Of a DNA stretch of 64,000 bases, positions 1 through 64,000 are shown piece by piece. Each line of letters begins with the position of its first letter. The first letter of the stretch is position 1. The notes below the pieces were generated by a model. It worked only from the letters and a program-made list of their open reading frames with translations, was not told the origin of the DNA and searched no databases. This stretch comes from Candidatus Puniceispirillales bacterium. GTDB taxonomy: Bacteria > Pseudomonadota > Alphaproteobacteria > Puniceispirillales > GCA-002684695. Made by a program: the position numbers and the translations under genes. The DNA is taken from NCBI GenBank assembly GCA_045565515.1, contig JBJLFF010000004.1, positions 1,359 through 65,358 on the forward strand, written 5' to 3'.

Positions 1-1170
1 ATTCAATTAGTTGAGGGAGATCCATTTAACAGATTAAAGATCAGTAGGTCAGAAAAAAATATTAAAAATCTTGGTTTTTTTAAAAAGGTTAATATTAAAG
101 CTGAAACTGGCTCTAAACCAAATCAAGCAAATTTGAACATTGATGTGGAGGAACAAGCTACAGGAGATGTTTCTTTAGGTATAGCATATTCAACTTTTGA
201 TGAATTTAGTACATCTTTTGGAATTTCAGAAAAAAACTTCTTGGGAAGAGGGCAAAGAGCTAAATTTAACTTGTCTCTTTCAGACCAGAGACAAAACTTT
301 TCTGCTGGCTTGACCCAACCATATTTGTTTAACAGAAATTTAACTGGTAGTTTTGACTTATTTAACAATACAGTTACAGACACTTCAGCTGATCAAAGAA
401 CAAAGTCATTAGGATTTACATCAGGAGCAGGATTTAGTTCTGCAAATGATTTTTTTCATAACTTTAGTTATACATTACAAAATGTTGAAACAGAGAAACT
501 TGATAGTAATGATAATAAAATATCTACTGATGGAGGAAAATTGTTATCCTCACTAGGATATAGAATATCTAAAGATACAAGAGACAATAGATTTAATCCA
601 ACGAGTGGATACTATTATGCTTTATCCGAGCAGTTTGCTGGGTTAGGTGGAGATATTAATTATCTGAGTTCTATTCTTAGAGGTAGTTACTATTATAAAT
701 ATGATTATGTTGATATGGTTGTAGGTATTAGTGGTGAATATGGTAACATAGAAGGCCTTGATGAAAATGTATCAAAGACAAATAGATTTTTCTTAGGAGG
801 TAGAAAAGTTCGTGGATTTGATTCATCTGGAATAGGCCCTAGAGTTTCCGAATCTTCATCATCATCAGCTGTAGGCGGAAATAATTATTATGCTGGTAGA
901 GTCGCCTTAAGGTCAGGAATTGGTTTTCCAAGTGAAACTGGCATACAATGGACTGTTTTTACTGATTTTGGAACTTTATGGGGTGTTGATGATACTGCTG
1001 ATAACTATGCTCTCAGTACAGATTTAAAAGAAATTAGAATGTCTTTTGGTTATGGATTCCAATGGGAAACTCCAATTGGTCCTCTAACCTTTACTTGGGC
1101 AGATGCAATAAAAAAAGAACCTTACGACCAACTTCAAAAGTTTGAGTTTAGATTAGGGTCTACTTTTTAA
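1..1170 (+). CDS. bamA: Outer membrane protein assembly factor BamA, C-terminal part (5' end outside the window)
   Basis: Frame 1 is open from nt 1 (IQLVEGDPFNRLKISRSEKNIKNLGFFKKV...) into the listed ORF. Beta-barrel-type sequence ends ...KFEFRLGSTF with a terminal aromatic residue. Followed by the conserved skp-lpxD-fabZ-lpxA neighbourhood. Confidence 0.9.
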   Translation: MQLVEGDPFNRLKISRSEKNIKNLGFFKKVNIKAETGSKPNQANLNIDVEEQATGDVSLGIAYSTFDEFSTSFGISEKNFLGRGQRAKFNLSLSDQRQNFSAGLTQPYLFNRNLTGSFDLFNNTVTDTSADQRTKSLGFTSGAGFSSANDFFHNFSYTLQNVETEKLDSNDNKISTDGGKLLSSLGYRISKDTRDNRFNPTSGYYYALSEQFAGLGGDINYLSSILRGSYYYKYDYVDMVVGISGEYGNIEGLDENVSKTNRFFLGGRKVRGFDSSGIGPRVSESSSSSAVGGNNYYAGRVALRSGIGFPSETGIQWTVFTDFGTLWGVDDTADNYALSTDLKEIRMSFGYGFQWETPIGPLTFTWADAIKKEPYDQLQKFEFRLGSTF

Positions 1171-1174
1171 GATT

Positions 1175-1732
1175 ATGAAAAAAAATATTTTATTGATATT
1201 TTTAATTTTCATTCATCCAATAAATTTATATTCACATAATATAGCTATTGGATACGTTGATTTGAAATATATTTTAAAAAACTCGATACCTTCAAAAAAA
1301 TTACAAAATGAGCTGGATAAAGGTAGAGATTTATTTCAGAAATCAATCAATGAGGAGGAAGTTGCTCTAAGGCAAGCTGAAAAGGAAATCAATCAAAAAA
1401 GAGATAAAATTGATGAGGTAAATCTTCAATTTTTAATAAAAGATTTTGAAGGTAAAGTTGCATCTATACAAAGGTTGGTTCAAAAAAGTAGACAGCAGTT
1501 AGAAACTAACTTTCAACTAACCCAAAAATTAATTGCTGATACTGTAAATGATATTGTTAGAGAATTAGCAATAAAGGAAGATTTATTAATAGTTTTTAAA
1601 ACTGACAATATTATTTATGCTAATGATAAAATCAATTATACTTCTATAGTCTTAGAGGAACTTAATGCAAAAAAAGATAAATTTAACTTTGGATCAATTT
1701 ATTCTGAAATGCTTGAGAATTTAAATCAATGA
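1175..1732 (+). CDS. skp: OmpH/Skp-family periplasmic chaperone
   Basis: Signal peptide (MKKNILLIFLIFIHPINLYS), coiled-coil-rich K/E/Q sequence, conserved position between bamA and lpxD. Confidence 0.8.
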   Translation: MKKNILLIFLIFIHPINLYSHNIAIGYVDLKYILKNSIPSKKLQNELDKGRDLFQKSINEEEVALRQAEKEINQKRDKIDEVNLQFLIKDFEGKVASIQRLVQKSRQQLETNFQLTQKLIADTVNDIVRELAIKEDLLIVFKTDNIIYANDKINYTSIVLEELNAKKDKFNFGSIYSEMLENLNQ

Positions 1733-2751
1733 ATATTGATGCAAATTTCTACGGTAAAACAAACTCATTTAAATTAACTGAATTAATTGAAAATATCAAA
1801 TATACATTTCCTGAATTATATCATTCAAATATTTTAGAAAAAGATATAACTATAGAAAATTGCTCAACAATTGAAAAAGCCACAAAAAAAGAAATAGCAT
1901 TTATTGAGAATTCTAAATATATTAATTATCTTGAAAATTGCAAAGCAGGATGCGTTATTCTTGATCCAAAGTATTTGTCTTATGTAAATAATAAAAATTC
2001 ATATATTTTTAGTAAAATGCCAAGAAGAATTTTTGCTTTTGCTCTTGGTCTTTTGTCACCTGGTAAAAATTTACCAACTTTTAAAAGCTCTATTTCTAAA
2101 AATTGTATTATCAAAAAAGGTGCTCTGATTGGAAATAATGTTCAAATTGGTGATCATGTGATTATTGGAGAAAACTCTGTAATAGGAGATGGCGTATCTA
2201 TTGGGGATTACAGTGAAATAGGATCCAATTGTTCTATTAATTTTTCAAAGATTGGTCAAAATTCTCTTATATATCCAGGAGTAAGAATAGGAACTACTGG
2301 GTTTGGATTTAATTTTGATGATAAAGGAGTTTACAAATTTCCACACAGAGGAAGAGTTATTATAAAAGATAATGTTGAAATTGGTGCTAACTCCACAATT
2401 GATAGAGGGTCATTAGGTGATACAATAATAAATAGTTTTGTAATGATCGATAATTTAGTTCACGTTGCTCATAATGTCATTATTGGAAAAGGTACAGTAA
2501 TATGTGGTCAATCTGGCATTGCGGGTAGTGCTGTAATAGGTGACAATGTTATTATTGGAGCTCAAGTTGGGGTTGCTGGTCATTTAAAAATTGCATCTGG
2601 CGTAACATTATCTGCTCGCTCTGGTGTGACTAAGGATATAAATAATGCTGAATCAATGGGAGGGTTTCCTGCGATGCCAATTAAAGAATTTAGAAGACAA
2701 AAAGCAACTCTAAGCATGATAACTAAACAATTTAAACAAAAAAAGAAATAA
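1729..2751 (+). CDS. lpxD: UDP-3-O-acylglucosamine N-acyltransferase
   Basis: Long run of hexapeptide (left-handed beta-helix) repeats, e.g. IGDHVIIGENSVIGDGVSIGDYSEIGSNC; 4-nt overlap with skp; lpxD-fabZ-lpxA order. Confidence 0.92.
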   Translation: MNIDANFYGKTNSFKLTELIENIKYTFPELYHSNILEKDITIENCSTIEKATKKEIAFIENSKYINYLENCKAGCVILDPKYLSYVNNKNSYIFSKMPRRIFAFALGLLSPGKNLPTFKSSISKNCIIKKGALIGNNVQIGDHVIIGENSVIGDGVSIGDYSEIGSNCSINFSKIGQNSLIYPGVRIGTTGFGFNFDDKGVYKFPHRGRVIIKDNVEIGANSTIDRGSLGDTIINSFVMIDNLVHVAHNVIIGKGTVICGQSGIAGSAVIGDNVIIGAQVGVAGHLKIASGVTLSARSGVTKDINNAESMGGFPAMPIKEFRRQKATLSMITKQFKQKKK

Positions 2752-2752
2752 A

Positions 2753-3217
2753 ATGAATGATATAAATTTAGATTATACTCAAATATTAGAACTTATACCT
2801 CATAGACTTCCTTTTCTTCTTATAGATAAAGTTGAAAGTTTGATCCCAGATGTTTCAGTTATAGGTATTAAATCAGTAACAGCTACTGAACCGCATTTTG
2901 CTGGGCATTTCCCTAATTATCCTATAATGCCAGGTGTTCTTATAGTTGAAGCAATGGCTCAAACAGCTGGATGTTTAGTATCGTACACTGAAGGTTATGG
3001 AAAAGAAAAATCATCTGAAGGTAAATTAGTTTACTTTACAAGTATTGATAGTGCAAAATTTAGAAAACCTGTAAAACCTGGTGAAGTTTTACATCTTTAT
3101 ATTGAAAAACTTCGTGGAAGAGGTTCTCTTTGGAAGTTCTCAGGTATTGCGAAAGTAAACAGTCAAATTGTTTCAGAGTGTATATTTTCTGCTATGATTG
3201 TAGATGCAGGTAAATAA
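2753..3217 (+). CDS. fabZ: 3-hydroxyacyl-ACP dehydratase FabZ
   Basis: Hot-dog fold motifs LPHRLPFLLIDKV and HFAGHFPNYPIMPGVLIVEAMAQ. Confidence 0.95.
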   Translation: MNDINLDYTQILELIPHRLPFLLIDKVESLIPDVSVIGIKSVTATEPHFAGHFPNYPIMPGVLIVEAMAQTAGCLVSYTEGYGKEKSSEGKLVYFTSIDSAKFRKPVKPGEVLHLYIEKLRGRGSLWKFSGIAKVNSQIVSECIFSAMIVDAGK

Positions 3218-4020
3218 TGACTAATAGCTTTCATCCTACAGCAATCATTTCTGAAAAAGCTCAGATAGATAAATCTTCTTATATTGGCCCTTTTTGCGTA
3301 ATAGGGCCAAATGTTAAAATTGGTAAAAATTGTAAATTGGTAAGTAATATTACAATTGAGGGAAACACAACTATTGGCAAAAATTGTCAGTTTTTCCCAT
3401 TTTCTGTTATTGGAATGGTTCCTCAGGATTTAAAATTTAAAGGTGAAAATTCTTATTTGGTAATAGGGGATGGAAATACTTTTAGAGAGCATTCAACCGT
3501 TCATTTGGGAACAGAGGGAGGGGGAGGTTTAACTCTAATAGGCAACAATAATCTGGTAATGACTGGAACCCATATAGCTCATGATTGCAAAATTGGTAAT
3601 AATATTGTTTTATCTCATCATGTTGCACTTGCTGGGCATGTGCATATAGATGATTATGCTATTTTAAGTGCTATGGTTGGTGTTGTCCAATTCAGAAGAA
3701 TTGGAAGTTATTCTATGATTGGTGGTCTTTGTGCAGTGGATACTGATATATTACCTTTTACTATTGCAAGTGGTTCAAAAGGCTCAAGAGCATATATTAA
3801 TGGAATAAATATCATTGGAATGAAAAGGAATGGTTTCACAAAAAAAGAAATTAATAGTGCTTTAGAGGTTATAAAAATATTTTTTAATGATACAGAAACA
3901 CTTAAGAATAAAATTGAAAAATTTAAAAAAAATCAGGCAAACAAGGTAAATGAGATTATTAAAAAGTTTCTAATAATTGAAACAAAAAATGGAATATGTC
4001 ACCCTCTATCAAACCTTTAA
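3217..4020 (+). CDS. lpxA: Acyl-ACP--UDP-N-acetylglucosamine O-acyltransferase
   Basis: N-terminal IHPTAIISEKAQI plus hexapeptide repeats, helical C-terminal domain, position after fabZ. Confidence 0.93.
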   Translation: MTNSFHPTAIISEKAQIDKSSYIGPFCVIGPNVKIGKNCKLVSNITIEGNTTIGKNCQFFPFSVIGMVPQDLKFKGENSYLVIGDGNTFREHSTVHLGTEGGGGLTLIGNNNLVMTGTHIAHDCKIGNNIVLSHHVALAGHVHIDDYAILSAMVGVVQFRRIGSYSMIGGLCAVDTDILPFTIASGSKGSRAYINGINIIGMKRNGFTKKEINSALEVIKIFFNDTETLKNKIEKFKKNQANKVNEIIKKFLIIETKNGICHPLSNL

Positions 4021-4819
4021 ATCAAAAATTAGCTATAATTTCGGGATCAGGAGAATTACCTTTAAGAGTAATTAGTGGAGCTACTTTTACAGGTTGGTCA
4101 GGCGTTATTATAGACCTTTATGATGTACATAAAAATATAAACTCTAATGAATGGAAAGTTTTTAATTTCAAAATTGGTTCAATAGGTAAAATTTTCAAAA
4201 ATTACATTCTGAGCAAATAACACATATAGTGTTATGTGGTGGAATTAATAGACCTAAGCTACATGATATAAATTTAGATTTAAAAGCTCTTGATATAATG
4301 TCAAAAATTGCCTTCAAAGGAGATGATAGCGCATTGAAGATTATATCGAAAGAAATAGAAAAAGAAGGATTTAAAATTATTGCACCTAGTGAATTTATAA
4401 AAAATTCATTATTCCCTAAGGGACATATTGCTGGTCCAAGAACTATTCCAAATCTCTCTAAGGAAATAAAGAGAGGATATGGTGTTTTGAAAAATTTATC
4501 AAAAAGTGATGTTGGTCAATCTGTTGTTGTTCAAAATGGAATAGTACTAGCAGTCGAAGCCATAGAAGGTACTGATGAAATGGTTAAAAGAGCTGGTGAA
4601 TTAAAATTGACAGGTATAGGGCCTGTTTTAATTAAAGCTCCAAAAGTAAAACAGGATTTAAGGTTTGATCAGCCAACAATTGGATTAAATACAATTCAAG
4701 TTGCCTATAAAAAAGGGTTTTCAACTATAGCATGCAAGCATAGTGAAGTTTTAGTAATTGATTTGAAAAAAGTTATTGAATTAGCAAATAATAAAAATAT
4801 TACCCTTTTTGGTTTTTAG
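3996..4819 (+). CDS. lpxI: UDP-2,3-diacylglucosamine pyrophosphatase LpxI (DUF1009), reading frame broken once
   Basis: ORFs 3996-4220 (KLAIISGSGELP...) and 4229-4819 (...VLCGGINRPK..., GQSVVVQNGIVLAVEAIEGTDEMV) are the two halves of one LpxI-like protein. Adding one A to the A5 run at 4197-4201 gives a continuous ...IGKIFKKLHSEQITHIVLCGGINRP... Sits between lpxA and lpxB as in other alphaproteobacteria. Confidence 0.8.
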
Positions 4820-4822
4820 TTA

Positions 4823-5980
4823 ATGAAAAAAAAATGTGTTATTATTGCTGGTGAAATGTCAGCAGATGTTTTGGGTTCTGAAATAATTTCATCTAATCAA
4901 AATATTGATTGGTATGGTATTGGTGGACCATATATGAAACAAAAAAAATTGAAGAGTATATTTAGCTGGGAAAGAATAACTGGGTTTGGTTTGTTTGAGG
5001 TAATTTTAAAATTGCCAATACTTCTTTATAATGCTCATATTCTTGCTGATAAGATAATTCAAATAGAACCCAAACTCATAATAACAGTAGATACAAAAGG
5101 TTTTAATTTTTATTTAATTCAAATAATTAGAAAGAAAATAAAAAATAAAAGCTATATGCCTAGATTTATTCATCTTGTGGCCCCAACTGTTTGGGCTTGG
5201 CGACCAAATAGAGCTAAAAAAATATCTAAAATTGTTGATACTTTATTATGTTTATTTCCTAAAGAGCCACACTTTTTTAAAAACTTTGATCTTGATTGTT
5301 TGTTTGTTGGTCATCCTGCTGTTCAAAACTTTTCCAAACTAAAAAATAGATCTAGTATCTTCAATAAATTAGGTATAAAAGACAAAAGTGAGTTAATAAT
5401 TGCTTTATTGCCGGGAAGTAGAAAGAATGAAGTTAAAAAAACTTTACCGATACTTATTTCAGTATCTAAAATTTTAGAAACTAAAATAGAAAAACCTATA
5501 TTATTTTTATGTCAAGCTGCTCCTAATCAGGAAAACCTAATTCGGCGAATATTAATTAAATATAAAAGTGATATAATAATAGTTAAAAAAGACAATTTAG
5601 GAGAAGAAATAACTACCTCTTCGGATTTTTCTATTTTAACATCTGGTACTGCCACTCTTGAATATGCTCTAAACGGAGTGCCTAGTGTTGCTATTTATAA
5701 AACTAATTTTTTATCTGCTTTTCTTGGAAGGAAATTCATAAATATGAATAATATAATACTTCCTAATTGGATTTTAGGAAGTAGATATATGGAGTTTTTA
5801 TTTCAAGAAAATTGTAATCCTCAAAATATAGCTACAGAAATTATTAATCTTATCAAAAATAAAAATGCAATAAATAGGTCAAATATAAATGCAAAAAAAT
5901 TAAGGAAGCTTCTTACAGCAAATAAAAAAACATTTAATGAGAATGTTTATGATGTTATTCAATATCATTTAAATTTATAA
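4823..5980 (+). CDS. lpxB: Lipid-A-disaccharide synthase
   Basis: GT19-type N-terminus (VIIAGEMSADVLGSEII), about 385 aa, last gene of the lpx cluster. Confidence 0.9.
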   Translation: MKKKCVIIAGEMSADVLGSEIISSNQNIDWYGIGGPYMKQKKLKSIFSWERITGFGLFEVILKLPILLYNAHILADKIIQIEPKLIITVDTKGFNFYLIQIIRKKIKNKSYMPRFIHLVAPTVWAWRPNRAKKISKIVDTLLCLFPKEPHFFKNFDLDCLFVGHPAVQNFSKLKNRSSIFNKLGIKDKSELIIALLPGSRKNEVKKTLPILISVSKILETKIEKPILFLCQAAPNQENLIRRILIKYKSDIIIVKKDNLGEEITTSSDFSILTSGTATLEYALNGVPSVAIYKTNFLSAFLGRKFINMNNIILPNWILGSRYMEFLFQENCNPQNIATEIINLIKNKNAINRSNINAKKLRKLLTANKKTFNENVYDVIQYHLNL

Positions 5981-5982
5981 TT

Positions 5983-7275
5983 TTAATCCCTTTTATTTAT
6001 TTCTACAAAATTTCTTGTTTTAGGTCCGGTATACAATTGTCTAGGTCTTCCAATTCTTTGGTTGGGATCTTCAATCATTTCATTCCACTGAGCAACCCAT
6101 CCTACTGTTCTGGCAACTGCAAATAAAACTGTAAACATGCTAGTTGGAAACCCGATAGCTTTAAGTATTATTCCTGAATAAAAATCAACATTAGGGTAGA
6201 GTTTTTTTTCTATAAAATAATCATCTTCCATAGCTATATTCTCAAGCTTCATTGCTAAAGTTAAAAGGGGGTCATTTTTAATGCCTAAAAGGCTTAATAC
6301 TTCATGACAAGTTTTTTGCATAACTTTTGCCCTGGGATCATAGTTTTTATAAACTCTATGTCCAAAACCAAATAATCTAAAGGGATCACCTTTATCTCTA
6401 GCTTTTTTTAAATAATTTGAAATATTTTTTTCATCTTCAATTTCTCTTAGCATTTTCAATACTGCTTCATTCGCTCCTCCGTGCGCAGGTCCCCACAGTG
6501 ATGCTATGCCTGCAGAAATACATGCAAAAGGGTTTGCTCCAGATGAACCAGCTAATCTAACAGTTGATGTGGATGCATTTTGCTCATGATCAGCATGTAA
6601 AATAAAGATTTTTTCAATTGCGTCAGATAAAATCTTTTGAGATTTATATTTTTGAGCTGGAACCGAAAAGCACATTTGTAAAAAATTTTCAGCATAAGAA
6701 AGTGAGTTATCAGGATAGTTAAAAGGTTGTCCAACTGAGTATTTATATGCCATTGCAGCCAATGTAGGTATTTTTGCAATAAGTCTATTAGTTGCAATCC
6801 TCCTTTGCTCTGGGTCATTAATATCAGCACTATCATTGTAAAAAGCTGACATTGCACCAGTAGCAGCACATAATATAGCCATTGGATGGGCGTCTCTTCT
6901 GAAACCTTGATAAAAGTTAAGAATTTGCTCATGAACCATTGTGTGATTAATTATGTTAGATGAAAAATCACTAAATTGAGATTTGCTAGGGAGTTCACCA
7001 TTAAGTAACAAGAAGGCTAACTCTAAAAAAGAAGATTTTTCTGCTAGTTGTTCTATTGGGTAACCTCTGTGAAGAAGTATACCTTTATCACCATCAATAA
7101 AAGTTATCGATGACTCACATGAACTTGTAGCTCCATAACTTGGGTCATATGTAAAAAAACCAGTTTGCTCATAAAGATTTCTAATATCTGCTACATCAGG
7201 ACCCAAACTACTTTTCAGTATTTTTAATTCTCCAATTTTTTTATTATTTTTTGTTATGTGTAAGGTATCAGACAT
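5983..7275 (-). CDS. gltA: Citrate synthase
   Basis: 430 aa with the citrate synthase signature [14 protein letters not shown] and [14 protein letters not shown]. Confidence 0.95.
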
Positions 7276-7315
7276 ACTCTTTAATTTCTCCGAATTTAAT
7301 AATATATTTAAAGAA

Positions 7316-8692
7316 TTAAATATTATTTAAATTATAGTTAATTCTATTTTTAATTTCTTCCACCCCTAAAACATCTAAAATCGAAATCAAATCAATAGAA
7401 GATCCTCTTCCTGTTAGGCTAAGTCTAAGAGGCTTTCCTATTTGTTTCATTTTTATATTTTCTTGAGATAGCCATTTATTAAAATGATTCTCCATTTCAC
7501 TTTTTGATTCTATTTTACAATTTGAAAAACTTTTTATAAATAATTTTAAAAATTCAATTTCTTCATTCTCAAAATTATTTTTTTCTTTAAAAATAGCTGT
7601 ATAGTCTTCTGAATTTAGCCAATTAATTGAATTAATTATATCATTTATAGTTTCAGCTCTTTCAATAATTAATGGTAATACTTTAATTAATCTTTCTTCA
7701 AAATTAGGAGAAAAGGTAATAATTTTTTCTTTAATAAGATTAATTAAAGATTTTTGATTTTTTGATCTCATAAAATGAGAATTAATATTTTTTAACTTTG
7801 CAATATTAAATCTTGATGATGATTTTCCTATTTTATTTAATTCAAATATTTTTGATGCTTCATCTAAATCAATAAAATCCTTTTCAGGCTCTCTCCAACC
7901 TAAATTCATTAAATAAGAGTTTATACTTTCAGATAAAAATCCCATTTCTTTATATTCTTCAATTCCAAGTGCACCATGTCTTTTGGACAACTTTGCTCCA
8001 TCTTCACCATGAATTAAAGGTATATGAGCAAACGCAGGGACTTTCCAATCTAATGCTTTGTAAATCCAAAACTGACGAAAGGCATTATTAAGATGGTCAT
8101 CTCCTCTAATAATATGAGTTATTCCCATGTCGTAATCGTCAACGACTACTGCTAACATATATGTTGGTAGTCCATTGCTTCTTAATAAAACAAAATCATC
8201 TAGCTGTTTATTTGATACCCTTACATCTCCTTGTACAATATCATTTAATTCAGTTAAGCCATCATCAGGCATTTTAATTCTTACAACATAAGGTAATGAA
8301 AGGTCATAATTTTTTTTATCCCTCCATGGGCTTCTAAATGGCAAACCATTTTTGAGACAATTATTTCTTATTGTTGTTTGTTCATCATTACTTAGGAAAC
8401 ACTTATAAGCTTTATTTGTTTTTAATAATCTTTCAGCAATAAGTTTATGTTTATTTAAATTTTTAGATTGATAAATAATTTCATCGTCAGCAACTAAATT
8501 AAGCCATTCTAGTCCAGTGTTTATAGCTTCAATTGCTTCATTCGTTGAACGTACCTTATCAGTATCTTCAATTCTTAATAAGAATTTCCCTTTAAACCTT
8601 CTCGCAAATAGGTAATTAAATAAAGCTGTTCTTGCCCCACCTATATGTAGATAACCTGTAGGAGATGGTGCAAATCTTGTTATTACATTCAT
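7316..8692 (-). CDS. gltX: Glutamate--tRNA ligase
   Basis: Class I HIGH motif ([18 protein letters not shown]) and KMSKS-type [10 protein letters not shown] at 8692 preferred over the TTG at 8701 used in the ORF track. Confidence 0.93.
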
Positions 8693-8745
8693 AAAACGCA
8701 AATAAACTAAAATTCTTCATATTACAATATGAATATAAGAATATA

Positions 8746-9366
8746 TTAATATTTTCTAAACAATTGTTTTAGAATTCCTTGGATCTGGACTCTATCCGGT
8801 CCATAAATAACAGTTTTAAAATCAGGGTTTTCTGGTTGGAGTGCTAATTGCTGGCCACGCTTATAAATCCTTTTAAGAGTAGCTTCATTATTGTCAATTA
8901 ACGCAACTACGATTTCGCCATTTTTAGCGTCGTTACGCTTCTCTATAATAACCTGATCACCATCAAAAATACCTGCATTAATCATTGAATCACCCTCTAC
9001 CTCGAGCAAAAAGTATTCACCTTTTCCTAAAAGTGATTGAGGTATATCTATATAATTTGTATTATCTGTAATAGCCTCAATTGGATGACCAGCTGCTATT
9101 TTACCTAAAATAGGAATAGTAATACTGTTATTATTGGAGTACTTAGTTTTATTGTTTGGAAACTTTAAAACTTCTATAGCTCGCGCTCTGTTATTTAATT
9201 TCTTAATATAGCCTCTTTCTTCAAGAGCGGACAATATTCTGTGAATACCTGATTTGGATCTTAAACCTAATCCGTCTTTCATTTCATCGAAACTAGGTGT
9301 AACGTTACTTTTAAGTTGAAAATTATTAATAAATTGTAATAATTTTTCTTGTTGATGTGTAAGCAT
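8746..9366 (-). CDS. lexA: LexA repressor
   Basis: N-terminal winged-helix (LTHQQEKLLQFI...), cleavage-site region ILGKIAAGHPIEA, S24 peptidase core VEGDSM ... ATLKR. ATG at 9366 preferred; the track ORF extends to a GTG at 9390. Confidence 0.9.
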   Translation of the reverse strand: MLTHQQEKLLQFINNFQLKSNVTPSFDEMKDGLGLRSKSGIHRILSALEERGYIKKLNNRARAIEVLKFPNNKTKYSNNNSITIPILGKIAAGHPIEAITDNTNYIDIPQSLLGKGEYFLLEVEGDSMINAGIFDGDQVIIEKRNDAKNGEIVVALIDNNEATLKRIYKRGQQLALQPENPDFKTVIYGPDRVQIQGILKQLFRKY

Positions 9367-9384
9367 AGCTGTCAAACCTATTTT

Positions 9385-9399
9385 GTTCACTTTTTATTC
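9385..9399 (-). promoter_or_regulatory. Candidate LexA (SOS) box upstream of lexA
   Basis: Plus strand reads GTTC-ACTTTTT-ATTC, matching 7 of 8 specified positions of the alphaproteobacterial GTTC-N7-GTTC box. It lies 19-33 nt upstream of the lexA ATG at 9366. GGAAC follows at 9404-9408. Confidence 0.3.
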
Positions 9400-9430
9400 T
9401 ATAGGAACATAAGGTGAATATCAAGTATAA

Positions 9431-10663
9431 TTAAATTTTGTAAGGAGGTCTTAAAACGGGAACTTTTGCCCCTTTTTTCATTTTTTCTTGATAGGGCTCT
9501 CTAATTATAAAACCGTCCGACTTTGAAAAGGTTGAAATCTGACCAGAATCCTGTTTCGAAAATGGTTCTACACGGTACTCATCTTTAATATGATAAGTAA
9601 TTTTTGACCTTATATAATCTTTTCTTCGATCATTTTTTTCTAAGTCTTTATTTAATCTCATATAAACTATATCATCAGTTAATTTTTGTCCTAAGAATTT
9701 TTGAATAATTTTTTTCAAAAATACTATTGCACAAACACCTGTTGAAACTGGATTTCCAGGAAGCCCAAGAAAGGGTATACCTTTCAAGGATCCAAAAAAA
9801 ACTGGTTTTCCAGGTCTCATAGCAATTTTCCAAAAAGATAATTTAAAGTTATTTTTATTAAGTGCATTTTGAACTAAATCATAATCACCAACTGAAGCGC
9901 CACCAGTTGAAATGATTAAGTCATAGTTTTTTATTTGCTGAAAAATATCATTTAGTGAGTTTATATTATCCTTTGCTGTTGGAAGATAAAACGCTTCACC
10001 CCCAAGTTCGTTTATAAAATTATATAGAAATACACCATTTGATGAAATGATCATATCTTTTGAATTTTGATTTGTTAATTCACCAAACTTTAAAAGTTCG
10101 TCTCCAGTAGAGATAATTCCAATCCTTGGTTTGCTTCTAACGGTTGCCCATGAATTACCTGATGCAATTGATAAGGATAATTTTCTTGCATTAAGAATTT
10201 CACCCTCATTAACAAGAATTTCATTGGCCCTAAAATCTGTTCCTTTGTTCCTAACAAATAAATTATTTTTTTCTATTTTACCAATATCAACTAAAATATC
10301 TTTGTCAGAAATTAGTTTTATATCTTCTTGTAAAATAATTCTATCAGCACCATCAGGTAAGATAGCCCCAGTAAATATTCTAACTGCTTCACCAGACTTT
10401 ATTTTTTTATTAGATTTTTTCCCAGCCAAACTTTTACCAATAATTGAGAATTTTACTGTTTCATTCTTAATATCACTATTTTTAATTGCATAACCATCCA
10501 TTGATGAAACATGATCTGGAGGGTTATTTATTTTAGAAACTATAGGTTTAGATAAAGTCCTACCAAAGAGATTTATTAATGGTTCTTCATGAGAAGGTTG
10601 CAATAAAATATCTTTTAAAATTAAAGATAGAGCTTTTTCAACAGATGTTAGAGTATTAGTCAC
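9431..10663 (-). CDS. moeA: Molybdopterin molybdotransferase MoeA
   Basis: 410 aa, MoeA-type motifs (VSSMDGYA, GDELL, STGGASVGDYD, MRPGKP); GTG start overlaps the moaC stop. Confidence 0.88.
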   Translation of the reverse strand: MTNTLTSVEKALSLILKDILLQPSHEEPLINLFGRTLSKPIVSKINNPPDHVSSMDGYAIKNSDIKNETVKFSIIGKSLAGKKSNKKIKSGEAVRIFTGAILPDGADRIILQEDIKLISDKDILVDIGKIEKNNLFVRNKGTDFRANEILVNEGEILNARKLSLSIASGNSWATVRSKPRIGIISTGDELLKFGELTNQNSKDMIISSNGVFLYNFINELGGEAFYLPTAKDNINSLNDIFQQIKNYDLIISTGGASVGDYDLVQNALNKNNFKLSFWKIAMRPGKPVFFGSLKGIPFLGLPGNPVSTGVCAIVFLKKIIQKFLGQKLTDDIVYMRLNKDLEKNDRRKDYIRSKITYHIKDEYRVEPFSKQDSGQISTFSKSDGFIIREPYQEKMKKGAKVPVLRPPYKI

Positions 10664-11138
10664 TATTTCTAATCCAATTACCTGATTTTCCGCCAGATTT
10701 TTTTATTAACTTTATATCTTTAATAGTCATTGACCTATCTATAGATTTACACATGTCATAGATTGTCAAAGCAGAAGCAGAAACTGCTGTTAATGCCTCC
10801 ATTTCAACACCTGTGGATCCTCTGCAAGTTACGCTTGAAGATATTTCAACTCTTGAATTAACCTTATCTGGTAAAATTTCCACTGCAACTTTATCAATTA
10901 TCAATGGGTGACATAAGGGTATTATTGATGATGTTTGTTTGGAGGCCATAATACCAGCTAATCTTGCAATTTGGAAAACATCACCTTTTGAAATTTTTTT
11001 ATTAATTATTGTTTTTAAAGTTTTTTCTTCCATATAGACAAATCCAGATGCTTCAGCGTTTCTTATAGTGATTTCTTTTGAACTTACATCAACCATGTTA
11101 GGGTTTCCGTCATTATCAAAGTGAGTTAATTTCGACAT
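10656..11138 (-). CDS. moaC: Cyclic pyranopterin monophosphate synthase MoaC
   Basis: LTHFD...MVDVS, IPLCHPL and GVEMEALTA motifs. ATG at 11138 has a GGAG 6 nt upstream; the alternative ATG at 11150 would overlap trpC. Confidence 0.9.
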   Translation of the reverse strand: MSKLTHFDNDGNPNMVDVSSKEITIRNAEASGFVYMEEKTLKTIINKKISKGDVFQIARLAGIMASKQTSSIIPLCHPLIIDKVAVEILPDKVNSRVEISSSVTCRGSTGVEMEALTAVSASALTIYDMCKSIDRSMTIKDIKLIKKSGGKSGNWIRNSD

Positions 11139-11139
11139 T

Positions 11140-11931
11140 TTAGTCTCCATGAAGAATTTTTTTAACAGATTTCTTAATGTTTTCTGATTTCATAAAAGTT
11201 TCTCCAATGAGAAAACTTTTTATTCCAAAGCTTTGCATGAATTTTAAATCAAGGTGGGTTTTAAAGCCACTTTCAGAAATTACTAGTATATTATCTGGTA
11301 TTTTTTTTAATAAATTAACGGAAGTTTCTAAAGAAACAGTCATTGTTTTTAAATCTCTATTATTAATTCCAATCATTTGAGGCTCTAATATTAGAGCTCT
11401 TTCTAATTCCTCTTCATTATGAACCTCAACTAAAACATCCATTTCCAGTGATTTACCCAAATTATAAAAATCTTTTAATTCTTTGTCATTTAAGCAGGCC
11501 ACAATCAAAAGTATACAGTCAGCGCCTATAAATCTACTTTCGTAAACTTGTATTTCATCAATGAGAAAGTCTTTTCTTAATATAGGTAAATCAACTATTG
11601 ATTTTACTTTTTTTAAATATTCAATATTACCACCAAAAAAATTACCATCAGTTAGAACTGATAAACAACTGGCACCAGACTCTTTATAATCCAAAGCAAT
11701 TTTTTCAGGAAAAAAGTTTTTTCTAATGATGCCTTTTGATGGAGATGATTTCTTTATTTCTGCTATTAAACCAAATCCATTTTTTTCTGCAAATAGCAGT
11801 TTATTTATAAAACCGCTTGGTTTTTCAAGCTCATTTGAAGAAACATTAAAATCACTTACAGAATATTTTTTTTTAAGTTCGAAAATTTCTTTTTTTTTAA
11901 ATTCGACAATACTTTCTAAAATATTAGACAT
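11140..11931 (-). CDS. trpC: Indole-3-glycerol phosphate synthase
   Basis: IAEIKKSSPSKG, LSVLTD, RKDF and GINNRDL motifs typical of IGPS. Confidence 0.92.
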   Translation of the reverse strand: MSNILESIVEFKKKEIFELKKKYSVSDFNVSSNELEKPSGFINKLLFAEKNGFGLIAEIKKSSPSKGIIRKNFFPEKIALDYKESGASCLSVLTDGNFFGGNIEYLKKVKSIVDLPILRKDFLIDEIQVYESRFIGADCILLIVACLNDKELKDFYNLGKSLEMDVLVEVHNEEELERALILEPQMIGINNRDLKTMTVSLETSVNLLKKIPDNILVISESGFKTHLDLKFMQSFGIKSFLIGETFMKSENIKKSVKKILHGD

Positions 11932-12960
11932 TTAACTTTCAACATTAGTTATTTCGATGAGATCTTTTAATTTATTGAGCGCTTTACCACTTTCTAATGA
12001 GTTTTTTGATTTTAAAAGAGCTGTTTCAAATTTAATTTCATGACCGCTTCCTACTAAAGCTGAAGCAGAGTTAAGTAGAACGATGTCTTTATATGGTCCT
12101 TCTTTACCCTCTAATAAGCTTCTTAACTCAATAGCATTATGTTTAGGATCGCCTCCTTTAATTGAACCAATTTTATTTCTTTTAAAACCATAATCTTCAG
12201 GGTTTATTGAAAATTCTGTAATTTTGCCATTTTTGAGTTGAACCACATCAGTAATGTCGCTTATTGAAACCTCATCCAAGCCATCACGTCCATGGATAAT
12301 CCATGCGTTAGTTGACCCCATTTTATTTAAAGCTTCTGCGAATGGATGAAGCCATCTTTTATCAAAAACCCCAACCATTTGTCTTTTTACAAATGCAGGA
12401 TTTGATAATGGGCCAAGTAGATTAAAAATAGTTCTTATTCCTAATTCCACCCTAGCTGGACCAACATGTTTCATGGCTACATGGTGTCTGGGGGCCATTA
12501 AAAAACAGATGCCAATATTATCTAAAGCTTTTTGAACAATAGAAAATGAACAGTCTAGATTAATCCCCAATTCCGATAGTACATCAGCAGCTCCAGATTT
12601 ACTTGAAAGTGATCTGCTCCCATGCTTTGCCACCTTAATACCAGTTCCGGCTACCACAAAAGCTGCAGCACTAGAAATATTAAGGGTATGTGCTCCATCG
12701 CCTCCAGTGCCAACTGTATCAATTGTTTTATCATCAGATTTAATTTTTATTGCATTTTGCCTCAACATTTTTGCACCAGATGCAATTATGTCTGAAGTTT
12801 CTCCAGTAAGACTTAATCCCATTAAAAATGCACCTATTTGGGAGTTTGTTACAGAGCCACTCATAATTAAAGAAAATGCTGTCTCCGCATCATTAACTGT
12901 TAATGGTTGATTTTTTGATATTTTAGAAATTATTACTTTAAAGGGATCTTCTGAACTCAC
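11932..12960 (-). CDS. trpD: Anthranilate phosphoribosyltransferase
   Basis: DTVGTGGDG, KHGSRS.SSKSGAADVLE motifs; abuts trpC and overlaps the trpG stop by 1 nt. Confidence 0.93.
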   Translation of the reverse strand: MSSEDPFKVIISKISKNQPLTVNDAETAFSLIMSGSVTNSQIGAFLMGLSLTGETSDIIASGAKMLRQNAIKIKSDDKTIDTVGTGGDGAHTLNISSAAAFVVAGTGIKVAKHGSRSLSSKSGAADVLSELGINLDCSFSIVQKALDNIGICFLMAPRHHVAMKHVGPARVELGIRTIFNLLGPLSNPAFVKRQMVGVFDKRWLHPFAEALNKMGSTNAWIIHGRDGLDEVSISDITDVVQLKNGKITEFSINPEDYGFKRNKIGSIKGGDPKHNAIELRSLLEGKEGPYKDIVLLNSASALVGSGHEIKFETALLKSKNSLESGKALNKLKDLIEITNVES

Positions 12961-13592
12961 TATATATTACCTATTAATTTTTTTTCTAAAAATTGAAATT
13001 TATCTTCACTTAGTGATTTATATCCACAATCTAATAAAAAAGAAGATAATATTCTATATCCATTTAGTGATAGAACACTTTCCGGATGAAATTGAACACC
13101 GTATATTTTTAAACTTTGATGCATTAATCCCATAATAATACCATCATTTGTTTTAGCTGTAATTATTAATTCTTTAGGAAATATATTGGGATCCGTAACA
13201 AGTGAATGATATCTTGTAACAAAAAAGCTTTTATTTTTAATTGATTTAAATACTCCTTCATTATTATGATGAATTTTTGACAATTTTCCGTGTATAGGAG
13301 GGGCAAGTCTTCTTAATTTTCCTCCAAAAGCATTATTAATAGCTTGATGACCTAAACAAACGCCAAAAATTGGGAATAAGTTTTTTGTTTCTTTTATCAG
13401 TTCAACTGTTATTCCAGCATTTTCAGGTACTCCGGGGCCTGGAGAAATTACCAAACCGCTAGGATTTAGAGATATTATATCATCAATTGTTAATTCATCA
13501 TTTTTAATAATTTTAACATTTGCGCCTATTTCTTGTAAAAAATGCCATAAATTCCAAGTAAAGCTGTCGTAATTATCAAGAAGTATAATCAT
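12960..13592 (-). CDS. trpG: Anthranilate synthase component II (glutamine amidotransferase)
   Basis: Class I GATase triad context (GVCLGHQ, FHPES); first gene of trpG-D-C. A shared TrpG/PabA role cannot be excluded. Confidence 0.88.
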   Translation of the reverse strand: MIILLDNYDSFTWNLWHFLQEIGANVKIIKNDELTIDDIISLNPSGLVISPGPGVPENAGITVELIKETKNLFPIFGVCLGHQAINNAFGGKLRRLAPPIHGKLSKIHHNNEGVFKSIKNKSFFVTRYHSLVTDPNIFPKELIITAKTNDGIIMGLMHQSLKIYGVQFHPESVLSLNGYRILSSFLLDCGYKSLSEDKFQFLEKKLIGNI

Positions 13593-13614
13593 ATTTGCAC
13601 AACAAAATTTAGTA

Positions 13615-13630
13615 TGGTATTATAATACCA
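13615..13630. promoter_or_regulatory. Perfect 16-nt palindrome in the trpG leader/promoter region
   Basis: TGGTATTATAATACCA is its own reverse complement and starts 23 nt upstream of the trpG ATG (13592). Candidate operator or leader hairpin. Confidence 0.25.
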
Positions 13631-13681
13631 CATAATTAACATATTGAATTAATTGAACAATATTAAATTTTAATTTTTAAT

Positions 13682-13709
13682 TTGACAATATATAATTTAA
13701 GTATATAGA
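13682..13709 (+). promoter_or_regulatory. Candidate sigma70-type promoter of rplM-rpsI
   Basis: TTGACA (13682-13687), 16-nt spacer, TATAGA (13704-13709), about 30 nt upstream of the rplM start. Confidence 0.35.
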
Positions 13710-13740
13710 AATCAATGTTCAATACAAATGAGAATTTAAC

Positions 13741-14211
13741 ATGGCATTACAACAATATACTTATTCAGCAAAACCACAAGAGATCCAGCACGATTGGATT
13801 ATAATAGATGCAGAGGATTTAGTCTTAGGAAGGTTATCAGCTATTGTAGCAACTAGATTAAGAGGCAAGCATAAAGTCAATTATACACCTCATGTTGACT
13901 GCGGTGATAATATAATTATTATAAATGCTGAAAAAATAAAATTAACTGGAAATAAAAGAGAAAAGAAAATCTATTATTGGCATACTGGTTATCCTGGTGG
14001 TATTAAATCCAGAACAGCTGAAAAAATATTAGATGGTAATCATCCTGAGCGGGTCATAGAAAAAGCTGTAACTAGAATGATACCAAAAGGACCACTTGGA
14101 AGAAAAGTTTTAAAGAAACTTCATATATACAGTGGTACAACGCACCCACATGAAGCACAAAAGCCTGTTACACTTGACGTTGCAAAATTAAATGAAAAGA
14201 ATAAGAGATAG
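13741..14211 (+). CDS. rplM: 50S ribosomal protein L13
   Basis: Canonical L13 sequence ([36 protein letters not shown]). Confidence 0.95.
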
Positions 14212-14214
14212 ATT

Positions 14215-14739
14215 ATGTCAGAGACAAATGAAAATAAAACACCAGAAAGCACTGAAAGCAAAGGTTTAGACTCACTCAAAAGTCTTCAAGTTGAACAAGA
14301 TGTTGAAGATGTTGTTGCTGAGCCTGAAGTAAAAGAGCCTAAAATTGATGATTTAGGAAGATCTTATTCAACTGGTAGAAGAAAAGAGTCTATTGCCAGG
14401 GTTTGGTTAAAAAGAGGTAAGGGTATCATTCAAGTTAATGGCGGCGAACCTTCAAAGCATTTTGGAAGAGCTGTTTTATTAATGATTATTGAGTCTCCCT
14501 TTGAAGTTGCAGATAGAAAAGGTGAATTTGATGTGATTGCCACGGTTAAAGGTGGAGGCCTTTCAGGTCAGGCAGGTGCATTAAGACATGGCATTAGTCA
14601 TGCTCTTGTTAATTTTGAACCTGCTCTCAGAGCACCGCTTAAATCAAAAGGTTTTCTGACAAGAGACTCAAGAGTTGTAGAACGTAAGAAATATGGTAGA
14701 AGAAAAGCAAGAAGAAGCTATCAATTTTCTAAGCGGTAA
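14215..14739 (+). CDS. rpsI: 30S ribosomal protein S9 (with acidic N-terminal extension)
   Basis: C-terminal S9 core ([12 protein letters not shown]..., [19 protein letters not shown], ...[18 protein letters not shown]) preceded by about 45 acidic/polar residues. Confidence 0.95.
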
Positions 14740-14762
14740 TTAGAAATAAAATTTCTTCAAAC

Positions 14763-14792
14763 AACCCAACATTTTCTGTTGGGTTTTTTTTT
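14763..14792 (+). terminator. Rho-independent terminator after rpsI
   Basis: 9-bp stem AACCCAACA / TGTTGGGTT, loop TTTTC, followed by a T run extending to 14792. Confidence 0.75.
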
Positions 14793-14805
14793 ACAAGGAC
14801 TTTGG

Positions 14806-15675
14806 ATGTCTAACACTATTAAAGCTGCATACTGGATGATTGGTGCTATGTTTTCTTTCAGTTTGATGGCTGTATCAGGAAGAGAGCTGGGCGGATATTT
14901 AGATACCTTTGAAATAATGATGTATAGATCATTAATTGGTGTTTTAATCGTATTTATTTTTTTATTCTATAATAAGAGCTTTTTTGAAATAAGTTTTAAA
15001 AAGATAAAACTTCACTTTATTAGAAACATTTTTCATTTTGCAGGTCAAAACTTATGGTTTTTTGCAGTAATTTACATACCGTTATCCCAATTATTTGCAT
15101 TTGAATTTTCAGTTCCAATTTGGGTAGCAGTATTGGCACCAATTTTTTTAAAAGAAAAACTAACTTTTGTAAGATTTTTTGCAATTTTAGTTGGTTTTGT
15201 AGGTATCCTAATTGTTGCCAGACCAAATTTTTCATCTCTTGATCCTGCTATAATTTCAGCAGCATTATGCGCTATAGGTTTCGCGGTTACTTCTATAACC
15301 ACTAAAAAATTAACCTCAACTGAGTCAATTACATGCATTTTATTCTGGTTAACAATAATGCAATTCATTTTTGGATTTATTTGTTCTGGTATAGACGGTG
15401 ATATTGATTTTCCTATTGGCTTTGAATTCATATGGATAATTACTATAGGTATTTGTGGTTTAGTAGCTCATTTTTGTATAACTAAAGCCCTTTCACTTGC
15501 ACCAGCTTTAGTTGTTTCACCTTTGGAGTTCCTTAGATTGCCTTTTATATCCCTTATTGGATTTTTTATTTATAATGAAAATCTTGAGTTTATTGTTTTT
15601 TTTGGATCTATTTTCATTCTTGCAGCTAATATCATTAATATAAGAAATGAATCAAAAACATTAGAAACACACTAG
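14806..15675 (+). CDS. DMT-superfamily (EamA-like) transporter
   Basis: About 10 hydrophobic helices in two repeated halves, typical EamA architecture. ATG at 14806 preferred because the track start (14779, TTG) lies inside the rpsI terminator. Confidence 0.8.
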   Translation: MSNTIKAAYWMIGAMFSFSLMAVSGRELGGYLDTFEIMMYRSLIGVLIVFIFLFYNKSFFEISFKKIKLHFIRNIFHFAGQNLWFFAVIYIPLSQLFAFEFSVPIWVAVLAPIFLKEKLTFVRFFAILVGFVGILIVARPNFSSLDPAIISAALCAIGFAVTSITTKKLTSTESITCILFWLTIMQFIFGFICSGIDGDIDFPIGFEFIWIITIGICGLVAHFCITKALSLAPALVVSPLEFLRLPFISLIGFFIYNENLEFIVFFGSIFILAANIINIRNESKTLETH

Positions 15676-15697
15676 TACCAAAAATATTTAAAGTTAG

Positions 15698-16880
15698 GAG
15701 TTTCAAATCTCAATATACTTTTTAATAACTATTGCATGTGTTACAATTCTGGCCCCTTTTTCTATTGATGCATATATTCCAGCAGTTGTTAACGTTGCTA
15801 ATGGATTAAACTCCTCAGAAAATTTGGTTCAAGTATCAATAGCAGTTTTTTTTACTTGGTTTTGCCTTAGGGCCGCTTATTTTTGGGCCACTATCTGATG
15901 CTTTTGGAAGAAGAAAACTAATCTATAGCTCTCTTTTATTGTTTAGTGTATTTAGCATATTATGCTCTATATCATCTAATATCTATCTACTGATTATTTT
16001 TAGATTTTTTCAAGCAGTTTTTGGAAGTGTTAGTACAGTGTGCGGTAGGGCGGCTATTGCTGATCTTTTATCTGGAAACGAATTAGCAAAGAAATATTCT
16101 TTACTTGGTCTTCTCCTTACTGTTGCCCCAATTCTAGCTCCAATTATAGGAGGGTGGATTAACGAAATACTAGGTTGGCGTTATATCTTTGTTTTTATGA
16201 GTATATTTGGAATAATTTTAGTTGTAATAAGTTATTTTTATGTGCATGAAACTTTGCCTAATGAAAAAAGAACAAAGTTTAATATAGAAAATATTTTATT
16301 CAATTATGTTTTAATTATTAAAAATAAAACGGCTTTATTTTATATTTTATTTCTATCGTCAAGCTCTGCAGTTTTTTTTGCTTTTTTAGCTGCATCTCCA
16401 TTTCTGTATATTCAAAAATTTAATTTAACACCAATCGAATATAGCTATATTTTTGGAGCTGGTGCGTTAATTGCTTCTTTAAGCAATATTATTAATATTA
16501 AGTTAACACCATTACTTGGTTACAGGGGGGTTGTTTGGTGGGTATGCTACCTAATATTAGCAAATGCAATTATTCTATTTTTAGGGGGGATTGGTTTTTT
16601 TGATAGGTGGTCAATATACTTGTCAGGGTTATTATTTATGGGGTTGTTCCATATAGCTAATGCTACTTCTCTTACAGGTTTAATGGACCAATTTGAAAAG
16701 GGAAAGGGTGCAGCAAACGCTTTAGCAATATCTATAAGATTTGGGTTTGGAATGCTTGGAGCTGGTTTGGTAAGCGTTATGAGTAATGAAACTATTTATC
16801 CATATATATTTACAGTTTTAATATTTTCTTCTCTAGCCGCAATTTGCGGGCTAATGGCAATAAAAGAAATTAATAAATAA
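15698..16880 (+). pseudogene. MFS transporter of the Bcr/CflA type, reading frame disrupted and start unclear
   Basis: 15698-15853 (one frame) encodes ...ILAPFSIDAYIPAVVNVANGL..VQVSIAVF. Removing one T from the T8 run at 15846-15853 continues it as LLGFALGPLIFGPLSDAFGRRK... into ORF 15939-16880. No in-frame ATG/GTG/TTG follows the upstream stop. An ATG at 15647 would need two further compensating shifts (A5 at 15654-15658 and a T run near 15719-15723). Confidence 0.7.
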
Positions 16881-16881
16881 T

Positions 16882-17853
16882 TTATTTAGAATTTATTTTT
16901 TTGAAGCTAGGTGATTCATGTCCTAAATGACCTTCACCTCTGCTTTTGCTCAATGTAATTTGTTTTTGTCTTTGTGAGAACCTAATCTTTTGTTCATTTG
17001 TTAATTTATCGTAACAATATAAACAAGAAACCCCCTCAATATAGTTTTTATCTTGATAGTCTTTTTTAGATAAAGGCATTTTGCAAGCATAGCATTGTTT
17101 ATAATCACCTTTCTCTAAGTCTTGTTTAACCGAAACTCTTTGATCAAAAACAAAGCAATCTCCCTCCCAATGACTTTCTGTTTTTGAAACAGTTTCTAAA
17201 TATTTTAGTATGCCACCCTTTAAATGGTAAACTTCATCAAAGCCTTTTTCTTTCATATAAGAGGTTGCTTTTTCACATCTTATTCCACCTGTGCAGTACA
17301 TAGCAATTTTCTTATTTCTATTAATTTTATTTTTTGCAAAATTATCTGCCCATTTTGGAAAATCTCTAAAGGTTTTGGTTTCAGGTATAATTGAGTTTGT
17401 AAATTTTCCAATACTAGTTTCATAAAAGTTTCTTGTATCAATAACAATAACATCATCTTTTGAAATTAAATCATTCCATTCTTTGGGTTCAATGTATTTA
17501 CCCTTATTGTTATTAGGATCTATAAACGGTATACCCATAGTCACTATTTCCTTTTTGACTTTGACTTTCATCCTATAAAATCCATTTTTAGATGAATTAG
17601 AGTATTTGACTTCAAGATCTTTTATTTCATTCCAATTTTTGATAAATTTTATTACATTCTCTATATTATCAGGTTGACCCGACACGGTTCCATTTATACC
17701 TTCATTTGCTATAAGAAATGTTCCAAGCACTTTATTATCTTGGCAAAATCGTAATAATGATTTTTTTCTTTTCTCAGGATCAACAATAGTATTAAATCCA
17801 TACAATGCAGCATATTGAAAAAAGCTACTATTTCTATTATTTTGAAATTTCAT
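16882..17853 (-). CDS. trhO: Rhodanese-domain protein of the UPF0176/YceA family (tRNA U34 hydroxylase TrhO-like)
   Basis: Family-typical N-terminus plus rhodanese active-site loop YCTGGIRCEKA and a C-terminal Cys-rich tail (CYACKMPL..., CLYCYD). Confidence 0.85.
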   Translation of the reverse strand: MKFQNNRNSSFFQYAALYGFNTIVDPEKRKKSLLRFCQDNKVLGTFLIANEGINGTVSGQPDNIENVIKFIKNWNEIKDLEVKYSNSSKNGFYRMKVKVKKEIVTMGIPFIDPNNNKGKYIEPKEWNDLISKDDVIVIDTRNFYETSIGKFTNSIIPETKTFRDFPKWADNFAKNKINRNKKIAMYCTGGIRCEKATSYMKEKGFDEVYHLKGGILKYLETVSKTESHWEGDCFVFDQRVSVKQDLEKGDYKQCYACKMPLSKKDYQDKNYIEGVSCLYCYDKLTNEQKIRFSQRQKQITLSKSRGEGHLGHESPSFKKINSK

Positions 17854-17919
17854 AATTTAAAATAAGTTGAATTTAATATATCTAATTTAAATAATAATTT
17901 TAATAAAATCTATAAAGAT

Positions 17920-18714
17920 ATGACAGAAGCAAATATAGAAAATTATATAAATATAAAAGATTATCCAATAAATAATTTAAATTGGAAAAAAAATATCCGT
18001 GATCAATACATAAAAAATGGCATTTTGTCATTTGAAAACTTCATTCCTAAAGATAGCATTCAAGAGCTTCAAAATGAAAGTAAGTCTAAGTTAAAGTATG
18101 CATATTTTAATCCACAGAAGCATAACGTTTATCTTAAGCCACAGGATCAATCTTTACCCTTAGATCATCCTAGAAATATTTATGTTTCTTCATCAAAAGG
18201 TTGTATTACAGATGATTTAATTAGTAAAGATTCTTTGTTAAGAAAACTATATAACTCATTGTCTTTTATGAGTTTTATTTCATTTATAACAGGTAATAAT
18301 AAGCTGTATCCTTATAAAGATAAATTATCTTCTATTAATATTCATTTTGCTAGGTCAGGAGAAGAGTTGGGTTGGCATTTTGATAATTCCTCTTTTGCAA
18401 TAACCCTTATGATAAATGATGTTTCAGTTGGTGGAGAATTTGAATACACTCAACCTATTAGAGGTAAAACAGTAGAAAAAGAAAAAGAATTTAAAAATGT
18501 TTCTATGGTTTTAAATAATAAATATAAAACGACTAAGGTTGCAATGAAACCAGGTGGTTTATTATTATTTAATGGAAAAAACTCAATGCATAGAGTTACA
18601 AAAGTTAAAAGCAATGAAACTAGAATTTTAGCTGTTCTTGCTTATAATGATAAACCGGGAGTATCTTTATCAACTTCTGCTCAAATGACATTTTATGGGA
18701 AATCTGAAAATTAA
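17920..18714 (+). CDS. 2-oxoglutarate/Fe(II)-dependent oxygenase superfamily protein, substrate unknown
   Basis: HxD...H facial triad context: GWHFDNSSFAITLMINDVSVGGEFEY ... LLLFNGKNSMHRVTKV..ETR, a prolyl-hydroxylase-like jelly-roll pattern. Confidence 0.65.
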   Translation: MTEANIENYINIKDYPINNLNWKKNIRDQYIKNGILSFENFIPKDSIQELQNESKSKLKYAYFNPQKHNVYLKPQDQSLPLDHPRNIYVSSSKGCITDDLISKDSLLRKLYNSLSFMSFISFITGNNKLYPYKDKLSSINIHFARSGEELGWHFDNSSFAITLMINDVSVGGEFEYTQPIRGKTVEKEKEFKNVSMVLNNKYKTTKVAMKPGGLLLFNGKNSMHRVTKVKSNETRILAVLAYNDKPGVSLSTSAQMTFYGKSEN

Positions 18715-18727
18715 TTAAAGAGATTAT

Positions 18728-20014
18728 ATGAAAGAATATTCTTACTGGCTTGATACAATAAACAAAGATTTTTTAAAAGAAAATGACTTACCAAAAAAAA
18801 CAGATGTTTTAATAGTAGGTTTCGGATACACAGGCTTGAATGCAGCTATTGAAATTGCAAAAAATGGTAGAAACGTTTGTATTATTGATAAAAATGACTT
18901 TGGTTGCGGCTGCTCGTCTAAAAATGGTGGACAAATAAGTAATTTATTGAAGCCTTCACTTAAAAAGTTAACAAAAAAATATGGGTTTCAAAAGGCTAAA
19001 TTAATTAGGGGTGAAGGTGTTAATTCTGTTGAATGGTTAATAGATTTTATAAAAAATGAAAATTTTGACTGTGACTTGAAAAGAGAAGGGCGGTTCCATG
19101 GTGCTCATACACCATTTGAATTTAAAAAAATGGTTTCTGAAAGTAATGATCTTAAGGAAAATGAGGGAATTGAAACACAAATAATTGATAAATCTGATCA
19201 AAAAAATGAAATTAATTCTAATTTATATCACGGTGGGGTTGTTTTTCCTCAGCATGCTTCCCTCAATGCTGCTAAATATCACAAGGACCTAATCGAAAAA
19301 GCTATTGGGCTAGGCGTTTCTGTAATATCTAATTGTGAGATGGTTGATTTTAAAAAGAAATTGGATGAATTTTCAGTTTTAACTAATAAAGGTCCTTTAA
19401 AAGCAAATAACTTAGTTGTAGCTACTAATGGATACACATCAAATGTTACCCCATGGCTTAATAAAAGGAATATACCTATTGGAAGTTATGTAATAGCTAC
19501 AGAAGAATTACCAATAAATTATATCTCTAGTTTATTTCCAACCAATAGACATATTACAGATACATGCAGGGTTGTTTATTACTTCAGACCAAGTCCAGAT
19601 AGAAAAAGAATTATTTTTGGTGGACGTGTCTCATCAAGAGAAATTAGTCTTTCAAAGAGTGCTCCTCTTTTATTGAAGGATTTAAAAAGAGTGTTCCCTG
19701 ATTTACCTGAATTGAAAATCTCACATTCATGGATGGGTTATGTGTCTTATACTTTCGACCACTTACCGCACACAGGTTCTGAAGATGGTCTGTATTATTC
19801 AATGGGATATTGCGGATCAGGAATTGCACTTTCAAGTTATCTTGGCATGAAATTAGGTAAAAAAGTGATTGGCGATAATGACGGTACAACAGCTTTTGAT
19901 AGTTTAAAATTTCCTACTCGGCCATTTTATAATGGGAGACCTTGGTTTCTGCCTGCAGTTGTAGAATTATATAAATTTAGAGATAGTAGGGAAATGATAA
20001 AATACATGAATTAA
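18728..20014 (+). CDS. FAD-dependent oxidoreductase, PuuB/OrdL (gamma-glutamylputrescine oxidase)-like DAO family
   Basis: N-terminal SYWLDT motif, dinucleotide fold DVLIVGFGYTGLNAAIEIAKNG, SSKNGGQ; 428 aa; 13 nt downstream of the oxygenase gene. Confidence 0.8.
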   Translation: MKEYSYWLDTINKDFLKENDLPKKTDVLIVGFGYTGLNAAIEIAKNGRNVCIIDKNDFGCGCSSKNGGQISNLLKPSLKKLTKKYGFQKAKLIRGEGVNSVEWLIDFIKNENFDCDLKREGRFHGAHTPFEFKKMVSESNDLKENEGIETQIIDKSDQKNEINSNLYHGGVVFPQHASLNAAKYHKDLIEKAIGLGVSVISNCEMVDFKKKLDEFSVLTNKGPLKANNLVVATNGYTSNVTPWLNKRNIPIGSYVIATEELPINYISSLFPTNRHITDTCRVVYYFRPSPDRKRIIFGGRVSSREISLSKSAPLLLKDLKRVFPDLPELKISHSWMGYVSYTFDHLPHTGSEDGLYYSMGYCGSGIALSSYLGMKLGKKVIGDNDGTTAFDSLKFPTRPFYNGRPWFLPAVVELYKFRDSREMIKYMN

Positions 20015-20037
20015 ATCTTATAAACATATGTTTTTAT

Positions 20038-21270
20038 TTAGAATCTTGAATTCCTAAATTCATCTATTGATGTATTAACTTTTCTCCCAAGTATAAGGTC
20101 AGCTACTATTTGACCAATTCTTGGTCCTATAGTTAATCCAATATGCTGACCACCAAAAGCGAAGTATATATTTTTGAATTTGTCTGATTGACCAATTACA
20201 GGCATGCAATCAGGTGTAGTAGGCCTATGCCCCATCCAAACATCTTCATCTTCCCATTTAAGTTTTGGGTATACTTTTTTAATTCCATTACGAAGTATAT
20301 TAATTCTTTCATAAGATGCTTTAGCCTTAAGGCCACCTAATTCAGTTGTTCCAGCACACCTTAAACCATTATCCATAGGTGTAATTGCAAACCCTAGATC
20401 CTTTATTGCATATGGAGTTTTAGGCATATAATTTACATTCTTTAGTATTAAATGGTAACCTCTTTCTGTCTCTAAATTTGTTTTTTGATTAAGATACTTT
20501 AAAAGTTGTCCTGACCATGCTCCAGCACTTATGACGATTTTATCTGCCTCAAATTCATTATTAAGATTTGTTAGAACTTTATTTCCATAAATATTCTTAA
20601 CTTCTTCAGTAACAATTTTTCCGCCCTGCTTTTCAAAATGCTTAGCTAATTCCTTCATATAATTACCAGGTGAGGTCAGCCATCCATGATTTTTAAATTC
20701 TGCACCATAATTATAATTATCACCTAAAAAGGAGTCCCTCTGAAGTAAATCCTTTTTATTAAGACCTTGTATTTTAAAACCATATTTTTCTCTCAGTCCA
20801 TTTTCAAAACTATCAGATAAGAAATCTTTTTTGTCTGAGTAAAGCAATGTAAAGTTGCCTAGTTTAATATATTTCGATGCCTTTGTTCCTTTTGCGAGTT
20901 TTATATGTTGCTCAATGCTGTCATAAGTTAAACTCTGCAAAGATTTCACAACAGACAAAAACTTTTCTCTCTTTGTGTTTTTTAAAAAAGGAATTAGCCA
21001 TGGCATAAGTTTAGGGAGATAGTTCCAATTAATTGCAAGAGGAGAGTTTTTTGCAAATAAATAGCTAGGTATTTTTTTCCAAACTCCAGGTGAAGAAATT
21101 GGAATTATTGCAGAGCTTGCTAGTAATCCAGCATTTCCAAAAGATGTTTGTTTCTCGTCTCCAGGATAAATTTTATCAATTAACGTAACCTCAGCGCCTT
21201 CACGCCTTAAAAACTCTGCTGTTGAAATACCTGTAATTCCTGCGCCAATAATTAAAACTGAAACCGTCAT
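20038..21270 (-). CDS. D-amino-acid dehydrogenase-like FAD oxidoreductase
   Basis: VLIIGAGITGISTAEFLRREGAEVTLIDK, TSFGNAGLL; about 410 aa with DadA-like layout. Confidence 0.8.
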   Translation of the reverse strand: MTVSVLIIGAGITGISTAEFLRREGAEVTLIDKIYPGDEKQTSFGNAGLLASSAIIPISSPGVWKKIPSYLFAKNSPLAINWNYLPKLMPWLIPFLKNTKREKFLSVVKSLQSLTYDSIEQHIKLAKGTKASKYIKLGNFTLLYSDKKDFLSDSFENGLREKYGFKIQGLNKKDLLQRDSFLGDNYNYGAEFKNHGWLTSPGNYMKELAKHFEKQGGKIVTEEVKNIYGNKVLTNLNNEFEADKIVISAGAWSGQLLKYLNQKTNLETERGYHLILKNVNYMPKTPYAIKDLGFAITPMDNGLRCAGTTELGGLKAKASYERINILRNGIKKVYPKLKWEDEDVWMGHRPTTPDCMPVIGQSDKFKNIYFAFGGQHIGLTIGPRIGQIVADLILGRKVNTSIDEFRNSRF

Positions 21271-21389
21271 AATATTAATCTTTTTTATTAAATTTATATT
21301 GGCAATTCACTTCCATGTATATAATTTAATTCAATTGAGTAATATTGGATGAACTGCTAATTTTTTAATTTTAATTTATGGAGATAAAA

Positions 21390-22385
21390 ATGGAATTCAA
21401 TGCCTTGGTTGTGGATAAAGATGAAGAAAATAATATAACTTCTTCAGAGGTTAAAAAGGTTAGTTTATCTGAACTTCCAGAAGGGGATGTGTTAGTAAAT
21501 GTTGAATATTCAAACGTTAATTATAAAGATGGTCTCTGTATAGGTCCTGGAGCTGGATTAGTTAAAACTTATCCGCATGTGCCTGGAATAGATTTTGCTG
21601 GTACGGTTGAAAATTCTGAAAATGAAAATTTCCAAAAAGGCGATAAGGTTATTTTAACTGGTTGGCGTGTTGGTGAAGTTGTTTGGGGTGGCTATGCTCA
21701 AAAAGCTAGAGTTAAAGCTAGTCAGTTAGTAAAAATGCCTGAGGGAATGTCTTCAAAACAGGCAATGACAATGGGTACGGCAGGTTTTTCAGCTATGCTT
21801 TCTATAATAAGGCTTGAAGAATTTGGAATGACAAAAGATAATGGCGAAGTATTAGTGACAGGAGCTACTGGTGGTGTAGGATCAGTTTCAACAGTAATTT
21901 TATCTAATTTAGGTTATGAAGTTGTAACAGTTTCAGGTAAGAGTTCATCAGGTGAATATTTGAAATCGCTAGGGGCAAAAAGAACTATAGATCGATCAGA
22001 ATTAAATGAGGTAATTAAAAGACCCATGGAAAGTGCAGCTTGGGCAGGATGTATAGATACAGTAGGTGGTGATACTTTGTCTAGGTTGCTTGGACAATTA
22101 AAATATGGAGCATCAGTGGCAGTTGTAGGTAATGCTGGTGGAAATAATCTATCAGCGTCAGCAATTCCCTTTATGCTAAGAGGCATAAACATGCTTGGAA
22201 TTGATAGTGCAATGCAGCCATTTGAAAAAAGGGTCCAAGTTTGGGATAGACTCAACAACGATTTTCCAAAAAGCTTTTTTGATTCAATAACTGAAGTTAT
22301 TTCGCTTTCTGACCTACCTAGGGTAGGCAAGGAAATATTAAGTGGTAATATCAAAGGTAGATTAGTAGTCGACGTAAATTTATAA
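21390..22385 (+). CDS. acuI: YhdH/AcuI-type MDR oxidoreductase (acrylyl-CoA reductase family)
   Basis: Collinear with remembered E. coli YhdH: LPEGDV.V.V.YS.VNYKD, PGIDFAGTV, LTGW.VGE..WGGYAQKARVK, TAGF.AML, VTGATGGVGS, GGNNL. ATG at 21390 has GGAG 7 nt upstream; the track start is 21378. Confidence 0.85.
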   Translation: MEFNALVVDKDEENNITSSEVKKVSLSELPEGDVLVNVEYSNVNYKDGLCIGPGAGLVKTYPHVPGIDFAGTVENSENENFQKGDKVILTGWRVGEVVWGGYAQKARVKASQLVKMPEGMSSKQAMTMGTAGFSAMLSIIRLEEFGMTKDNGEVLVTGATGGVGSVSTVILSNLGYEVVTVSGKSSSGEYLKSLGAKRTIDRSELNEVIKRPMESAAWAGCIDTVGGDTLSRLLGQLKYGASVAVVGNAGGNNLSASAIPFMLRGINMLGIDSAMQPFEKRVQVWDRLNNDFPKSFFDSITEVISLSDLPRVGKEILSGNIKGRLVVDVNL

Positions 22386-22404
22386 ATATAAAGAAAGTTA
22401 ATAT

Positions 22405-23682
22405 ATGGAAATAGTGAATATTGGTATTGCTGGACTAGGAACTGTTGGATCTGAGGTTGCAAAGCAACTGCAATTAAACAGTGAGTTTTTAAACAAAAAA
22501 GCTGGTAAAAAACTAAATTTAGTTGCTGTTTCTGCAAATAACAAAAATAAAGTCAGAAATTTCGATATCAGCAATTTAAAGTGGTTCCCAGATGCTGAAA
22601 AAATGGCAAATTCTAAAGAAATTAGTCTTGTAATTGAACTTATTGGTGGTTCTGATGGAGTTGCTTTAGACTTATGTAAAAATTCATTAATTAATGGTAA
22701 ATCAGTAGTAACTGCTAATAAAGCCATGATGTCAAAACATGGATACGAACTAGCTAAGTTATCTGAAACTAATAATTGCTCAATTGCCTTTGAAGCTTCT
22801 GTAGCGGGATGTATACCAATAATAAAATCCTTAAGAGATGCCCTTTCAGGTAGTAGTGTTAATTCTATTTCAGGAATTTTAAATGGAACTTGCAATTATA
22901 TACTTACTGAAATGAGAGAAAAGGGAGTTTCATTTAACGAGGTATTAAAAGATGCACAAGCCAAAGGGTATGCTGAAGCTGACCCATCTTTTGATGTTGA
23001 TGGCATAGACGCTGCACAAAAACTAACAATATTATCTGCCATTGCATTTGGAATTGCTCCAGATTTGAATAACTTATCAGTTTCAGGAATTAGAAATGTA
23101 GATGTAACTGATATACTTTTTGCAGAAGAGCTTGGCTATAGAATTAAGTTACTTGCATTTAGTAAATTTGATAATGGTTTGGTTCAAGAGGTTTCCCCGT
23201 GCATGATTTCTTTGGATAGACAAATATCAAATGTTGAGGGTGTACTTAATGCTGTTGAATTAGATACTGAATTAGCAGGACCAGTCATGTTAACAGGCTA
23301 TGGAGCTGGAGCTGAACCAACTGCAACAGCTGTTTTAAGTGATATAATATCTATTGTTCAAGGTAAACAACCAAATGCATTTGGTCCTAAAACTAATGAA
23401 TTAAATTTGAATGTAAAGCATGGTGAAAAAGAGAGTAACCGTTATTATATGCGTTTAAATGTGATTGATAAATCTGGAGTTCTTGCAGGTGTGACTGAAA
23501 TTTTTAGAAAATACGCTCTCTCGATTGAATCTTTGTTACAAAGAGGTCGCAACCCAAATGAAGAGGTGCCTGTTGTGATCACCACACATGAAACAGATTA
23601 TGATACACTTCAATCTGTGATGAAGGATCTTACGAATTCAAAAGAATTGATAAGCAAACCAGTTTGCATGAAAATAATCTAA
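22405..23682 (+). CDS. hom: Homoserine dehydrogenase
   Basis: NAD-binding N-terminus (IGIAGLGTVGSEV), catalytic domain (GILNGTCNYILT, GYAEADPSFDVDGIDAAQK), C-terminal ACT domain. Confidence 0.92.
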   Translation: MEIVNIGIAGLGTVGSEVAKQLQLNSEFLNKKAGKKLNLVAVSANNKNKVRNFDISNLKWFPDAEKMANSKEISLVIELIGGSDGVALDLCKNSLINGKSVVTANKAMMSKHGYELAKLSETNNCSIAFEASVAGCIPIIKSLRDALSGSSVNSISGILNGTCNYILTEMREKGVSFNEVLKDAQAKGYAEADPSFDVDGIDAAQKLTILSAIAFGIAPDLNNLSVSGIRNVDVTDILFAEELGYRIKLLAFSKFDNGLVQEVSPCMISLDRQISNVEGVLNAVELDTELAGPVMLTGYGAGAEPTATAVLSDIISIVQGKQPNAFGPKTNELNLNVKHGEKESNRYYMRLNVIDKSGVLAGVTEIFRKYALSIESLLQRGRNPNEEVPVVITTHETDYDTLQSVMKDLTNSKELISKPVCMKII

Positions 23683-23687
23683 TTCAT

Positions 23688-25469
23688 ATGGATAATGAAG
23701 ATGAAGTATTTTTATTTGGTGTAGAGACTTCTGCTTCTGGTGCGAGTTGGATACCACCTCAAAAAGCCAAAACTAATCTAAAAGAATTATTTATTCAAGA
23801 GTTTGAACTAACAGAAGTAGTTTCGGAGCTCTTAGTAAATAGAGGTTTTGATTTAGAGGATTTACCAAATTTTTTTGATCCAAAAATTAAAAATTTAATG
23901 CCAGACCCATCAATTTTAATCGACATGGATAAAACAGTTGAAAGAATTGCAAAAGCTATAATTAACAAGGAAACTATAGGAATTTTTGGAGATTATGATG
24001 TGGATGGAGCGTGTTCTTCAGCTATTATAAAATCTTACCTGGTTAGCATAGGTTCTAAAGTAGAAGTCCACATTCCTGATAGATTTAAAGAGGGATACGG
24101 TCCAAATAAAGAAGCCTTGCTAAAATTAAAAGAAAAAGGATGCAAACTCATAATAACAGTTGATTGTGGAATTACAGCTTTCGAGCCTCTTAAAATTGCT
24201 AAAGAAAATAATATTGATGTTATAATTCTTGACCATCACATAACTGAACCAAGCTTGCCAGAAGCATACGCTATTATTAATCCTAATAGATTTGATCAGG
24301 AAGGGAACCTTGGTTATTTAGCAGCTGCAGGTGTTTGTTTTTTAACATTAGTAGCATTAGATAGAAAGTTAAGGCAAACTGAATATGCTTCTAATATAGA
24401 CTTAAGAAAATATTTAGATTTAGTAGCATTGGCTACTATTTGTGACGTGGTTCCATTAAAATACTTGAATAGAGCATTTGTTTCTTCTGGGCTTAAGGTT
24501 ATGGGTTTAAGAAATAACCCAGGTTTAAAGGCGTTATTTGACCTTGCAAATATTCAAGAAATTCCAAATGAACAAAACCTTGGTTATATCATTGGCCCGC
24601 GTATCAATGCAGCTGGTAGACTAGGTAATTCAAAACTTGGGGTGGAATTACTATGTGCAGATAATGATACTGTTGCAAATGAATTAGCAGAAAAGTTAAA
24701 TAATCTTAATGAAAAAAGAAAAGACATACAAAACAGAGTCTTAGAAAGTGCACTTGAAAAATTAGATAAAGTAGATTTAAAATCAAAAAATGTAATTGTC
24801 TTAGCTGATGTTAATTGGCATGAAGGAGTTATTGGGATAATTGCTGGTAGAATAAAAGATAGGTTTCATAAGCCAACTATTATTATCTCCATCAATGAAG
24901 AAGGGATAGGAAAGGGATCAAGCCGTTCAGTTACAGGTTTTGATATTGGTTCTGCTATTATAGCGGCTCAACAAAATGGTATTTTAATAAGTGGAGGAGG
25001 CCATGCAATGGCAGCTGGTCTTTCTTTAAATAAAGATAACTTAGATTTATTAGATAAATTTCTTAATGAAAAATTTTTAAAAATAGAAAAGCCAAATGAA
25101 AGACTAAAAGACTTTAAAATTGAAGCTGTTATAAACCTGAGTGCAGCCAATAACAAAACTGTTCAAGAATTTCAAAAAATTGCTCCATTTGGTGCCGATA
25201 ATATTGAACCACTTATTGCGATAAGAAACGTAAGGATCATAAACTTTAGAACTGTTGGCAAAGAAGGAAAACACTTTTCATTTATTGCAACTGATGAAAG
25301 TGGTGATAGATTAAACTGCATAGCATTCAATATAGCAGGTTCTCCGATTGGTGATGCAATAAAAACTTCAAGCAATGGACCATTAATCCATATTATTGGA
25401 TTTTTAAGAGAAAATAGTTTTAATAATCGACCTCAACTTCAAATTGTAGATTGTTTTCTAGTTAATTAA
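23688..25469 (+). CDS. recJ: Single-stranded-DNA-specific exonuclease RecJ
   Basis: DHH motifs (GDYDVDGACS, TVDCGI, ILDHHI) and DHHA1 (GGGHAMAAG). ATG at 23688 is 5 nt after the hom stop; the track ORF starts at a TTG at 23664. Confidence 0.92.
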   Translation: MDNEDEVFLFGVETSASGASWIPPQKAKTNLKELFIQEFELTEVVSELLVNRGFDLEDLPNFFDPKIKNLMPDPSILIDMDKTVERIAKAIINKETIGIFGDYDVDGACSSAIIKSYLVSIGSKVEVHIPDRFKEGYGPNKEALLKLKEKGCKLIITVDCGITAFEPLKIAKENNIDVIILDHHITEPSLPEAYAIINPNRFDQEGNLGYLAAAGVCFLTLVALDRKLRQTEYASNIDLRKYLDLVALATICDVVPLKYLNRAFVSSGLKVMGLRNNPGLKALFDLANIQEIPNEQNLGYIIGPRINAAGRLGNSKLGVELLCADNDTVANELAEKLNNLNEKRKDIQNRVLESALEKLDKVDLKSKNVIVLADVNWHEGVIGIIAGRIKDRFHKPTIIISINEEGIGKGSSRSVTGFDIGSAIIAAQQNGILISGGGHAMAAGLSLNKDNLDLLDKFLNEKFLKIEKPNERLKDFKIEAVINLSAANNKTVQEFQKIAPFGADNIEPLIAIRNVRIINFRTVGKEGKHFSFIATDESGDRLNCIAFNIAGSPIGDAIKTSSNGPLIHIIGFLRENSFNNRPQLQIVDCFLVN

Positions 25470-25529
25470 AATTAAATTAAACTTTACTTGATTTAATAAT
25501 TACATTTTATTAAATATAACTTATCCTAA

Positions 25530-25605
25530 GTCCCGTTCGTCTAGAGGTTTAGGACACCGCCCTTTCACGGCGGCAACACGGGTTCGAATCCCGTACGGGA
25601 TGCCA
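25530..25605 (+). tRNA. tRNA-Glu (anticodon UUC), CCA encoded
   Basis: 76 nt. Acceptor stem GTCCCGT/ACGGGAT with a G-U first pair, anticodon stem CCGCC/GGCGG with loop CTTTCAC, T arm GGGTTCGAATCCC, 3' GCCA. Confidence 0.95.
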
Positions 25606-25639
25606 TTTTATTAGATAATAATATATTATATAAATTTAA

Positions 25640-27024
25640 TTATTTGTGTTCTAAGATTTGTAATCCTATCCCAAATCCAAGATCTACAACAGAAGCTATA
25701 TGATTATCACTAGTTATAAATACATATTCTGATGCTGTGGAAGGTACATCAAACTCATCCTCTTCACCAGGAAAGAAAAATGAATCAACATGCTGCCATA
25801 ATTGTTTCCCATCCTTATCTACCCTTATTAAAAGGCTCCTCCAAGTAGTTCTAGGATCACTAGAACATTGCTCATACAATTTACTGTCATTTTCAAACAT
25901 TTCACATTCTTCTATCCCTGTTCCACATGCCATCACCGCTCCACCATCACTTTTTGCAGATACACCCCAACATTCATCTAAAACCATTTTCTCATTTTTA
26001 TTGTTAATTTTCGAAAATTTATTTTTGCCACCTATAGGGTTCCCAAATGAATAATTCCAAATTAATTTACCATCTAAAGAAACTTTTCCAATTAATCCGT
26101 CAATTCCTCCAAACCTATCATGCTTGTGGCCAGAAATAAAAATCCCATCTTCTATTCCACTTAAAGAAGAAATATCGATGTCAGTAATTTCACCAAAATT
26201 TGGATACTTTTTTGACCATAAGATTTTTCCACGATTATTTATTTTTATTATTCTGGCAATACCTTCTTCATTATTTGTTTTAGTCGCTATCGCAAAGGAA
26301 TTGTCTTCAATAATTTCTTTTATCGTTATTCCAGATCGTGAATTCTTAAAAATCATTTCCCAAGATGGTTTTGTTGGAGGACTGTCAGAGATTAAACTTG
26401 CTTTGTCGAAATACATAACTAAAGTTTCACCTGATTGAGGGTTACCATAAGATTTAAAGCCTTCAAAACTATCTTTATGAGAATTAGTTACTCCAGACAA
26501 AATTAGACCTTGATCACTTGTAATTAAAATTGACTCAAAAGCAGTATTTTTATTTTTACTCATACTTTCAAAAATTTTTCCCACTTTAATTTTCCATTTT
26601 GTAAATTTATTTTTGCTAAATAACCGTTTATTACACCACTATTATTCTCTGAATATCCAGCAACAAAAACTGAATCAAAAATTGAGACGGCACCATTTGC
26701 TCCATCTCTTTTTCCAGGAGAGCCAAATAAAAATACCCAGTCAAATGAGTATTTTTCTTCTGGACTAAGAAAAATTCTATCGTTAGGTAAATTATCTGGA
26801 AGTTTTATAACAAAGCCTTCTTCAGTACCCTCACTATCAAAGCTTTTACCTGATAAAACAAACCCATTGTTCAAAACCTCAAAACCATGAACTGCATGAG
26901 GATCTGATTCCTCCCCACCACAACAAATTCCATCTGTAACTGCATATAACTTTGTATGAGGAACACTCTCACTGAATGCATTAAATCTAAATAGAATAAA
27001 AAATATAATAATTAAGTATTTCAT
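25640..27024 (-). CDS. Secreted repeat protein of unknown function (beta-propeller-like), reading frame broken once
   Basis: ORFs 26560-27024 (signal peptide MKYLIIIFFILFRFNAFS) and 25640-26584 overlap in different frames. One extra A on the coding strand (plus-strand T5 run 26575-26579) joins them as ...NGKLKWEKIFESMSKNK... Recurrent pattern G-x-I-x-K-[IV]-x(2-3)-[DN]G-K-x-x-W plus several Cys pairs. Confidence 0.6.
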
Positions 27025-27069
27025 TAGTCTCTTTTTTTTTTAAGTAAAAAAATAATTAATTATCAATAT

Positions 27070-27195
27070 TTAATCTTGCCTTCGTAAATATTGAGCACCT
27101 AAAATCAGAGTAGTGAATGGAATAATCATTAAGGTGAGAATTGTAATTGCATAAACAATTTTTTTAAAATTAAAAAACATATGAATTTCTTTCAT
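27070..27195 (-). pseudogene. Orphan short ORF resembling the C-terminal transmembrane helix of a PotC-type ABC permease
   Basis: MKEIHMFFNFKKIVYAITILTLMIIPFTTLILGAQYLRRQD. 16 of the last 23 residues are identical to the C-terminus of the permease at 32360-33172 (...ISTLMIILSTTLMLGAQYLGREK). Not in the ORF track because it is too short. Confidence 0.3.
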
Positions 27196-27480
27196 TGATG
27201 TTAAGTGGTTTTAATATTGCTTTATAATAATATTTTATTAATGAAAAAAATTTTGCAATAGCTAGTTATAAAATAAATTAAATATTTATTTAAATTAAAT
27301 AAATTACAAAAAAAATCCGGAAAAAGAAAAAATGAAAAATGCAATACCCTAGAGGTAAAAGTACTGTCTACATATTTTTGGTAAATTGTCTGGGTACAAA
27401 AATATACAGTATGCTACTAAATTAGGCTATTTAGCCAAATAGTCCCATATAGTAGTCGATATATACTCCAAAAACCTCAG

Positions 27481-27523
27481 TTTCACGGCAATATCACGGT
27501 TTAGTATCCTGTACGGTATGCTA
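27481..27523 (+). repeat. Degenerate direct repeat of the tRNA-Glu 3' half (att-like remnant)
   Basis: Ungapped alignment of 27481-27523 with 25563-25605 (anticodon loop to CCA) gives 33/43 identities in the same orientation. 8 of the 10 differences are G/C in the tRNA versus A/T in the copy. Confidence 0.6.
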
Positions 27524-27573
27524 TATTTATTGATTTAAAATATTATTTTCAAGAATATTGAATTATCAATTTG

Positions 27574-29490
27574 TTATTCATTATTTTTTAGCCAAAATTG
27601 ATACATTCCTCCAAAAATTTCAGGATGCATTTTTTCTAAATAGTCCCAATTTTTAAGGTTTGATTTATATTTATCATTTGGAAATTTTTCTATGTAATAA
27701 TCTAGTATATCTTTTTGAATAACAAATCCAAGAAATTCAAATTTAAAAAGGTTAAATAGTTCAATTAATTCACCTATACAATATCTATATTCTTGTTTAT
27801 GAAATATTAAATCTCTTACACCTGACAAGTTCCAAAAGCAGTTTGATAAAAATATTTTAGATGCAATATCATAACTAATGTTATTTTCTTGAAAATTGAA
27901 TATATCATTTCTAAATTTTTTCATGTCTTCTGGTGTATCAGAGTAATTTTTTATTTTTATATACTCTTTCATTTTTACTACAAATTTTCTTGCTAATTCA
28001 CTATATAAACCAAGCTTTAAATAACCACCGGGTTTAAGGATGTTTTTTAGAACTCTTAAACCGTCATTAGGCGTCTTCATATGATGAAGAACTCCTGAAC
28101 ACTCAATAACATCAAATTTTTTATTTAATTTAATTAAATTAAGAATATCTGACTGTATGAATTGAACATTATTTATTCCTAATTCATTACATTTTCTCAT
28201 TCCATAGGTTAAGCTAGTAGCACTTAAATCAACAGCTGTAATTTTTACATCACCGTATCTGAAAGCGTCAACAACTTGTTTACCTGTCCCACATCCTGCT
28301 ACTAATAATTCAATTTTTTTTGAATTAAGTTTATTCATGGGAAATTCACCTTGAAGGTCATTATTGATTACATCTTCAATGAATAAAGCTTTTTGAGGTA
28401 ATGATGATACTGACCATCTTGGATAGGGATTTTCTTCATAATGGTTTTTAACTTTAAGTGAAACTGGATCTTGAATTTTACAAAGCACTTTTAAATTAGA
28501 GCTTAAACTTTTTTCAATATTTTTTTCATTAATTTGCAAGCTAATTAAATTAGAAAATTCTAAATTTACAGCCTTATAATCACTAAAGACTTCTGTATTT
28601 TTTAAGATTTCATATAAAGGCTTGTAACAAGCTAAAATCGATAAGCTAACTTCATTTATATTTTCATAGTCAATATCTTTGATTAATTCATATAGTATTT
28701 CATTTTCTCTCTCAGAAGTAATATAACAATATTCATTTAGAAAACATTGATGTGCTAGACTAAAAATAAATTTTTTATTTGGAAGTTCTTTTTGTGTGTA
28801 AGCTAATGTAAGTAATTGAAATCTGATTTCAATTAGGCTTTTTTCAATTTCACTATCCTTTAATGAAAATGACTTCAAACTATTCAAAAATAAACTTTCA
28901 GATAAAAATTTATTTAACTTCGAATTAAAAAAATTATTACTTTCCTTTTTAACTAGTCGTTTTAATTCAATTTTAGGAAAAACAATTTTAAAAACGCGCC
29001 AGATATCTTCATGATCAAATTTTTTTAAATTAATAATAAAGTTTAGAGTTTTTATAATTAAGAATTTATTTTTTTTAATTTCTTCGTTACTTAATGTTTT
29101 TATTAATATATTTAATTGGTCTGTAACAATATTCGTTTCATAATTATTTTTGATAAGATTTTCAAAACACTTTAATGCCTTTTCTACATCTCCTGTAATT
29201 GAACAGCATATGCCAAGGTCAAATATAGATCTATAATTCGAAGGTTGAATTTTTATGATTCTTTCGAGTAATAATACTGCCTCTGAATATCTTTTTTGTT
29301 CATTTAGAAATAAAGTATAAATGTTCATTAAATTTATGGAAAATGGGTAATAATTTATTAATTCCTTAATTTTAATTTCAAAAATTTTAAATTCTTTTGA
29401 ATGATAGAGAGAATAAAAAGCTTCTATAACTTTTGGATCTGGTTCATTTGTAATTGAACTATCAGTATTTTTTGTATTTGTTGCTAACAT
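27574..29490 (-). CDS. TPR-repeat protein fused to a class I SAM-dependent methyltransferase
   Basis: N-terminal TPR-like helices, C-terminal Rossmann methyltransferase with motif I LLVAGCGTGKQ and DVIECSGVLHHM..GLRVLKNILKPGGYL. Confidence 0.8.
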   Translation of the reverse strand: MLATNTKNTDSSITNEPDPKVIEAFYSLYHSKEFKIFEIKIKELINYYPFSINLMNIYTLFLNEQKRYSEAVLLLERIIKIQPSNYRSIFDLGICCSITGDVEKALKCFENLIKNNYETNIVTDQLNILIKTLSNEEIKKNKFLIIKTLNFIINLKKFDHEDIWRVFKIVFPKIELKRLVKKESNNFFNSKLNKFLSESLFLNSLKSFSLKDSEIEKSLIEIRFQLLTLAYTQKELPNKKFIFSLAHQCFLNEYCYITSERENEILYELIKDIDYENINEVSLSILACYKPLYEILKNTEVFSDYKAVNLEFSNLISLQINEKNIEKSLSSNLKVLCKIQDPVSLKVKNHYEENPYPRWSVSSLPQKALFIEDVINNDLQGEFPMNKLNSKKIELLVAGCGTGKQVVDAFRYGDVKITAVDLSATSLTYGMRKCNELGINNVQFIQSDILNLIKLNKKFDVIECSGVLHHMKTPNDGLRVLKNILKPGGYLKLGLYSELARKFVVKMKEYIKIKNYSDTPEDMKKFRNDIFNFQENNISYDIASKIFLSNCFWNLSGVRDLIFHKQEYRYCIGELIELFNLFKFEFLGFVIQKDILDYYIEKFPNDKYKSNLKNWDYLEKMHPEIFGGMYQFWLKNNE

Positions 29491-29801
29491 AATTTTTTCT
29501 CAAAGAATAATTCTTTTTTGCAATCATTATGCCGTTTTAAATTTATTTTATTGAAATTTAATTCATCAAAAACCATTGATTATTGGCCCAAAAAAGCTCA
29601 AGGGATACCATATTTAATTCATTATTTAACAGTAAATCAAAAAACTTAAAAATTTGTAATAAAATATCTTATGCAAAAAGAATAGAATTATTAATATTTA
29701 TGCAATTTTTGAATAACTATAATGACGTTATAGATGTTTATTGTTAACTAAAAATTAAATTAATGTAAGTTACATTTTTTTATTAAGGAGAGAAAATTTA
29801 T

Positions 29802-30779
29802 ATGAAAAAATTTTTAATTTTTATAATCCCTATATTTTTATCATCTTCAAGTTTTGCAGACACTAAATTGTCCTTTGCACTAGATTGGAAATTTGAAGGT
29901 CCAAGTGCCCCATATTTTTATGCTATAGATAAAGGTCATTTTAAAGATGAACATTTAGAGGTTGAAATTTCGCCAGGAAAAGGATCATTAGATGCAATTC
30001 CTAAAGTAGCCACTGGTGCATATCCAGTTGGATTTGCAGATATTAATAGTTTAATTAAATTCTTGGATAAGAATCCTGGAGCTCCAGTAATTGCTGTAAT
30101 GATGGTATATGATAAACCTCCTTTTGCAATTGCTGGAAGGAAAAGTCTTGGTGTTAATTCCCCTAGTGATTTAGAAGGAAAAATTTTAGGTGCACCTCCA
30201 CCAGATGGAGCATGGGCACAATTTCCACCATTTGCTTCAGCAAATAACATTAATATTGATAATATAAAGATTGAACCAGTTGGTTTCCCAACTAGAGAGC
30301 CTATGTTGGCAGAAAAAAATGTTGATGCAATAACTGGGTATTCTTTTTCTATGTTTTTAAATCTAGTAAGGTTAGGGGTGCCAGAGGATGATATTTCTAT
30401 AATGTTAATGGCAAACCATGGTTTAGAATTGTACGGTAATGCTATCATAGTTAACACTGATTACGCTAAAGCTAATCCTGATAATATTAAGGGTTTCCTT
30501 CGTGCTGTCTCTAAAGGATGGATTGATGCAATGGAAAGTCCAGAAGATGCAGTAAAAAGTATGATTGCTAGAAATCCTGCAGCTGATTTAGCTTTGGAAA
30601 CAAGAAGACTAAAACTTGCTATAGACGGAAATGTCCATACAGATTACGTAAAGAAAAATGGTATGGGAAAAATCGATAATTCTAGAATGGACAAAGCTTT
30701 GCTTCAGTTAGCTCAGACATATGAATTTTCAACTAATCCTGATATTTCATCCTTTTATACTGATGAATATCTCCCATGA
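29802..30779 (+). CDS. ABC transporter substrate-binding protein, NMT1/THI5-like (NitT/TauT family)
   Basis: Signal peptide (MKKFLIFIIPIFLSSSSFA), LDWKFEGPSAPYFYAIDKGHFKDEHLEV typical of NMT1/SsuA/TauA-like binding proteins, AAGGAG 8 nt upstream of the ATG. Followed by ATPase and permease genes in tauABC-like order. Confidence 0.8.
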   Translation: MKKFLIFIIPIFLSSSSFADTKLSFALDWKFEGPSAPYFYAIDKGHFKDEHLEVEISPGKGSLDAIPKVATGAYPVGFADINSLIKFLDKNPGAPVIAVMMVYDKPPFAIAGRKSLGVNSPSDLEGKILGAPPPDGAWAQFPPFASANNINIDNIKIEPVGFPTREPMLAEKNVDAITGYSFSMFLNLVRLGVPEDDISIMLMANHGLELYGNAIIVNTDYAKANPDNIKGFLRAVSKGWIDAMESPEDAVKSMIARNPAADLALETRRLKLAIDGNVHTDYVKKNGMGKIDNSRMDKALLQLAQTYEFSTNPDISSFYTDEYLP

Positions 30780-30787
30780 AAATAAAA

Positions 30788-30818
30788 TATATGGGGTAGA
30801 CTATATCTACCCCATATA
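30788..30818 (+). promoter_or_regulatory. Perfect 12-bp intercistronic hairpin after the binding-protein gene
   Basis: TATATGGGGTAG (30788-30799), loop ACTATAT, CTACCCCATATA (30807-30818). No T tract follows. Lies between the SBP stop (30779) and the ATPase start (30832). Confidence 0.5.
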
Positions 30819-30831
30819 CTAAGCATATTTA

Positions 30832-31605
30832 ATGCATATTGATATTAGAGACGTTTCACACGAATACCAAACAAATCAAGGTTTACTTCCTGTTATAAAA
30901 AATCTTTCCATTTCAGTTAAGAAGGGTGGTTTTACTGCTATTGTAGGACCGTCAGGTTGCGGAAAATCAACTATTACCAGATTGGTTAGCGGCTTGTTAA
31001 AGCCTTCTAAAGGAAGTATTTTTATTTCTAATGAGAAAGTGATTTCTCCTCTTTCAACTGTTGGGATGGCTTTTCAGAACCCTGTTCTTTTAGAGTGGAG
31101 AAATGTAATTAATAATATAATTCTACCACTAGAAATAGTCTCTAAAAATTTAAAATATAATTTTAAAAGGAAGAGGGCTTTAGAACTACTTAAGCTTGTT
31201 GGCTTAGAGGATTTTGAATTGAATTTACCATCAGAGCTTTCTGGTGGTATGAAACAAAGAGTTTCATTATGTAGATCTCTTGTACATAAACCAGAGGTAT
31301 TGATTTTAGACGAGCCTTTTGCAGCTCTTGATGCTTTTACTAGAGAGGATCTTTGGAATGTAATGCTCAAGTTAAAAAGTGAACAAGACTTTACATGTAT
31401 TCTTATAACTCATGACCTCAGAGAAGCTGTTTATTTAGCTGATCAAGTTATTGTTTTATCAGGAAGGCCAGCAACATTACAATATACTGTACAGTCTGAC
31501 TTTAAGAAAAATAAAACTATTTCAGATTTGTATTCTTCAAAAGTAACTAAATTACTTTCAACGCTTAGACAGCAGATTGAGATAGCTCAGAGTAAAAATG
31601 AATAA
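30832..31605 (+). CDS. ABC transporter ATP-binding protein (NitT/TauT family)
   Basis: Walker A GPSGCGKST, signature LSGGMKQR, Walker B LILDEPF, H-loop ITHD. Confidence 0.9.
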   Translation: MHIDIRDVSHEYQTNQGLLPVIKNLSISVKKGGFTAIVGPSGCGKSTITRLVSGLLKPSKGSIFISNEKVISPLSTVGMAFQNPVLLEWRNVINNIILPLEIVSKNLKYNFKRKRALELLKLVGLEDFELNLPSELSGGMKQRVSLCRSLVHKPEVLILDEPFAALDAFTREDLWNVMLKLKSEQDFTCILITHDLREAVYLADQVIVLSGRPATLQYTVQSDFKKNKTISDLYSSKVTKLLSTLRQQIEIAQSKNE

Positions 31606-32356
31606 AATTTATAGCATAACCATACCTTTATTAAGCCTCGTAATCTTTTGTTTATTATGGGAATTTTTGGTTTGGTTTAATGATTGGCCAAATTATAAAA
31701 TGGCTTCACCATCTGATTTATGGCCAGCATTTTGGAAATTTAAATACCTTTTCCTTGTATATGGTTGGGAAACATTTTGGAGAACTGTTGTTGGTTTGAT
31801 TTTATCAGTTTTTGTTGGCTTAAGTTTAGGCGTTATTATGGGTTTCTCTAAGACTATGAGGATAGCTTTATACCCTTTATTAGTTGGTTTCAATGCAATC
31901 CCAAAAGCTACGGTAGTCCCTGTAATCGCATTAATTTTTGTTGGCATGCATAATATGAATACTATTTTAATTGTAATTCTAATATCATTTTTTCCAATTT
32001 CAGTTTCTATTTCCATAGGCTTATCTACTTTAGAAAGAGAATATGAAGACATTCTTTTATCTTTAGGAGCGAGTAAGTTTCAAATTTTTTACAAAATTGC
32101 ATTACCTAAAACTTTACCAGAATTTTTTGGAGCTCTAAAAGTATCCACAACGCTTGCATTTATTGGAACAAACTTAATGGAGATAATTGAGCCGCATGGT
32201 AAAGGATTAGGCCATCTTTTTGATAGTGGAAAAATCAGCGCTGATTACCCATTAATGTTTGCAGTTTTGATATCGTTGGCTTTGATGGGTATATTTTTAT
32301 ATTACATAGTTGTTTTTCTTGAGAACACTTTTGCTGGCTGGGCAATTAAGAATTAA
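31598..32356 (+). CDS. ABC transporter permease (NitT/TauT family)
   Basis: Six hydrophobic helices, BPD-type EAA-like loop (LGASKFQIFYKIALPKTLP), 8-nt overlap with the ATPase gene. Confidence 0.85.
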   Translation: MNKIYSITIPLLSLVIFCLLWEFLVWFNDWPNYKMASPSDLWPAFWKFKYLFLVYGWETFWRTVVGLILSVFVGLSLGVIMGFSKTMRIALYPLLVGFNAIPKATVVPVIALIFVGMHNMNTILIVILISFFPISVSISIGLSTLEREYEDILLSLGASKFQIFYKIALPKTLPEFFGALKVSTTLAFIGTNLMEIIEPHGKGLGHLFDSGKISADYPLMFAVLISLALMGIFLYYIVVFLENTFAGWAIKN

Positions 32357-32359
32357 TTT

Positions 32360-33172
32360 TTACTTTTCTCTTCCGAGATATTGAGCGCCAAGCATTAAAG
32401 TTGTTGATAAAATTATCATTAATGTTGAAATAGCTGCAATAGTTGGATCAATATAATCTCTTAGTGCATTAAACATTTGTTTAGTGAGTGTTGAATTGCC
32501 TCCTCCTGATAAGAATATTGATATTATAACTTCATCAAATGATGTTAAGAACGCAAATAAGGCTGAAATAATTACTGAAAATTTAATTTGAGGTAAAGTT
32601 ATTTGAAAAAATGCCCTTATACGAGATGCTCCAAGGCTTCTTGCAACTAACTCTTGGTTTAAATCATATGTTCTTAGTGCTGAAGTCATGATTATCATGA
32701 CTATTGGTATTGCAAGAACAGTATGCGCTAAAACAAGACCAGGTATTGAGTTCACAACACCTACTTTTCCAAAGACGTAAAATGTACCTATTGCAATCAA
32801 AATTACTGGAATAATCATTGGTGTCATTAATAAAAAGAAAACAAATTTTCCTAATTTACTTCCAGAAACGTAGAGCCCATAAGCAGCCATAGTTCCAAAT
32901 GGTGTCGCTAAAAGCATTGTAAAAAAAGCAATTTTAAGTGAGGTTACAGTAGCATTTATCCAACGAGGTGTTTCCCAATACTCATTATACCAACGCAAAG
33001 ACCATTCTTTTGGAGGGAATTCCAAATATTGAGACTCTGAAAAGGACATTGGAATTACTATTATGGTGGGAAAGATTAATAAAAACATTATAATAGATGC
33101 AATTAAGTATAGCCAAATTCGCTCACCATGCGTTATTTGAGTATCTGAAGCTTGCTTTCTAAACCAATTCAT
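32360..33172 (-). CDS. ABC permease, PotC/PotI-like (polyamine-type importer)
   Basis: Six TM helices, EAA loop ARSLGASRIRAFFQITLPQIK, last gene of an SBP-ATPase-permease-permease operon. Confidence 0.85.
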   Translation of the reverse strand: MNWFRKQASDTQITHGERIWLYLIASIIMFLLIFPTIIVIPMSFSESQYLEFPPKEWSLRWYNEYWETPRWINATVTSLKIAFFTMLLATPFGTMAAYGLYVSGSKLGKFVFFLLMTPMIIPVILIAIGTFYVFGKVGVVNSIPGLVLAHTVLAIPIVMIIMTSALRTYDLNQELVARSLGASRIRAFFQITLPQIKFSVIISALFAFLTSFDEVIISIFLSGGGNSTLTKQMFNALRDYIDPTIAAISTLMIILSTTLMLGAQYLGREK

Positions 33173-34041
33173 TAACTTCTTCCAAACATTATACTATCTA
33201 ATTTCAACAGCCTTGATGCTAACAATAAAAAAATAAAAGTAGTGACAAGCAAAACAACTCCAAGAGCGCTTGCAGCTCCCCAATTAAATTGGTCTTCTAA
33301 TATTGCAGTTATTTGCATTGAGACCATTATAACTTTTCCACCCCCAAGAACAGCTGGTGTAACATAAAATCCCAAACAAAGAATAAAAACAATAAGAGAT
33401 CCTGCAGCAACACCTGGCAAAGATAAAGGCACAAATACCTGCCAAAAAGCTTGAAAGGGGTTTGCGCCTAAGTTAGATGCAGCCTGAATAGTTTGACGAT
33501 CAATTCGTTGCATCGCTGCGTAAAGAGGTAAAACCATAAATGGAAGCATTATATGTATCATACCTATAAGAGTTCCATTTAAGTTATGTGCTAGCTTTAT
33601 CGGTGTTTCCCATATCCCAAGTTCTATAGCATAACTATTAATCAAGCCTTTTTTTTGAAGAAGTACAAGCCAAGCATATGTTCTTACCAAAAGAGATGTC
33701 CAGAAAGGGAGTAAAACAGTAATCATAAAAATACCAACTAGTTTTTTAGGTATTTGTGAAAGAAAATAAGCTAGCGGGTATCCAAGTAAAATACAGAATA
33801 GAGTAGTTAAAAAACTTACATTAAATGTAGTTTTAAAAACTCTAAAGTATGATTTATAAACTATCATCTTTTGATAATTTTCAAATGAGAAATCACCGCT
33901 TTTACCAATAAAGGATAAAGAAAATAACCAACCAACTGGAATAACTATTATTAGTGTCACAGAGATTAATGCTGGAATAGTTAAAGCAGTTAGCATTAAC
34001 TGTTCTTTTCTTTCAGCAGTTTTCAATAGTTTTTCATTCAT
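33172..34041 (-). CDS. ABC permease, PotB/PotH-like (polyamine-type importer)
   Basis: Six TM helices, EAA loop AASNLGANPFQAFWQVFVPLSLPG, 1-nt overlap with the downstream permease. Confidence 0.85.
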   Translation of the reverse strand: MNEKLLKTAERKEQLMLTALTIPALISVTLIIVIPVGWLFSLSFIGKSGDFSFENYQKMIVYKSYFRVFKTTFNVSFLTTLFCILLGYPLAYFLSQIPKKLVGIFMITVLLPFWTSLLVRTYAWLVLLQKKGLINSYAIELGIWETPIKLAHNLNGTLIGMIHIMLPFMVLPLYAAMQRIDRQTIQAASNLGANPFQAFWQVFVPLSLPGVAAGSLIVFILCLGFYVTPAVLGGGKVIMVSMQITAILEDQFNWGAASALGVVLLVTTFIFLLLASRLLKLDSIMFGRS

Positions 34042-34052
34042 AGAATTTCAAA

Positions 34053-35141
34053 TTAATTTGAAGGAATAACAATTATATCCTTTTGGTTCATATACATCTT
34101 TATTTTATTACCTATCGAAAGGTTACCAAAATCCTCGCTCGTTTTAGTGCTTAACCTAACGGATAAATAATGACCTTCATTTAACTTTACCAATGTAAGT
34201 GCGGTCTCACCTTGAAATACTAATTCTGATATTTCACCTGAAAAATGAATATTTGATGATGACTTTTTATAGTTCTTATCAACTATTGATAATCTCTCTG
34301 GTCTAATAACTAGTGACCATTTCTTATTTTTATCATTTGTATTAATGTTTGAAATTTTTTCAGAATGAAAATATAAGTTGCCCTTTTTTTTCTCTAATGG
34401 AATAAAAGAAGATTCCCCGATAAAGTCCGCAACAAAGGATGAGTTTGGAGAATTATAAATTTCTTTAGGATTACCTAATTGCTCTATTTTACCTTCATTA
34501 ATAACTGCTATTCTATCTGACATTGTAAGGGCTTCACGTTGGTCGTGAGTTACATATACTGTAGTAACACCAAGTTTTCTGTGAAGTTGTTTTAACTCAA
34601 TTTGCATTTGTTCTCTTAGTTTCTTATCTAAAGCTGATAATGGCTCATCCATTAATAAAATTCTGGGACCAAATACAAAAGCTCTTGCAAGAGCAACTCT
34701 TTGTCTCTGACCACCAGATAGCTGATCAATTTTTCTTGAGCTATAATCTGATAATTGAACTGTCTTTAAAGCATCTAATACTCTGTTTTCAATTTCGATA
34801 GTAGATACTTTTCTAAGTTTCAATGGGAAAGCAACGTTTTCAAAAACTGACATATGAGGGAATAAAGCATAATTTTGAAAAACCATACCCACCTCTCTTT
34901 TATGAGGAGGGGTAAGTATCATTTCTTGATCAGCAAACTTAATACTACCTTTGTCAGGTCTATTAAAACCAGCAATTGCCATCAATAAAGTAGTTTTACC
35001 AGATCCTGAGGGTCCTAGTAATGTTAAGAACTCACCTGCTTTAATATCTATGCTTACTGTGTCAAGAGCAAAAACTTTTCCGTAACTCTTTGTAAGATCT
35101 TTGATAGATATAGCTAAAGAGGAGTGTTCTGGTGAATTCAT
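34053..35141 (-). CDS. ABC transporter ATP-binding protein, PotA/PotG-like
   Basis: Walker A GPSGSGKTT, LSGGQRQRVALARA, LLMDEPLSALD, plus a C-terminal TOBE-like regulatory domain. Confidence 0.9.
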   Translation of the reverse strand: MNSPEHSSLAISIKDLTKSYGKVFALDTVSIDIKAGEFLTLLGPSGSGKTTLLMAIAGFNRPDKGSIKFADQEMILTPPHKREVGMVFQNYALFPHMSVFENVAFPLKLRKVSTIEIENRVLDALKTVQLSDYSSRKIDQLSGGQRQRVALARAFVFGPRILLMDEPLSALDKKLREQMQIELKQLHRKLGVTTVYVTHDQREALTMSDRIAVINEGKIEQLGNPKEIYNSPNSSFVADFIGESSFIPLEKKKGNLYFHSEKISNINTNDKNKKWSLVIRPERLSIVDKNYKKSSSNIHFSGEISELVFQGETALTLVKLNEGHYLSVRLSTKTSEDFGNLSIGNKIKMYMNQKDIIVIPSN

Positions 35142-35158
35142 TTTGACATTTATATTGT

Positions 35159-35195
35159 AATTGCTGATGTTGACTTTAAATCAACATCAGCAATT
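35159..35195 (-). promoter_or_regulatory. Perfect 15-bp intercistronic hairpin between the binding-protein and ATPase genes
   Basis: AATTGCTGATGTTGA (35159-35173), loop CTTTAAA, TCAACATCAGCAATT (35181-35195). No U tract on the transcribed (minus) strand. Confidence 0.55.
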
Positions 35196-35204
35196 GATTT
35201 AGAT

Positions 35205-36281
35205 TTATTCGCTTAGAAATTCCATATATTTTTCTAATGCTACTTCTCTATTATTCGCATACCAATCAAGGCTCACTGCTAACATACTTGAGAAGTTTTT
35301 AGGATGTGATGGCAACGCTTCAATCAATTCTTTTGGAGCAGTTGTTATCTCATAAGCTTCCTTATTAGTTGGCCCATATGTGATGTGAAATGGAAGGTTT
35401 GCCTGATACTTTGCCTTTGAAATTTCTCCAAGAAACTTCATTGCCATATCTTTATTTGGTGCACCTTTAGGAATAGCAAAACAATCATAATCTCTTAAAG
35501 CTTCATTAAAAGTGTAGCCAACTTTAGCTCCATCTTTTTTAGCATTATCAAAACGACCATTCCAGCCTGTTATAAAATCAACTTCTTCGTCTTTCATTAA
35601 CTGAGCTTGCATAGCTCCAGATTTCCAGTAAACTGAAATATGTGGTTTTAACTCTCTAATTTTATCTATTGCTTTGTCTATTCCACCTTCACTTGACAAG
35701 AAATCATAAACTTCATTCATTGGAACCCCCATTGCCATTACAGCGGGTTCTAATACACCATCGACATTATTCAATCTAAGTGATCTAGTGCCGGGGAATT
35801 TTTCAACATTCCAGAAGTCAGCCCATGAATTTGGAGCCCCTGGGGTTCCTGGTTCACCATATTTTTCAGTGTTCCATGCAGCTACAGTTGCAAAAACATC
35901 TGATCCGATACAATGGTCAGTATAGGTATTATCTAAAAAGTTAGATACATCCACAACATTGAAATCAATTTTTTCAAGTGCTCCATTTTTGGCAGCATTC
36001 GCTGCGCCTCCAGAACCAGTTACTACTAGATCCCAAATAACGGCTCCAGACTCTACTTGTAGCATAACTTTTGACATACTAGCACCAGATTCTCTGTTTA
36101 TCGCTATACCTGAATCTCTAGAAGCATCTGTAAATAAAGCTGCATCTTGCGCTTTCCCATATGATCCTCCCCAAGAAACAACAGTTACGGCGTCTGCTAG
36201 AGCTGATCCAGCAAGTAAAGTTGAAAAAGCAGTTACATAAAGCATTTTGCTTTTAAGTATTTTTTTAATATTTAGATACAT
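35205..36281 (-). CDS. Periplasmic substrate-binding protein, PotD/PotF-like (family 1 solute-binding)
   Basis: Signal peptide ending ...AGSALA, VTVVSWGGSYGKAQ motif typical of PotD/PotF-type proteins, strong GGAGGGG Shine-Dalgarno upstream of the ATG. First gene of a potFGHI-ordered operon. Confidence 0.8.
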   Translation of the reverse strand: MYLNIKKILKSKMLYVTAFSTLLAGSALADAVTVVSWGGSYGKAQDAALFTDASRDSGIAINRESGASMSKVMLQVESGAVIWDLVVTGSGGAANAAKNGALEKIDFNVVDVSNFLDNTYTDHCIGSDVFATVAAWNTEKYGEPGTPGAPNSWADFWNVEKFPGTRSLRLNNVDGVLEPAVMAMGVPMNEVYDFLSSEGGIDKAIDKIRELKPHISVYWKSGAMQAQLMKDEEVDFITGWNGRFDNAKKDGAKVGYTFNEALRDYDCFAIPKGAPNKDMAMKFLGEISKAKYQANLPFHITYGPTNKEAYEITTAPKELIEALPSHPKNFSSMLAVSLDWYANNREVALEKYMEFLSE

Positions 36282-36474
36282 ATAAACCCCTCCACTAAAT
36301 TTAAATTTAATTCAATTAACAATTTACTATCAAAATTTAATTTGCAACATTTTAATTATATTATTTAAATAGATTTTTAAATTAGTATTATTTAGAATAT
36401 CAATTAAAAGATAAATTTCTATTAACAAATGATCTTTTCAATTTAAAAAAACAGAAATTATAAAAGGAAAAAAA

Positions 36475-36759
36475 GTGAAAATATTAGTTACAGTAAATAT
36501 ATCTAAAGGTTTTGATACATGGACAAAAATGAGTAAGGACCTAGCCCCAGAAGCAGAAAAAAATGGTATTAAAACTATATGGGCAGGAGCAAACCCTGAT
36601 GAGACACAAGTTTACGTTGTAGTTGAAGTGCAAGACCCAATTCAGATGAAAACATTTGGTGAGCGTGAGGATATAGCAAAGGCTAGAGAAGAGGCTGGAG
36701 CTGATGTGGCAAGCACAAAGATAATTTCACCTATTGGAAAGGACTTTATGCCAAATTAA
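36475..36759 (+). CDS. Small conserved-looking hypothetical protein (94 aa)
   Basis: GTG start with AAGGA upstream. Alternating beta-alpha-beta pattern (KILVTVNI / FDTWTKM.. / QVYVVVEV / ..AKAREEAG) suggests a ferredoxin-like small domain. No motif that I can name. Confidence 0.5.
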   Translation: MKILVTVNISKGFDTWTKMSKDLAPEAEKNGIKTIWAGANPDETQVYVVVEVQDPIQMKTFGEREDIAKAREEAGADVASTKIISPIGKDFMPN

Positions 36760-36779
36760 TTCTGAGAAAGGCTGATAAG

Positions 36780-37748
36780 ATGGTCATTAAAAAAATAAAA
36801 TTTTCAATTTTCTTAAAATTTATATTTTTGTTTATTTTACCTTTAACAGTTAACGCAGATTGTGTTTTTAATTGTCCTGAAACAGATAATAATCAAACTG
36901 AATTATTACCAGAAAATATGGGCACTAGATATTATGAAGATCAGCCTGACGTTAATGATGATTTTCAGATTCATTTCATTTATATGCTTGATAAAGACGG
37001 AAAAGATAATCAATGGGATATAAATGGTAAAATGGAAAGAGAGCTTGAGGAGCTTAATGAAGAAATGTTTCGTCTTACTGGAAACAAACAAAAATATAAG
37101 TTTGATTATAGAGAAGATGGGAAACTAGATATCACTTTTATAAGATTGGATAGAAAAGGGTCGCAGCAGGGCTGGAATAATAGTTATGCTGATTTCTTTA
37201 TTCAAAATTTAGGCTTTAATAATCCAAAAAAATTGTATTATATATGGGCTGACGTTGTCCATTCAAATGGAGGTCAGATGGGCGTCCATTCTGGTTATAC
37301 TTTTTTAAAAAGCCGGCATAATGATGGAAAAAAAAGAAGAATTAGAATTACCCTTCATGAATTGATGCATGGTCAAGGTTTTGCCTGGGAATGTACAGTT
37401 GGAAATCAAAATGGGCATGTGTTTGGACCAAGTATATTAAGTAATGAAAATTCTGCAAATCTTTTAGGAAGCATGATTTACAACCATAATAATAAAGGAT
37501 GTCCTGATTTAAAAGATTCAGTGTATTTAACTCCAACATCTGATGATCCATACGATCCTCTTCCAATGGTGTGTCATTTGGCTGAAAGATCAGGAAGAGC
37601 ACACGGAGGGTCTTATGGTTTCGGAAAGTTATGGCCTTCGAAATATAATCATAAAAAGTTTGAAAATATAAGAAAAGGGTCTTATTGGTGCACTTATAAA
37701 CTCTCAGAGTTTGCAAATGAAAAATATTTTAGAGGATGGAATAAATAG
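36780..37748 (+). CDS. Secreted protein with an HExxH zinc-metallopeptidase-like motif, family unknown
   Basis: Signal peptide (…FILPLTVNA/D), single HELMHGQG motif at RIRITLHELMHGQGFAWEC, several Cys residues. No other family signature recognised. Confidence 0.55.
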   Translation: MVIKKIKFSIFLKFIFLFILPLTVNADCVFNCPETDNNQTELLPENMGTRYYEDQPDVNDDFQIHFIYMLDKDGKDNQWDINGKMERELEELNEEMFRLTGNKQKYKFDYREDGKLDITFIRLDRKGSQQGWNNSYADFFIQNLGFNNPKKLYYIWADVVHSNGGQMGVHSGYTFLKSRHNDGKKRRIRITLHELMHGQGFAWECTVGNQNGHVFGPSILSNENSANLLGSMIYNHNNKGCPDLKDSVYLTPTSDDPYDPLPMVCHLAERSGRAHGGSYGFGKLWPSKYNHKKFENIRKGSYWCTYKLSEFANEKYFRGWNK

Positions 37749-37750
37749 AT

Positions 37751-38524
37751 TTATTTTTCCAGGTAGGCTTCAGTTAAAACTGGTATTGAAGTAAAACAAA
37801 AGGTGCCTTTGTCCTCAGCCTCCTTTAATTGTCTTTTCCATTCTTTTACCTTTTCTTCTTCCACGCCTTTATTTAATGCAAATGTAGCTATTAAAGTTTC
37901 AGCATATTTTGCAAATGAATTTTCATCTCTTTTTGTAAAAATATATGCTAATTCGCTAGTTTTTATGCCTTTAAAGCCTAAGTTTTTTAATTTACCATTA
38001 AGAAAAGTTGGTACCATTTGATGAGCGCAATGCTCTTTAAAAACATCATGCATTAGATCATTAAGTTTTTTTTCAGGCCCATGAAAGCGGTAATAATCCC
38101 AAAGAGTAGAAATATTAAAAAATTTAGATCTTGGTTTTAATAATCTTTTAGCCTCTAAAAGAGCAGAATCAATATCTTTAATGTATTCAAAAGTTTGAAT
38201 TGAAGTTACAGCATCAATACTATCATCTTCTAAATCTATTTTATTAGCTAAGCAACAATAGAAAAGAGTATTATCAAGTTCTGAACAAAGTTCTTCTGCA
38301 GAGTTAATTTGTGAAGTACTAGGGTCAATTCCAATTGCTTTGCCTTCTTGCCCAACACTTTTCGCGATATCTTCAATCAGGTGTCCGCCTCCACATCCAA
38401 TATCTAGGATCTTATCTCCTTTGCTGATATTAAGTGCCTTTATCATAGCTTGACGTCTGGAAATGCCTACATAACTTGCTGACATTTTTTGTTGGAGAAT
38501 ACTTTTATCGTTTTCAAATTTCAT
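37751..38524 (-). CDS. Class I SAM-dependent methyltransferase (Methyltransf_11-like)
   Basis: Motif I ILDIGCGGGH, acidic motif II (IGIDPS), post-II DAVTSIQTFEY..LLEAKRLLKP. Confidence 0.8.
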   Translation of the reverse strand: MKFENDKSILQQKMSASYVGISRRQAMIKALNISKGDKILDIGCGGGHLIEDIAKSVGQEGKAIGIDPSTSQINSAEELCSELDNTLFYCCLANKIDLEDDSIDAVTSIQTFEYIKDIDSALLEAKRLLKPRSKFFNISTLWDYYRFHGPEKKLNDLMHDVFKEHCAHQMVPTFLNGKLKNLGFKGIKTSELAYIFTKRDENSFAKYAETLIATFALNKGVEEEKVKEWKRQLKEAEDKGTFCFTSIPVLTEAYLEK

Positions 38525-38577
38525 TGGTAAAGTACAATCTTTTATTTAACTTTTTTATATATATAATAAAATTCAAT

Positions 38578-39504
38578 ATGAATAGATATCAAGATTTAAT
38601 TTTAAGAGCAAAAAAAGGTGAGACCATTCTAATGGACGGTGCCACAGGCACAGAGTGTGAAAGAAGAGGTGTTCCTCAATTAAAAAATGCTTGGAATGGA
38701 GGTGCTGCTCTCTCTCATCCTGAAATACTTATGGGAGTCCATAAAGATTATATCAAATCAGGATCAGAAATTATTATAAGCAACACATTTGCAAATACAA
38801 AGCATGCTCTTGAAGATGCAGGTCAGTCAGAAAACTTTGAAAAATATAACTTAGAAGGTGTTAGGCTTGCTATTGAGGCGAGAAAAAATTTATCTGAAAA
38901 TGTATTAGTTGCAGGAGGTATATCCTATTGGACATGGACAGGTCGAAAGCCTTCATTAAAAGAATTAAGGTCTTCAGTCGAGATGCAAGCTAAAATCATG
39001 GAAAGCTATGGAGCTGATTTTTTGATTTTAGAAATGATGGTTGATATAGAACAAATGACTGTAACGATTGAAGCAACAAAAAAAACTAAATTACCCCTAT
39101 GGGTTGGATTGACATGCTCAATTGATAAACAAGAAAACATTTTTTTAGGAGAAAAACTTGATAAGAATAAGGTTGGTGATAGTTTAGAAAGTGCTGTTAG
39201 AGTTATTGAAAATATTGGTGTAGATGCCATTTGCATTATGCATACAAAAATAGAAGATACATTAATATGTCTAAAAAAACTAAAAACTTTATGGAAAGGG
39301 CTTGTGGGTGTTTATCCAAATTCAAGTTCCTATAATAACTCAAATAATGTAAATTCTACTGAGTGGGCTTTTGAACAAGTGATACATAAAGAAAAATTTA
39401 TTGATTACGCCAAATCTTGGAATGATTTTGGAGTAGATTTTGTTGGAGGGTGTTGCGGCATTAATGTTGAGCATATTAAAGAGTTAGCAAAAATTATAAA
39501 ATAA
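38578..39504 (+). CDS. mmuM: Homocysteine S-methyltransferase family protein (MmuM/BHMT-like)
   Basis: N-terminal ILMDGATGTE, central Cys (GLTCS) and C-terminal GGCCGI zinc-ligand motif. ATG at 38578 preferred; the track ORF start 38476 adds 34 low-complexity residues that overlap the divergent gene. Confidence 0.85.
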   Translation: MNRYQDLILRAKKGETILMDGATGTECERRGVPQLKNAWNGGAALSHPEILMGVHKDYIKSGSEIIISNTFANTKHALEDAGQSENFEKYNLEGVRLAIEARKNLSENVLVAGGISYWTWTGRKPSLKELRSSVEMQAKIMESYGADFLILEMMVDIEQMTVTIEATKKTKLPLWVGLTCSIDKQENIFLGEKLDKNKVGDSLESAVRVIENIGVDAICIMHTKIEDTLICLKKLKTLWKGLVGVYPNSSSYNNSNNVNSTEWAFEQVIHKEKFIDYAKSWNDFGVDFVGGCCGINVEHIKELAKIIK

Positions 39505-39555
39505 TAAACAAAAACAATTTATTAATCAATAAAGTATATAAATTAGTTTAATTTA

Positions 39556-40513
39556 ATGGAAAGAAAAAATAAGGTTTTAAGAGGTATGGATCAAGGTTCG
39601 TTAAAGTTAATAGGTAACACTCCCTTTAATAAAATTACAAAATATTGAAATTCCAAATGATGTTGAGATTTGGTTGAAGTATGAAGCAGGAAATCCAACT
39701 GGTTCATATAAAGATAGAATGGCTTTGAGTGTTCTGACGCAAGCTCTAAAAGATGGCTTTTTAAAAAAAGGTGAACGAATTATAGAGTATACAGGAGGTA
39801 GCACTGGTTCTTCTTTAGCTTTTGTTTCAGCTTGTCTGGGACTTAATTTTACTGCAATTTTTTCAGATGCCTTTTCAGATTCAAAAAGGCAGACTATGGA
39901 AGCATTTGGAGCAAATGTAATCATTGAAAAAAGTAATGGTAAAGGAATTACGCCTGAGCTCATAGGAAAAATGAAAGAAAAAGCTTATAAATTATCAGAA
40001 GAGCCCAATTCTTTTTACGCTAATCAATTTGGATCAGAAAATGTTCTTAAAGGGTATATTCCATTAGGCCAAGAAATTAAAAAAGAATTAGATAGTTTTG
40101 ATGTATTTTGTGCATCAGTTGGAACTGGTGGCGCAATTATGGGAACTTGGGAAGGGTTGGATACTTCTTCAGCCGAATTAGTAGCTTTTGAGCCATTACA
40201 ATCACCTTTTTTGACAACTGGAAAAGGTGGAGCACATAAAGTCGAAGGTATAGGTGTTGGTTTTGAGCCACCTTTTATTGATAGAAAAAAATTAAATGAT
40301 ATTTATTGTATTGATCAAAATATTGCGTTTGAAATGTGCAGGAAATTAGCTAAAACAGAGGGTATTTTCTGTGGTGGGTCAACTGGAATGAATGTTTCTG
40401 GCGCAATCGAAATAGCAAAAAAACTAAAAAAGGGAAGTAAAATAGTTACTCTAGCATGTGACAACGGATTAAAATATTTAAACAGTCATATCTATAATCA
40501 ACAAAATCTTTAA
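39556..40513 (+). CDS. PLP-dependent cysteine synthase/cystathionine beta-synthase family protein, reading frame broken near the 5' end
   Basis: 39556-39645 encodes MERKNKVLRGMDQGSLKLIGNTPFNKITK and then hits an in-frame TGA (39646-39648). A 1-nt shift continues as IEIPNDVEIWLKYEAGNPTGSYKDRMA (PLP-lysine motif). Later motifs: TGGSTG, SVGTGG. Confidence 0.8.
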
Positions 40514-41184
40514 TTTGATACTTTGAAAAATAAATCTTGAATTACACAATCATTACCATTTATAGGCGTTAAATCTTGCGGGCATGAAGACATAACAACA
40601 ATAGTATTCATATAAGCTTTAAGTTCAATCTTATCAAAGGGTTTTGCTCTAGGCGCGAGCCACTGAATTTTACCATTTTGATCTACAGGAATATTCATCC
40701 ACAGATTTAAAGGAGAGGGAATAGCAGGTGCTCTTTCTCCAATTGCAATTAATGCCATTCTTAGATTATCAACACAGTTATCGTGATAATCTTTACATCC
40801 CAATTCTTGATAACGATGGTGGTCACATGAGGCAATCACTGTATCATGAAAACCTTCTGAAGTGTCCTTGATTATAGTAAACATTTTTTTTCTTGTATTT
40901 GATACTAAACTATCTCCATTTTTTGGCAAAATACCTCCAAGAGATGTGTGTAAATGCTCCATTGATAAATGCTCATGTAAATTTTCTGAATTAAAAGCCC
41001 AAAAATCACATACTTGTGTGCCTGATCGATTTTCTATTTCTATTATTTGATTTATTTTTAATTTAACTGCTATGCCACATCTAGCAGGTATTTTGTATGT
41101 AAAATTTATTTTTGGTGTTCCATCAATAGATATTCCAATTTGGAGAGATTGATTATTCCCATCAGGTTTTCCAGGATCAAACAT
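40510..41184 (-). CDS. DUF1989 (urea-carboxylase-associated family) protein
   Basis: Family-typical stretch IPARCGIAVKLKINQIIEIENRSGTQVCDFWAF ... HDTVIASCD ... HDNCVDNL ... VVMSSCPQD. Confidence 0.7.
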   Translation of the reverse strand: MFDPGKPDGNNQSLQIGISIDGTPKINFTYKIPARCGIAVKLKINQIIEIENRSGTQVCDFWAFNSENLHEHLSMEHLHTSLGGILPKNGDSLVSNTRKKMFTIIKDTSEGFHDTVIASCDHHRYQELGCKDYHDNCVDNLRMALIAIGERAPAIPSPLNLWMNIPVDQNGKIQWLAPRAKPFDKIELKAYMNTIVVMSSCPQDLTPINGNDCVIQDLFFKVSN

Positions 41185-41214
41185 ATTAAATTAATTTAAA
41201 ATATTAATAAAGTA

Positions 41215-43066
41215 TTATAAAGCTTCAATTTTTTTCCACACAGGATTGATTTTATTGTAAAAACCTAAATGCCAAAACTCAACTTCTTTTTTTACCAATC
41301 CAAAATTCAAAGCTTTTGTATATAATTCTTTTGCTCTTTTTTTATTGCCTTTTTCCATTTCAACAGCTGCATAAATTGCTGGAATTCTCCATTCTTTGAC
41401 ACTATCAATTTTACTTTTAAGCATATTTATAATTTCTTCATTTTTGTCTAACATATATAGAGTTGCAACATATTGTTTGGTAACAAAAAATCCATTATCG
41501 TTCGGCATTAGAAAAAGAGCCTTTTTTTGATATTCCAATGTTTTCTGAAAATTATTGCATACAAAATAAATTCCACCAGCAATAGTATAAATATCTACAC
41601 TTGGTTTTAAATCTAAGGCTTTTTCGATCAATTCAATCGACTTTTTGCAATCTTTAGAGAAAATGTGAATTTCAGTCATTGCTCTGAGCGCATAAGCTTC
41701 ATTATTTCCTAGATTATTAATTAGTCTTGTACTAATTAGGTCTAATTTTTCAATATCCTTTTTTACATCAATATTATTAGCCTTTTTGAAAAAAATATCA
41801 AAGTAAGTGAACCATCCATCTAGATAATCTAAAATATTCTGGTTAGCATTTGATTTTATTAGAGCTTTCATAAGATTTTCTCTATTTTTATATCCGTCTA
41901 GAGTTCCTTTTCTTCCTTCTCTCCTAATATTTAGGAATAAGGTATACTGTTCAAATGTCTCAAAGCCAAAATCTTCAAACCAGGTTGCAGCTTGTTGGCC
42001 AACTACTGCCTTTACTTGGAGTTCTTCTAAAATCTGCATTCCGATGTTATCTTGTACTTTGAAAATATCATCGAGTTTGAAATCCACTTTTTTTGACCAA
42101 ACGACATTATTTTTTGATAGATCGTTTAGCTCTAAGGTTAGGCGTCTATTATTACCAAATGACTGGACAGAACCTTGTATTATATAATTTGCATTGTATT
42201 CAGTTCTTATTCTCTGATCATCAAACTTATTTTCTTTAACATGAAAACTTGTACTGGAGGATAAAACGTTTATACCTTTATACTGTGATAAACTAGTGAT
42301 TATACTTTCTGTAATTGCTATATTTATAGCATCATCAGTTGAACCCAAATTATTTAGTGGTTTAACTAAAATTATAGGTAACTCGTCAATATTTTTTTCA
42401 CTTTTATATTTATTTTCAGTTACTTGTGTATTGTTATTAAAGTAAAATACTCCTCCTAATAGGATGACGATAAGAGCTGCTATACCCGCTACCATGGGTA
42501 GATTAAAAGAAGACTGAGATTTAATCTTTCTTTTTTGAGAAGGATCAAGAAGGATATCATAGGCATGGAAGGTATTTTGTTTGACTTTTTGAATGCCAAG
42601 ATCATTAAAGGTAACTTTTGTTTTAGGAACAACTAGATCATAAACACTTTTGGATATGGATATGCCATTAGGTTGGGCCAGGGCTTCAAGACGAGCAGCA
42701 ATATTAACACCATCACCTAGTAAGTTGCCATTCTTCATAACAACATCACCCATGTTGATGCCAATACGGAACTCTAGTTTTACTTCTGTCTTTTCACTTT
42801 CATTTCTTTTCTTTAGGCTATTTTGAAAGTCGACTGCACATTACAGCGTTCACTGCACTTGGAAACTCTGCCAGGACAGAGTCACCTGCAGTATTAAAGA
42901 TCGATCCTTTATATTTCTTTAATAGCTTATTGAGGATTGTCTCACATTGACCATAAGCTTTAAAAGTCGCACTCTCATCCTTTTCCATATGCTTGCTGTA
43001 GCCAACAACGTCAGCAACAAAGATAACAGCTATTTTACGATCGATCTCAGTGGAGGACATAAACAA
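41215..43066 (-). pseudogene. Class III adenylate/guanylate cyclase with TM segment and C-terminal TPR region, one frame disruption
   Basis: ORF 42818-43066 (IAVIFVADVVGYSKHMEKDE...GDSVLAEFPSAVNAV) and ORF 41215-42753 (..FRIGINMGDVVMKNGNLLGDGVNIAARLE...) form one cyclase domain. The downstream frame is open from 42840 (CAVDFQNSLKKRNESEKTEVKLEFRIGIN). The 1-nt shift lies at about 42841, not in a long homopolymer. Confidence 0.8.
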
Positions 43067-43184
43067 AAGTATTACTTTTTAGAGGTTTAATTCATGTGAT
43101 TTTAAAAGATCTAGTATCTTATTATTGCATATCATTAAGTTTTTAAATATGAGGATTTCTATCAGTGTATAATTTTAATAGTTT

Positions 43185-43562
43185 TTAATTATGTTCACTT
43201 GCTTGAGACATATTACCGCTAATATAAAAAGGAAACAGTTCTTCATTTTTACATAGTTCTGCGAGATATGAAATTATGGAATTATAAATAAAAGACCCAC
43301 TTGTAGTAGAAAATGGTACAACTTTTTTAATTCATGAACTTCAATCAAAGCATTTTCAGGCGGACCAAAATTATCAATAAAAATATCAAAAATTTCATCT
43401 AAGATACTGTTAATATTTGATTTTAGAGCAATTTTGGAATACTCTAAAGAAGAAATCCCTATTGTGAAAAAATTTATTTTCTTAGAGTAAAGAGCAGCCT
43501 ATATTGGAGCTTGGTTCACACCATTATTAGTAAAAACAACTAAAAGATCATTAGAATTTATT
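43185..43562 (-). pseudogene. Truncated, decayed SIS-domain (UPF0309-like) gene remnant
   Basis: Minus strand reads INSNDLLVVFTNNGVNQAPI*AALYSKKINFFTIGISSLEYSK...IFIDNFGPPENALIEVHELK, then after a frameshift in the T6 run at 43323-43328 reads KVVPFSTTSGSFIYNSIISYLAEL...YISGNMSQASEHN*. In-frame TAG at 43499-43501. The N-terminal half is absent because the aminotransferase stop codon abuts at 43563. Confidence 0.6.
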
Positions 43563-44465
43563 TTATAATATGTCTTCTATGTCTTCACTCCAATCTGGGT
43601 GTAGGTGTTTCTCCCAGTATAAGTCTTTAATTTTCTCAGTAATTTTTCCAGCTTTACCATTACCAATAAGCCTCCCATCAATTTTTGTAATTGGAATTAT
43701 GCCTCCTGCTGTCGATGTCGCAAAAGCTTCTATTGAGTTTTTAAACTCTTCTGATGATATGGGAGCTTCTTTAACTTCAATATTTAGTTCAATAGCTAAA
43801 TCAATAGCTGTTTGCCTTGTAACGCCCTCTAAAACACCTTTAGCAGGAGTTATTAAACAATTATTACTGAAAGAAAATATATTAAACCCTGGGCCCTCTA
43901 AAACATTATTTTCTTCATCAACTAAAACTGCAGTATAATGACCTCTTTCATATGCTTCATACATGCCATTTACTAAATCTAGCCAATGATAATTTTTTAC
44001 TCTGGGATCAACAGAATTTGGCGAAATTCTCTTGATTTTACTGATAGCCAAATCTAATCCTATATCAAATTTTTTAGGATCTAATATCCAGCCAAAAGGT
44101 ATTGCAAATGCTATAAATCTAGGAATAGATTTTCTAGGATCTCTATCAAATGTAGGGGACATACCTCTTGTTTGAATCATTTCTACATAAGAATTTTCAA
44201 AGTTAGCCCTTTTAACACACCCTGCTAAAATTTTCTTTAATTCGTTCCTTTCAATTTTACAAGGCATATGAATTTTTTTTGTAGAAGCATAGAACCTATC
44301 AATATGATGATCAAGTCTAAAAAACCTATTATTCCAAACATGGACAACATCATAAGTGGCATCAGATCTAAGAAAACCCCAGTCTAAAACAGGTATCTTT
44401 GCTTCCGATATATCAATAAATTTGCCGCCCATCCAAGCGGCACCCTTGGGAAAATGTTCTTCCAA
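43563..44465 (-). CDS. Class IV (branched-chain/D-amino-acid type) aminotransferase
   Basis: 300 aa, fold-type IV pattern (GFLRSDATYDVV.V.....FRLD.H..R...S, EGPGFNIF, GVTR). Confidence 0.85.
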   Translation of the reverse strand: MEEHFPKGAAWMGGKFIDISEAKIPVLDWGFLRSDATYDVVHVWNNRFFRLDHHIDRFYASTKKIHMPCKIERNELKKILAGCVKRANFENSYVEMIQTRGMSPTFDRDPRKSIPRFIAFAIPFGWILDPKKFDIGLDLAISKIKRISPNSVDPRVKNYHWLDLVNGMYEAYERGHYTAVLVDEENNVLEGPGFNIFSFSNNCLITPAKGVLEGVTRQTAIDLAIELNIEVKEAPISSEEFKNSIEAFATSTAGGIIPITKIDGRLIGNGKAGKITEKIKDLYWEKHLHPDWSEDIEDIL

Positions 44466-44548
44466 AATAACCTATTCACAAAAATTAATATTTCATTCTT
44501 AGTTCAATATATGTTAAATGAAAACAAATTTTATAATTGGAGGTATAT

Positions 44549-44905
44549 ATGGACCCTAATCTTCGTTCAACAATTCAAATTAATACTTTTTATTCTTTTT
44601 TAATTTCTGTATCATTTGCAATTATCACTCAATTAATAACAATGTTAGCAGTTGTTTTTGGAGATATTGCAGGAAAAGAACATGTTGTTGCTGCACCACT
44701 TATAGTGATTACATTGACAACTTCATTTGGGATGGTGAGAATGATGTTAAATTTGCGATTAATCATAAGTGACATGGATGACAAAATGGCTCAAACTAAC
44801 TTTGGAAGAGAAACTATGAAAATACCTGTTCATATTTTGGGGTTTATATTTTCAGGTTTATTTTTAATAAGCGCAATAGTTCTATTGTCATCTATTTATA
44901 GTTAA
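44549..44905 (+). CDS. Small integral membrane protein, unknown function
   Basis: Three hydrophobic segments. ATG at 44549 is preceded by GGAGG; the track start 44537 is a TTG. Confidence 0.5.
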   Translation: MDPNLRSTIQINTFYSFLISVSFAIITQLITMLAVVFGDIAGKEHVVAAPLIVITLTTSFGMVRMMLNLRLIISDMDDKMAQTNFGRETMKIPVHILGFIFSGLFLISAIVLLSSIYS

Positions 44906-44921
44906 AAAACTACAGTTATTT

Positions 44922-44952
44922 AAGTGATCACAAAGTATGTGATCACTTTTTT
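44922..44952 (+). terminator. Rho-independent terminator between convergent genes
   Basis: 11-bp stem AAGTGATCACA / TGTGATCACTT, loop AAGTA, T run to 44952. Confidence 0.6.
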
Positions 44953-44956
44953 AAAT

Positions 44957-45352
44957 CTAATCTTCTTCTTTTAATTCATCATCAAATTTATTAATTTCTA
45001 ATCTGTAAACAATCATATTAGTAATTATTTGAAATAAATATCCATAAAATATTGGAAGCATAGCCACTGCAAAGGCTGAACTAAACAACTCCATATCTAG
45101 GATCATTTTTCTGTTTGCCATTAAGACTATACCAATAATAAACCCAATCCAACCCATTCTGACTGCTCCAAATCCAAAATTATCCAATCTGTCAATAGTG
45201 TCACCGCCTGCAGAAAACGAATAAATTAAAGCCCCCAAAACAACAATTATAAGCGATGGCATATCCATAAATATTCCGACAGAATCAACTGAAAGTATTG
45301 TTGCTGTTATTAATCCTATAAATAAAATAATTCCTAAAAATAAATTAAACAT
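44957..45352 (-). CDS. 131-aa four-TM protein resembling a loop-less MotA/TolQ/ExbB-type channel core
   Basis: N-terminal GIFMDMPSLIIVVLGALIYSF resembles the MotA TM1-TM2 region. RMGWIGFIIGIVLMA ... AFAVAMLPIFYGYLF resembles the TM3-TM4 core of MotA/PomA. Comparison is from memory, not an HMM. Confidence 0.45.
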   Translation of the reverse strand: MFNLFLGIILFIGLITATILSVDSVGIFMDMPSLIIVVLGALIYSFSAGGDTIDRLDNFGFGAVRMGWIGFIIGIVLMANRKMILDMELFSSAFAVAMLPIFYGYLFQIITNMIVYRLEINKFDDELKEED

Positions 45353-45489
45353 TAGTACTCCTTTTCTTGTCTATTAAATAAAAAACAAAGAATTTTATTA
45401 TTTAAGGTGTATAGATACACTTAAATAATTAATTAGGATATTATTTTTACCAATATAAATTTTATTAATTTTAGATTTTATTCAGTTTT

Positions 45490-46383
45490 ATGATATTTAT
45501 TAAAAGTCCTCCAATTTGGTTAATTGCAATAACTTTAATTTTTGGCGCTGGATGTCTTGGAGCCAGTACATACTTCGTAAGAATTAGTGAGGTTGGACCA
45601 ATATCATCTGCTTTCTGGAGATCGTTTTTAGCATTACCATTAATTTTAATTTTAATCCGATTTTTAAGAATTCAAATACAATATAAAATTGAAAATAATA
45701 ATTATTTTTATCTAGCATTACCAGGAATATTTTTAGGGATAGATCATGCAGCTTGGCATCATGGCATAATGCTCACAACAATAGCAAATTCAACTTTATT
45801 TGCTTCTATGGCTCCGGTTTTTGTCGTTATTTATAGTTATTTACTTTTTTCAATAACTATAAATAGGAAGTTTTTGTTTGGTTTAATAGCGTCAATTATT
45901 GGAGCAGTTTTATTGATGTATAGTTCCTTAGAGTTAAGCTTAAAAAATATTTTTGGTGATTTTTGGTCGCTATTAGCAGGTGCATTTTATGCAGCATACT
46001 TAATGTCAACAGGATTTTTGAGGGATAAAAGCTTAAATATTTATATTATATTTTTATTTGGAACTTTATTTAGTGCCCTTACCCTTTTATTTATAGTTAT
46101 ATTTTCCAATGAAACTATTCTTCCTGTTTCTTTAAATGGCTGGCTTATTATTTTTAGCTTAGCATTTATTAGTCAATTTATCGGAATAGGATTGATTACA
46201 TGGGCACTAGGAAAAGTTAAAACTGGACTAGCTTCATTAACTCTTATGAGTGAGCCTGTTACTGCATCATTTCTAGCTTGGTTATTATTAGGTGAGTACT
46301 TAACAGCCATTCAACTAATTGGAGGAATAATTATACTTTTTGGTATTATTTATGCTCAGAGTTCTTCGGAATTAAAACAATAA
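45490..46383 (+). CDS. DMT-superfamily (EamA-like) transporter
   Basis: Ten hydrophobic helices in two EamA-like halves. Confidence 0.8.
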   Translation: MIFIKSPPIWLIAITLIFGAGCLGASTYFVRISEVGPISSAFWRSFLALPLILILIRFLRIQIQYKIENNNYFYLALPGIFLGIDHAAWHHGIMLTTIANSTLFASMAPVFVVIYSYLLFSITINRKFLFGLIASIIGAVLLMYSSLELSLKNIFGDFWSLLAGAFYAAYLMSTGFLRDKSLNIYIIFLFGTLFSALTLLFIVIFSNETILPVSLNGWLIIFSLAFISQFIGIGLITWALGKVKTGLASLTLMSEPVTASFLAWLLLGEYLTAIQLIGGIIILFGIIYAQSSSELKQ

Positions 46384-46384
46384 G

Positions 46385-47866
46385 CTAATCAGCTAATTCT
46401 GCTGCCCGTATAAGAGCTTTCGCTTTATTTCTAGTTTCTAATTCCTCACCTTCATTCGTACTATCATGAACAATTCCTCCTCCAGCTTGCACATACAATT
46501 TACCGTCTTTAATAATCCCTGTTCTTAAAGCAATGCAAGTATCCAAATCACCAGATGCACTAAAGTATCCAACTGCCCCTGAATAAATTCCTCGTCTTTC
46601 AGTCTCTAGTTCTTCTATAATTTGCATAGCTCTAATTTTAGGAGCTCCACTTACTGTACCTGCTGGGAAACCTGCAATTAAAGTATCGAGACTATCTAGT
46701 TCACCTCGTAACTCACCTTTAACCTCTGATTCTATATGCATCACATGAGAATACATCTCAACACTAAAACTTTCAGTAACTTCTACTGTGCCAGGCTTAG
46801 AAACTCTGCCTACATCATTTCTTCCCAAGTCTAGAAGCATTAGATGTTCCGCTCTCTCTTTTGGGTCGTTAAGTAATTCTTCTTTAAGTTTGAGATCTTC
46901 TATTTTATTTTTTCCTCTTGGTCTAGTTCCTGCTATTGGTCTGATTGTGCATTCATTATCTCTTAATCTTACAAGTATTTCAGGAGAAGAACCAACAACA
47001 TAAAAATCTCCAAAATTAAAATGGAATAAAAAAGGTGAGGGGTTTAGTCTTCTCAGTGATCTGTAAAAAGAAATTGATGATTTTTGAAACGGTATTTCAA
47101 AACGCTGTGACAAAACAACCTGATATACGTCACCAGACTTAATATATTCTTTAGCTTTTTCAACGGAACTATAAAACTCTGATTTTGTTAAATTGCTTGG
47201 AGCATTATTGTCTTGATGAAAGTCTTTTTGAACAGGTAAATTAGAATGGTCCAAACCTGAATTTAGTTCATTTACTGCATTAGCAATAATTTTTTTTCCT
47301 TTATTCCAAGCCTGTTCTGCTGTAACTCCTAGCTTTGGTCTTACTGGTGTTATAAGAATAAATTCATCTTTAAGCCTATCAAAAATACAAATTAATGATG
47401 GCCTTATCAAAATTGTTTCAGGCAACTCCAGTGGGTCAGCATTTTTGATACTTATATTCTCAAAGTATGAGACCATATCATAGCCAATGTATCCAAATAA
47501 ACCTGCTGACAAAGGGGGAAGATTATCTGGAATATCTATTTTTGAATTATTTATTAAATTTCGTAAAGATTTAAGAGGCTTTTCCTTATCTTTAACAAAC
47601 TTTATGTTATTTTCATCTGGAAAAGCTGTTTCAGAAACACCATTTTTACATTTCCAAATAAGATCTGGCGACATTCCAATTGCAGAATACCTCCCTCTAT
47701 TTTCTCCACCTTCAACAGATTCTAAAAGAAAATTATAATCTTTATTATTAGTTAATTTTAACAAAGCTGAAACAGGCGTCTCTAAATCTGCAACTATAAA
47801 TTCCCAAAGAAGTTGTGGCTTACCAGAATTGTATTTATCAACAAATTGTTTTGAAATTTTGATCAT
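46385..47866 (-). CDS. trpE: Anthranilate synthase component I
   Basis: LLESVEGGENRGRYS, chorismate-binding core (GTRPRG, ERAEHLMLLDLGRNDVG, GAPKIRAMQIIEELE..RGIYSGAVGY). Confidence 0.93.
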   Translation of the reverse strand: MIKISKQFVDKYNSGKPQLLWEFIVADLETPVSALLKLTNNKDYNFLLESVEGGENRGRYSAIGMSPDLIWKCKNGVSETAFPDENNIKFVKDKEKPLKSLRNLINNSKIDIPDNLPPLSAGLFGYIGYDMVSYFENISIKNADPLELPETILIRPSLICIFDRLKDEFILITPVRPKLGVTAEQAWNKGKKIIANAVNELNSGLDHSNLPVQKDFHQDNNAPSNLTKSEFYSSVEKAKEYIKSGDVYQVVLSQRFEIPFQKSSISFYRSLRRLNPSPFLFHFNFGDFYVVGSSPEILVRLRDNECTIRPIAGTRPRGKNKIEDLKLKEELLNDPKERAEHLMLLDLGRNDVGRVSKPGTVEVTESFSVEMYSHVMHIESEVKGELRGELDSLDTLIAGFPAGTVSGAPKIRAMQIIEELETERRGIYSGAVGYFSASGDLDTCIALRTGIIKDGKLYVQAGGGIVHDSTNEGEELETRNKAKALIRAAELAD

Positions 47867-49729
47867 TTACTGTGGAGAAAGACCCAAAGCTTGTAAAATT
47901 AAACTTTTATTTACTTCTAACTTATGTTTTTCACCTAATTTCGAGATAAGAGCGCTACTTAAATCATTTTGTAATGATTGATTAAAAGGTGTAGTTAATA
48001 TCTTTGATAAATTATTAATCTCGTCTGTACTAGCAGGCGTAACTTTATCAAATCTTATAACTGAAATTCCAAGTTTAGTTGCGGCTATTTCATTATCTCC
48101 AATTTTCTCAATACCAAAAAGTGATTTAATAATTTGAGGTCTAGGATATGATGGATCATTCTGAGATGCGCCTATAATTTGAGATACATTCATCTGGTTT
48201 TCATTTGCAAATTTTATTAAATCATTAGAAGAAGATAATTCACCAGCTAAATTAAGAGTTTCTTCAATAGCTTTAGTTTGCTTCCAAGCATTTTCTAGTT
48301 TTATTTTAATATCATTAAATTTTGGAAGGTACTCTTTTATTTCTTCTTTTAGAACTAAAGCAAAAAATCTTCCGTCTTCTGTTTCATTTATTGAGATTTC
48401 ATCTTCAATATTGTTCCATAAAACATCCAAAAATATTTTATCACTGAATAGAGGATTTTCTGGTATCTCTTTATTTTGGTTTAACCCATTTTTATCAAGA
48501 GGCTCTGTAAAAACAATATCTAGCTTTTTTTGTTTGGAAATCTCTTCAATACTTGATCCTGAAGAAAATTCATCATCTGCATAATTTGCTATGTCATAAA
48601 TTAAATCAGTTGCTCTTTCTAACTTTATATCATTTTCTAATTGCTCTTTAATATCATCAAATTTAGGGTTACTAGCTTGATTTATTTCATTTAATTTTAT
48701 TAAGTGGAAACCAATGTCACTCTCTATTATGGAGCTAACTTCATCAAGCTTTAAATCAAAAACTACAAGAGAGACTTCATCTATTAAATCAGATTTTTTT
48801 ATATCTTTTATTAAAGTTTCTTGATCATTAAACTTCTCTTTTACTATTGTTTCAAAAAGGCTGCCATTCTTTATTTTAGAAAAAATTATTTGAGCTTCTT
48901 CTCTTGTATCAAAAATCATTTGATTTATTGATCTTGTTTCTTCTTTAATGTAATCGGTTCTTCTTATATCAAATTCATCGATTAAATCCTGTCCACTTAT
49001 TTCAATGTCCTTAACAAAGTTAATAGGATCTAAGTAAAAATACTTTCCAATTCTTCTTGTTGGTTCTCTCCAGGAAGAGCTGGTATTATCATAAAATTGT
49101 ATTAACTCGCTTTCGGATGGGTTTTCTATTTTAGATAAAGGAGTTAATTTCAAATCAATAAGAGTTGCGTCTCTTTTTTCTAAATTTTTGGCTGCAATTA
49201 GTTTTATTATTTTTTCTGATACTTTTGCAGATTCAGATATCGTAACTGTCAACTGATCCTTAATGATGTTTCTACCAAGTAGTTCTAAATATTTTTCTTC
49301 TGAAACCCCTGCATTTAATAGTGACATTTGAAATTTAGTTCCACTAAATTTACCATCTTCATCCATAAACCTTTTATTTTCTAATAAAGATTTTTTTAAA
49401 TATTCTCGTGTTACTGTTATTCCCTGTGAATTAGCTTCTTCCATAATAATTGCTTCATTGGATAAGAAGGTTATTAGTAAATCTAGATAGCCACTCTCTA
49501 TAGCTTCGTTTACACTCAAATTTGGAGCTACTTCAGCCCTTAATTTATTAAATTGGGTTGCTATTTCTTGTATTTCAATAGATGTATCACCTGCAGTAAT
49601 GTAATCCTTATTGAACTGTAAGGATGGAACAAAACTCCCTAAACCGAGGCCAGCAAAAGCAATTAATACCAACACCAAAAATACTTTTGCAATTGGATGT
49701 TTTGAGTGTTTTCTCAAAGATTGAAGCAT
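47867..49729 (-). CDS. ppiD: PpiD-like periplasmic chaperone / parvulin-type peptidyl-prolyl isomerase
   Basis: N-terminal membrane anchor (IAKVFLVLVLIAFAGLGLGSF), 620 aa SurA/PpiD-like architecture, central parvulin-like segment (SDIGFHLIKL). Confidence 0.75.
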   Translation of the reverse strand: MLQSLRKHSKHPIAKVFLVLVLIAFAGLGLGSFVPSLQFNKDYITAGDTSIEIQEIATQFNKLRAEVAPNLSVNEAIESGYLDLLITFLSNEAIIMEEANSQGITVTREYLKKSLLENKRFMDEDGKFSGTKFQMSLLNAGVSEEKYLELLGRNIIKDQLTVTISESAKVSEKIIKLIAAKNLEKRDATLIDLKLTPLSKIENPSESELIQFYDNTSSSWREPTRRIGKYFYLDPINFVKDIEISGQDLIDEFDIRRTDYIKEETRSINQMIFDTREEAQIIFSKIKNGSLFETIVKEKFNDQETLIKDIKKSDLIDEVSLVVFDLKLDEVSSIIESDIGFHLIKLNEINQASNPKFDDIKEQLENDIKLERATDLIYDIANYADDEFSSGSSIEEISKQKKLDIVFTEPLDKNGLNQNKEIPENPLFSDKIFLDVLWNNIEDEISINETEDGRFFALVLKEEIKEYLPKFNDIKIKLENAWKQTKAIEETLNLAGELSSSNDLIKFANENQMNVSQIIGASQNDPSYPRPQIIKSLFGIEKIGDNEIAATKLGISVIRFDKVTPASTDEINNLSKILTTPFNQSLQNDLSSALISKLGEKHKLEVNKSLILQALGLSPQ

Positions 49730-49842
49730 ATAGTAATTACCTTAAAATATTTTTAATATTCTATTTAATACTCTGACAGTTGAACTGCAAATCAAAAATG
49801 ATTAAAAACAATTATATTTTCATTAATTAAGGATAAACTTTT

Positions 49843-50595
49843 ATGATTATAGCAGGAAATTGGAAAATGAATTGTAATAAAGAAGAGGCTATAAAATTAG
49901 TAAATGAAATAACAAAAGATAATAATAATTTCAATAAATCAGAAGTCATTATTTTTCCTTCTTACTTAATGATAAATCAAATAAAAGAAGCAATTAAAAA
50001 TAAGAATCTTAAATTAGGTGCTCAGGATTGCTCTATTTATGACAATGGTGCTTTTACTGGTCAAGTTTCCTCTGATATGATTTTAGACGCTGGATGTGAA
50101 TATGTAATTTTAGGTCATTCTGAGAGAAGAGATTTATGTAATGAAACATCTGAAGATGTATCAAAAAAATTTTTTCAGGCTTTTTCTAAAGGTTTAAACA
50201 CAATTATTTGTATTGGGGAAAATCTTCAAGAAAGAGAAAATAATAAATATTTATCTATTTTAGAAGACCAAATTAGAGTTAGTTTTTCAAATATTAAAGA
50301 ATTTGAATTGAGCTCTGTAAAAAATAAAGTTATTTTCGCTTACGAACCTATATGGGCTATTGGAACTGGTAAGGTTGCAACAAATAAAAATATTGAGGAA
50401 GTCCACTCCTTTATAAAACACTTAATAAAAGATGATTTTAAAATTGAACAAGACATACCTGTCATTTATGGTGGATCTGTTAATGAAAATAATTCATCAG
50501 ATATATTTAATATTAAAAATGTTGATGGTGTTTTAGTAGGTGGGGCTAGTTTAAAGTCCGATAGTTTTTTAAAAATAATTAATAATTCATTGTAA
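49843..50595 (+). CDS. tpiA: Triose-phosphate isomerase
   Basis: AGNWKMN, ILGHSERR, AYEPIWAIGTG, GGASL motifs. Confidence 0.93.
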   Translation: MIIAGNWKMNCNKEEAIKLVNEITKDNNNFNKSEVIIFPSYLMINQIKEAIKNKNLKLGAQDCSIYDNGAFTGQVSSDMILDAGCEYVILGHSERRDLCNETSEDVSKKFFQAFSKGLNTIICIGENLQERENNKYLSILEDQIRVSFSNIKEFELSSVKNKVIFAYEPIWAIGTGKVATNKNIEEVHSFIKHLIKDDFKIEQDIPVIYGGSVNENNSSDIFNIKNVDGVLVGGASLKSDSFLKIINNSL

Positions 50596-50670
50596 TTTAT
50601 ATTAAATAGTAATGAAATTTAACTTGTAAAATATTCACAAAATTAATATATACAGTCCAAAGGACGATTT

Positions 50671-50988
50671 ATGACTACTGTTATTTTAATTATTCATATC
50701 ATTATTTCCATTTCTATTGTTGGTTTAGTTCTAATGCAAAGAAGTGAAGGCGGTGGATTGGGCATTGGTGGAGGTAATAACTTTATGTCAGCTAGAGGAA
50801 CTGCTGACTTTCTTACCAGAGCTACAACCATCTTAGCAATTGCTTTTTTTTGTACTTCAATTCTGCTCGCTATGTTAGCGGGATATGGAAAGAAAAGTTC
50901 TTCAATCATAGATGAAGTTTCTCAAGAAAGTCAGATAGAAAACAATTCTTCAAAAGATGGTAAACCCTCTGTTCCTACAGATAATTAA
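50671..50988 (+). CDS. secG: Preprotein translocase subunit SecG
   Basis: Two TM helices with an intervening G-rich loop (QRSEGGGLGIGGG); conserved position after tpiA. Confidence 0.85.
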   Translation: MTTVILIIHIIISISIVGLVLMQRSEGGGLGIGGGNNFMSARGTADFLTRATTILAIAFFCTSILLAMLAGYGKKSSSIIDEVSQESQIENNSSKDGKPSVPTDN

Positions 50989-51048
50989 TCTCATTTTTTT
51001 ATATTATTAAAAACTAGCATTTAGCTTATTACCATTGTATAAAAATAA

Positions 51049-52680
<1,632 letters not shown>

Positions 52681-52696
52681 AGATAGGATTTTTTAT

Positions 52697-53512
52697 ATGA
52701 AGATAAATAATATAAATATTGGTAATGAGTTACCCTTCGTATTAATTGCAGGTCCATGTGCAATAGAAAATCTTGATAGTGCACTATTTCATGCCGAAAA
52801 AATTAAAAATATATGTTTTGATCTGAATATACCTTTAATTTATAAATCTTCATTTGATAAAGCAAACAGAACGTCCATATCTTCTGAAAGAGGAATTGGG
52901 ATTGATGATGGTCTCGAAATATTATCTAAAGTTAAGAAAGAATTTAATTTAACAATCATCACGGATATCCATGATGCATCACAATGTCAAAAAGTATCTT
53001 CTGTTGTTGATATTTTACAAATCCCAGCCTTTTTATGTAGGCAAACTGATTTATTAGTTGCTGCGGCTAAAACAGATTGTGTTGTAAATGTTAAAAAAGG
53101 TCAATTTTTAGCTCCATGGGATATGCATCAAGTTGTAAAAAAAATAAAAAGGTCAGGAAATAATAAGGTTTTAGTTACTGAAAGAGGAGTTTCATTTGGT
53201 TATAATACCTTAGTTTCTGATATGAGAGCTTTACCTGAATTAAAAAAATCAAACTGCCCTGTAATTTTTGATGCTACTCATAGCGTTCAACAACCAGGTG
53301 GTAAAGGTAATAGCTCTGGTGGAGAAAGAAATTATGTATCTGTTCTTTCTAGAGCTGCTATTGCAGTGGGTGTTGCTGGTATATTTATGGAGACACATAA
53401 AGACCCAGATAGTGCACCCTCGGATGGCCCAAATATGATACCTTTAAATGAGCTCAGCAATCTATTAAAGTTATTGAAGAAATTTGATGTCTTATCAAAA
53501 TCTAATATTTAA
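52697..53512 (+). CDS. kdsA: 3-deoxy-8-phosphooctulonate synthase
   Basis: [40 protein letters not shown] motifs. Confidence 0.94.
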
Positions 53513-53525
53513 ATTATAGATTATT

Positions 53526-54801
53526 ATGGAAGTAATTGATAAAATTTTTGGGAGACAAATTCTTGATTCAAGAGGCAACCCAACCGTGGAAGTAGAGATT
53601 ACTCTAGATAATGGTATTAAATCTCGTGCATCTGTTCCTTCTGGTGCATCAACTGGAGGACATGAAGCTATAGAAAAAAGAGACAATGAATCCTCAAAAT
53701 ATCTTGGAAAAGGTGTTTCTAAAGTAGTTAATAGTATAAATTTTGAAATTAATGAATACTTGAAGGGTTTTTCGCCTTTGAACCAAAAAAAAACTCGATC
53801 AGAAATTGATAGAACTAGATGGTACAGAAAATAAATCTAGACTTGGCGCAAATGCAATTTTAGGAGTAAGTCTTGCTGCTGCTAGGGTTTCATCTCAAAT
53901 TAAAAGTGAAAGTTTGTTTAAATATTTAAGCGAATACAATGAGTATATACTTCCTACTCCTTTAATGAATATTATTAATGGAGGAGCTCATGCTAATAAT
54001 GCATTAGATTTTCAAGAGATAATGATAATGCCAGTAGGAGCTAATACTTTTTCAGAAGCTTTAAGATGGGGAGCCGAAATTTTCCATCACTTAAAATCAG
54101 TTCTTTCTGAAAACTCTTTTTCTACATCAGTTGGAGACGAGGGAGGGTTTTCTCCCGAAATCAATAATGTAGAGGAGGCTTTGGAATTACTTAGCAAAGC
54201 CATTAAGAAAGCTGGAAGAAATCTAGATAATGATATTAATTTTGCTATAGATGCTGCCTCTTCTGAATTTTATAAAAATAATTTTTATGAAATGAATAAT
54301 GGTCAAACAAAAATAGATACAAATGATATGATTAAAATTTGGGAAAACCTTGTAAGGGAATACCCAATAATTTCTTTAGAGGATCCATTAGAAGAAAATG
54401 ACTTTGAAGGATATAAAGAGCTTACTAATCTAATTGGAAATAATATACAAATTGTTGGGGATGACTTATTTGCAACAAATATGAATAGATTAACAAAAGG
54501 AATTAATTTAGGTGCTGCTAATTCAATATTAATTAAACTTAATCAAATTGGTACTCTTTCTGAAACAATAGAAACTGTAAATTTAGCTAAAAAAAATAAT
54601 TATGGAACAATTATATCACATCGCTCAGGTGAAACTGAGGATACATTTATAGCTGATTTATCTGTTGGTTTGAATTCAGGTCAAATTAAGACAGGGTCAT
54701 TATCACGGTCTGAAAGATTGTGTAAGTACAATCAACTTATTAGAATTGAAGAAGAGCTTGGTAATTTGGCTAAATATAATGGATCAAAAATTTTAAATTA
54801 A
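53526..54801 (+). CDS. eno: Enolase, reading frame broken in an A9 run
   Basis: ORF 53526-53834 ([13 protein letters not shown]..., [12 protein letters not shown]) and ORF 53806-54801 ([22 protein letters not shown]..., SHRSGETED) are one enolase. Removing one A from the A9 run at 53785-53793 gives ...[20 protein letters not shown]... Confidence 0.93.
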
Positions 54802-54840
54802 TCTATTGACCGATTCGTTTTATTTTGATTCAATCTAAAT

Positions 54841-55152
54841 ATGAAAAATCTTAATAATTTTAACAATAGAAATTTTAATGTATTATACTTTATTATTCCT
54901 TTAGTTATTTCCGGTTTATTAATAATTAACGCATCTAAAGACAATGGTGGAATTCCTGTACTTAATAGTTTAAGCAAAAAAATTCATGTTTCAGAAAACA
55001 AACTAAGACAGCTTGATAAAAAAATAACTGTTATTCAAAATAAAGTTGACCTTATCAAAGGCCCTGAAATAGATGCTGATTTGCTGGAAGAGCTTGCTTA
55101 CCAATATCTTGGATTCTCTTATGAGAAAGATTTATTTGTGCCTACTGATTAA
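54841..55152 (+). CDS. ftsB: FtsB/DivIC-like septum formation initiator
   Basis: 103 aa, one N-terminal TM helix followed by a coiled coil. Conserved position between eno and pdhA in alphaproteobacteria (recalled synteny). Confidence 0.6.
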   Translation: MKNLNNFNNRNFNVLYFIIPLVISGLLIINASKDNGGIPVLNSLSKKIHVSENKLRQLDKKITVIQNKVDLIKGPEIDADLLEELAYQYLGFSYEKDLFVPTD

Positions 55153-55267
55153 ATTTTAACAACATACTGTTAAAATTTAATATAATTAATATTAACAAGT
55201 AGTTAATTGATATTGAAATTTTTTAATTTTATACTATCTTATTATATATCACAAAAATTGATTTATA

Positions 55268-56287
55268 ATGAATAAAGCTAAATTAAAAAGAAAATCCCCT
55301 AGAAGACCTGTTAAAAATTTCAACGTTAATAGTCTTGGCAATCAAGGATTGATAAATTTATATAAGCAAATGTTATTAATACGCCGTTTTGAAGAGAAAG
55401 CTGGTCAATTATATGGAATGGGCTCTATTGGTGGTTTTTGTCATTTATACATTGGACAAGAAGCTGTTGTTGTTGGTATGCAATCTGTTTCTAAATTTGG
55501 TGACAGTGTAATAACATCTTATAGAGACCACGGCCATATGATTGCGTGTGGTATGGATCCAAAAGGAGTAATGGCAGAACTAACTGGGAGGGAAAGTGGT
55601 TACTCTAAAGGCAAAGGTGGATCAATGCACATGTTTAGCAAAGAAAAAAACTTTTATGGTGGTCATGGAATAGTAGGTGCTCAAGTTCCAATTGGTGTTG
55701 GCTTAGCTTTTTCTCATAAATATAAAAATGATGGTTTTGTTAGTATGACTTACTTAGGCGATGGAGCAGTCAACCAAGGGCAAGTATACGAAAGTTTTAA
55801 TATGGCCGCATTATGGAAATTGCCCGTAATTTTTATTATTGAAAATAATAAATATGGAATGGGTACTTCTGTAACTAGAGCAAGTGCCGGCAGATCACTT
55901 GCTGAAAGAGGTAAAGCGTATGGTATACCCGGTATAGAAGTTGATGGAATGAATGTTTTTTCAGTTAGAGAAGCTGGAAAAGAAGCTTTAGATTATTCAA
56001 GAAATGGAAAAGGTCCTTTTATTTTAGAGATGAAAACTTACAGATATAGAGGCCATTCCATGTCTGACCCTGCAAAATATAGAGCCCGTTCAGAAGTTGA
56101 TGCGGTTAGGCAGCAAAAAGATTGTATAGAAAATCTTAAAGAAATACTTCAAGAAAATAAGGTAACTGACGATGAACTTAAAGGTTTTGACACTGAAATT
56201 AAATCAACAGTAACAAAAGCTGCAGAGTTTGCTTTGGAAAGTAATTTGCCAGATCAAAGTGAATTACTATCTGATATTTATCTATAA
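55268..56287 (+). CDS. pdhA: Pyruvate dehydrogenase E1 component, alpha subunit
   Basis: RRFEEKAGQLYGMG.IGGFCHLY.GQEA, TPP motif GDGA.NQG...E..N.A, YRYRGHSMSDP. Confidence 0.93.
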   Translation: MNKAKLKRKSPRRPVKNFNVNSLGNQGLINLYKQMLLIRRFEEKAGQLYGMGSIGGFCHLYIGQEAVVVGMQSVSKFGDSVITSYRDHGHMIACGMDPKGVMAELTGRESGYSKGKGGSMHMFSKEKNFYGGHGIVGAQVPIGVGLAFSHKYKNDGFVSMTYLGDGAVNQGQVYESFNMAALWKLPVIFIIENNKYGMGTSVTRASAGRSLAERGKAYGIPGIEVDGMNVFSVREAGKEALDYSRNGKGPFILEMKTYRYRGHSMSDPAKYRARSEVDAVRQQKDCIENLKEILQENKVTDDELKGFDTEIKSTVTKAAEFALESNLPDQSELLSDIYL

Positions 56288-56299
56288 TTAGGGAAAAAA

Positions 56300-57598
56300 A
56301 TGTCAAATATTAAAATGCCTGCTTTATCACCTACAATGACATCAGGGACTATTGCTAGATGGCTTGTTAAGGTTGGTGACAATGTTTCAAGTGGTGACGT
56401 AATTGCTGAGATTGAGACTGACAAAGCGACAATGGAGTTAGAGGCAATAGATGATGGGCAAGTAAGTAAAATTTTAGTTAAGGAAGGTGAGCAAGATATT
56501 TCAGTTGGAACTTTAATTGCTGTTATAGGTGATGAGGAGAAAACTGAGAAAATACAAAATTTTGAAAACCAAAAAATTTCTGACAAAAAGATAATAAAAA
56601 AACAAGATAATAATGAAATTAAAATCTCAGTAAGAGAGGCATTGAGAGATGCTATGGCTGAGGAAATGAGGTTGGATGAAAATGTTTTTGTTATGGGTGA
56701 AGAGGTTGCTGAGTATCAAGGTGCCTATAAAGTTACACAAGGCTTGCTTGAAGAATTTGGTGAAAAAAGAGTAATAGACACGCCAATTACTGAGCAAGGT
56801 TTTACTGGATTAGGTGTTGGCGCTGCTTTTGGTGGGTTGAAACCTATTATAGAATTTATGACTTTTAATTTTTCAATGCAAGCTATTGATCAAATTATCA
56901 ATTCAGCTGCAAAGACATTATATATGTCTGGAGGTCAAATGGGGTGCCCAATAGTTTTTAGAGGCCCAAATGGTGCAGCTTCAAGAGTTGCTGCGCAACA
57001 TTCGCAATGTTTTGCTAGTTGGTATGCGCATTGTCCTGGTTTAAAGGTTGTAGCACCATGGTCTGCTTCAGATGCAAAAGGACTTTTAAAAGCATCTATT
57101 AGGGACCCTAATCCAGTTATATTTCTTGAAAATGAACTTTTATATGGTGAAAAATTTGAGATTGAAAATGAAAATGAAACTATTCCAATTGGAAAAGGAA
57201 AAATATTAAGTAAAGGTGAAGACGTAACAATAGTTGCTTTTTCAATTATGGTTGGTAAAGCTCTCAATGCATCAAAAGAACTATTAAACCAAAATATTTC
57301 TTCTGAAGTTATTGATTTAAGAACAATAAAACCTTTAGACATAGATATCATTGTAGAAAGTGTAAAAAAAACAAATAGACTTGTAGTATGTGAAGAAGGC
57401 TTTCCATTTTCAGGTATTGGTTCAGAAATAATTTCTCAAGTTCAAGAAAAAGCTTTTGACTGGCTTGATGCTCCAATTAAAAGAGTTACAGGATTGGATG
57501 TTCCTCTTCCTTATGCAGAAAATCTTGAAAAAATGGCATTGCCTCAAGAGAATGATATTGTAAATGCTACTCTTAAAATTTTAAACAAAATGGATTAG
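56300..57598 (+). CDS. pdhB: Pyruvate dehydrogenase E1 component, beta subunit, with N-terminal lipoyl domain
   Basis: N-terminal lipoyl domain ([16 protein letters not shown]...[13 protein letters not shown]), K/E-rich linker, then the transketolase-like E1-beta core ([12 protein letters not shown]..., EQGFTG.GVGAA). Confidence 0.93.
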
Positions 57599-57602
57599 TT
57601 CA

Positions 57603-58844
57603 ATGCCTGCTTTGATTAAAATGCCATCTTTATCTCCAACAATGACAGAGGGCAAACTCTCTAGATGGTTGAAGAAAAAAGGAGATAAAATATCCTCTGG
57701 AGATGTTGTAGCTGAAATTGAAACAGATAAAGCAACTATGGAAATAGAAGCTGTAGATGATGGTATTTTGTATGAAATAACTGTTGACGCGGGTACAGAA
57801 AATATTCCAGTTGGTTCTTCACTAGCTATAATAAAAGAGGATAGTGATAGTGATGATGACATAATTTTAAATTTAAATAAAAACATTGAGAACGTTACTC
57901 AACATTCTAAAACTGTTGAAAAAAAAATTGATAAAGAAAAAGTTGAAACAAATGATATATCAAATTTTGATACATCCGTTGATAAAGAACATAGAATTAG
58001 AGTTTCCCCATTAGCTAAACGTTTGTCATTGCAAAATAGTATTCAATTAAAAGGTATAAAAGGTTCAGGTCCGAAGGGACGTATTATTAAAGTTGATATT
58101 GAAAATTTGATTAAATCAAAAAAGACTTCGAATGATGATGTAACTAAAGTAATTATTTCTGACAAAGATAATTTTTATGACAAACCCAATAGTGCAGTTA
58201 GAAAGGTTATTGCTCAAAGGCTATTAAATTCAGTTAATGAGGCACCACATTTCTTTTTATCTGTTGATTGTAATCTCACCAAAATTAATGAACTTAGAAA
58301 GCAAATTAATTCTGATAAATTTAAAATTTCTGTTAATGATTTTATTGTTAAAGCTTCAGCGAAAGCACTTAAGAAAGTTCCAAAGGCAAATTGCAGTTGG
58401 CATGAGAGTTTTATAAGATATTATAACAATTTTGATATATCTGTTGCTGTTGCTATTGATGACGGTCTAATTACTCCAATAGTTAAAAATGTTGAAAGTA
58501 AAGGCTTAGAAGAAATTTCTATTGAGATCAAAGAGTTGGCAATAAAAGCTAAGAATGGTGATTTATTGCCTGAAGAGTATCAGGGAGGTAATTTGACTGT
58601 ATCGAATTTAGGAATGTTTGGGGTCAAAAATTTTACAGCTATTTTAAACCCTCCACAAAGTATGATTATTGCTATTGGAAAAGCTGAACAAAAACCAATT
58701 GTTTTAAATAATAAAATTGTAATTTCGGACATAATGACAGTCACATTATCGTGTGACCATCGTGTAGTTGATGGTGCTTTAGGTGCAAAATGGCTTGATA
58801 GTTTTAAAAGTTATATAGAAAATCCCTCTTTAATGTTGTTGTAA
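57603..58844 (+). CDS. pdhC: Dihydrolipoamide acetyltransferase (E2) of pyruvate dehydrogenase
   Basis: Lipoyl domain ([13 protein letters not shown]), E3-binding domain (RVSPLAKRLS...GSGPKGRI), catalytic domain with SCDHRVVDGA. Confidence 0.92.
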   Translation: MPALIKMPSLSPTMTEGKLSRWLKKKGDKISSGDVVAEIETDKATMEIEAVDDGILYEITVDAGTENIPVGSSLAIIKEDSDSDDDIILNLNKNIENVTQHSKTVEKKIDKEKVETNDISNFDTSVDKEHRIRVSPLAKRLSLQNSIQLKGIKGSGPKGRIIKVDIENLIKSKKTSNDDVTKVIISDKDNFYDKPNSAVRKVIAQRLLNSVNEAPHFFLSVDCNLTKINELRKQINSDKFKISVNDFIVKASAKALKKVPKANCSWHESFIRYYNNFDISVAVAIDDGLITPIVKNVESKGLEEISIEIKELAIKAKNGDLLPEEYQGGNLTVSNLGMFGVKNFTAILNPPQSMIIAIGKAEQKPIVLNNKIVISDIMTVTLSCDHRVVDGALGAKWLDSFKSYIENPSLMLL

Positions 58845-58852
58845 TTGTAGAA

Positions 58853-60259
58853 ATGAAAAATTTTGATTTAGTAATTTTTGGGGGTGGTCCCGGCGGGTAT
58901 GTTTCAGCAATAAGAGCAAAACAGTTAGGGATCAATGTTCTTTTAGTTGAAAGTAAAGATCTTGGTGGCGTTTGTTTAAATTGGGGATGTATTCCCACGA
59001 AAGCATTGCTGAAAGTTAGTGAATTCAAAAATAGTATTAAAAAATTTGAGGAGTTTGGAATTTCAGTTAAAGGTGAAATTGCTTTTGATATTAAAGATAT
59101 TGTACAACGATCAAGAAATGTCTCTAAGCAGTTATCTATTGGAGTTAAACATCTATTAAAAAAAAATAATGTGGAAGTTATTAAAGGTTTTGGTTCTATT
59201 GTAGAAAATGATGAAAATATTATAATTAATGTTTTAAATGATCAAAGTGAAAATGTAAAAATTCAAACTAAAAATCTTATAATTGCTACTGGAGCTCAAC
59301 CTAAATTAATTCCTGGAGTAGATGTTAATAATCAGAACATATGGACTGCTAAAGAAGCCATGGTTCCAAAATCTTTACCAAAATCAATAACTATTATTGG
59401 TTCTGGTGCCATTGGAATGGAGTTTGCGAGTTTTTATAATGATATGGGAAGTAAAGTTACTGTTATAGAAATGAAAGATCGAATTTTACCAAATGAAGAT
59501 GAAGAAATTTCAGAAATGGCTAAATCATTATTTATTAAAAAAGGAATAAAATTTTTAAACAATTCATCTTTAGTTTCAGTTGATCATCTAAAAAATAATA
59601 TTATTTCAAAGGTTAAGGTTAATGAAAAAATCATTGATATTGAATCTGATAAATTATTAATTGCTATTGGGATTATAGGTAACACTGAAAATATGGGTTT
59701 AGAAAAAGCTGAAATTAAAATGTTAAATGGTCATATTGTTACTAATGAAAAAATGTGTACTAATATTCCAAATATTTATGCTATTGGAGATGTAACAGAT
59801 CCACCTTGGTTAGCCCATAAAGCATCTCATGAAGGTATAATAGCTGCAGAAATAATTGCAGGTATAAAAGAGGTTCATAAATTGGATAAAACTTCAATTC
59901 CCGCTTGTACCTATTCATATCCGCAAATTGCTTCAATAGGCCTTAATGAAAAGCAAGCTAGTGAAAAAGGTTTAAAAGTTAAAGTTGGTTCTTTTCCATT
60001 TTTAGGAAATGGAAAATCAATAACATTAGGCCAAAAAGATGGTTTTATTAAAACTTTATTTGATGAAGAAACTGGTGAATTAATTGGAGCCCATATGATT
60101 GGCGCTGAAGTAACTGAATTAATAAACAGCTTTAGTATTGCTAAAACACTTGAAACTACAGAAGTCGATATAATCAATACAGTTTTTGCACATCCAACTT
60201 TATCAGAGGCTATGCATGAATCTGTCCTTTCAGCTTACAATAAAGCCATTCATTTTTAG
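58853..60259 (+). CDS. lpdA: Dihydrolipoyl dehydrogenase (E3)
   Basis: GGGPGGY, redox-active [14 protein letters not shown]-terminal HAHPTLSEA. Confidence 0.93.
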
Positions 60260-60273
60260 TATTGTTTAATATT

Positions 60274-61213
60274 ATGAAACCTTTAAGACATCCTGAAAAA
60301 CAAAAAAATCCTTCTTCATATTCTGTTAAAAAACCAGAATGGCTTAAAGTTAGAGCTCCTTCTTCTGATAATTGGAAAAAAGTTAAAAATTTAATGGATA
60401 CTAAAAAGTTAGTTACTGTTTGTGAGGAGGCTGCTTGCCCTAATATAGGTGAATGCTGGTCTAAAAAACATGCAACAATGATGATTTTAGGTGAAATATG
60501 TACTAGAGCTTGTGCTTTTTGTAACATTCAAACTGGAACACCAAAAGCAATTGATGTTTTTGAGCCAATTAGGGTTGCTGAAGCTGTTTACGATATGGGA
60601 CTTGAGCATGTTGTTATTACATCTGTTGACAGAGACGATCTCTCTGATGGAGGTGCTACTCAGTTTGCAAATACTATTACAGAAATTAAAAGTAAATCTC
60701 CGTTTACTACTATCGAAATTTTAACCCCTGACTTTAGAAATAAAAATAATGCTTTAGAAAAAGTTATGATTTCAAAACCTGATGTTTTTAATCATAATCT
60801 AGAAACTGTACCCAGTTTATATAATGAGGTAAGACCAGGTGCCAGATATTTTACATCTTTGCAACTTTTATACGATGCAAAGAAATTGATGCCTAATGTT
60901 TTCACAAAATCAGGTATAATGGTTGGCTTTGGTGAAACTAAGAAGGAAGTTTTACAGCTTATGGATGATTTAAGAGCTGCAGATGTTGATTTCTTAACTA
61001 TTGGTCAATATTTACAACCGACACCTAAACATTATCCAATAAAAGACTTTGTAACTCCCGATCTATTTGAAACATATATAAAAGCATGCCTTTGGTAAAG
61101 GCTTTTTGATGGTTTCATCTTCTCCATTGACTAGATCATCTTACCATGCGAGTGATGATTTTCAGAAACTAAAAAATAATAGAGACAAGCTTGAACTTGC
61201 AAGAAGTATTTAA
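60274..61213 (+). CDS. lipA: Lipoyl synthase, reading frame broken near the 3' end
   Basis: [13 protein letters not shown] and radical-SAM CTRACAFC clusters. The ORF stops at 61098, but a frame shifted by 1 nt continues [23 protein letters not shown]...* to 61213. Removing one A from the A4 run at 61080-61083 restores ...[15 protein letters not shown]... Confidence 0.9.
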
Positions 61214-61219
61214 GCTTTA

Positions 61220-61666
61220 ATGACAAAGCATAGTGAAATTAGAACTGTACCATATAAACCAGATAAGATGTTTGATTTGGTAGCAGATGTTGAAAAATAC
61301 CCAGAATTCCTTCCATGGTGCATCGCCTCAAGAGTTATTCAAAATGAGAAGACTTTACTGATTGCTGATCTAATGATTGGATTTCAAGTATTTAGAGAAA
61401 AGTTTAGAAGTAACGTCAATTTAGATAAAAAAAATATGACTATTGAGGTTTCTTATGAAGATGGTCCATTTAAATTTTTAACAAATAAGTGGGAATTTAA
61501 AAGCTACAAAGGACAATGTAAAATTTTATTTTATTTAGATTTTGAATTTAAAAATATTTTTTTGCAATCCTTGATGGAAAGACTTTTTTCTGAAGCAGTA
61601 AAAAAAATGGTAACTGCATTTGAACACAGAGCTGAAAAATTATATGATAAAAATATTATATCTTAA
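61220..61666 (+). CDS. SRPBCC (START/cyclase-dehydrase) protein, COQ10/RatA family
   Basis: 148 aa, family-typical N-terminus (..VPY.PDKMFDLVADVEKYPEFLPWC); conserved location next to lipA. Confidence 0.75.
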   Translation: MTKHSEIRTVPYKPDKMFDLVADVEKYPEFLPWCIASRVIQNEKTLLIADLMIGFQVFREKFRSNVNLDKKNMTIEVSYEDGPFKFLTNKWEFKSYKGQCKILFYLDFEFKNIFLQSLMERLFSEAVKKMVTAFEHRAEKLYDKNIIS

Positions 61667-62804
61667 TCATTACGGATGACATTACAGCTATACCTTCTTT
61701 TCTTCCTAAAAAACCAAGATTTTCAGTAGTAGTGCCTTTTATAGAAATTCTATCAGTTTTGAGACCTGTTAGAATGGATAAATTATCAGTTATTTTCTTG
61801 CTATATTTATAAATTTTAGGTTCCTCACAAATAACTGTTGCGTCAATATTTATAAGTTCCCCACCTTTCTTTTTAAGAATGTTCATTGATTTTTCTAAAA
61901 AAATAGCACTCTCTATATTCTTCCATTTTTTATCAGTAGGTGGAAAATGAATTCCAATATCACCTTTTGATATTGAACCTAGAATAGCATCTGTTATTGA
62001 ATGAAGTAAAACATCTGCATCAGAGTGTCCAATTAATCCATATTGATGGTCTATTTCAATGCCTCCAAGCACTAATTTTGAAGGCTTCAAAGAAAAAGCA
62101 TGGACATCAAATCCAGATCCTGTTCTGTATTCCTTATCTTCATTCATAATTTTCATGAGTAGCATATAATCCCATTTAGTTGTTATTTTTAAAAGTTTTT
62201 CTTTACCCGGAATGGTTTTCATTATCTTACCTTTTTTAAGTATAATTTCAGATTCATCGGTAGCATCTGGGTATTCTAAAAAATCACTAAATTTTAATGC
62301 ATTTGATTGAAAAACTTGGGGAGTTTGTATTCTAAATAAATTCTGTCTGTTTATAGATATATTCGTTTCTTTTTCATTCTTAAGTAAGCTATCATATTGA
62401 GGTAATAATGGTATAGCACATGATACATCTTTTTCTAAAATTTCAATTAATTTATCAATAATATCATGGTCAATACCTGGTCTTGCTGCGTCATGAATAA
62501 GTAATAAATTATCTGTACTAGGAAGACTATTCATACCATTAATTACCGACTGTTGCCTACTTTCTCCACCTAAAATAAATTTTATCTTTTTGTTGTTTAA
62601 TGAATTTGAATTGTAGGTGTCCATATAGTTCTTATCTACTACTACAACAAGCAAATCACATAAGTTATGATTGAAGATTTGATCAATACTATAATCTAGA
62701 ATTTGTTTTTTCCCCAAATATAAATACTGTTTTGGAACATCACTATTAAATCTTGAGCTTAAGCCAGCTGCTAGCAATATTGCATTAAATTTTTTTATAC
62801 TCAT
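61656..62804 (-). CDS. ispDF: Bifunctional IspD/IspF (MEP cytidylyltransferase / MEcPP synthase)
   Basis: N-terminal IspD (AILLAAGLSSRF, HDAARP) fused to C-terminal IspF (GSGFDVHAF, GHSDADVLLHSITDA). Confidence 0.92.
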   Translation of the reverse strand: MSIKKFNAILLAAGLSSRFNSDVPKQYLYLGKKQILDYSIDQIFNHNLCDLLVVVVDKNYMDTYNSNSLNNKKIKFILGGESRQQSVINGMNSLPSTDNLLLIHDAARPGIDHDIIDKLIEILEKDVSCAIPLLPQYDSLLKNEKETNISINRQNLFRIQTPQVFQSNALKFSDFLEYPDATDESEIILKKGKIMKTIPGKEKLLKITTKWDYMLLMKIMNEDKEYRTGSGFDVHAFSLKPSKLVLGGIEIDHQYGLIGHSDADVLLHSITDAILGSISKGDIGIHFPPTDKKWKNIESAIFLEKSMNILKKKGGELINIDATVICEEPKIYKYSKKITDNLSILTGLKTDRISIKGTTTENLGFLGRKEGIAVMSSVMIKI

Positions 62805-62907
62805 AGTCTCATTATAAAATTGATATTTAATAATTATAAAAACTATTCTAATCTAAGTTCATATAAGTTAAATTTAAAGATTATGATATATATAATAGTT
62901 AAACAAA

Positions 62908-63991
62908 ATGAACAATAATCAAAATTTTAATGCAAATTTTGAAAATATATTTAATATTATTCCATTTTCAATAATTATTTCTAATCAAAATCTAATTATT
63001 GAGTATTCTAATTTAATAGCTAAGGAGAAATTTAACTTTAATTTAAAGAGGGGTAGAAATATTAAACTATCAAGCATTTTTTCTGAAAACTCCTTATTTT
63101 TTGATACAATTAAAAGAGTAAAGATAGAAAAAAAAACCCATTTTTATCGATAAAGTAAACTTATCTGGCCCTTTATTTTTCTATCCTGATTTAGATGTTT
63201 ACATTTCAATTTTTGAGGATAATAAAATTGAAAAATTTATTATCATTGTAAATAATAAATTTTTAGATAAAGAGTATGAATCTGAATTTTCAAGTAACAA
63301 ATCTCTTTATGGTTTATCTAAGATGTTAGCTCATGAGATTAAAAACCCTTTGTCTGGAATTAGAGGATCCGCTCAATTATTATCATCTGAATTATCTGGC
63401 AATAATTATGAATTAACAAATATTATTATACAAGAAGCAGATAGAATTGATAAAATTATTAATAAAATTGAGCATTTATTTTCTAATGAATTAATAGAAT
63501 CAGAAAAATTAAATATTCATGAAATTATTGATCATGCCATTAAAATATCTCAATCTAGTTTCTCTAAAAAAGTGAATTTTAAAAAAATATATGACCCGTC
63601 ATTACCTTCAATAACAGGGAATAAAAATTTATTAATACAATCTTTTCTAAATATAATAAAAAATGCATGTGAAGCTATTGAAAATGATAGAAGAGGTATA
63701 ATTTGTATTAAAACTTTTTATTCGTTATGGGAGCCTAAAGCAAAATATCTTGGAAGCGTCAAAAGAATTACTCCTATACATATTGAAATTACAGATAACG
63801 GTAATGGTGTTCCAGATTTCATTAAAAATTCATTATTTAATCCATTTATTACATCAAAAAATAATGGTTCTGGTTTAGGCTTAACACAAGTAATTGGAGC
63901 TATGAATGCACACTCTGGAAAAGTAGAGTATTTGCATTCTAATACTGAAACTACTTTTAGACTAAGTTTTCCTGAAGAGAATTTAATATAA
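62908..63991 (+). CDS. NtrB-like PAS sensor histidine kinase, reading frame broken in an A9 run
   Basis: ORF 62908-63153 is a PAS-like N-terminus. The frame of ORF 63323-63991 (H-box LAHEIKNPLSGIRGSAQLL, N box, G boxes DNGNGVP / GSGLGL) stays open back to the A9 run at 63128-63136, and removing one A joins them. No TM segments, about 360 aa. An ATG overlapping the stop (63991) probably starts the partner response regulator. Confidence 0.75.
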
Positions 63992-64000
63992 TGAAGCATT

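What the first reader, a model, noticed from the sequence alone, without database searches (positions are those of the whole stretch)
25530..27523. Decayed copy of the tRNA-Glu 3' half 1.9 kb downstream of the gene: att-like footprint of an eroded island
nt 27481-27523 (TTTCACGGCAATATCACGGTTTAGTATCCTGTACGGTATGCTA) align without gaps, in the same orientation, to nt 25563-25605. That target is the tRNA-Glu from its anticodon loop to the CCA end. 33 of 43 positions match. Eight of the ten mismatches are G/C in the functional tRNA versus A/T in the copy, as expected for neutral decay in an AT-rich genome. Similarity fades immediately 5' of the anticodon-loop position. A shorter echo (TACAGTATGCTA, 27405-27416) matches the last 12 nt of the copy at 11/12. 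Duplication of a tRNA 3' half is the classical footprint of tyrosine-integrase insertion into a tRNA gene. The bracketed 1.9 kb holds only a frameshifted secreted repeat protein, a permease-tail fragment and about 300 bp of ORF-free sequence. No integrase remains, so this looks like an old island being deleted from a streamlined genome.
Basis: partly seen in the sequence, partly recalled or inferred. Interest (0 to 1): 0.7.

Follow-up and report, generated by a model that had tools for sequence, protein, structure and literature searches.

The report
Decayed phage attachment scar at tRNA-Glu
A worn-down copy of the end of a tRNA gene, with about 150 bases of phage DNA still attached, marks where a temperate phage once inserted into this marine bacterium's chromosome and was later lost. 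This kind of scar is ordinary, but this one ties an uncultured ocean phage family to a host.

Summary
27481-27523 matches the 3' half of tRNA-Glu (25563-25605) at 33/43 positions. The next best match in the window is 23, and the best in 200 Markov-shuffled windows is 26.

It is a decayed attR.
- The ~150 bp to its left (27322-27480) are homologous to the last codons of the endolysin gene plus the P arm of attP in uncultured ~34-kb marine phages (L026, L027, L032; more distantly L005, L012).
- In those phages the same arm is followed by a 50-nt core identical to this tRNA and then by a tyrosine integrase.
- A relative (L021) has the empty site: recJ, intact tRNA-Glu, then the TPR-methyltransferase flank.
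- A 97.7%-identical Tara contig (L028) carries the same scar, with both shared and private substitutions. The scar is therefore inherited and decaying without constraint.

It is not eroded island cargo. It is host DNA that sits next to tRNA-Glu in relatives without any scar (L016, L018, L019). It joins the phage remnant at a 7-bp microhomology (AATGAAA, 27331-27337).

As a result, two alternative versions of the flexible region lie in tandem. This is a new member of a known kind, of moderate interest.

The parts
25530..25605 (+). Functional tRNA-Glu(UUC) gene; the integration target (attB/attL side).
   Evidence: ARAGORN; Rfam. It is 100% identical in L016-L021.
25556..25605 (+). 50-nt core identical to the attP core of phages L005, L012, L025, L026, L027 and L032.
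   Evidence: blastn gives 100% over 50 nt.
25640..27024 (-). Gene for a 461-aa secreted protein (signal peptide; weak beta-propeller-like match), split into two ORFs by a 1-nt homopolymer deletion at 26569. This is host flexible-region DNA, not island cargo.
   Evidence: ORFs. It is 90% nt identical to L016 and L018, against 75% for recJ. It is intact in L016, L018 and L019. The extra A is in the majority in metagenomes, and the frame is restored.
27059..27195 (-). Remnant of a deleted first copy of the pot-like ABC operon. The permease tail (27059-27143) is fused to the first codons of the binding-protein gene, giving the 41-aa ORF 27070-27195.
   Evidence: 81% to L016 14948-15032 and only 71% to the window's own 32344-32425.
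27147..27337 (.). Upstream intergenic region of the deleted operon. It ends at the start codon of the DUF3764 ORF of the L016-type arrangement.
   Evidence: ~78-80% to L016 18817-19023.
27331..27337 (.). AATGAAA, a 7-bp microhomology at the junction between host DNA (DUF3764 start) and the phage remnant (endolysin end).
   Evidence: Three-way sequence comparison of window, L016 and L027/L012.
27332..27352 (+). Last seven codons (six residues plus the stop) of the phage endolysin gene (ATG AAA AAT GCA ATA CCC TAG, versus ATG AAA AAC GTA GCA ACC TAG in L027).
   Evidence: Window 27322-27360 versus L032 2828-2866 is 84.6%.
27353..27473 (+). P arm of attP, with an 11-nt deletion that removes one of the two arm-type repeat units.
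   Evidence: 27380-27521 is 81.1% to L026, 80.4% to L027 and 79% to L032. 27411-27480 versus the L005/L012 arm scores 26, against a maximum of 18 in 500 shuffles.
27474..27523 (+). Decayed att core: the displaced 3' part of tRNA-Glu.
   Evidence: L028 carries the same scar with 6 shared, 4 window-private and 3 L028-private substitutions.
27524..29490 (-). Native downstream flank of tRNA-Glu in the empty-site type, followed by the TPR plus SAM-methyltransferase gene (27574-29490) in a low-GC stretch.
   Evidence: L021 has an intact tRNA-Glu, 78 nt, then the stop codon of the homologous gene. Pfam is and GC.
29802..36281 (.). The rest of the second flexible-region version: an NMT1-type ABC transporter (29802-32356, +) and the intact second copy of the pot-like operon (32360-36281, -).
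   Evidence: ORFs; Pfam/NCBIfam. 32371-36248 is 80% to L016 14970-18850.

Best explanation
27322-27523 is a decayed attR, the right-hand junction left by a temperate phage that integrated into tRNA-Glu.

The phage belonged to an uncultured family of ~34-kb marine phages. L032 shows the gene order: endolysin, P arm, 50-nt core equal to the 3' part of this tRNA, P' arm, tyrosine integrase. Integrase-mediated exchange within the core would place the integrase next to a reconstituted tRNA. At the far end it would leave 'endolysin end, P arm, displaced host tRNA 3' half, host flank'. That far end is what survives here, abutting the TPR-methyltransferase flank that directly follows the intact tRNA in the empty-site relative L021.

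The ~33 kb of prophage are gone. What now lies between the tRNA and the scar is a second, alternative version of the host's tRNA-adjacent flexible region (secreted protein, pot-like operon, its upstream region). Sister strains carry this version right after tRNA-Glu. It is joined to the last 21 nt of the endolysin gene at a 7-bp microhomology, which indicates illegitimate recombination. The most likely route is a one-sided, homology-anchored exchange between two strain types.

The redundant first pot operon was then deleted. The scar has since drifted toward A+T.

Shown: the homologies, the empty site, inheritance of the scar, and its lack of constraint.
Inferred: the integration reaction itself, and the order and route of the later rearrangements.
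For: - Significance of the repeat.
- Phage contigs with only the tRNA 3' part next to integrases: 12 of 13 IMG/VR hits; L013 integrase; L012 integrase; L032.
- Arm homology: score 26 against a shuffle maximum of 18. Identity is 81.1% to L026 (E 9e-27), 80.4% to L027 and 79% to L032 over 143 nt.
- Endolysin-end homology: 84.6% over 39 nt.
- Empty site in L021.
- Same scar in an independent Tara contig with shared and private changes. The scar diverges by 8% against 1% for the adjoining gene.
- Junction-spanning contigs in several metagenomes.
- Bracketed DNA collinear with L016, L018 and L019, which have no scar. It is 90% identical to them, against 75% for the neighbouring recJ.
- Microhomology at the junction.
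- Phage present as particles: it occurs mostly in viromes, and one virome contig spans an intact attP.
Against: - No lysogen with an intact prophage at this tRNA was found. Every integrase homologue sits on a contig of at most 37 kb.
- Logan contigs break at the core, so present-day attL/attR junctions could not be seen.
- The phage GC content (35-40%) is somewhat above the host's (30-33%).
- The 50-nt core may also occur in other bacteria, so these exact phages need not infect only this lineage.
- The route that placed host DNA between tRNA and scar is not resolved. Three routes remain open: donor DNA replacing the prophage, import of scar plus flank into the other strain type, or re-integration of a small circle.
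Confidence: 0.85

Rival explanations
1. This is an eroding cargo island. On this view the 1.9 kb between the tRNA and its half-copy is what remains of an integrative element. The secreted protein and the permease fragment would be its cargo, and the integrase would have been deleted.
For: The segment is bracketed by att-type repeats. The secreted-protein gene is 90% identical to L016 and L018, against 75% for core genes, so it has moved between lineages. A variant is not excluded: a ~6-kb circle carrying this segment plus the attR site could have formed by AATGAAA microhomology in another lysogen and then inserted at the tRNA.
Against: The same genes, with the same 33-bp tRNA-to-gene junction, follow tRNA-Glu in L018 and L019 with no downstream half-copy. 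In L016 they do too, with one extra ORF in between. No P' arm, integrase or other element sequence follows the tRNA. The permease fragment is a remnant of an ordinary chromosomal operon that is intact in L016.
Confidence: 0.08
2. This is a partial duplication of the tRNA gene by a mechanism that involves no phage (unequal crossing-over or replication slippage), followed by decay.
For: The repeat is direct and in the same orientation. The region is a hot spot for rearrangement: there are independent pot deletions in L018/L019 and in the window.
Against: The sequence immediately left of the copy is not tRNA 5' half or recJ. It is collinear with the phage endolysin end plus P arm. The left boundary coincides with phage attP core boundaries.
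Confidence: 0.03
3. The pattern is a chance match in AT-rich DNA, or an assembly chimera.
For: The window is 30% GC, and short AT-rich matches abound (one search lists many weak hits).
Against: The match is 33/43, against a null maximum of 26. The matching segment is GC-rich relative to its surroundings. The same scar and junctions occur in an independent Tara assembly and in Logan contigs from four other runs.
Confidence: 0.01

Closest known systems
attR/attL scars of tyrosine-integrase phages and islands that target the anticodon-loop-to-3'-end segment of tRNA genes (sublocation classes described by K. P. Williams, 2002; recalled from my own knowledge)
   Same: A direct repeat of the tRNA 3' segment lies downstream of an intact tRNA. 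The attP core equals that segment and sits beside a tyrosine integrase. The displaced copy is non-functional and decays.
   Different: Almost the whole element is gone, leaving ~150 bp of arm. The space between the repeats has been refilled with host DNA of another strain type.
HTVC019P-type pelagiphages integrating into SAR11 tRNA genes (Zhao et al., bioRxiv 10.1101/410191, read)
   Same: These are marine phages of streamlined AT-rich alphaproteobacteria with tyrosine integrases. Their attP cores of 11-46 bp match host tRNA genes, and hybrid junctions were recovered from metagenomes.
   Different: Those phages target tRNA-Cys, tRNA-Leu and tRNA-Arg, not tRNA-Glu, and their attP lies between the integrase and the RNA polymerase. 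Here attP lies between the endolysin and the integrase. The integrase is at most 26% identical to any cultured phage, and the endolysin is 34-41% identical to pelagiphage lysozymes. The host is not shown to be SAR11.
tRNA-flanked genomic islands of Prochlorococcus with repeats of tRNA 3' ends (Coleman et al., 2006) and the 42-bp tRNA-Leu match of cyanophage P-SSP7 (own knowledge; P-SSP7 is also mentioned)
   Same: A hypervariable, low-GC region starts at a tRNA gene. Partial tRNA repeats within it are read as phage integration footprints. TPR/methyltransferase-type genes populate such islands; the homologues found here include Prochlorococcus proteins.
   Different: Here the footprint still carries recognisable phage arm sequence, so the responsible phage family can be named.
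Homology-facilitated illegitimate recombination, described in naturally transformable bacteria (de Vries and Wackernagel, 2002; own knowledge)
   Same: One end of the incoming DNA is anchored by homology and the other is joined at a few bases of microhomology. This would give the observed AATGAAA junction and the tandem arrangement.
   Different: This is not demonstrated here. The mechanism is inferred from the junction only, and competence of this lineage is unknown.

Membership tests
Prophage/integrative-element att scar at a tRNA gene (tyrosine integrase) | A direct repeat of the tRNA 3' segment lies downstream of an intact tRNA, and the match is beyond chance. | tested here: met
   33/43 positions match, against a null maximum of 26.
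Prophage/integrative-element att scar at a tRNA gene (tyrosine integrase) | A matching attP (the same core plus a homologous arm) lies next to a tyrosine integrase in a free element. | tested here: met
   L012, L027 and L032 have the order endolysin, P arm, 50-nt core, integrase. The arm is 79-81% identical to window 27380-27480.
Prophage/integrative-element att scar at a tRNA gene (tyrosine integrase) | A relative has an empty site with the same downstream flank. | tested here: met
   L021 has recJ, an intact tRNA-Glu, 78 nt, then the TPR-methyltransferase gene.
Prophage/integrative-element att scar at a tRNA gene (tyrosine integrase) | Integrase or other element genes lie between the repeats. 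| tested here: not met
   Only 21 nt of the endolysin gene plus the arm remain. blastn and tblastx of the phage loci against the window find nothing else. This fits a scar, not a resident prophage.
Prophage/integrative-element att scar at a tRNA gene (tyrosine integrase) | Integrase-catalysed attP x attB recombination is demonstrated. | not testable with these tools
   This needs an in vivo or in vitro recombination assay.
Cargo-carrying genomic island | The genes between the repeats are foreign to the site, meaning absent from it in relatives that lack the repeats. | tested here: not met
   The secreted-protein gene and the pot remnant follow tRNA-Glu in L016, L018 and L019, which have no half-copy.
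HTVC019P-type pelagiphages (for the phage) | The integrase lies upstream of a T7-type RNA polymerase with attP between them, and the core genes are closely related. | tested here: inconclusive
   In L032, attP lies between the endolysin and the integrase, and no RNA polymerase is seen in the 14 kb read. The integrase is at most 26% identical to cultured phages. The rest of the 33.6-kb genome was not read.
tRNA pseudogene from gene duplication | The 5' half or the upstream flank of the tRNA is also duplicated. | tested here: not met
   Upstream of the copy is phage arm sequence, not tRNA 5' half.

The most novel reading that the evidence does not exclude
The scar is a molecular fossil that assigns a globally distributed, uncultured ~34-kb integrase-bearing phage family (L027/L032 type, abundant in viromes) to an uncultured, streamlined AT-rich alphaproteobacterial lineage. 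It would also show that lysogeny at tRNA-Glu, followed by microhomology-mediated loss of the prophage, is one way these genomes build hypervariable regions: two alternative alleles of a flexible region end up stacked in tandem. In addition, the two diverging copies of the scar (window and L028) have a known ancestral sequence, so they give a direct readout of the lineage's GC-to-AT mutation bias.
Probability: 0.45. Interest if true: 0.55.

Novelty: new member of a known kind. Interest (0 to 1): 0.4.

Why it matters
- Prophages are rarely seen in streamlined marine bacteria. A decayed attR that still carries phage arm sequence is direct evidence of past lysogeny in such a lineage.
- It links host and phage without culture.
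- It shows concretely how a tRNA integration site becomes the edge of a hypervariable region. Five different arrangements follow the same 100%-conserved tRNA-Glu in the few relatives examined.
- The scar is a pseudo-sequence with a known ancestor, which makes it useful for measuring the neutral mutation spectrum.

Tried and rejected
- The single genome-contig scan, seeded with RecJ, found only Lachnospiraceae and was wasted.
- L024 matched the arm-plus-core pattern by chance inside a coding region.
- Against L005/L012 alone, homology of 27300-27410 was not significant (21/500 and 113/500 shuffles). It became convincing only with L027 and L032.
- I first read the 'echo' at 27405-27416 as a possible second tRNA remnant. 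I rejected that because it is part of the phage arm.
- Rfam found nothing but the tRNA in 24500-30000 at E<=1.
- The integrase has no close cultured relative. A 230-aa phage ORF found nothing.
- The search for lysogens failed. All integrase homologues lie on phage-sized contigs, a viral-contig scan gave only near-identical phages, and Logan contigs laid on attP break at the core.
- Host taxonomy could not be settled. The relatives are unnamed, the named RecJ relatives are Rhodospirillales at ~44%, and literature and supplement look-ups for the SAG accession found nothing.

Full report
**Observation.** The window holds one tRNA gene, tRNA-Glu(UUC), at 25530-25605 on the + strand.
- The stretch 27481-27523 aligns to 25563-25605 without gaps, in the same orientation, at 33 of 43 positions.
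- The 43-mer's next best match on either strand of the window is 23. The best over 200 Markov-shuffled windows is 26. The per-position probability of 33 or more matches is about 2e-14.
- Eight of the ten differences are G/C in the tRNA and A/T in the copy.
- Rfam sees no RNA family other than the tRNA between 24500 and 30000.

**Phage attP sites with the same core.**
- An exact search for the 43-mer in IMG/VR found 13 viral contigs. Twelve of them carry only the 3' part of the tRNA, with unrelated sequence where the 5' half would be.
- Their left boundaries fall at the anticodon loop, 7 nt further left, or 17 nt further left, depending on the group.
- L013 has a tyrosine integrase 20 nt from the core, followed by an excisionase-like gene, repressor-like genes and a terminase.
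- L012 has the order tail fibre, lysis genes, endolysin, core, small ORF, tyrosine integrase.

tRNA-Glu is therefore an attachment site for several phage families.

**The sequence left of the copy is phage arm.**
- Window 27411-27480 aligns to the P arm of L005/L012 with a local score of 26, against a maximum of 18 in 500 shuffles.
- A metagenome scan with an arm-plus-core pattern found L026 and L027. They match window 27380-27521 at 81.1% (E 9e-27) and 80.4%.
- L032 is a 33,582-bp metagenome contig, 93-96% identical to L027. It shows the phage layout: endolysin 2412-2858, P arm, 50-nt core 2992-3041 identical to window 25556-25605, integrase 3208-4350, a DNA methyltransferase, small and large terminase, and a T7-type portal.
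- Window 27322-27360 also matches the last 31 nt of the L032 endolysin gene and the 8 nt after it at 84.6%. The window reads ATG AAA AAT GCA ATA CCC TAG where L027 reads ATG AAA AAC GTA GCA ACC TAG.
- No other part of the window resembles these phages.

So 27322-27523 has exactly the structure expected of an attR: the far end of the prophage (endolysin end and P arm), then the core.

**The empty site.** RecJ relatives are few (80%, 75%, then 55-60%, then ~44%). All of those read carry a 100%-identical tRNA-Glu after recJ. In L021 the intact tRNA-Glu is followed after 78 nt by the stop codon of the TPR plus SAM-methyltransferase gene. That gene follows the scar in the window, and the first bases of the two flanks align. 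The decayed copy thus sits where L021 has the 3' part of its functional tRNA.

**The scar is real, inherited and unconstrained.**
- L028, a Tara Oceans contig 97.7% identical to window 27293-29799, carries the same scar.
- Relative to the tRNA, the two copies share six substitutions. The window has four of its own, all GC to AT, and L028 has three of its own.
- The scar differs by 8% between the two, while the adjoining gene differs by 1%.
- Logan contigs from four other marine metagenomes cover the junctions (for example 26966-27583 and 27354-27800).

**What lies between the tRNA and the scar.**
- Window 25631-27143 is collinear with L016 13530-15032 (88%) and with L018/L019. In those loci, the intact 460-461-aa secreted-protein gene follows tRNA-Glu through the same short junction, and there is no half-copy downstream.
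- The window then has the last ~85 nt of a permease gene (81% to L016; only 71% to the window's own permease at 32344-32425). These are fused to the first codons and the upstream region of the binding-protein gene of the same pot-like operon (27147-27337, ~78% to L016 18817-19023). This is an internal deletion of an operon that is intact in L016.
- Host homology ends at the start codon of a DUF3764 ORF. Phage homology begins there, and the two share AATGAAA (27331-27337).
- To the right of the scar come the TPR-methyltransferase, an NMT1-type ABC transporter, an intact second pot-like operon, the DUF3764 ORF, and the rest of the conserved backbone.

The window therefore carries two alternative versions of the tRNA-adjacent flexible region in tandem, separated by the phage scar. 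The secreted-protein gene is 90% identical to L016/L018 while recJ beside it is 75%. That segment has therefore been exchanged between lineages more recently than the core diverged.

**Most likely history** (inferred, not shown).
1. A phage of the L027/L032 type integrated into tRNA-Glu of a chromosome of the L021 type.
2. The prophage body was then lost in an illegitimate join at AATGAAA, which coupled the endolysin end to flexible-region DNA of the L016/L018 type. This fits a one-sided, homology-anchored exchange between strain types.
3. The evidence cannot tell whether donor DNA replaced the prophage, whether scar plus flank was imported into the other type, or whether a small circle carrying the attR re-inserted at the tRNA.
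4. The redundant first pot operon was deleted, and the scar has drifted toward A+T.

**The frameshift.** It is a missing A in a homopolymer at 26569. Most environmental contigs have the A, and adding it restores a 461-aa ORF. It is either a recent strain-specific lesion or a sequencing error.

**Comparison with known systems.** This is a standard tRNA-targeting tyrosine-integrase footprint. Cultured pelagiphages integrate into tRNA-Cys, tRNA-Leu and tRNA-Arg of SAR11 (bioRxiv 10.1101/410191). tRNA-Glu and this phage family are not among them. The integrase is at most 26% identical to any cultured phage, and the endolysin is 34-41% identical to pelagiphage lysozymes. The phage occurs mostly in viromes, where a contig spans an intact attP. 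No lysogen was found.

**Host identity.** It is unresolved. The closest named RecJ relatives are Thalassospira and Magnetovibrio at ~44%, so 'Pelagibacterales' is unverified.

**Verdict.** The finding is real, and its central idea (an integrase footprint) is right. The nature of the element (a phage) and of the bracketed DNA (host, not cargo) needed correcting. It is a new member of a known kind. Interest is moderate, mainly for the host-phage link and as a worked example of how a flexible region is built at a tRNA.

Noticed in passing
L032:2869-2889 and 3110-3130; L027:1722-1741 and 1963-1982; L029:5585-5606: Each attP has two 11-nt-spaced direct repeats on either side of the core, which look like arm-type integrase sites. 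L032 and L026 use TTGTGGCACA, L027 uses TTGTACCCA, and L012 uses TGTGTCACA. L027 and L032 are 93-96% identical overall, yet all four repeats differ between them. The first ~35 residues of their integrases also differ (with an indel), while the rest is nearly identical. This looks like a co-varying swap of the arm-binding module and its sites.
   Followed up: partly
window 27000-29800: GC drops to 0.20-0.25, against ~0.31-0.33 around it. The drop covers the scar, the TPR plus SAM-methyltransferase gene and its upstream region. The nearest homologues outside the clade (34-43% identity) include TPR-methyltransferases of Prochlorococcus.
   Followed up: partly
L018:6565-6659, L019:5517-5611: There is an independent deletion in relatives. 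The permease tail is joined directly to the 257-aa methyltransferase gene, which removes the pot-like operon, the DUF3764 ORF and the 325-aa ORF. The end points differ from those of the window's deletion, so loss of this operon is recurrent.
   Followed up: yes
L016:12167-12952; L017:12105-12797: More variation occurs right after the same tRNA-Glu. L016 has an extra 261-aa ORF with no Pfam match between the tRNA and the secreted-protein gene. L017 has a MORN-repeat protein there instead.
   Followed up: partly
L023 (reverse complement) 139-193; L022/L023 junction at window 27527: In L022 and L023 the TPR-methyltransferase converges on a 95-aa ORF with no tRNA present. Homology to the window starts 4 nt after the end of the scar core. 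About 390 bp further left, L023 has TTCGGTTGCC-TACGGGATGCCA followed by an A/T flank. This resembles the T-loop-to-3'-end of tRNA-Glu (local score 19; 4 of 1000 shuffles reach it) and may be a third, shorter remnant.
   Followed up: partly
L003-L015 (IMG/VR): At least four unrelated attP contexts share the tRNA-Glu 3' part. Their left boundaries differ (44, 50 and 60 nt of identity), and the GC content of the contigs ranges from 39 to 50%. They probably include phages of other hosts with the same tRNA end. L014 instead carries a complete Trp-Gly-Glu tRNA cluster.
   Followed up: partly
window 25549-25592: Logan contig depth over the central part of the tRNA reaches 1,500-4,200, against 15-50 for the flanks. 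The loose ends show other acceptor stems. Much more abundant organisms therefore share this internal tRNA segment but not the 3' acceptor end that the phage core matches.
   Followed up: no
window 26569: The frameshift that splits the secreted-protein gene is one missing A in an A-run. About two thirds of contig depth in four metagenomes has the extra A.
   Followed up: yes
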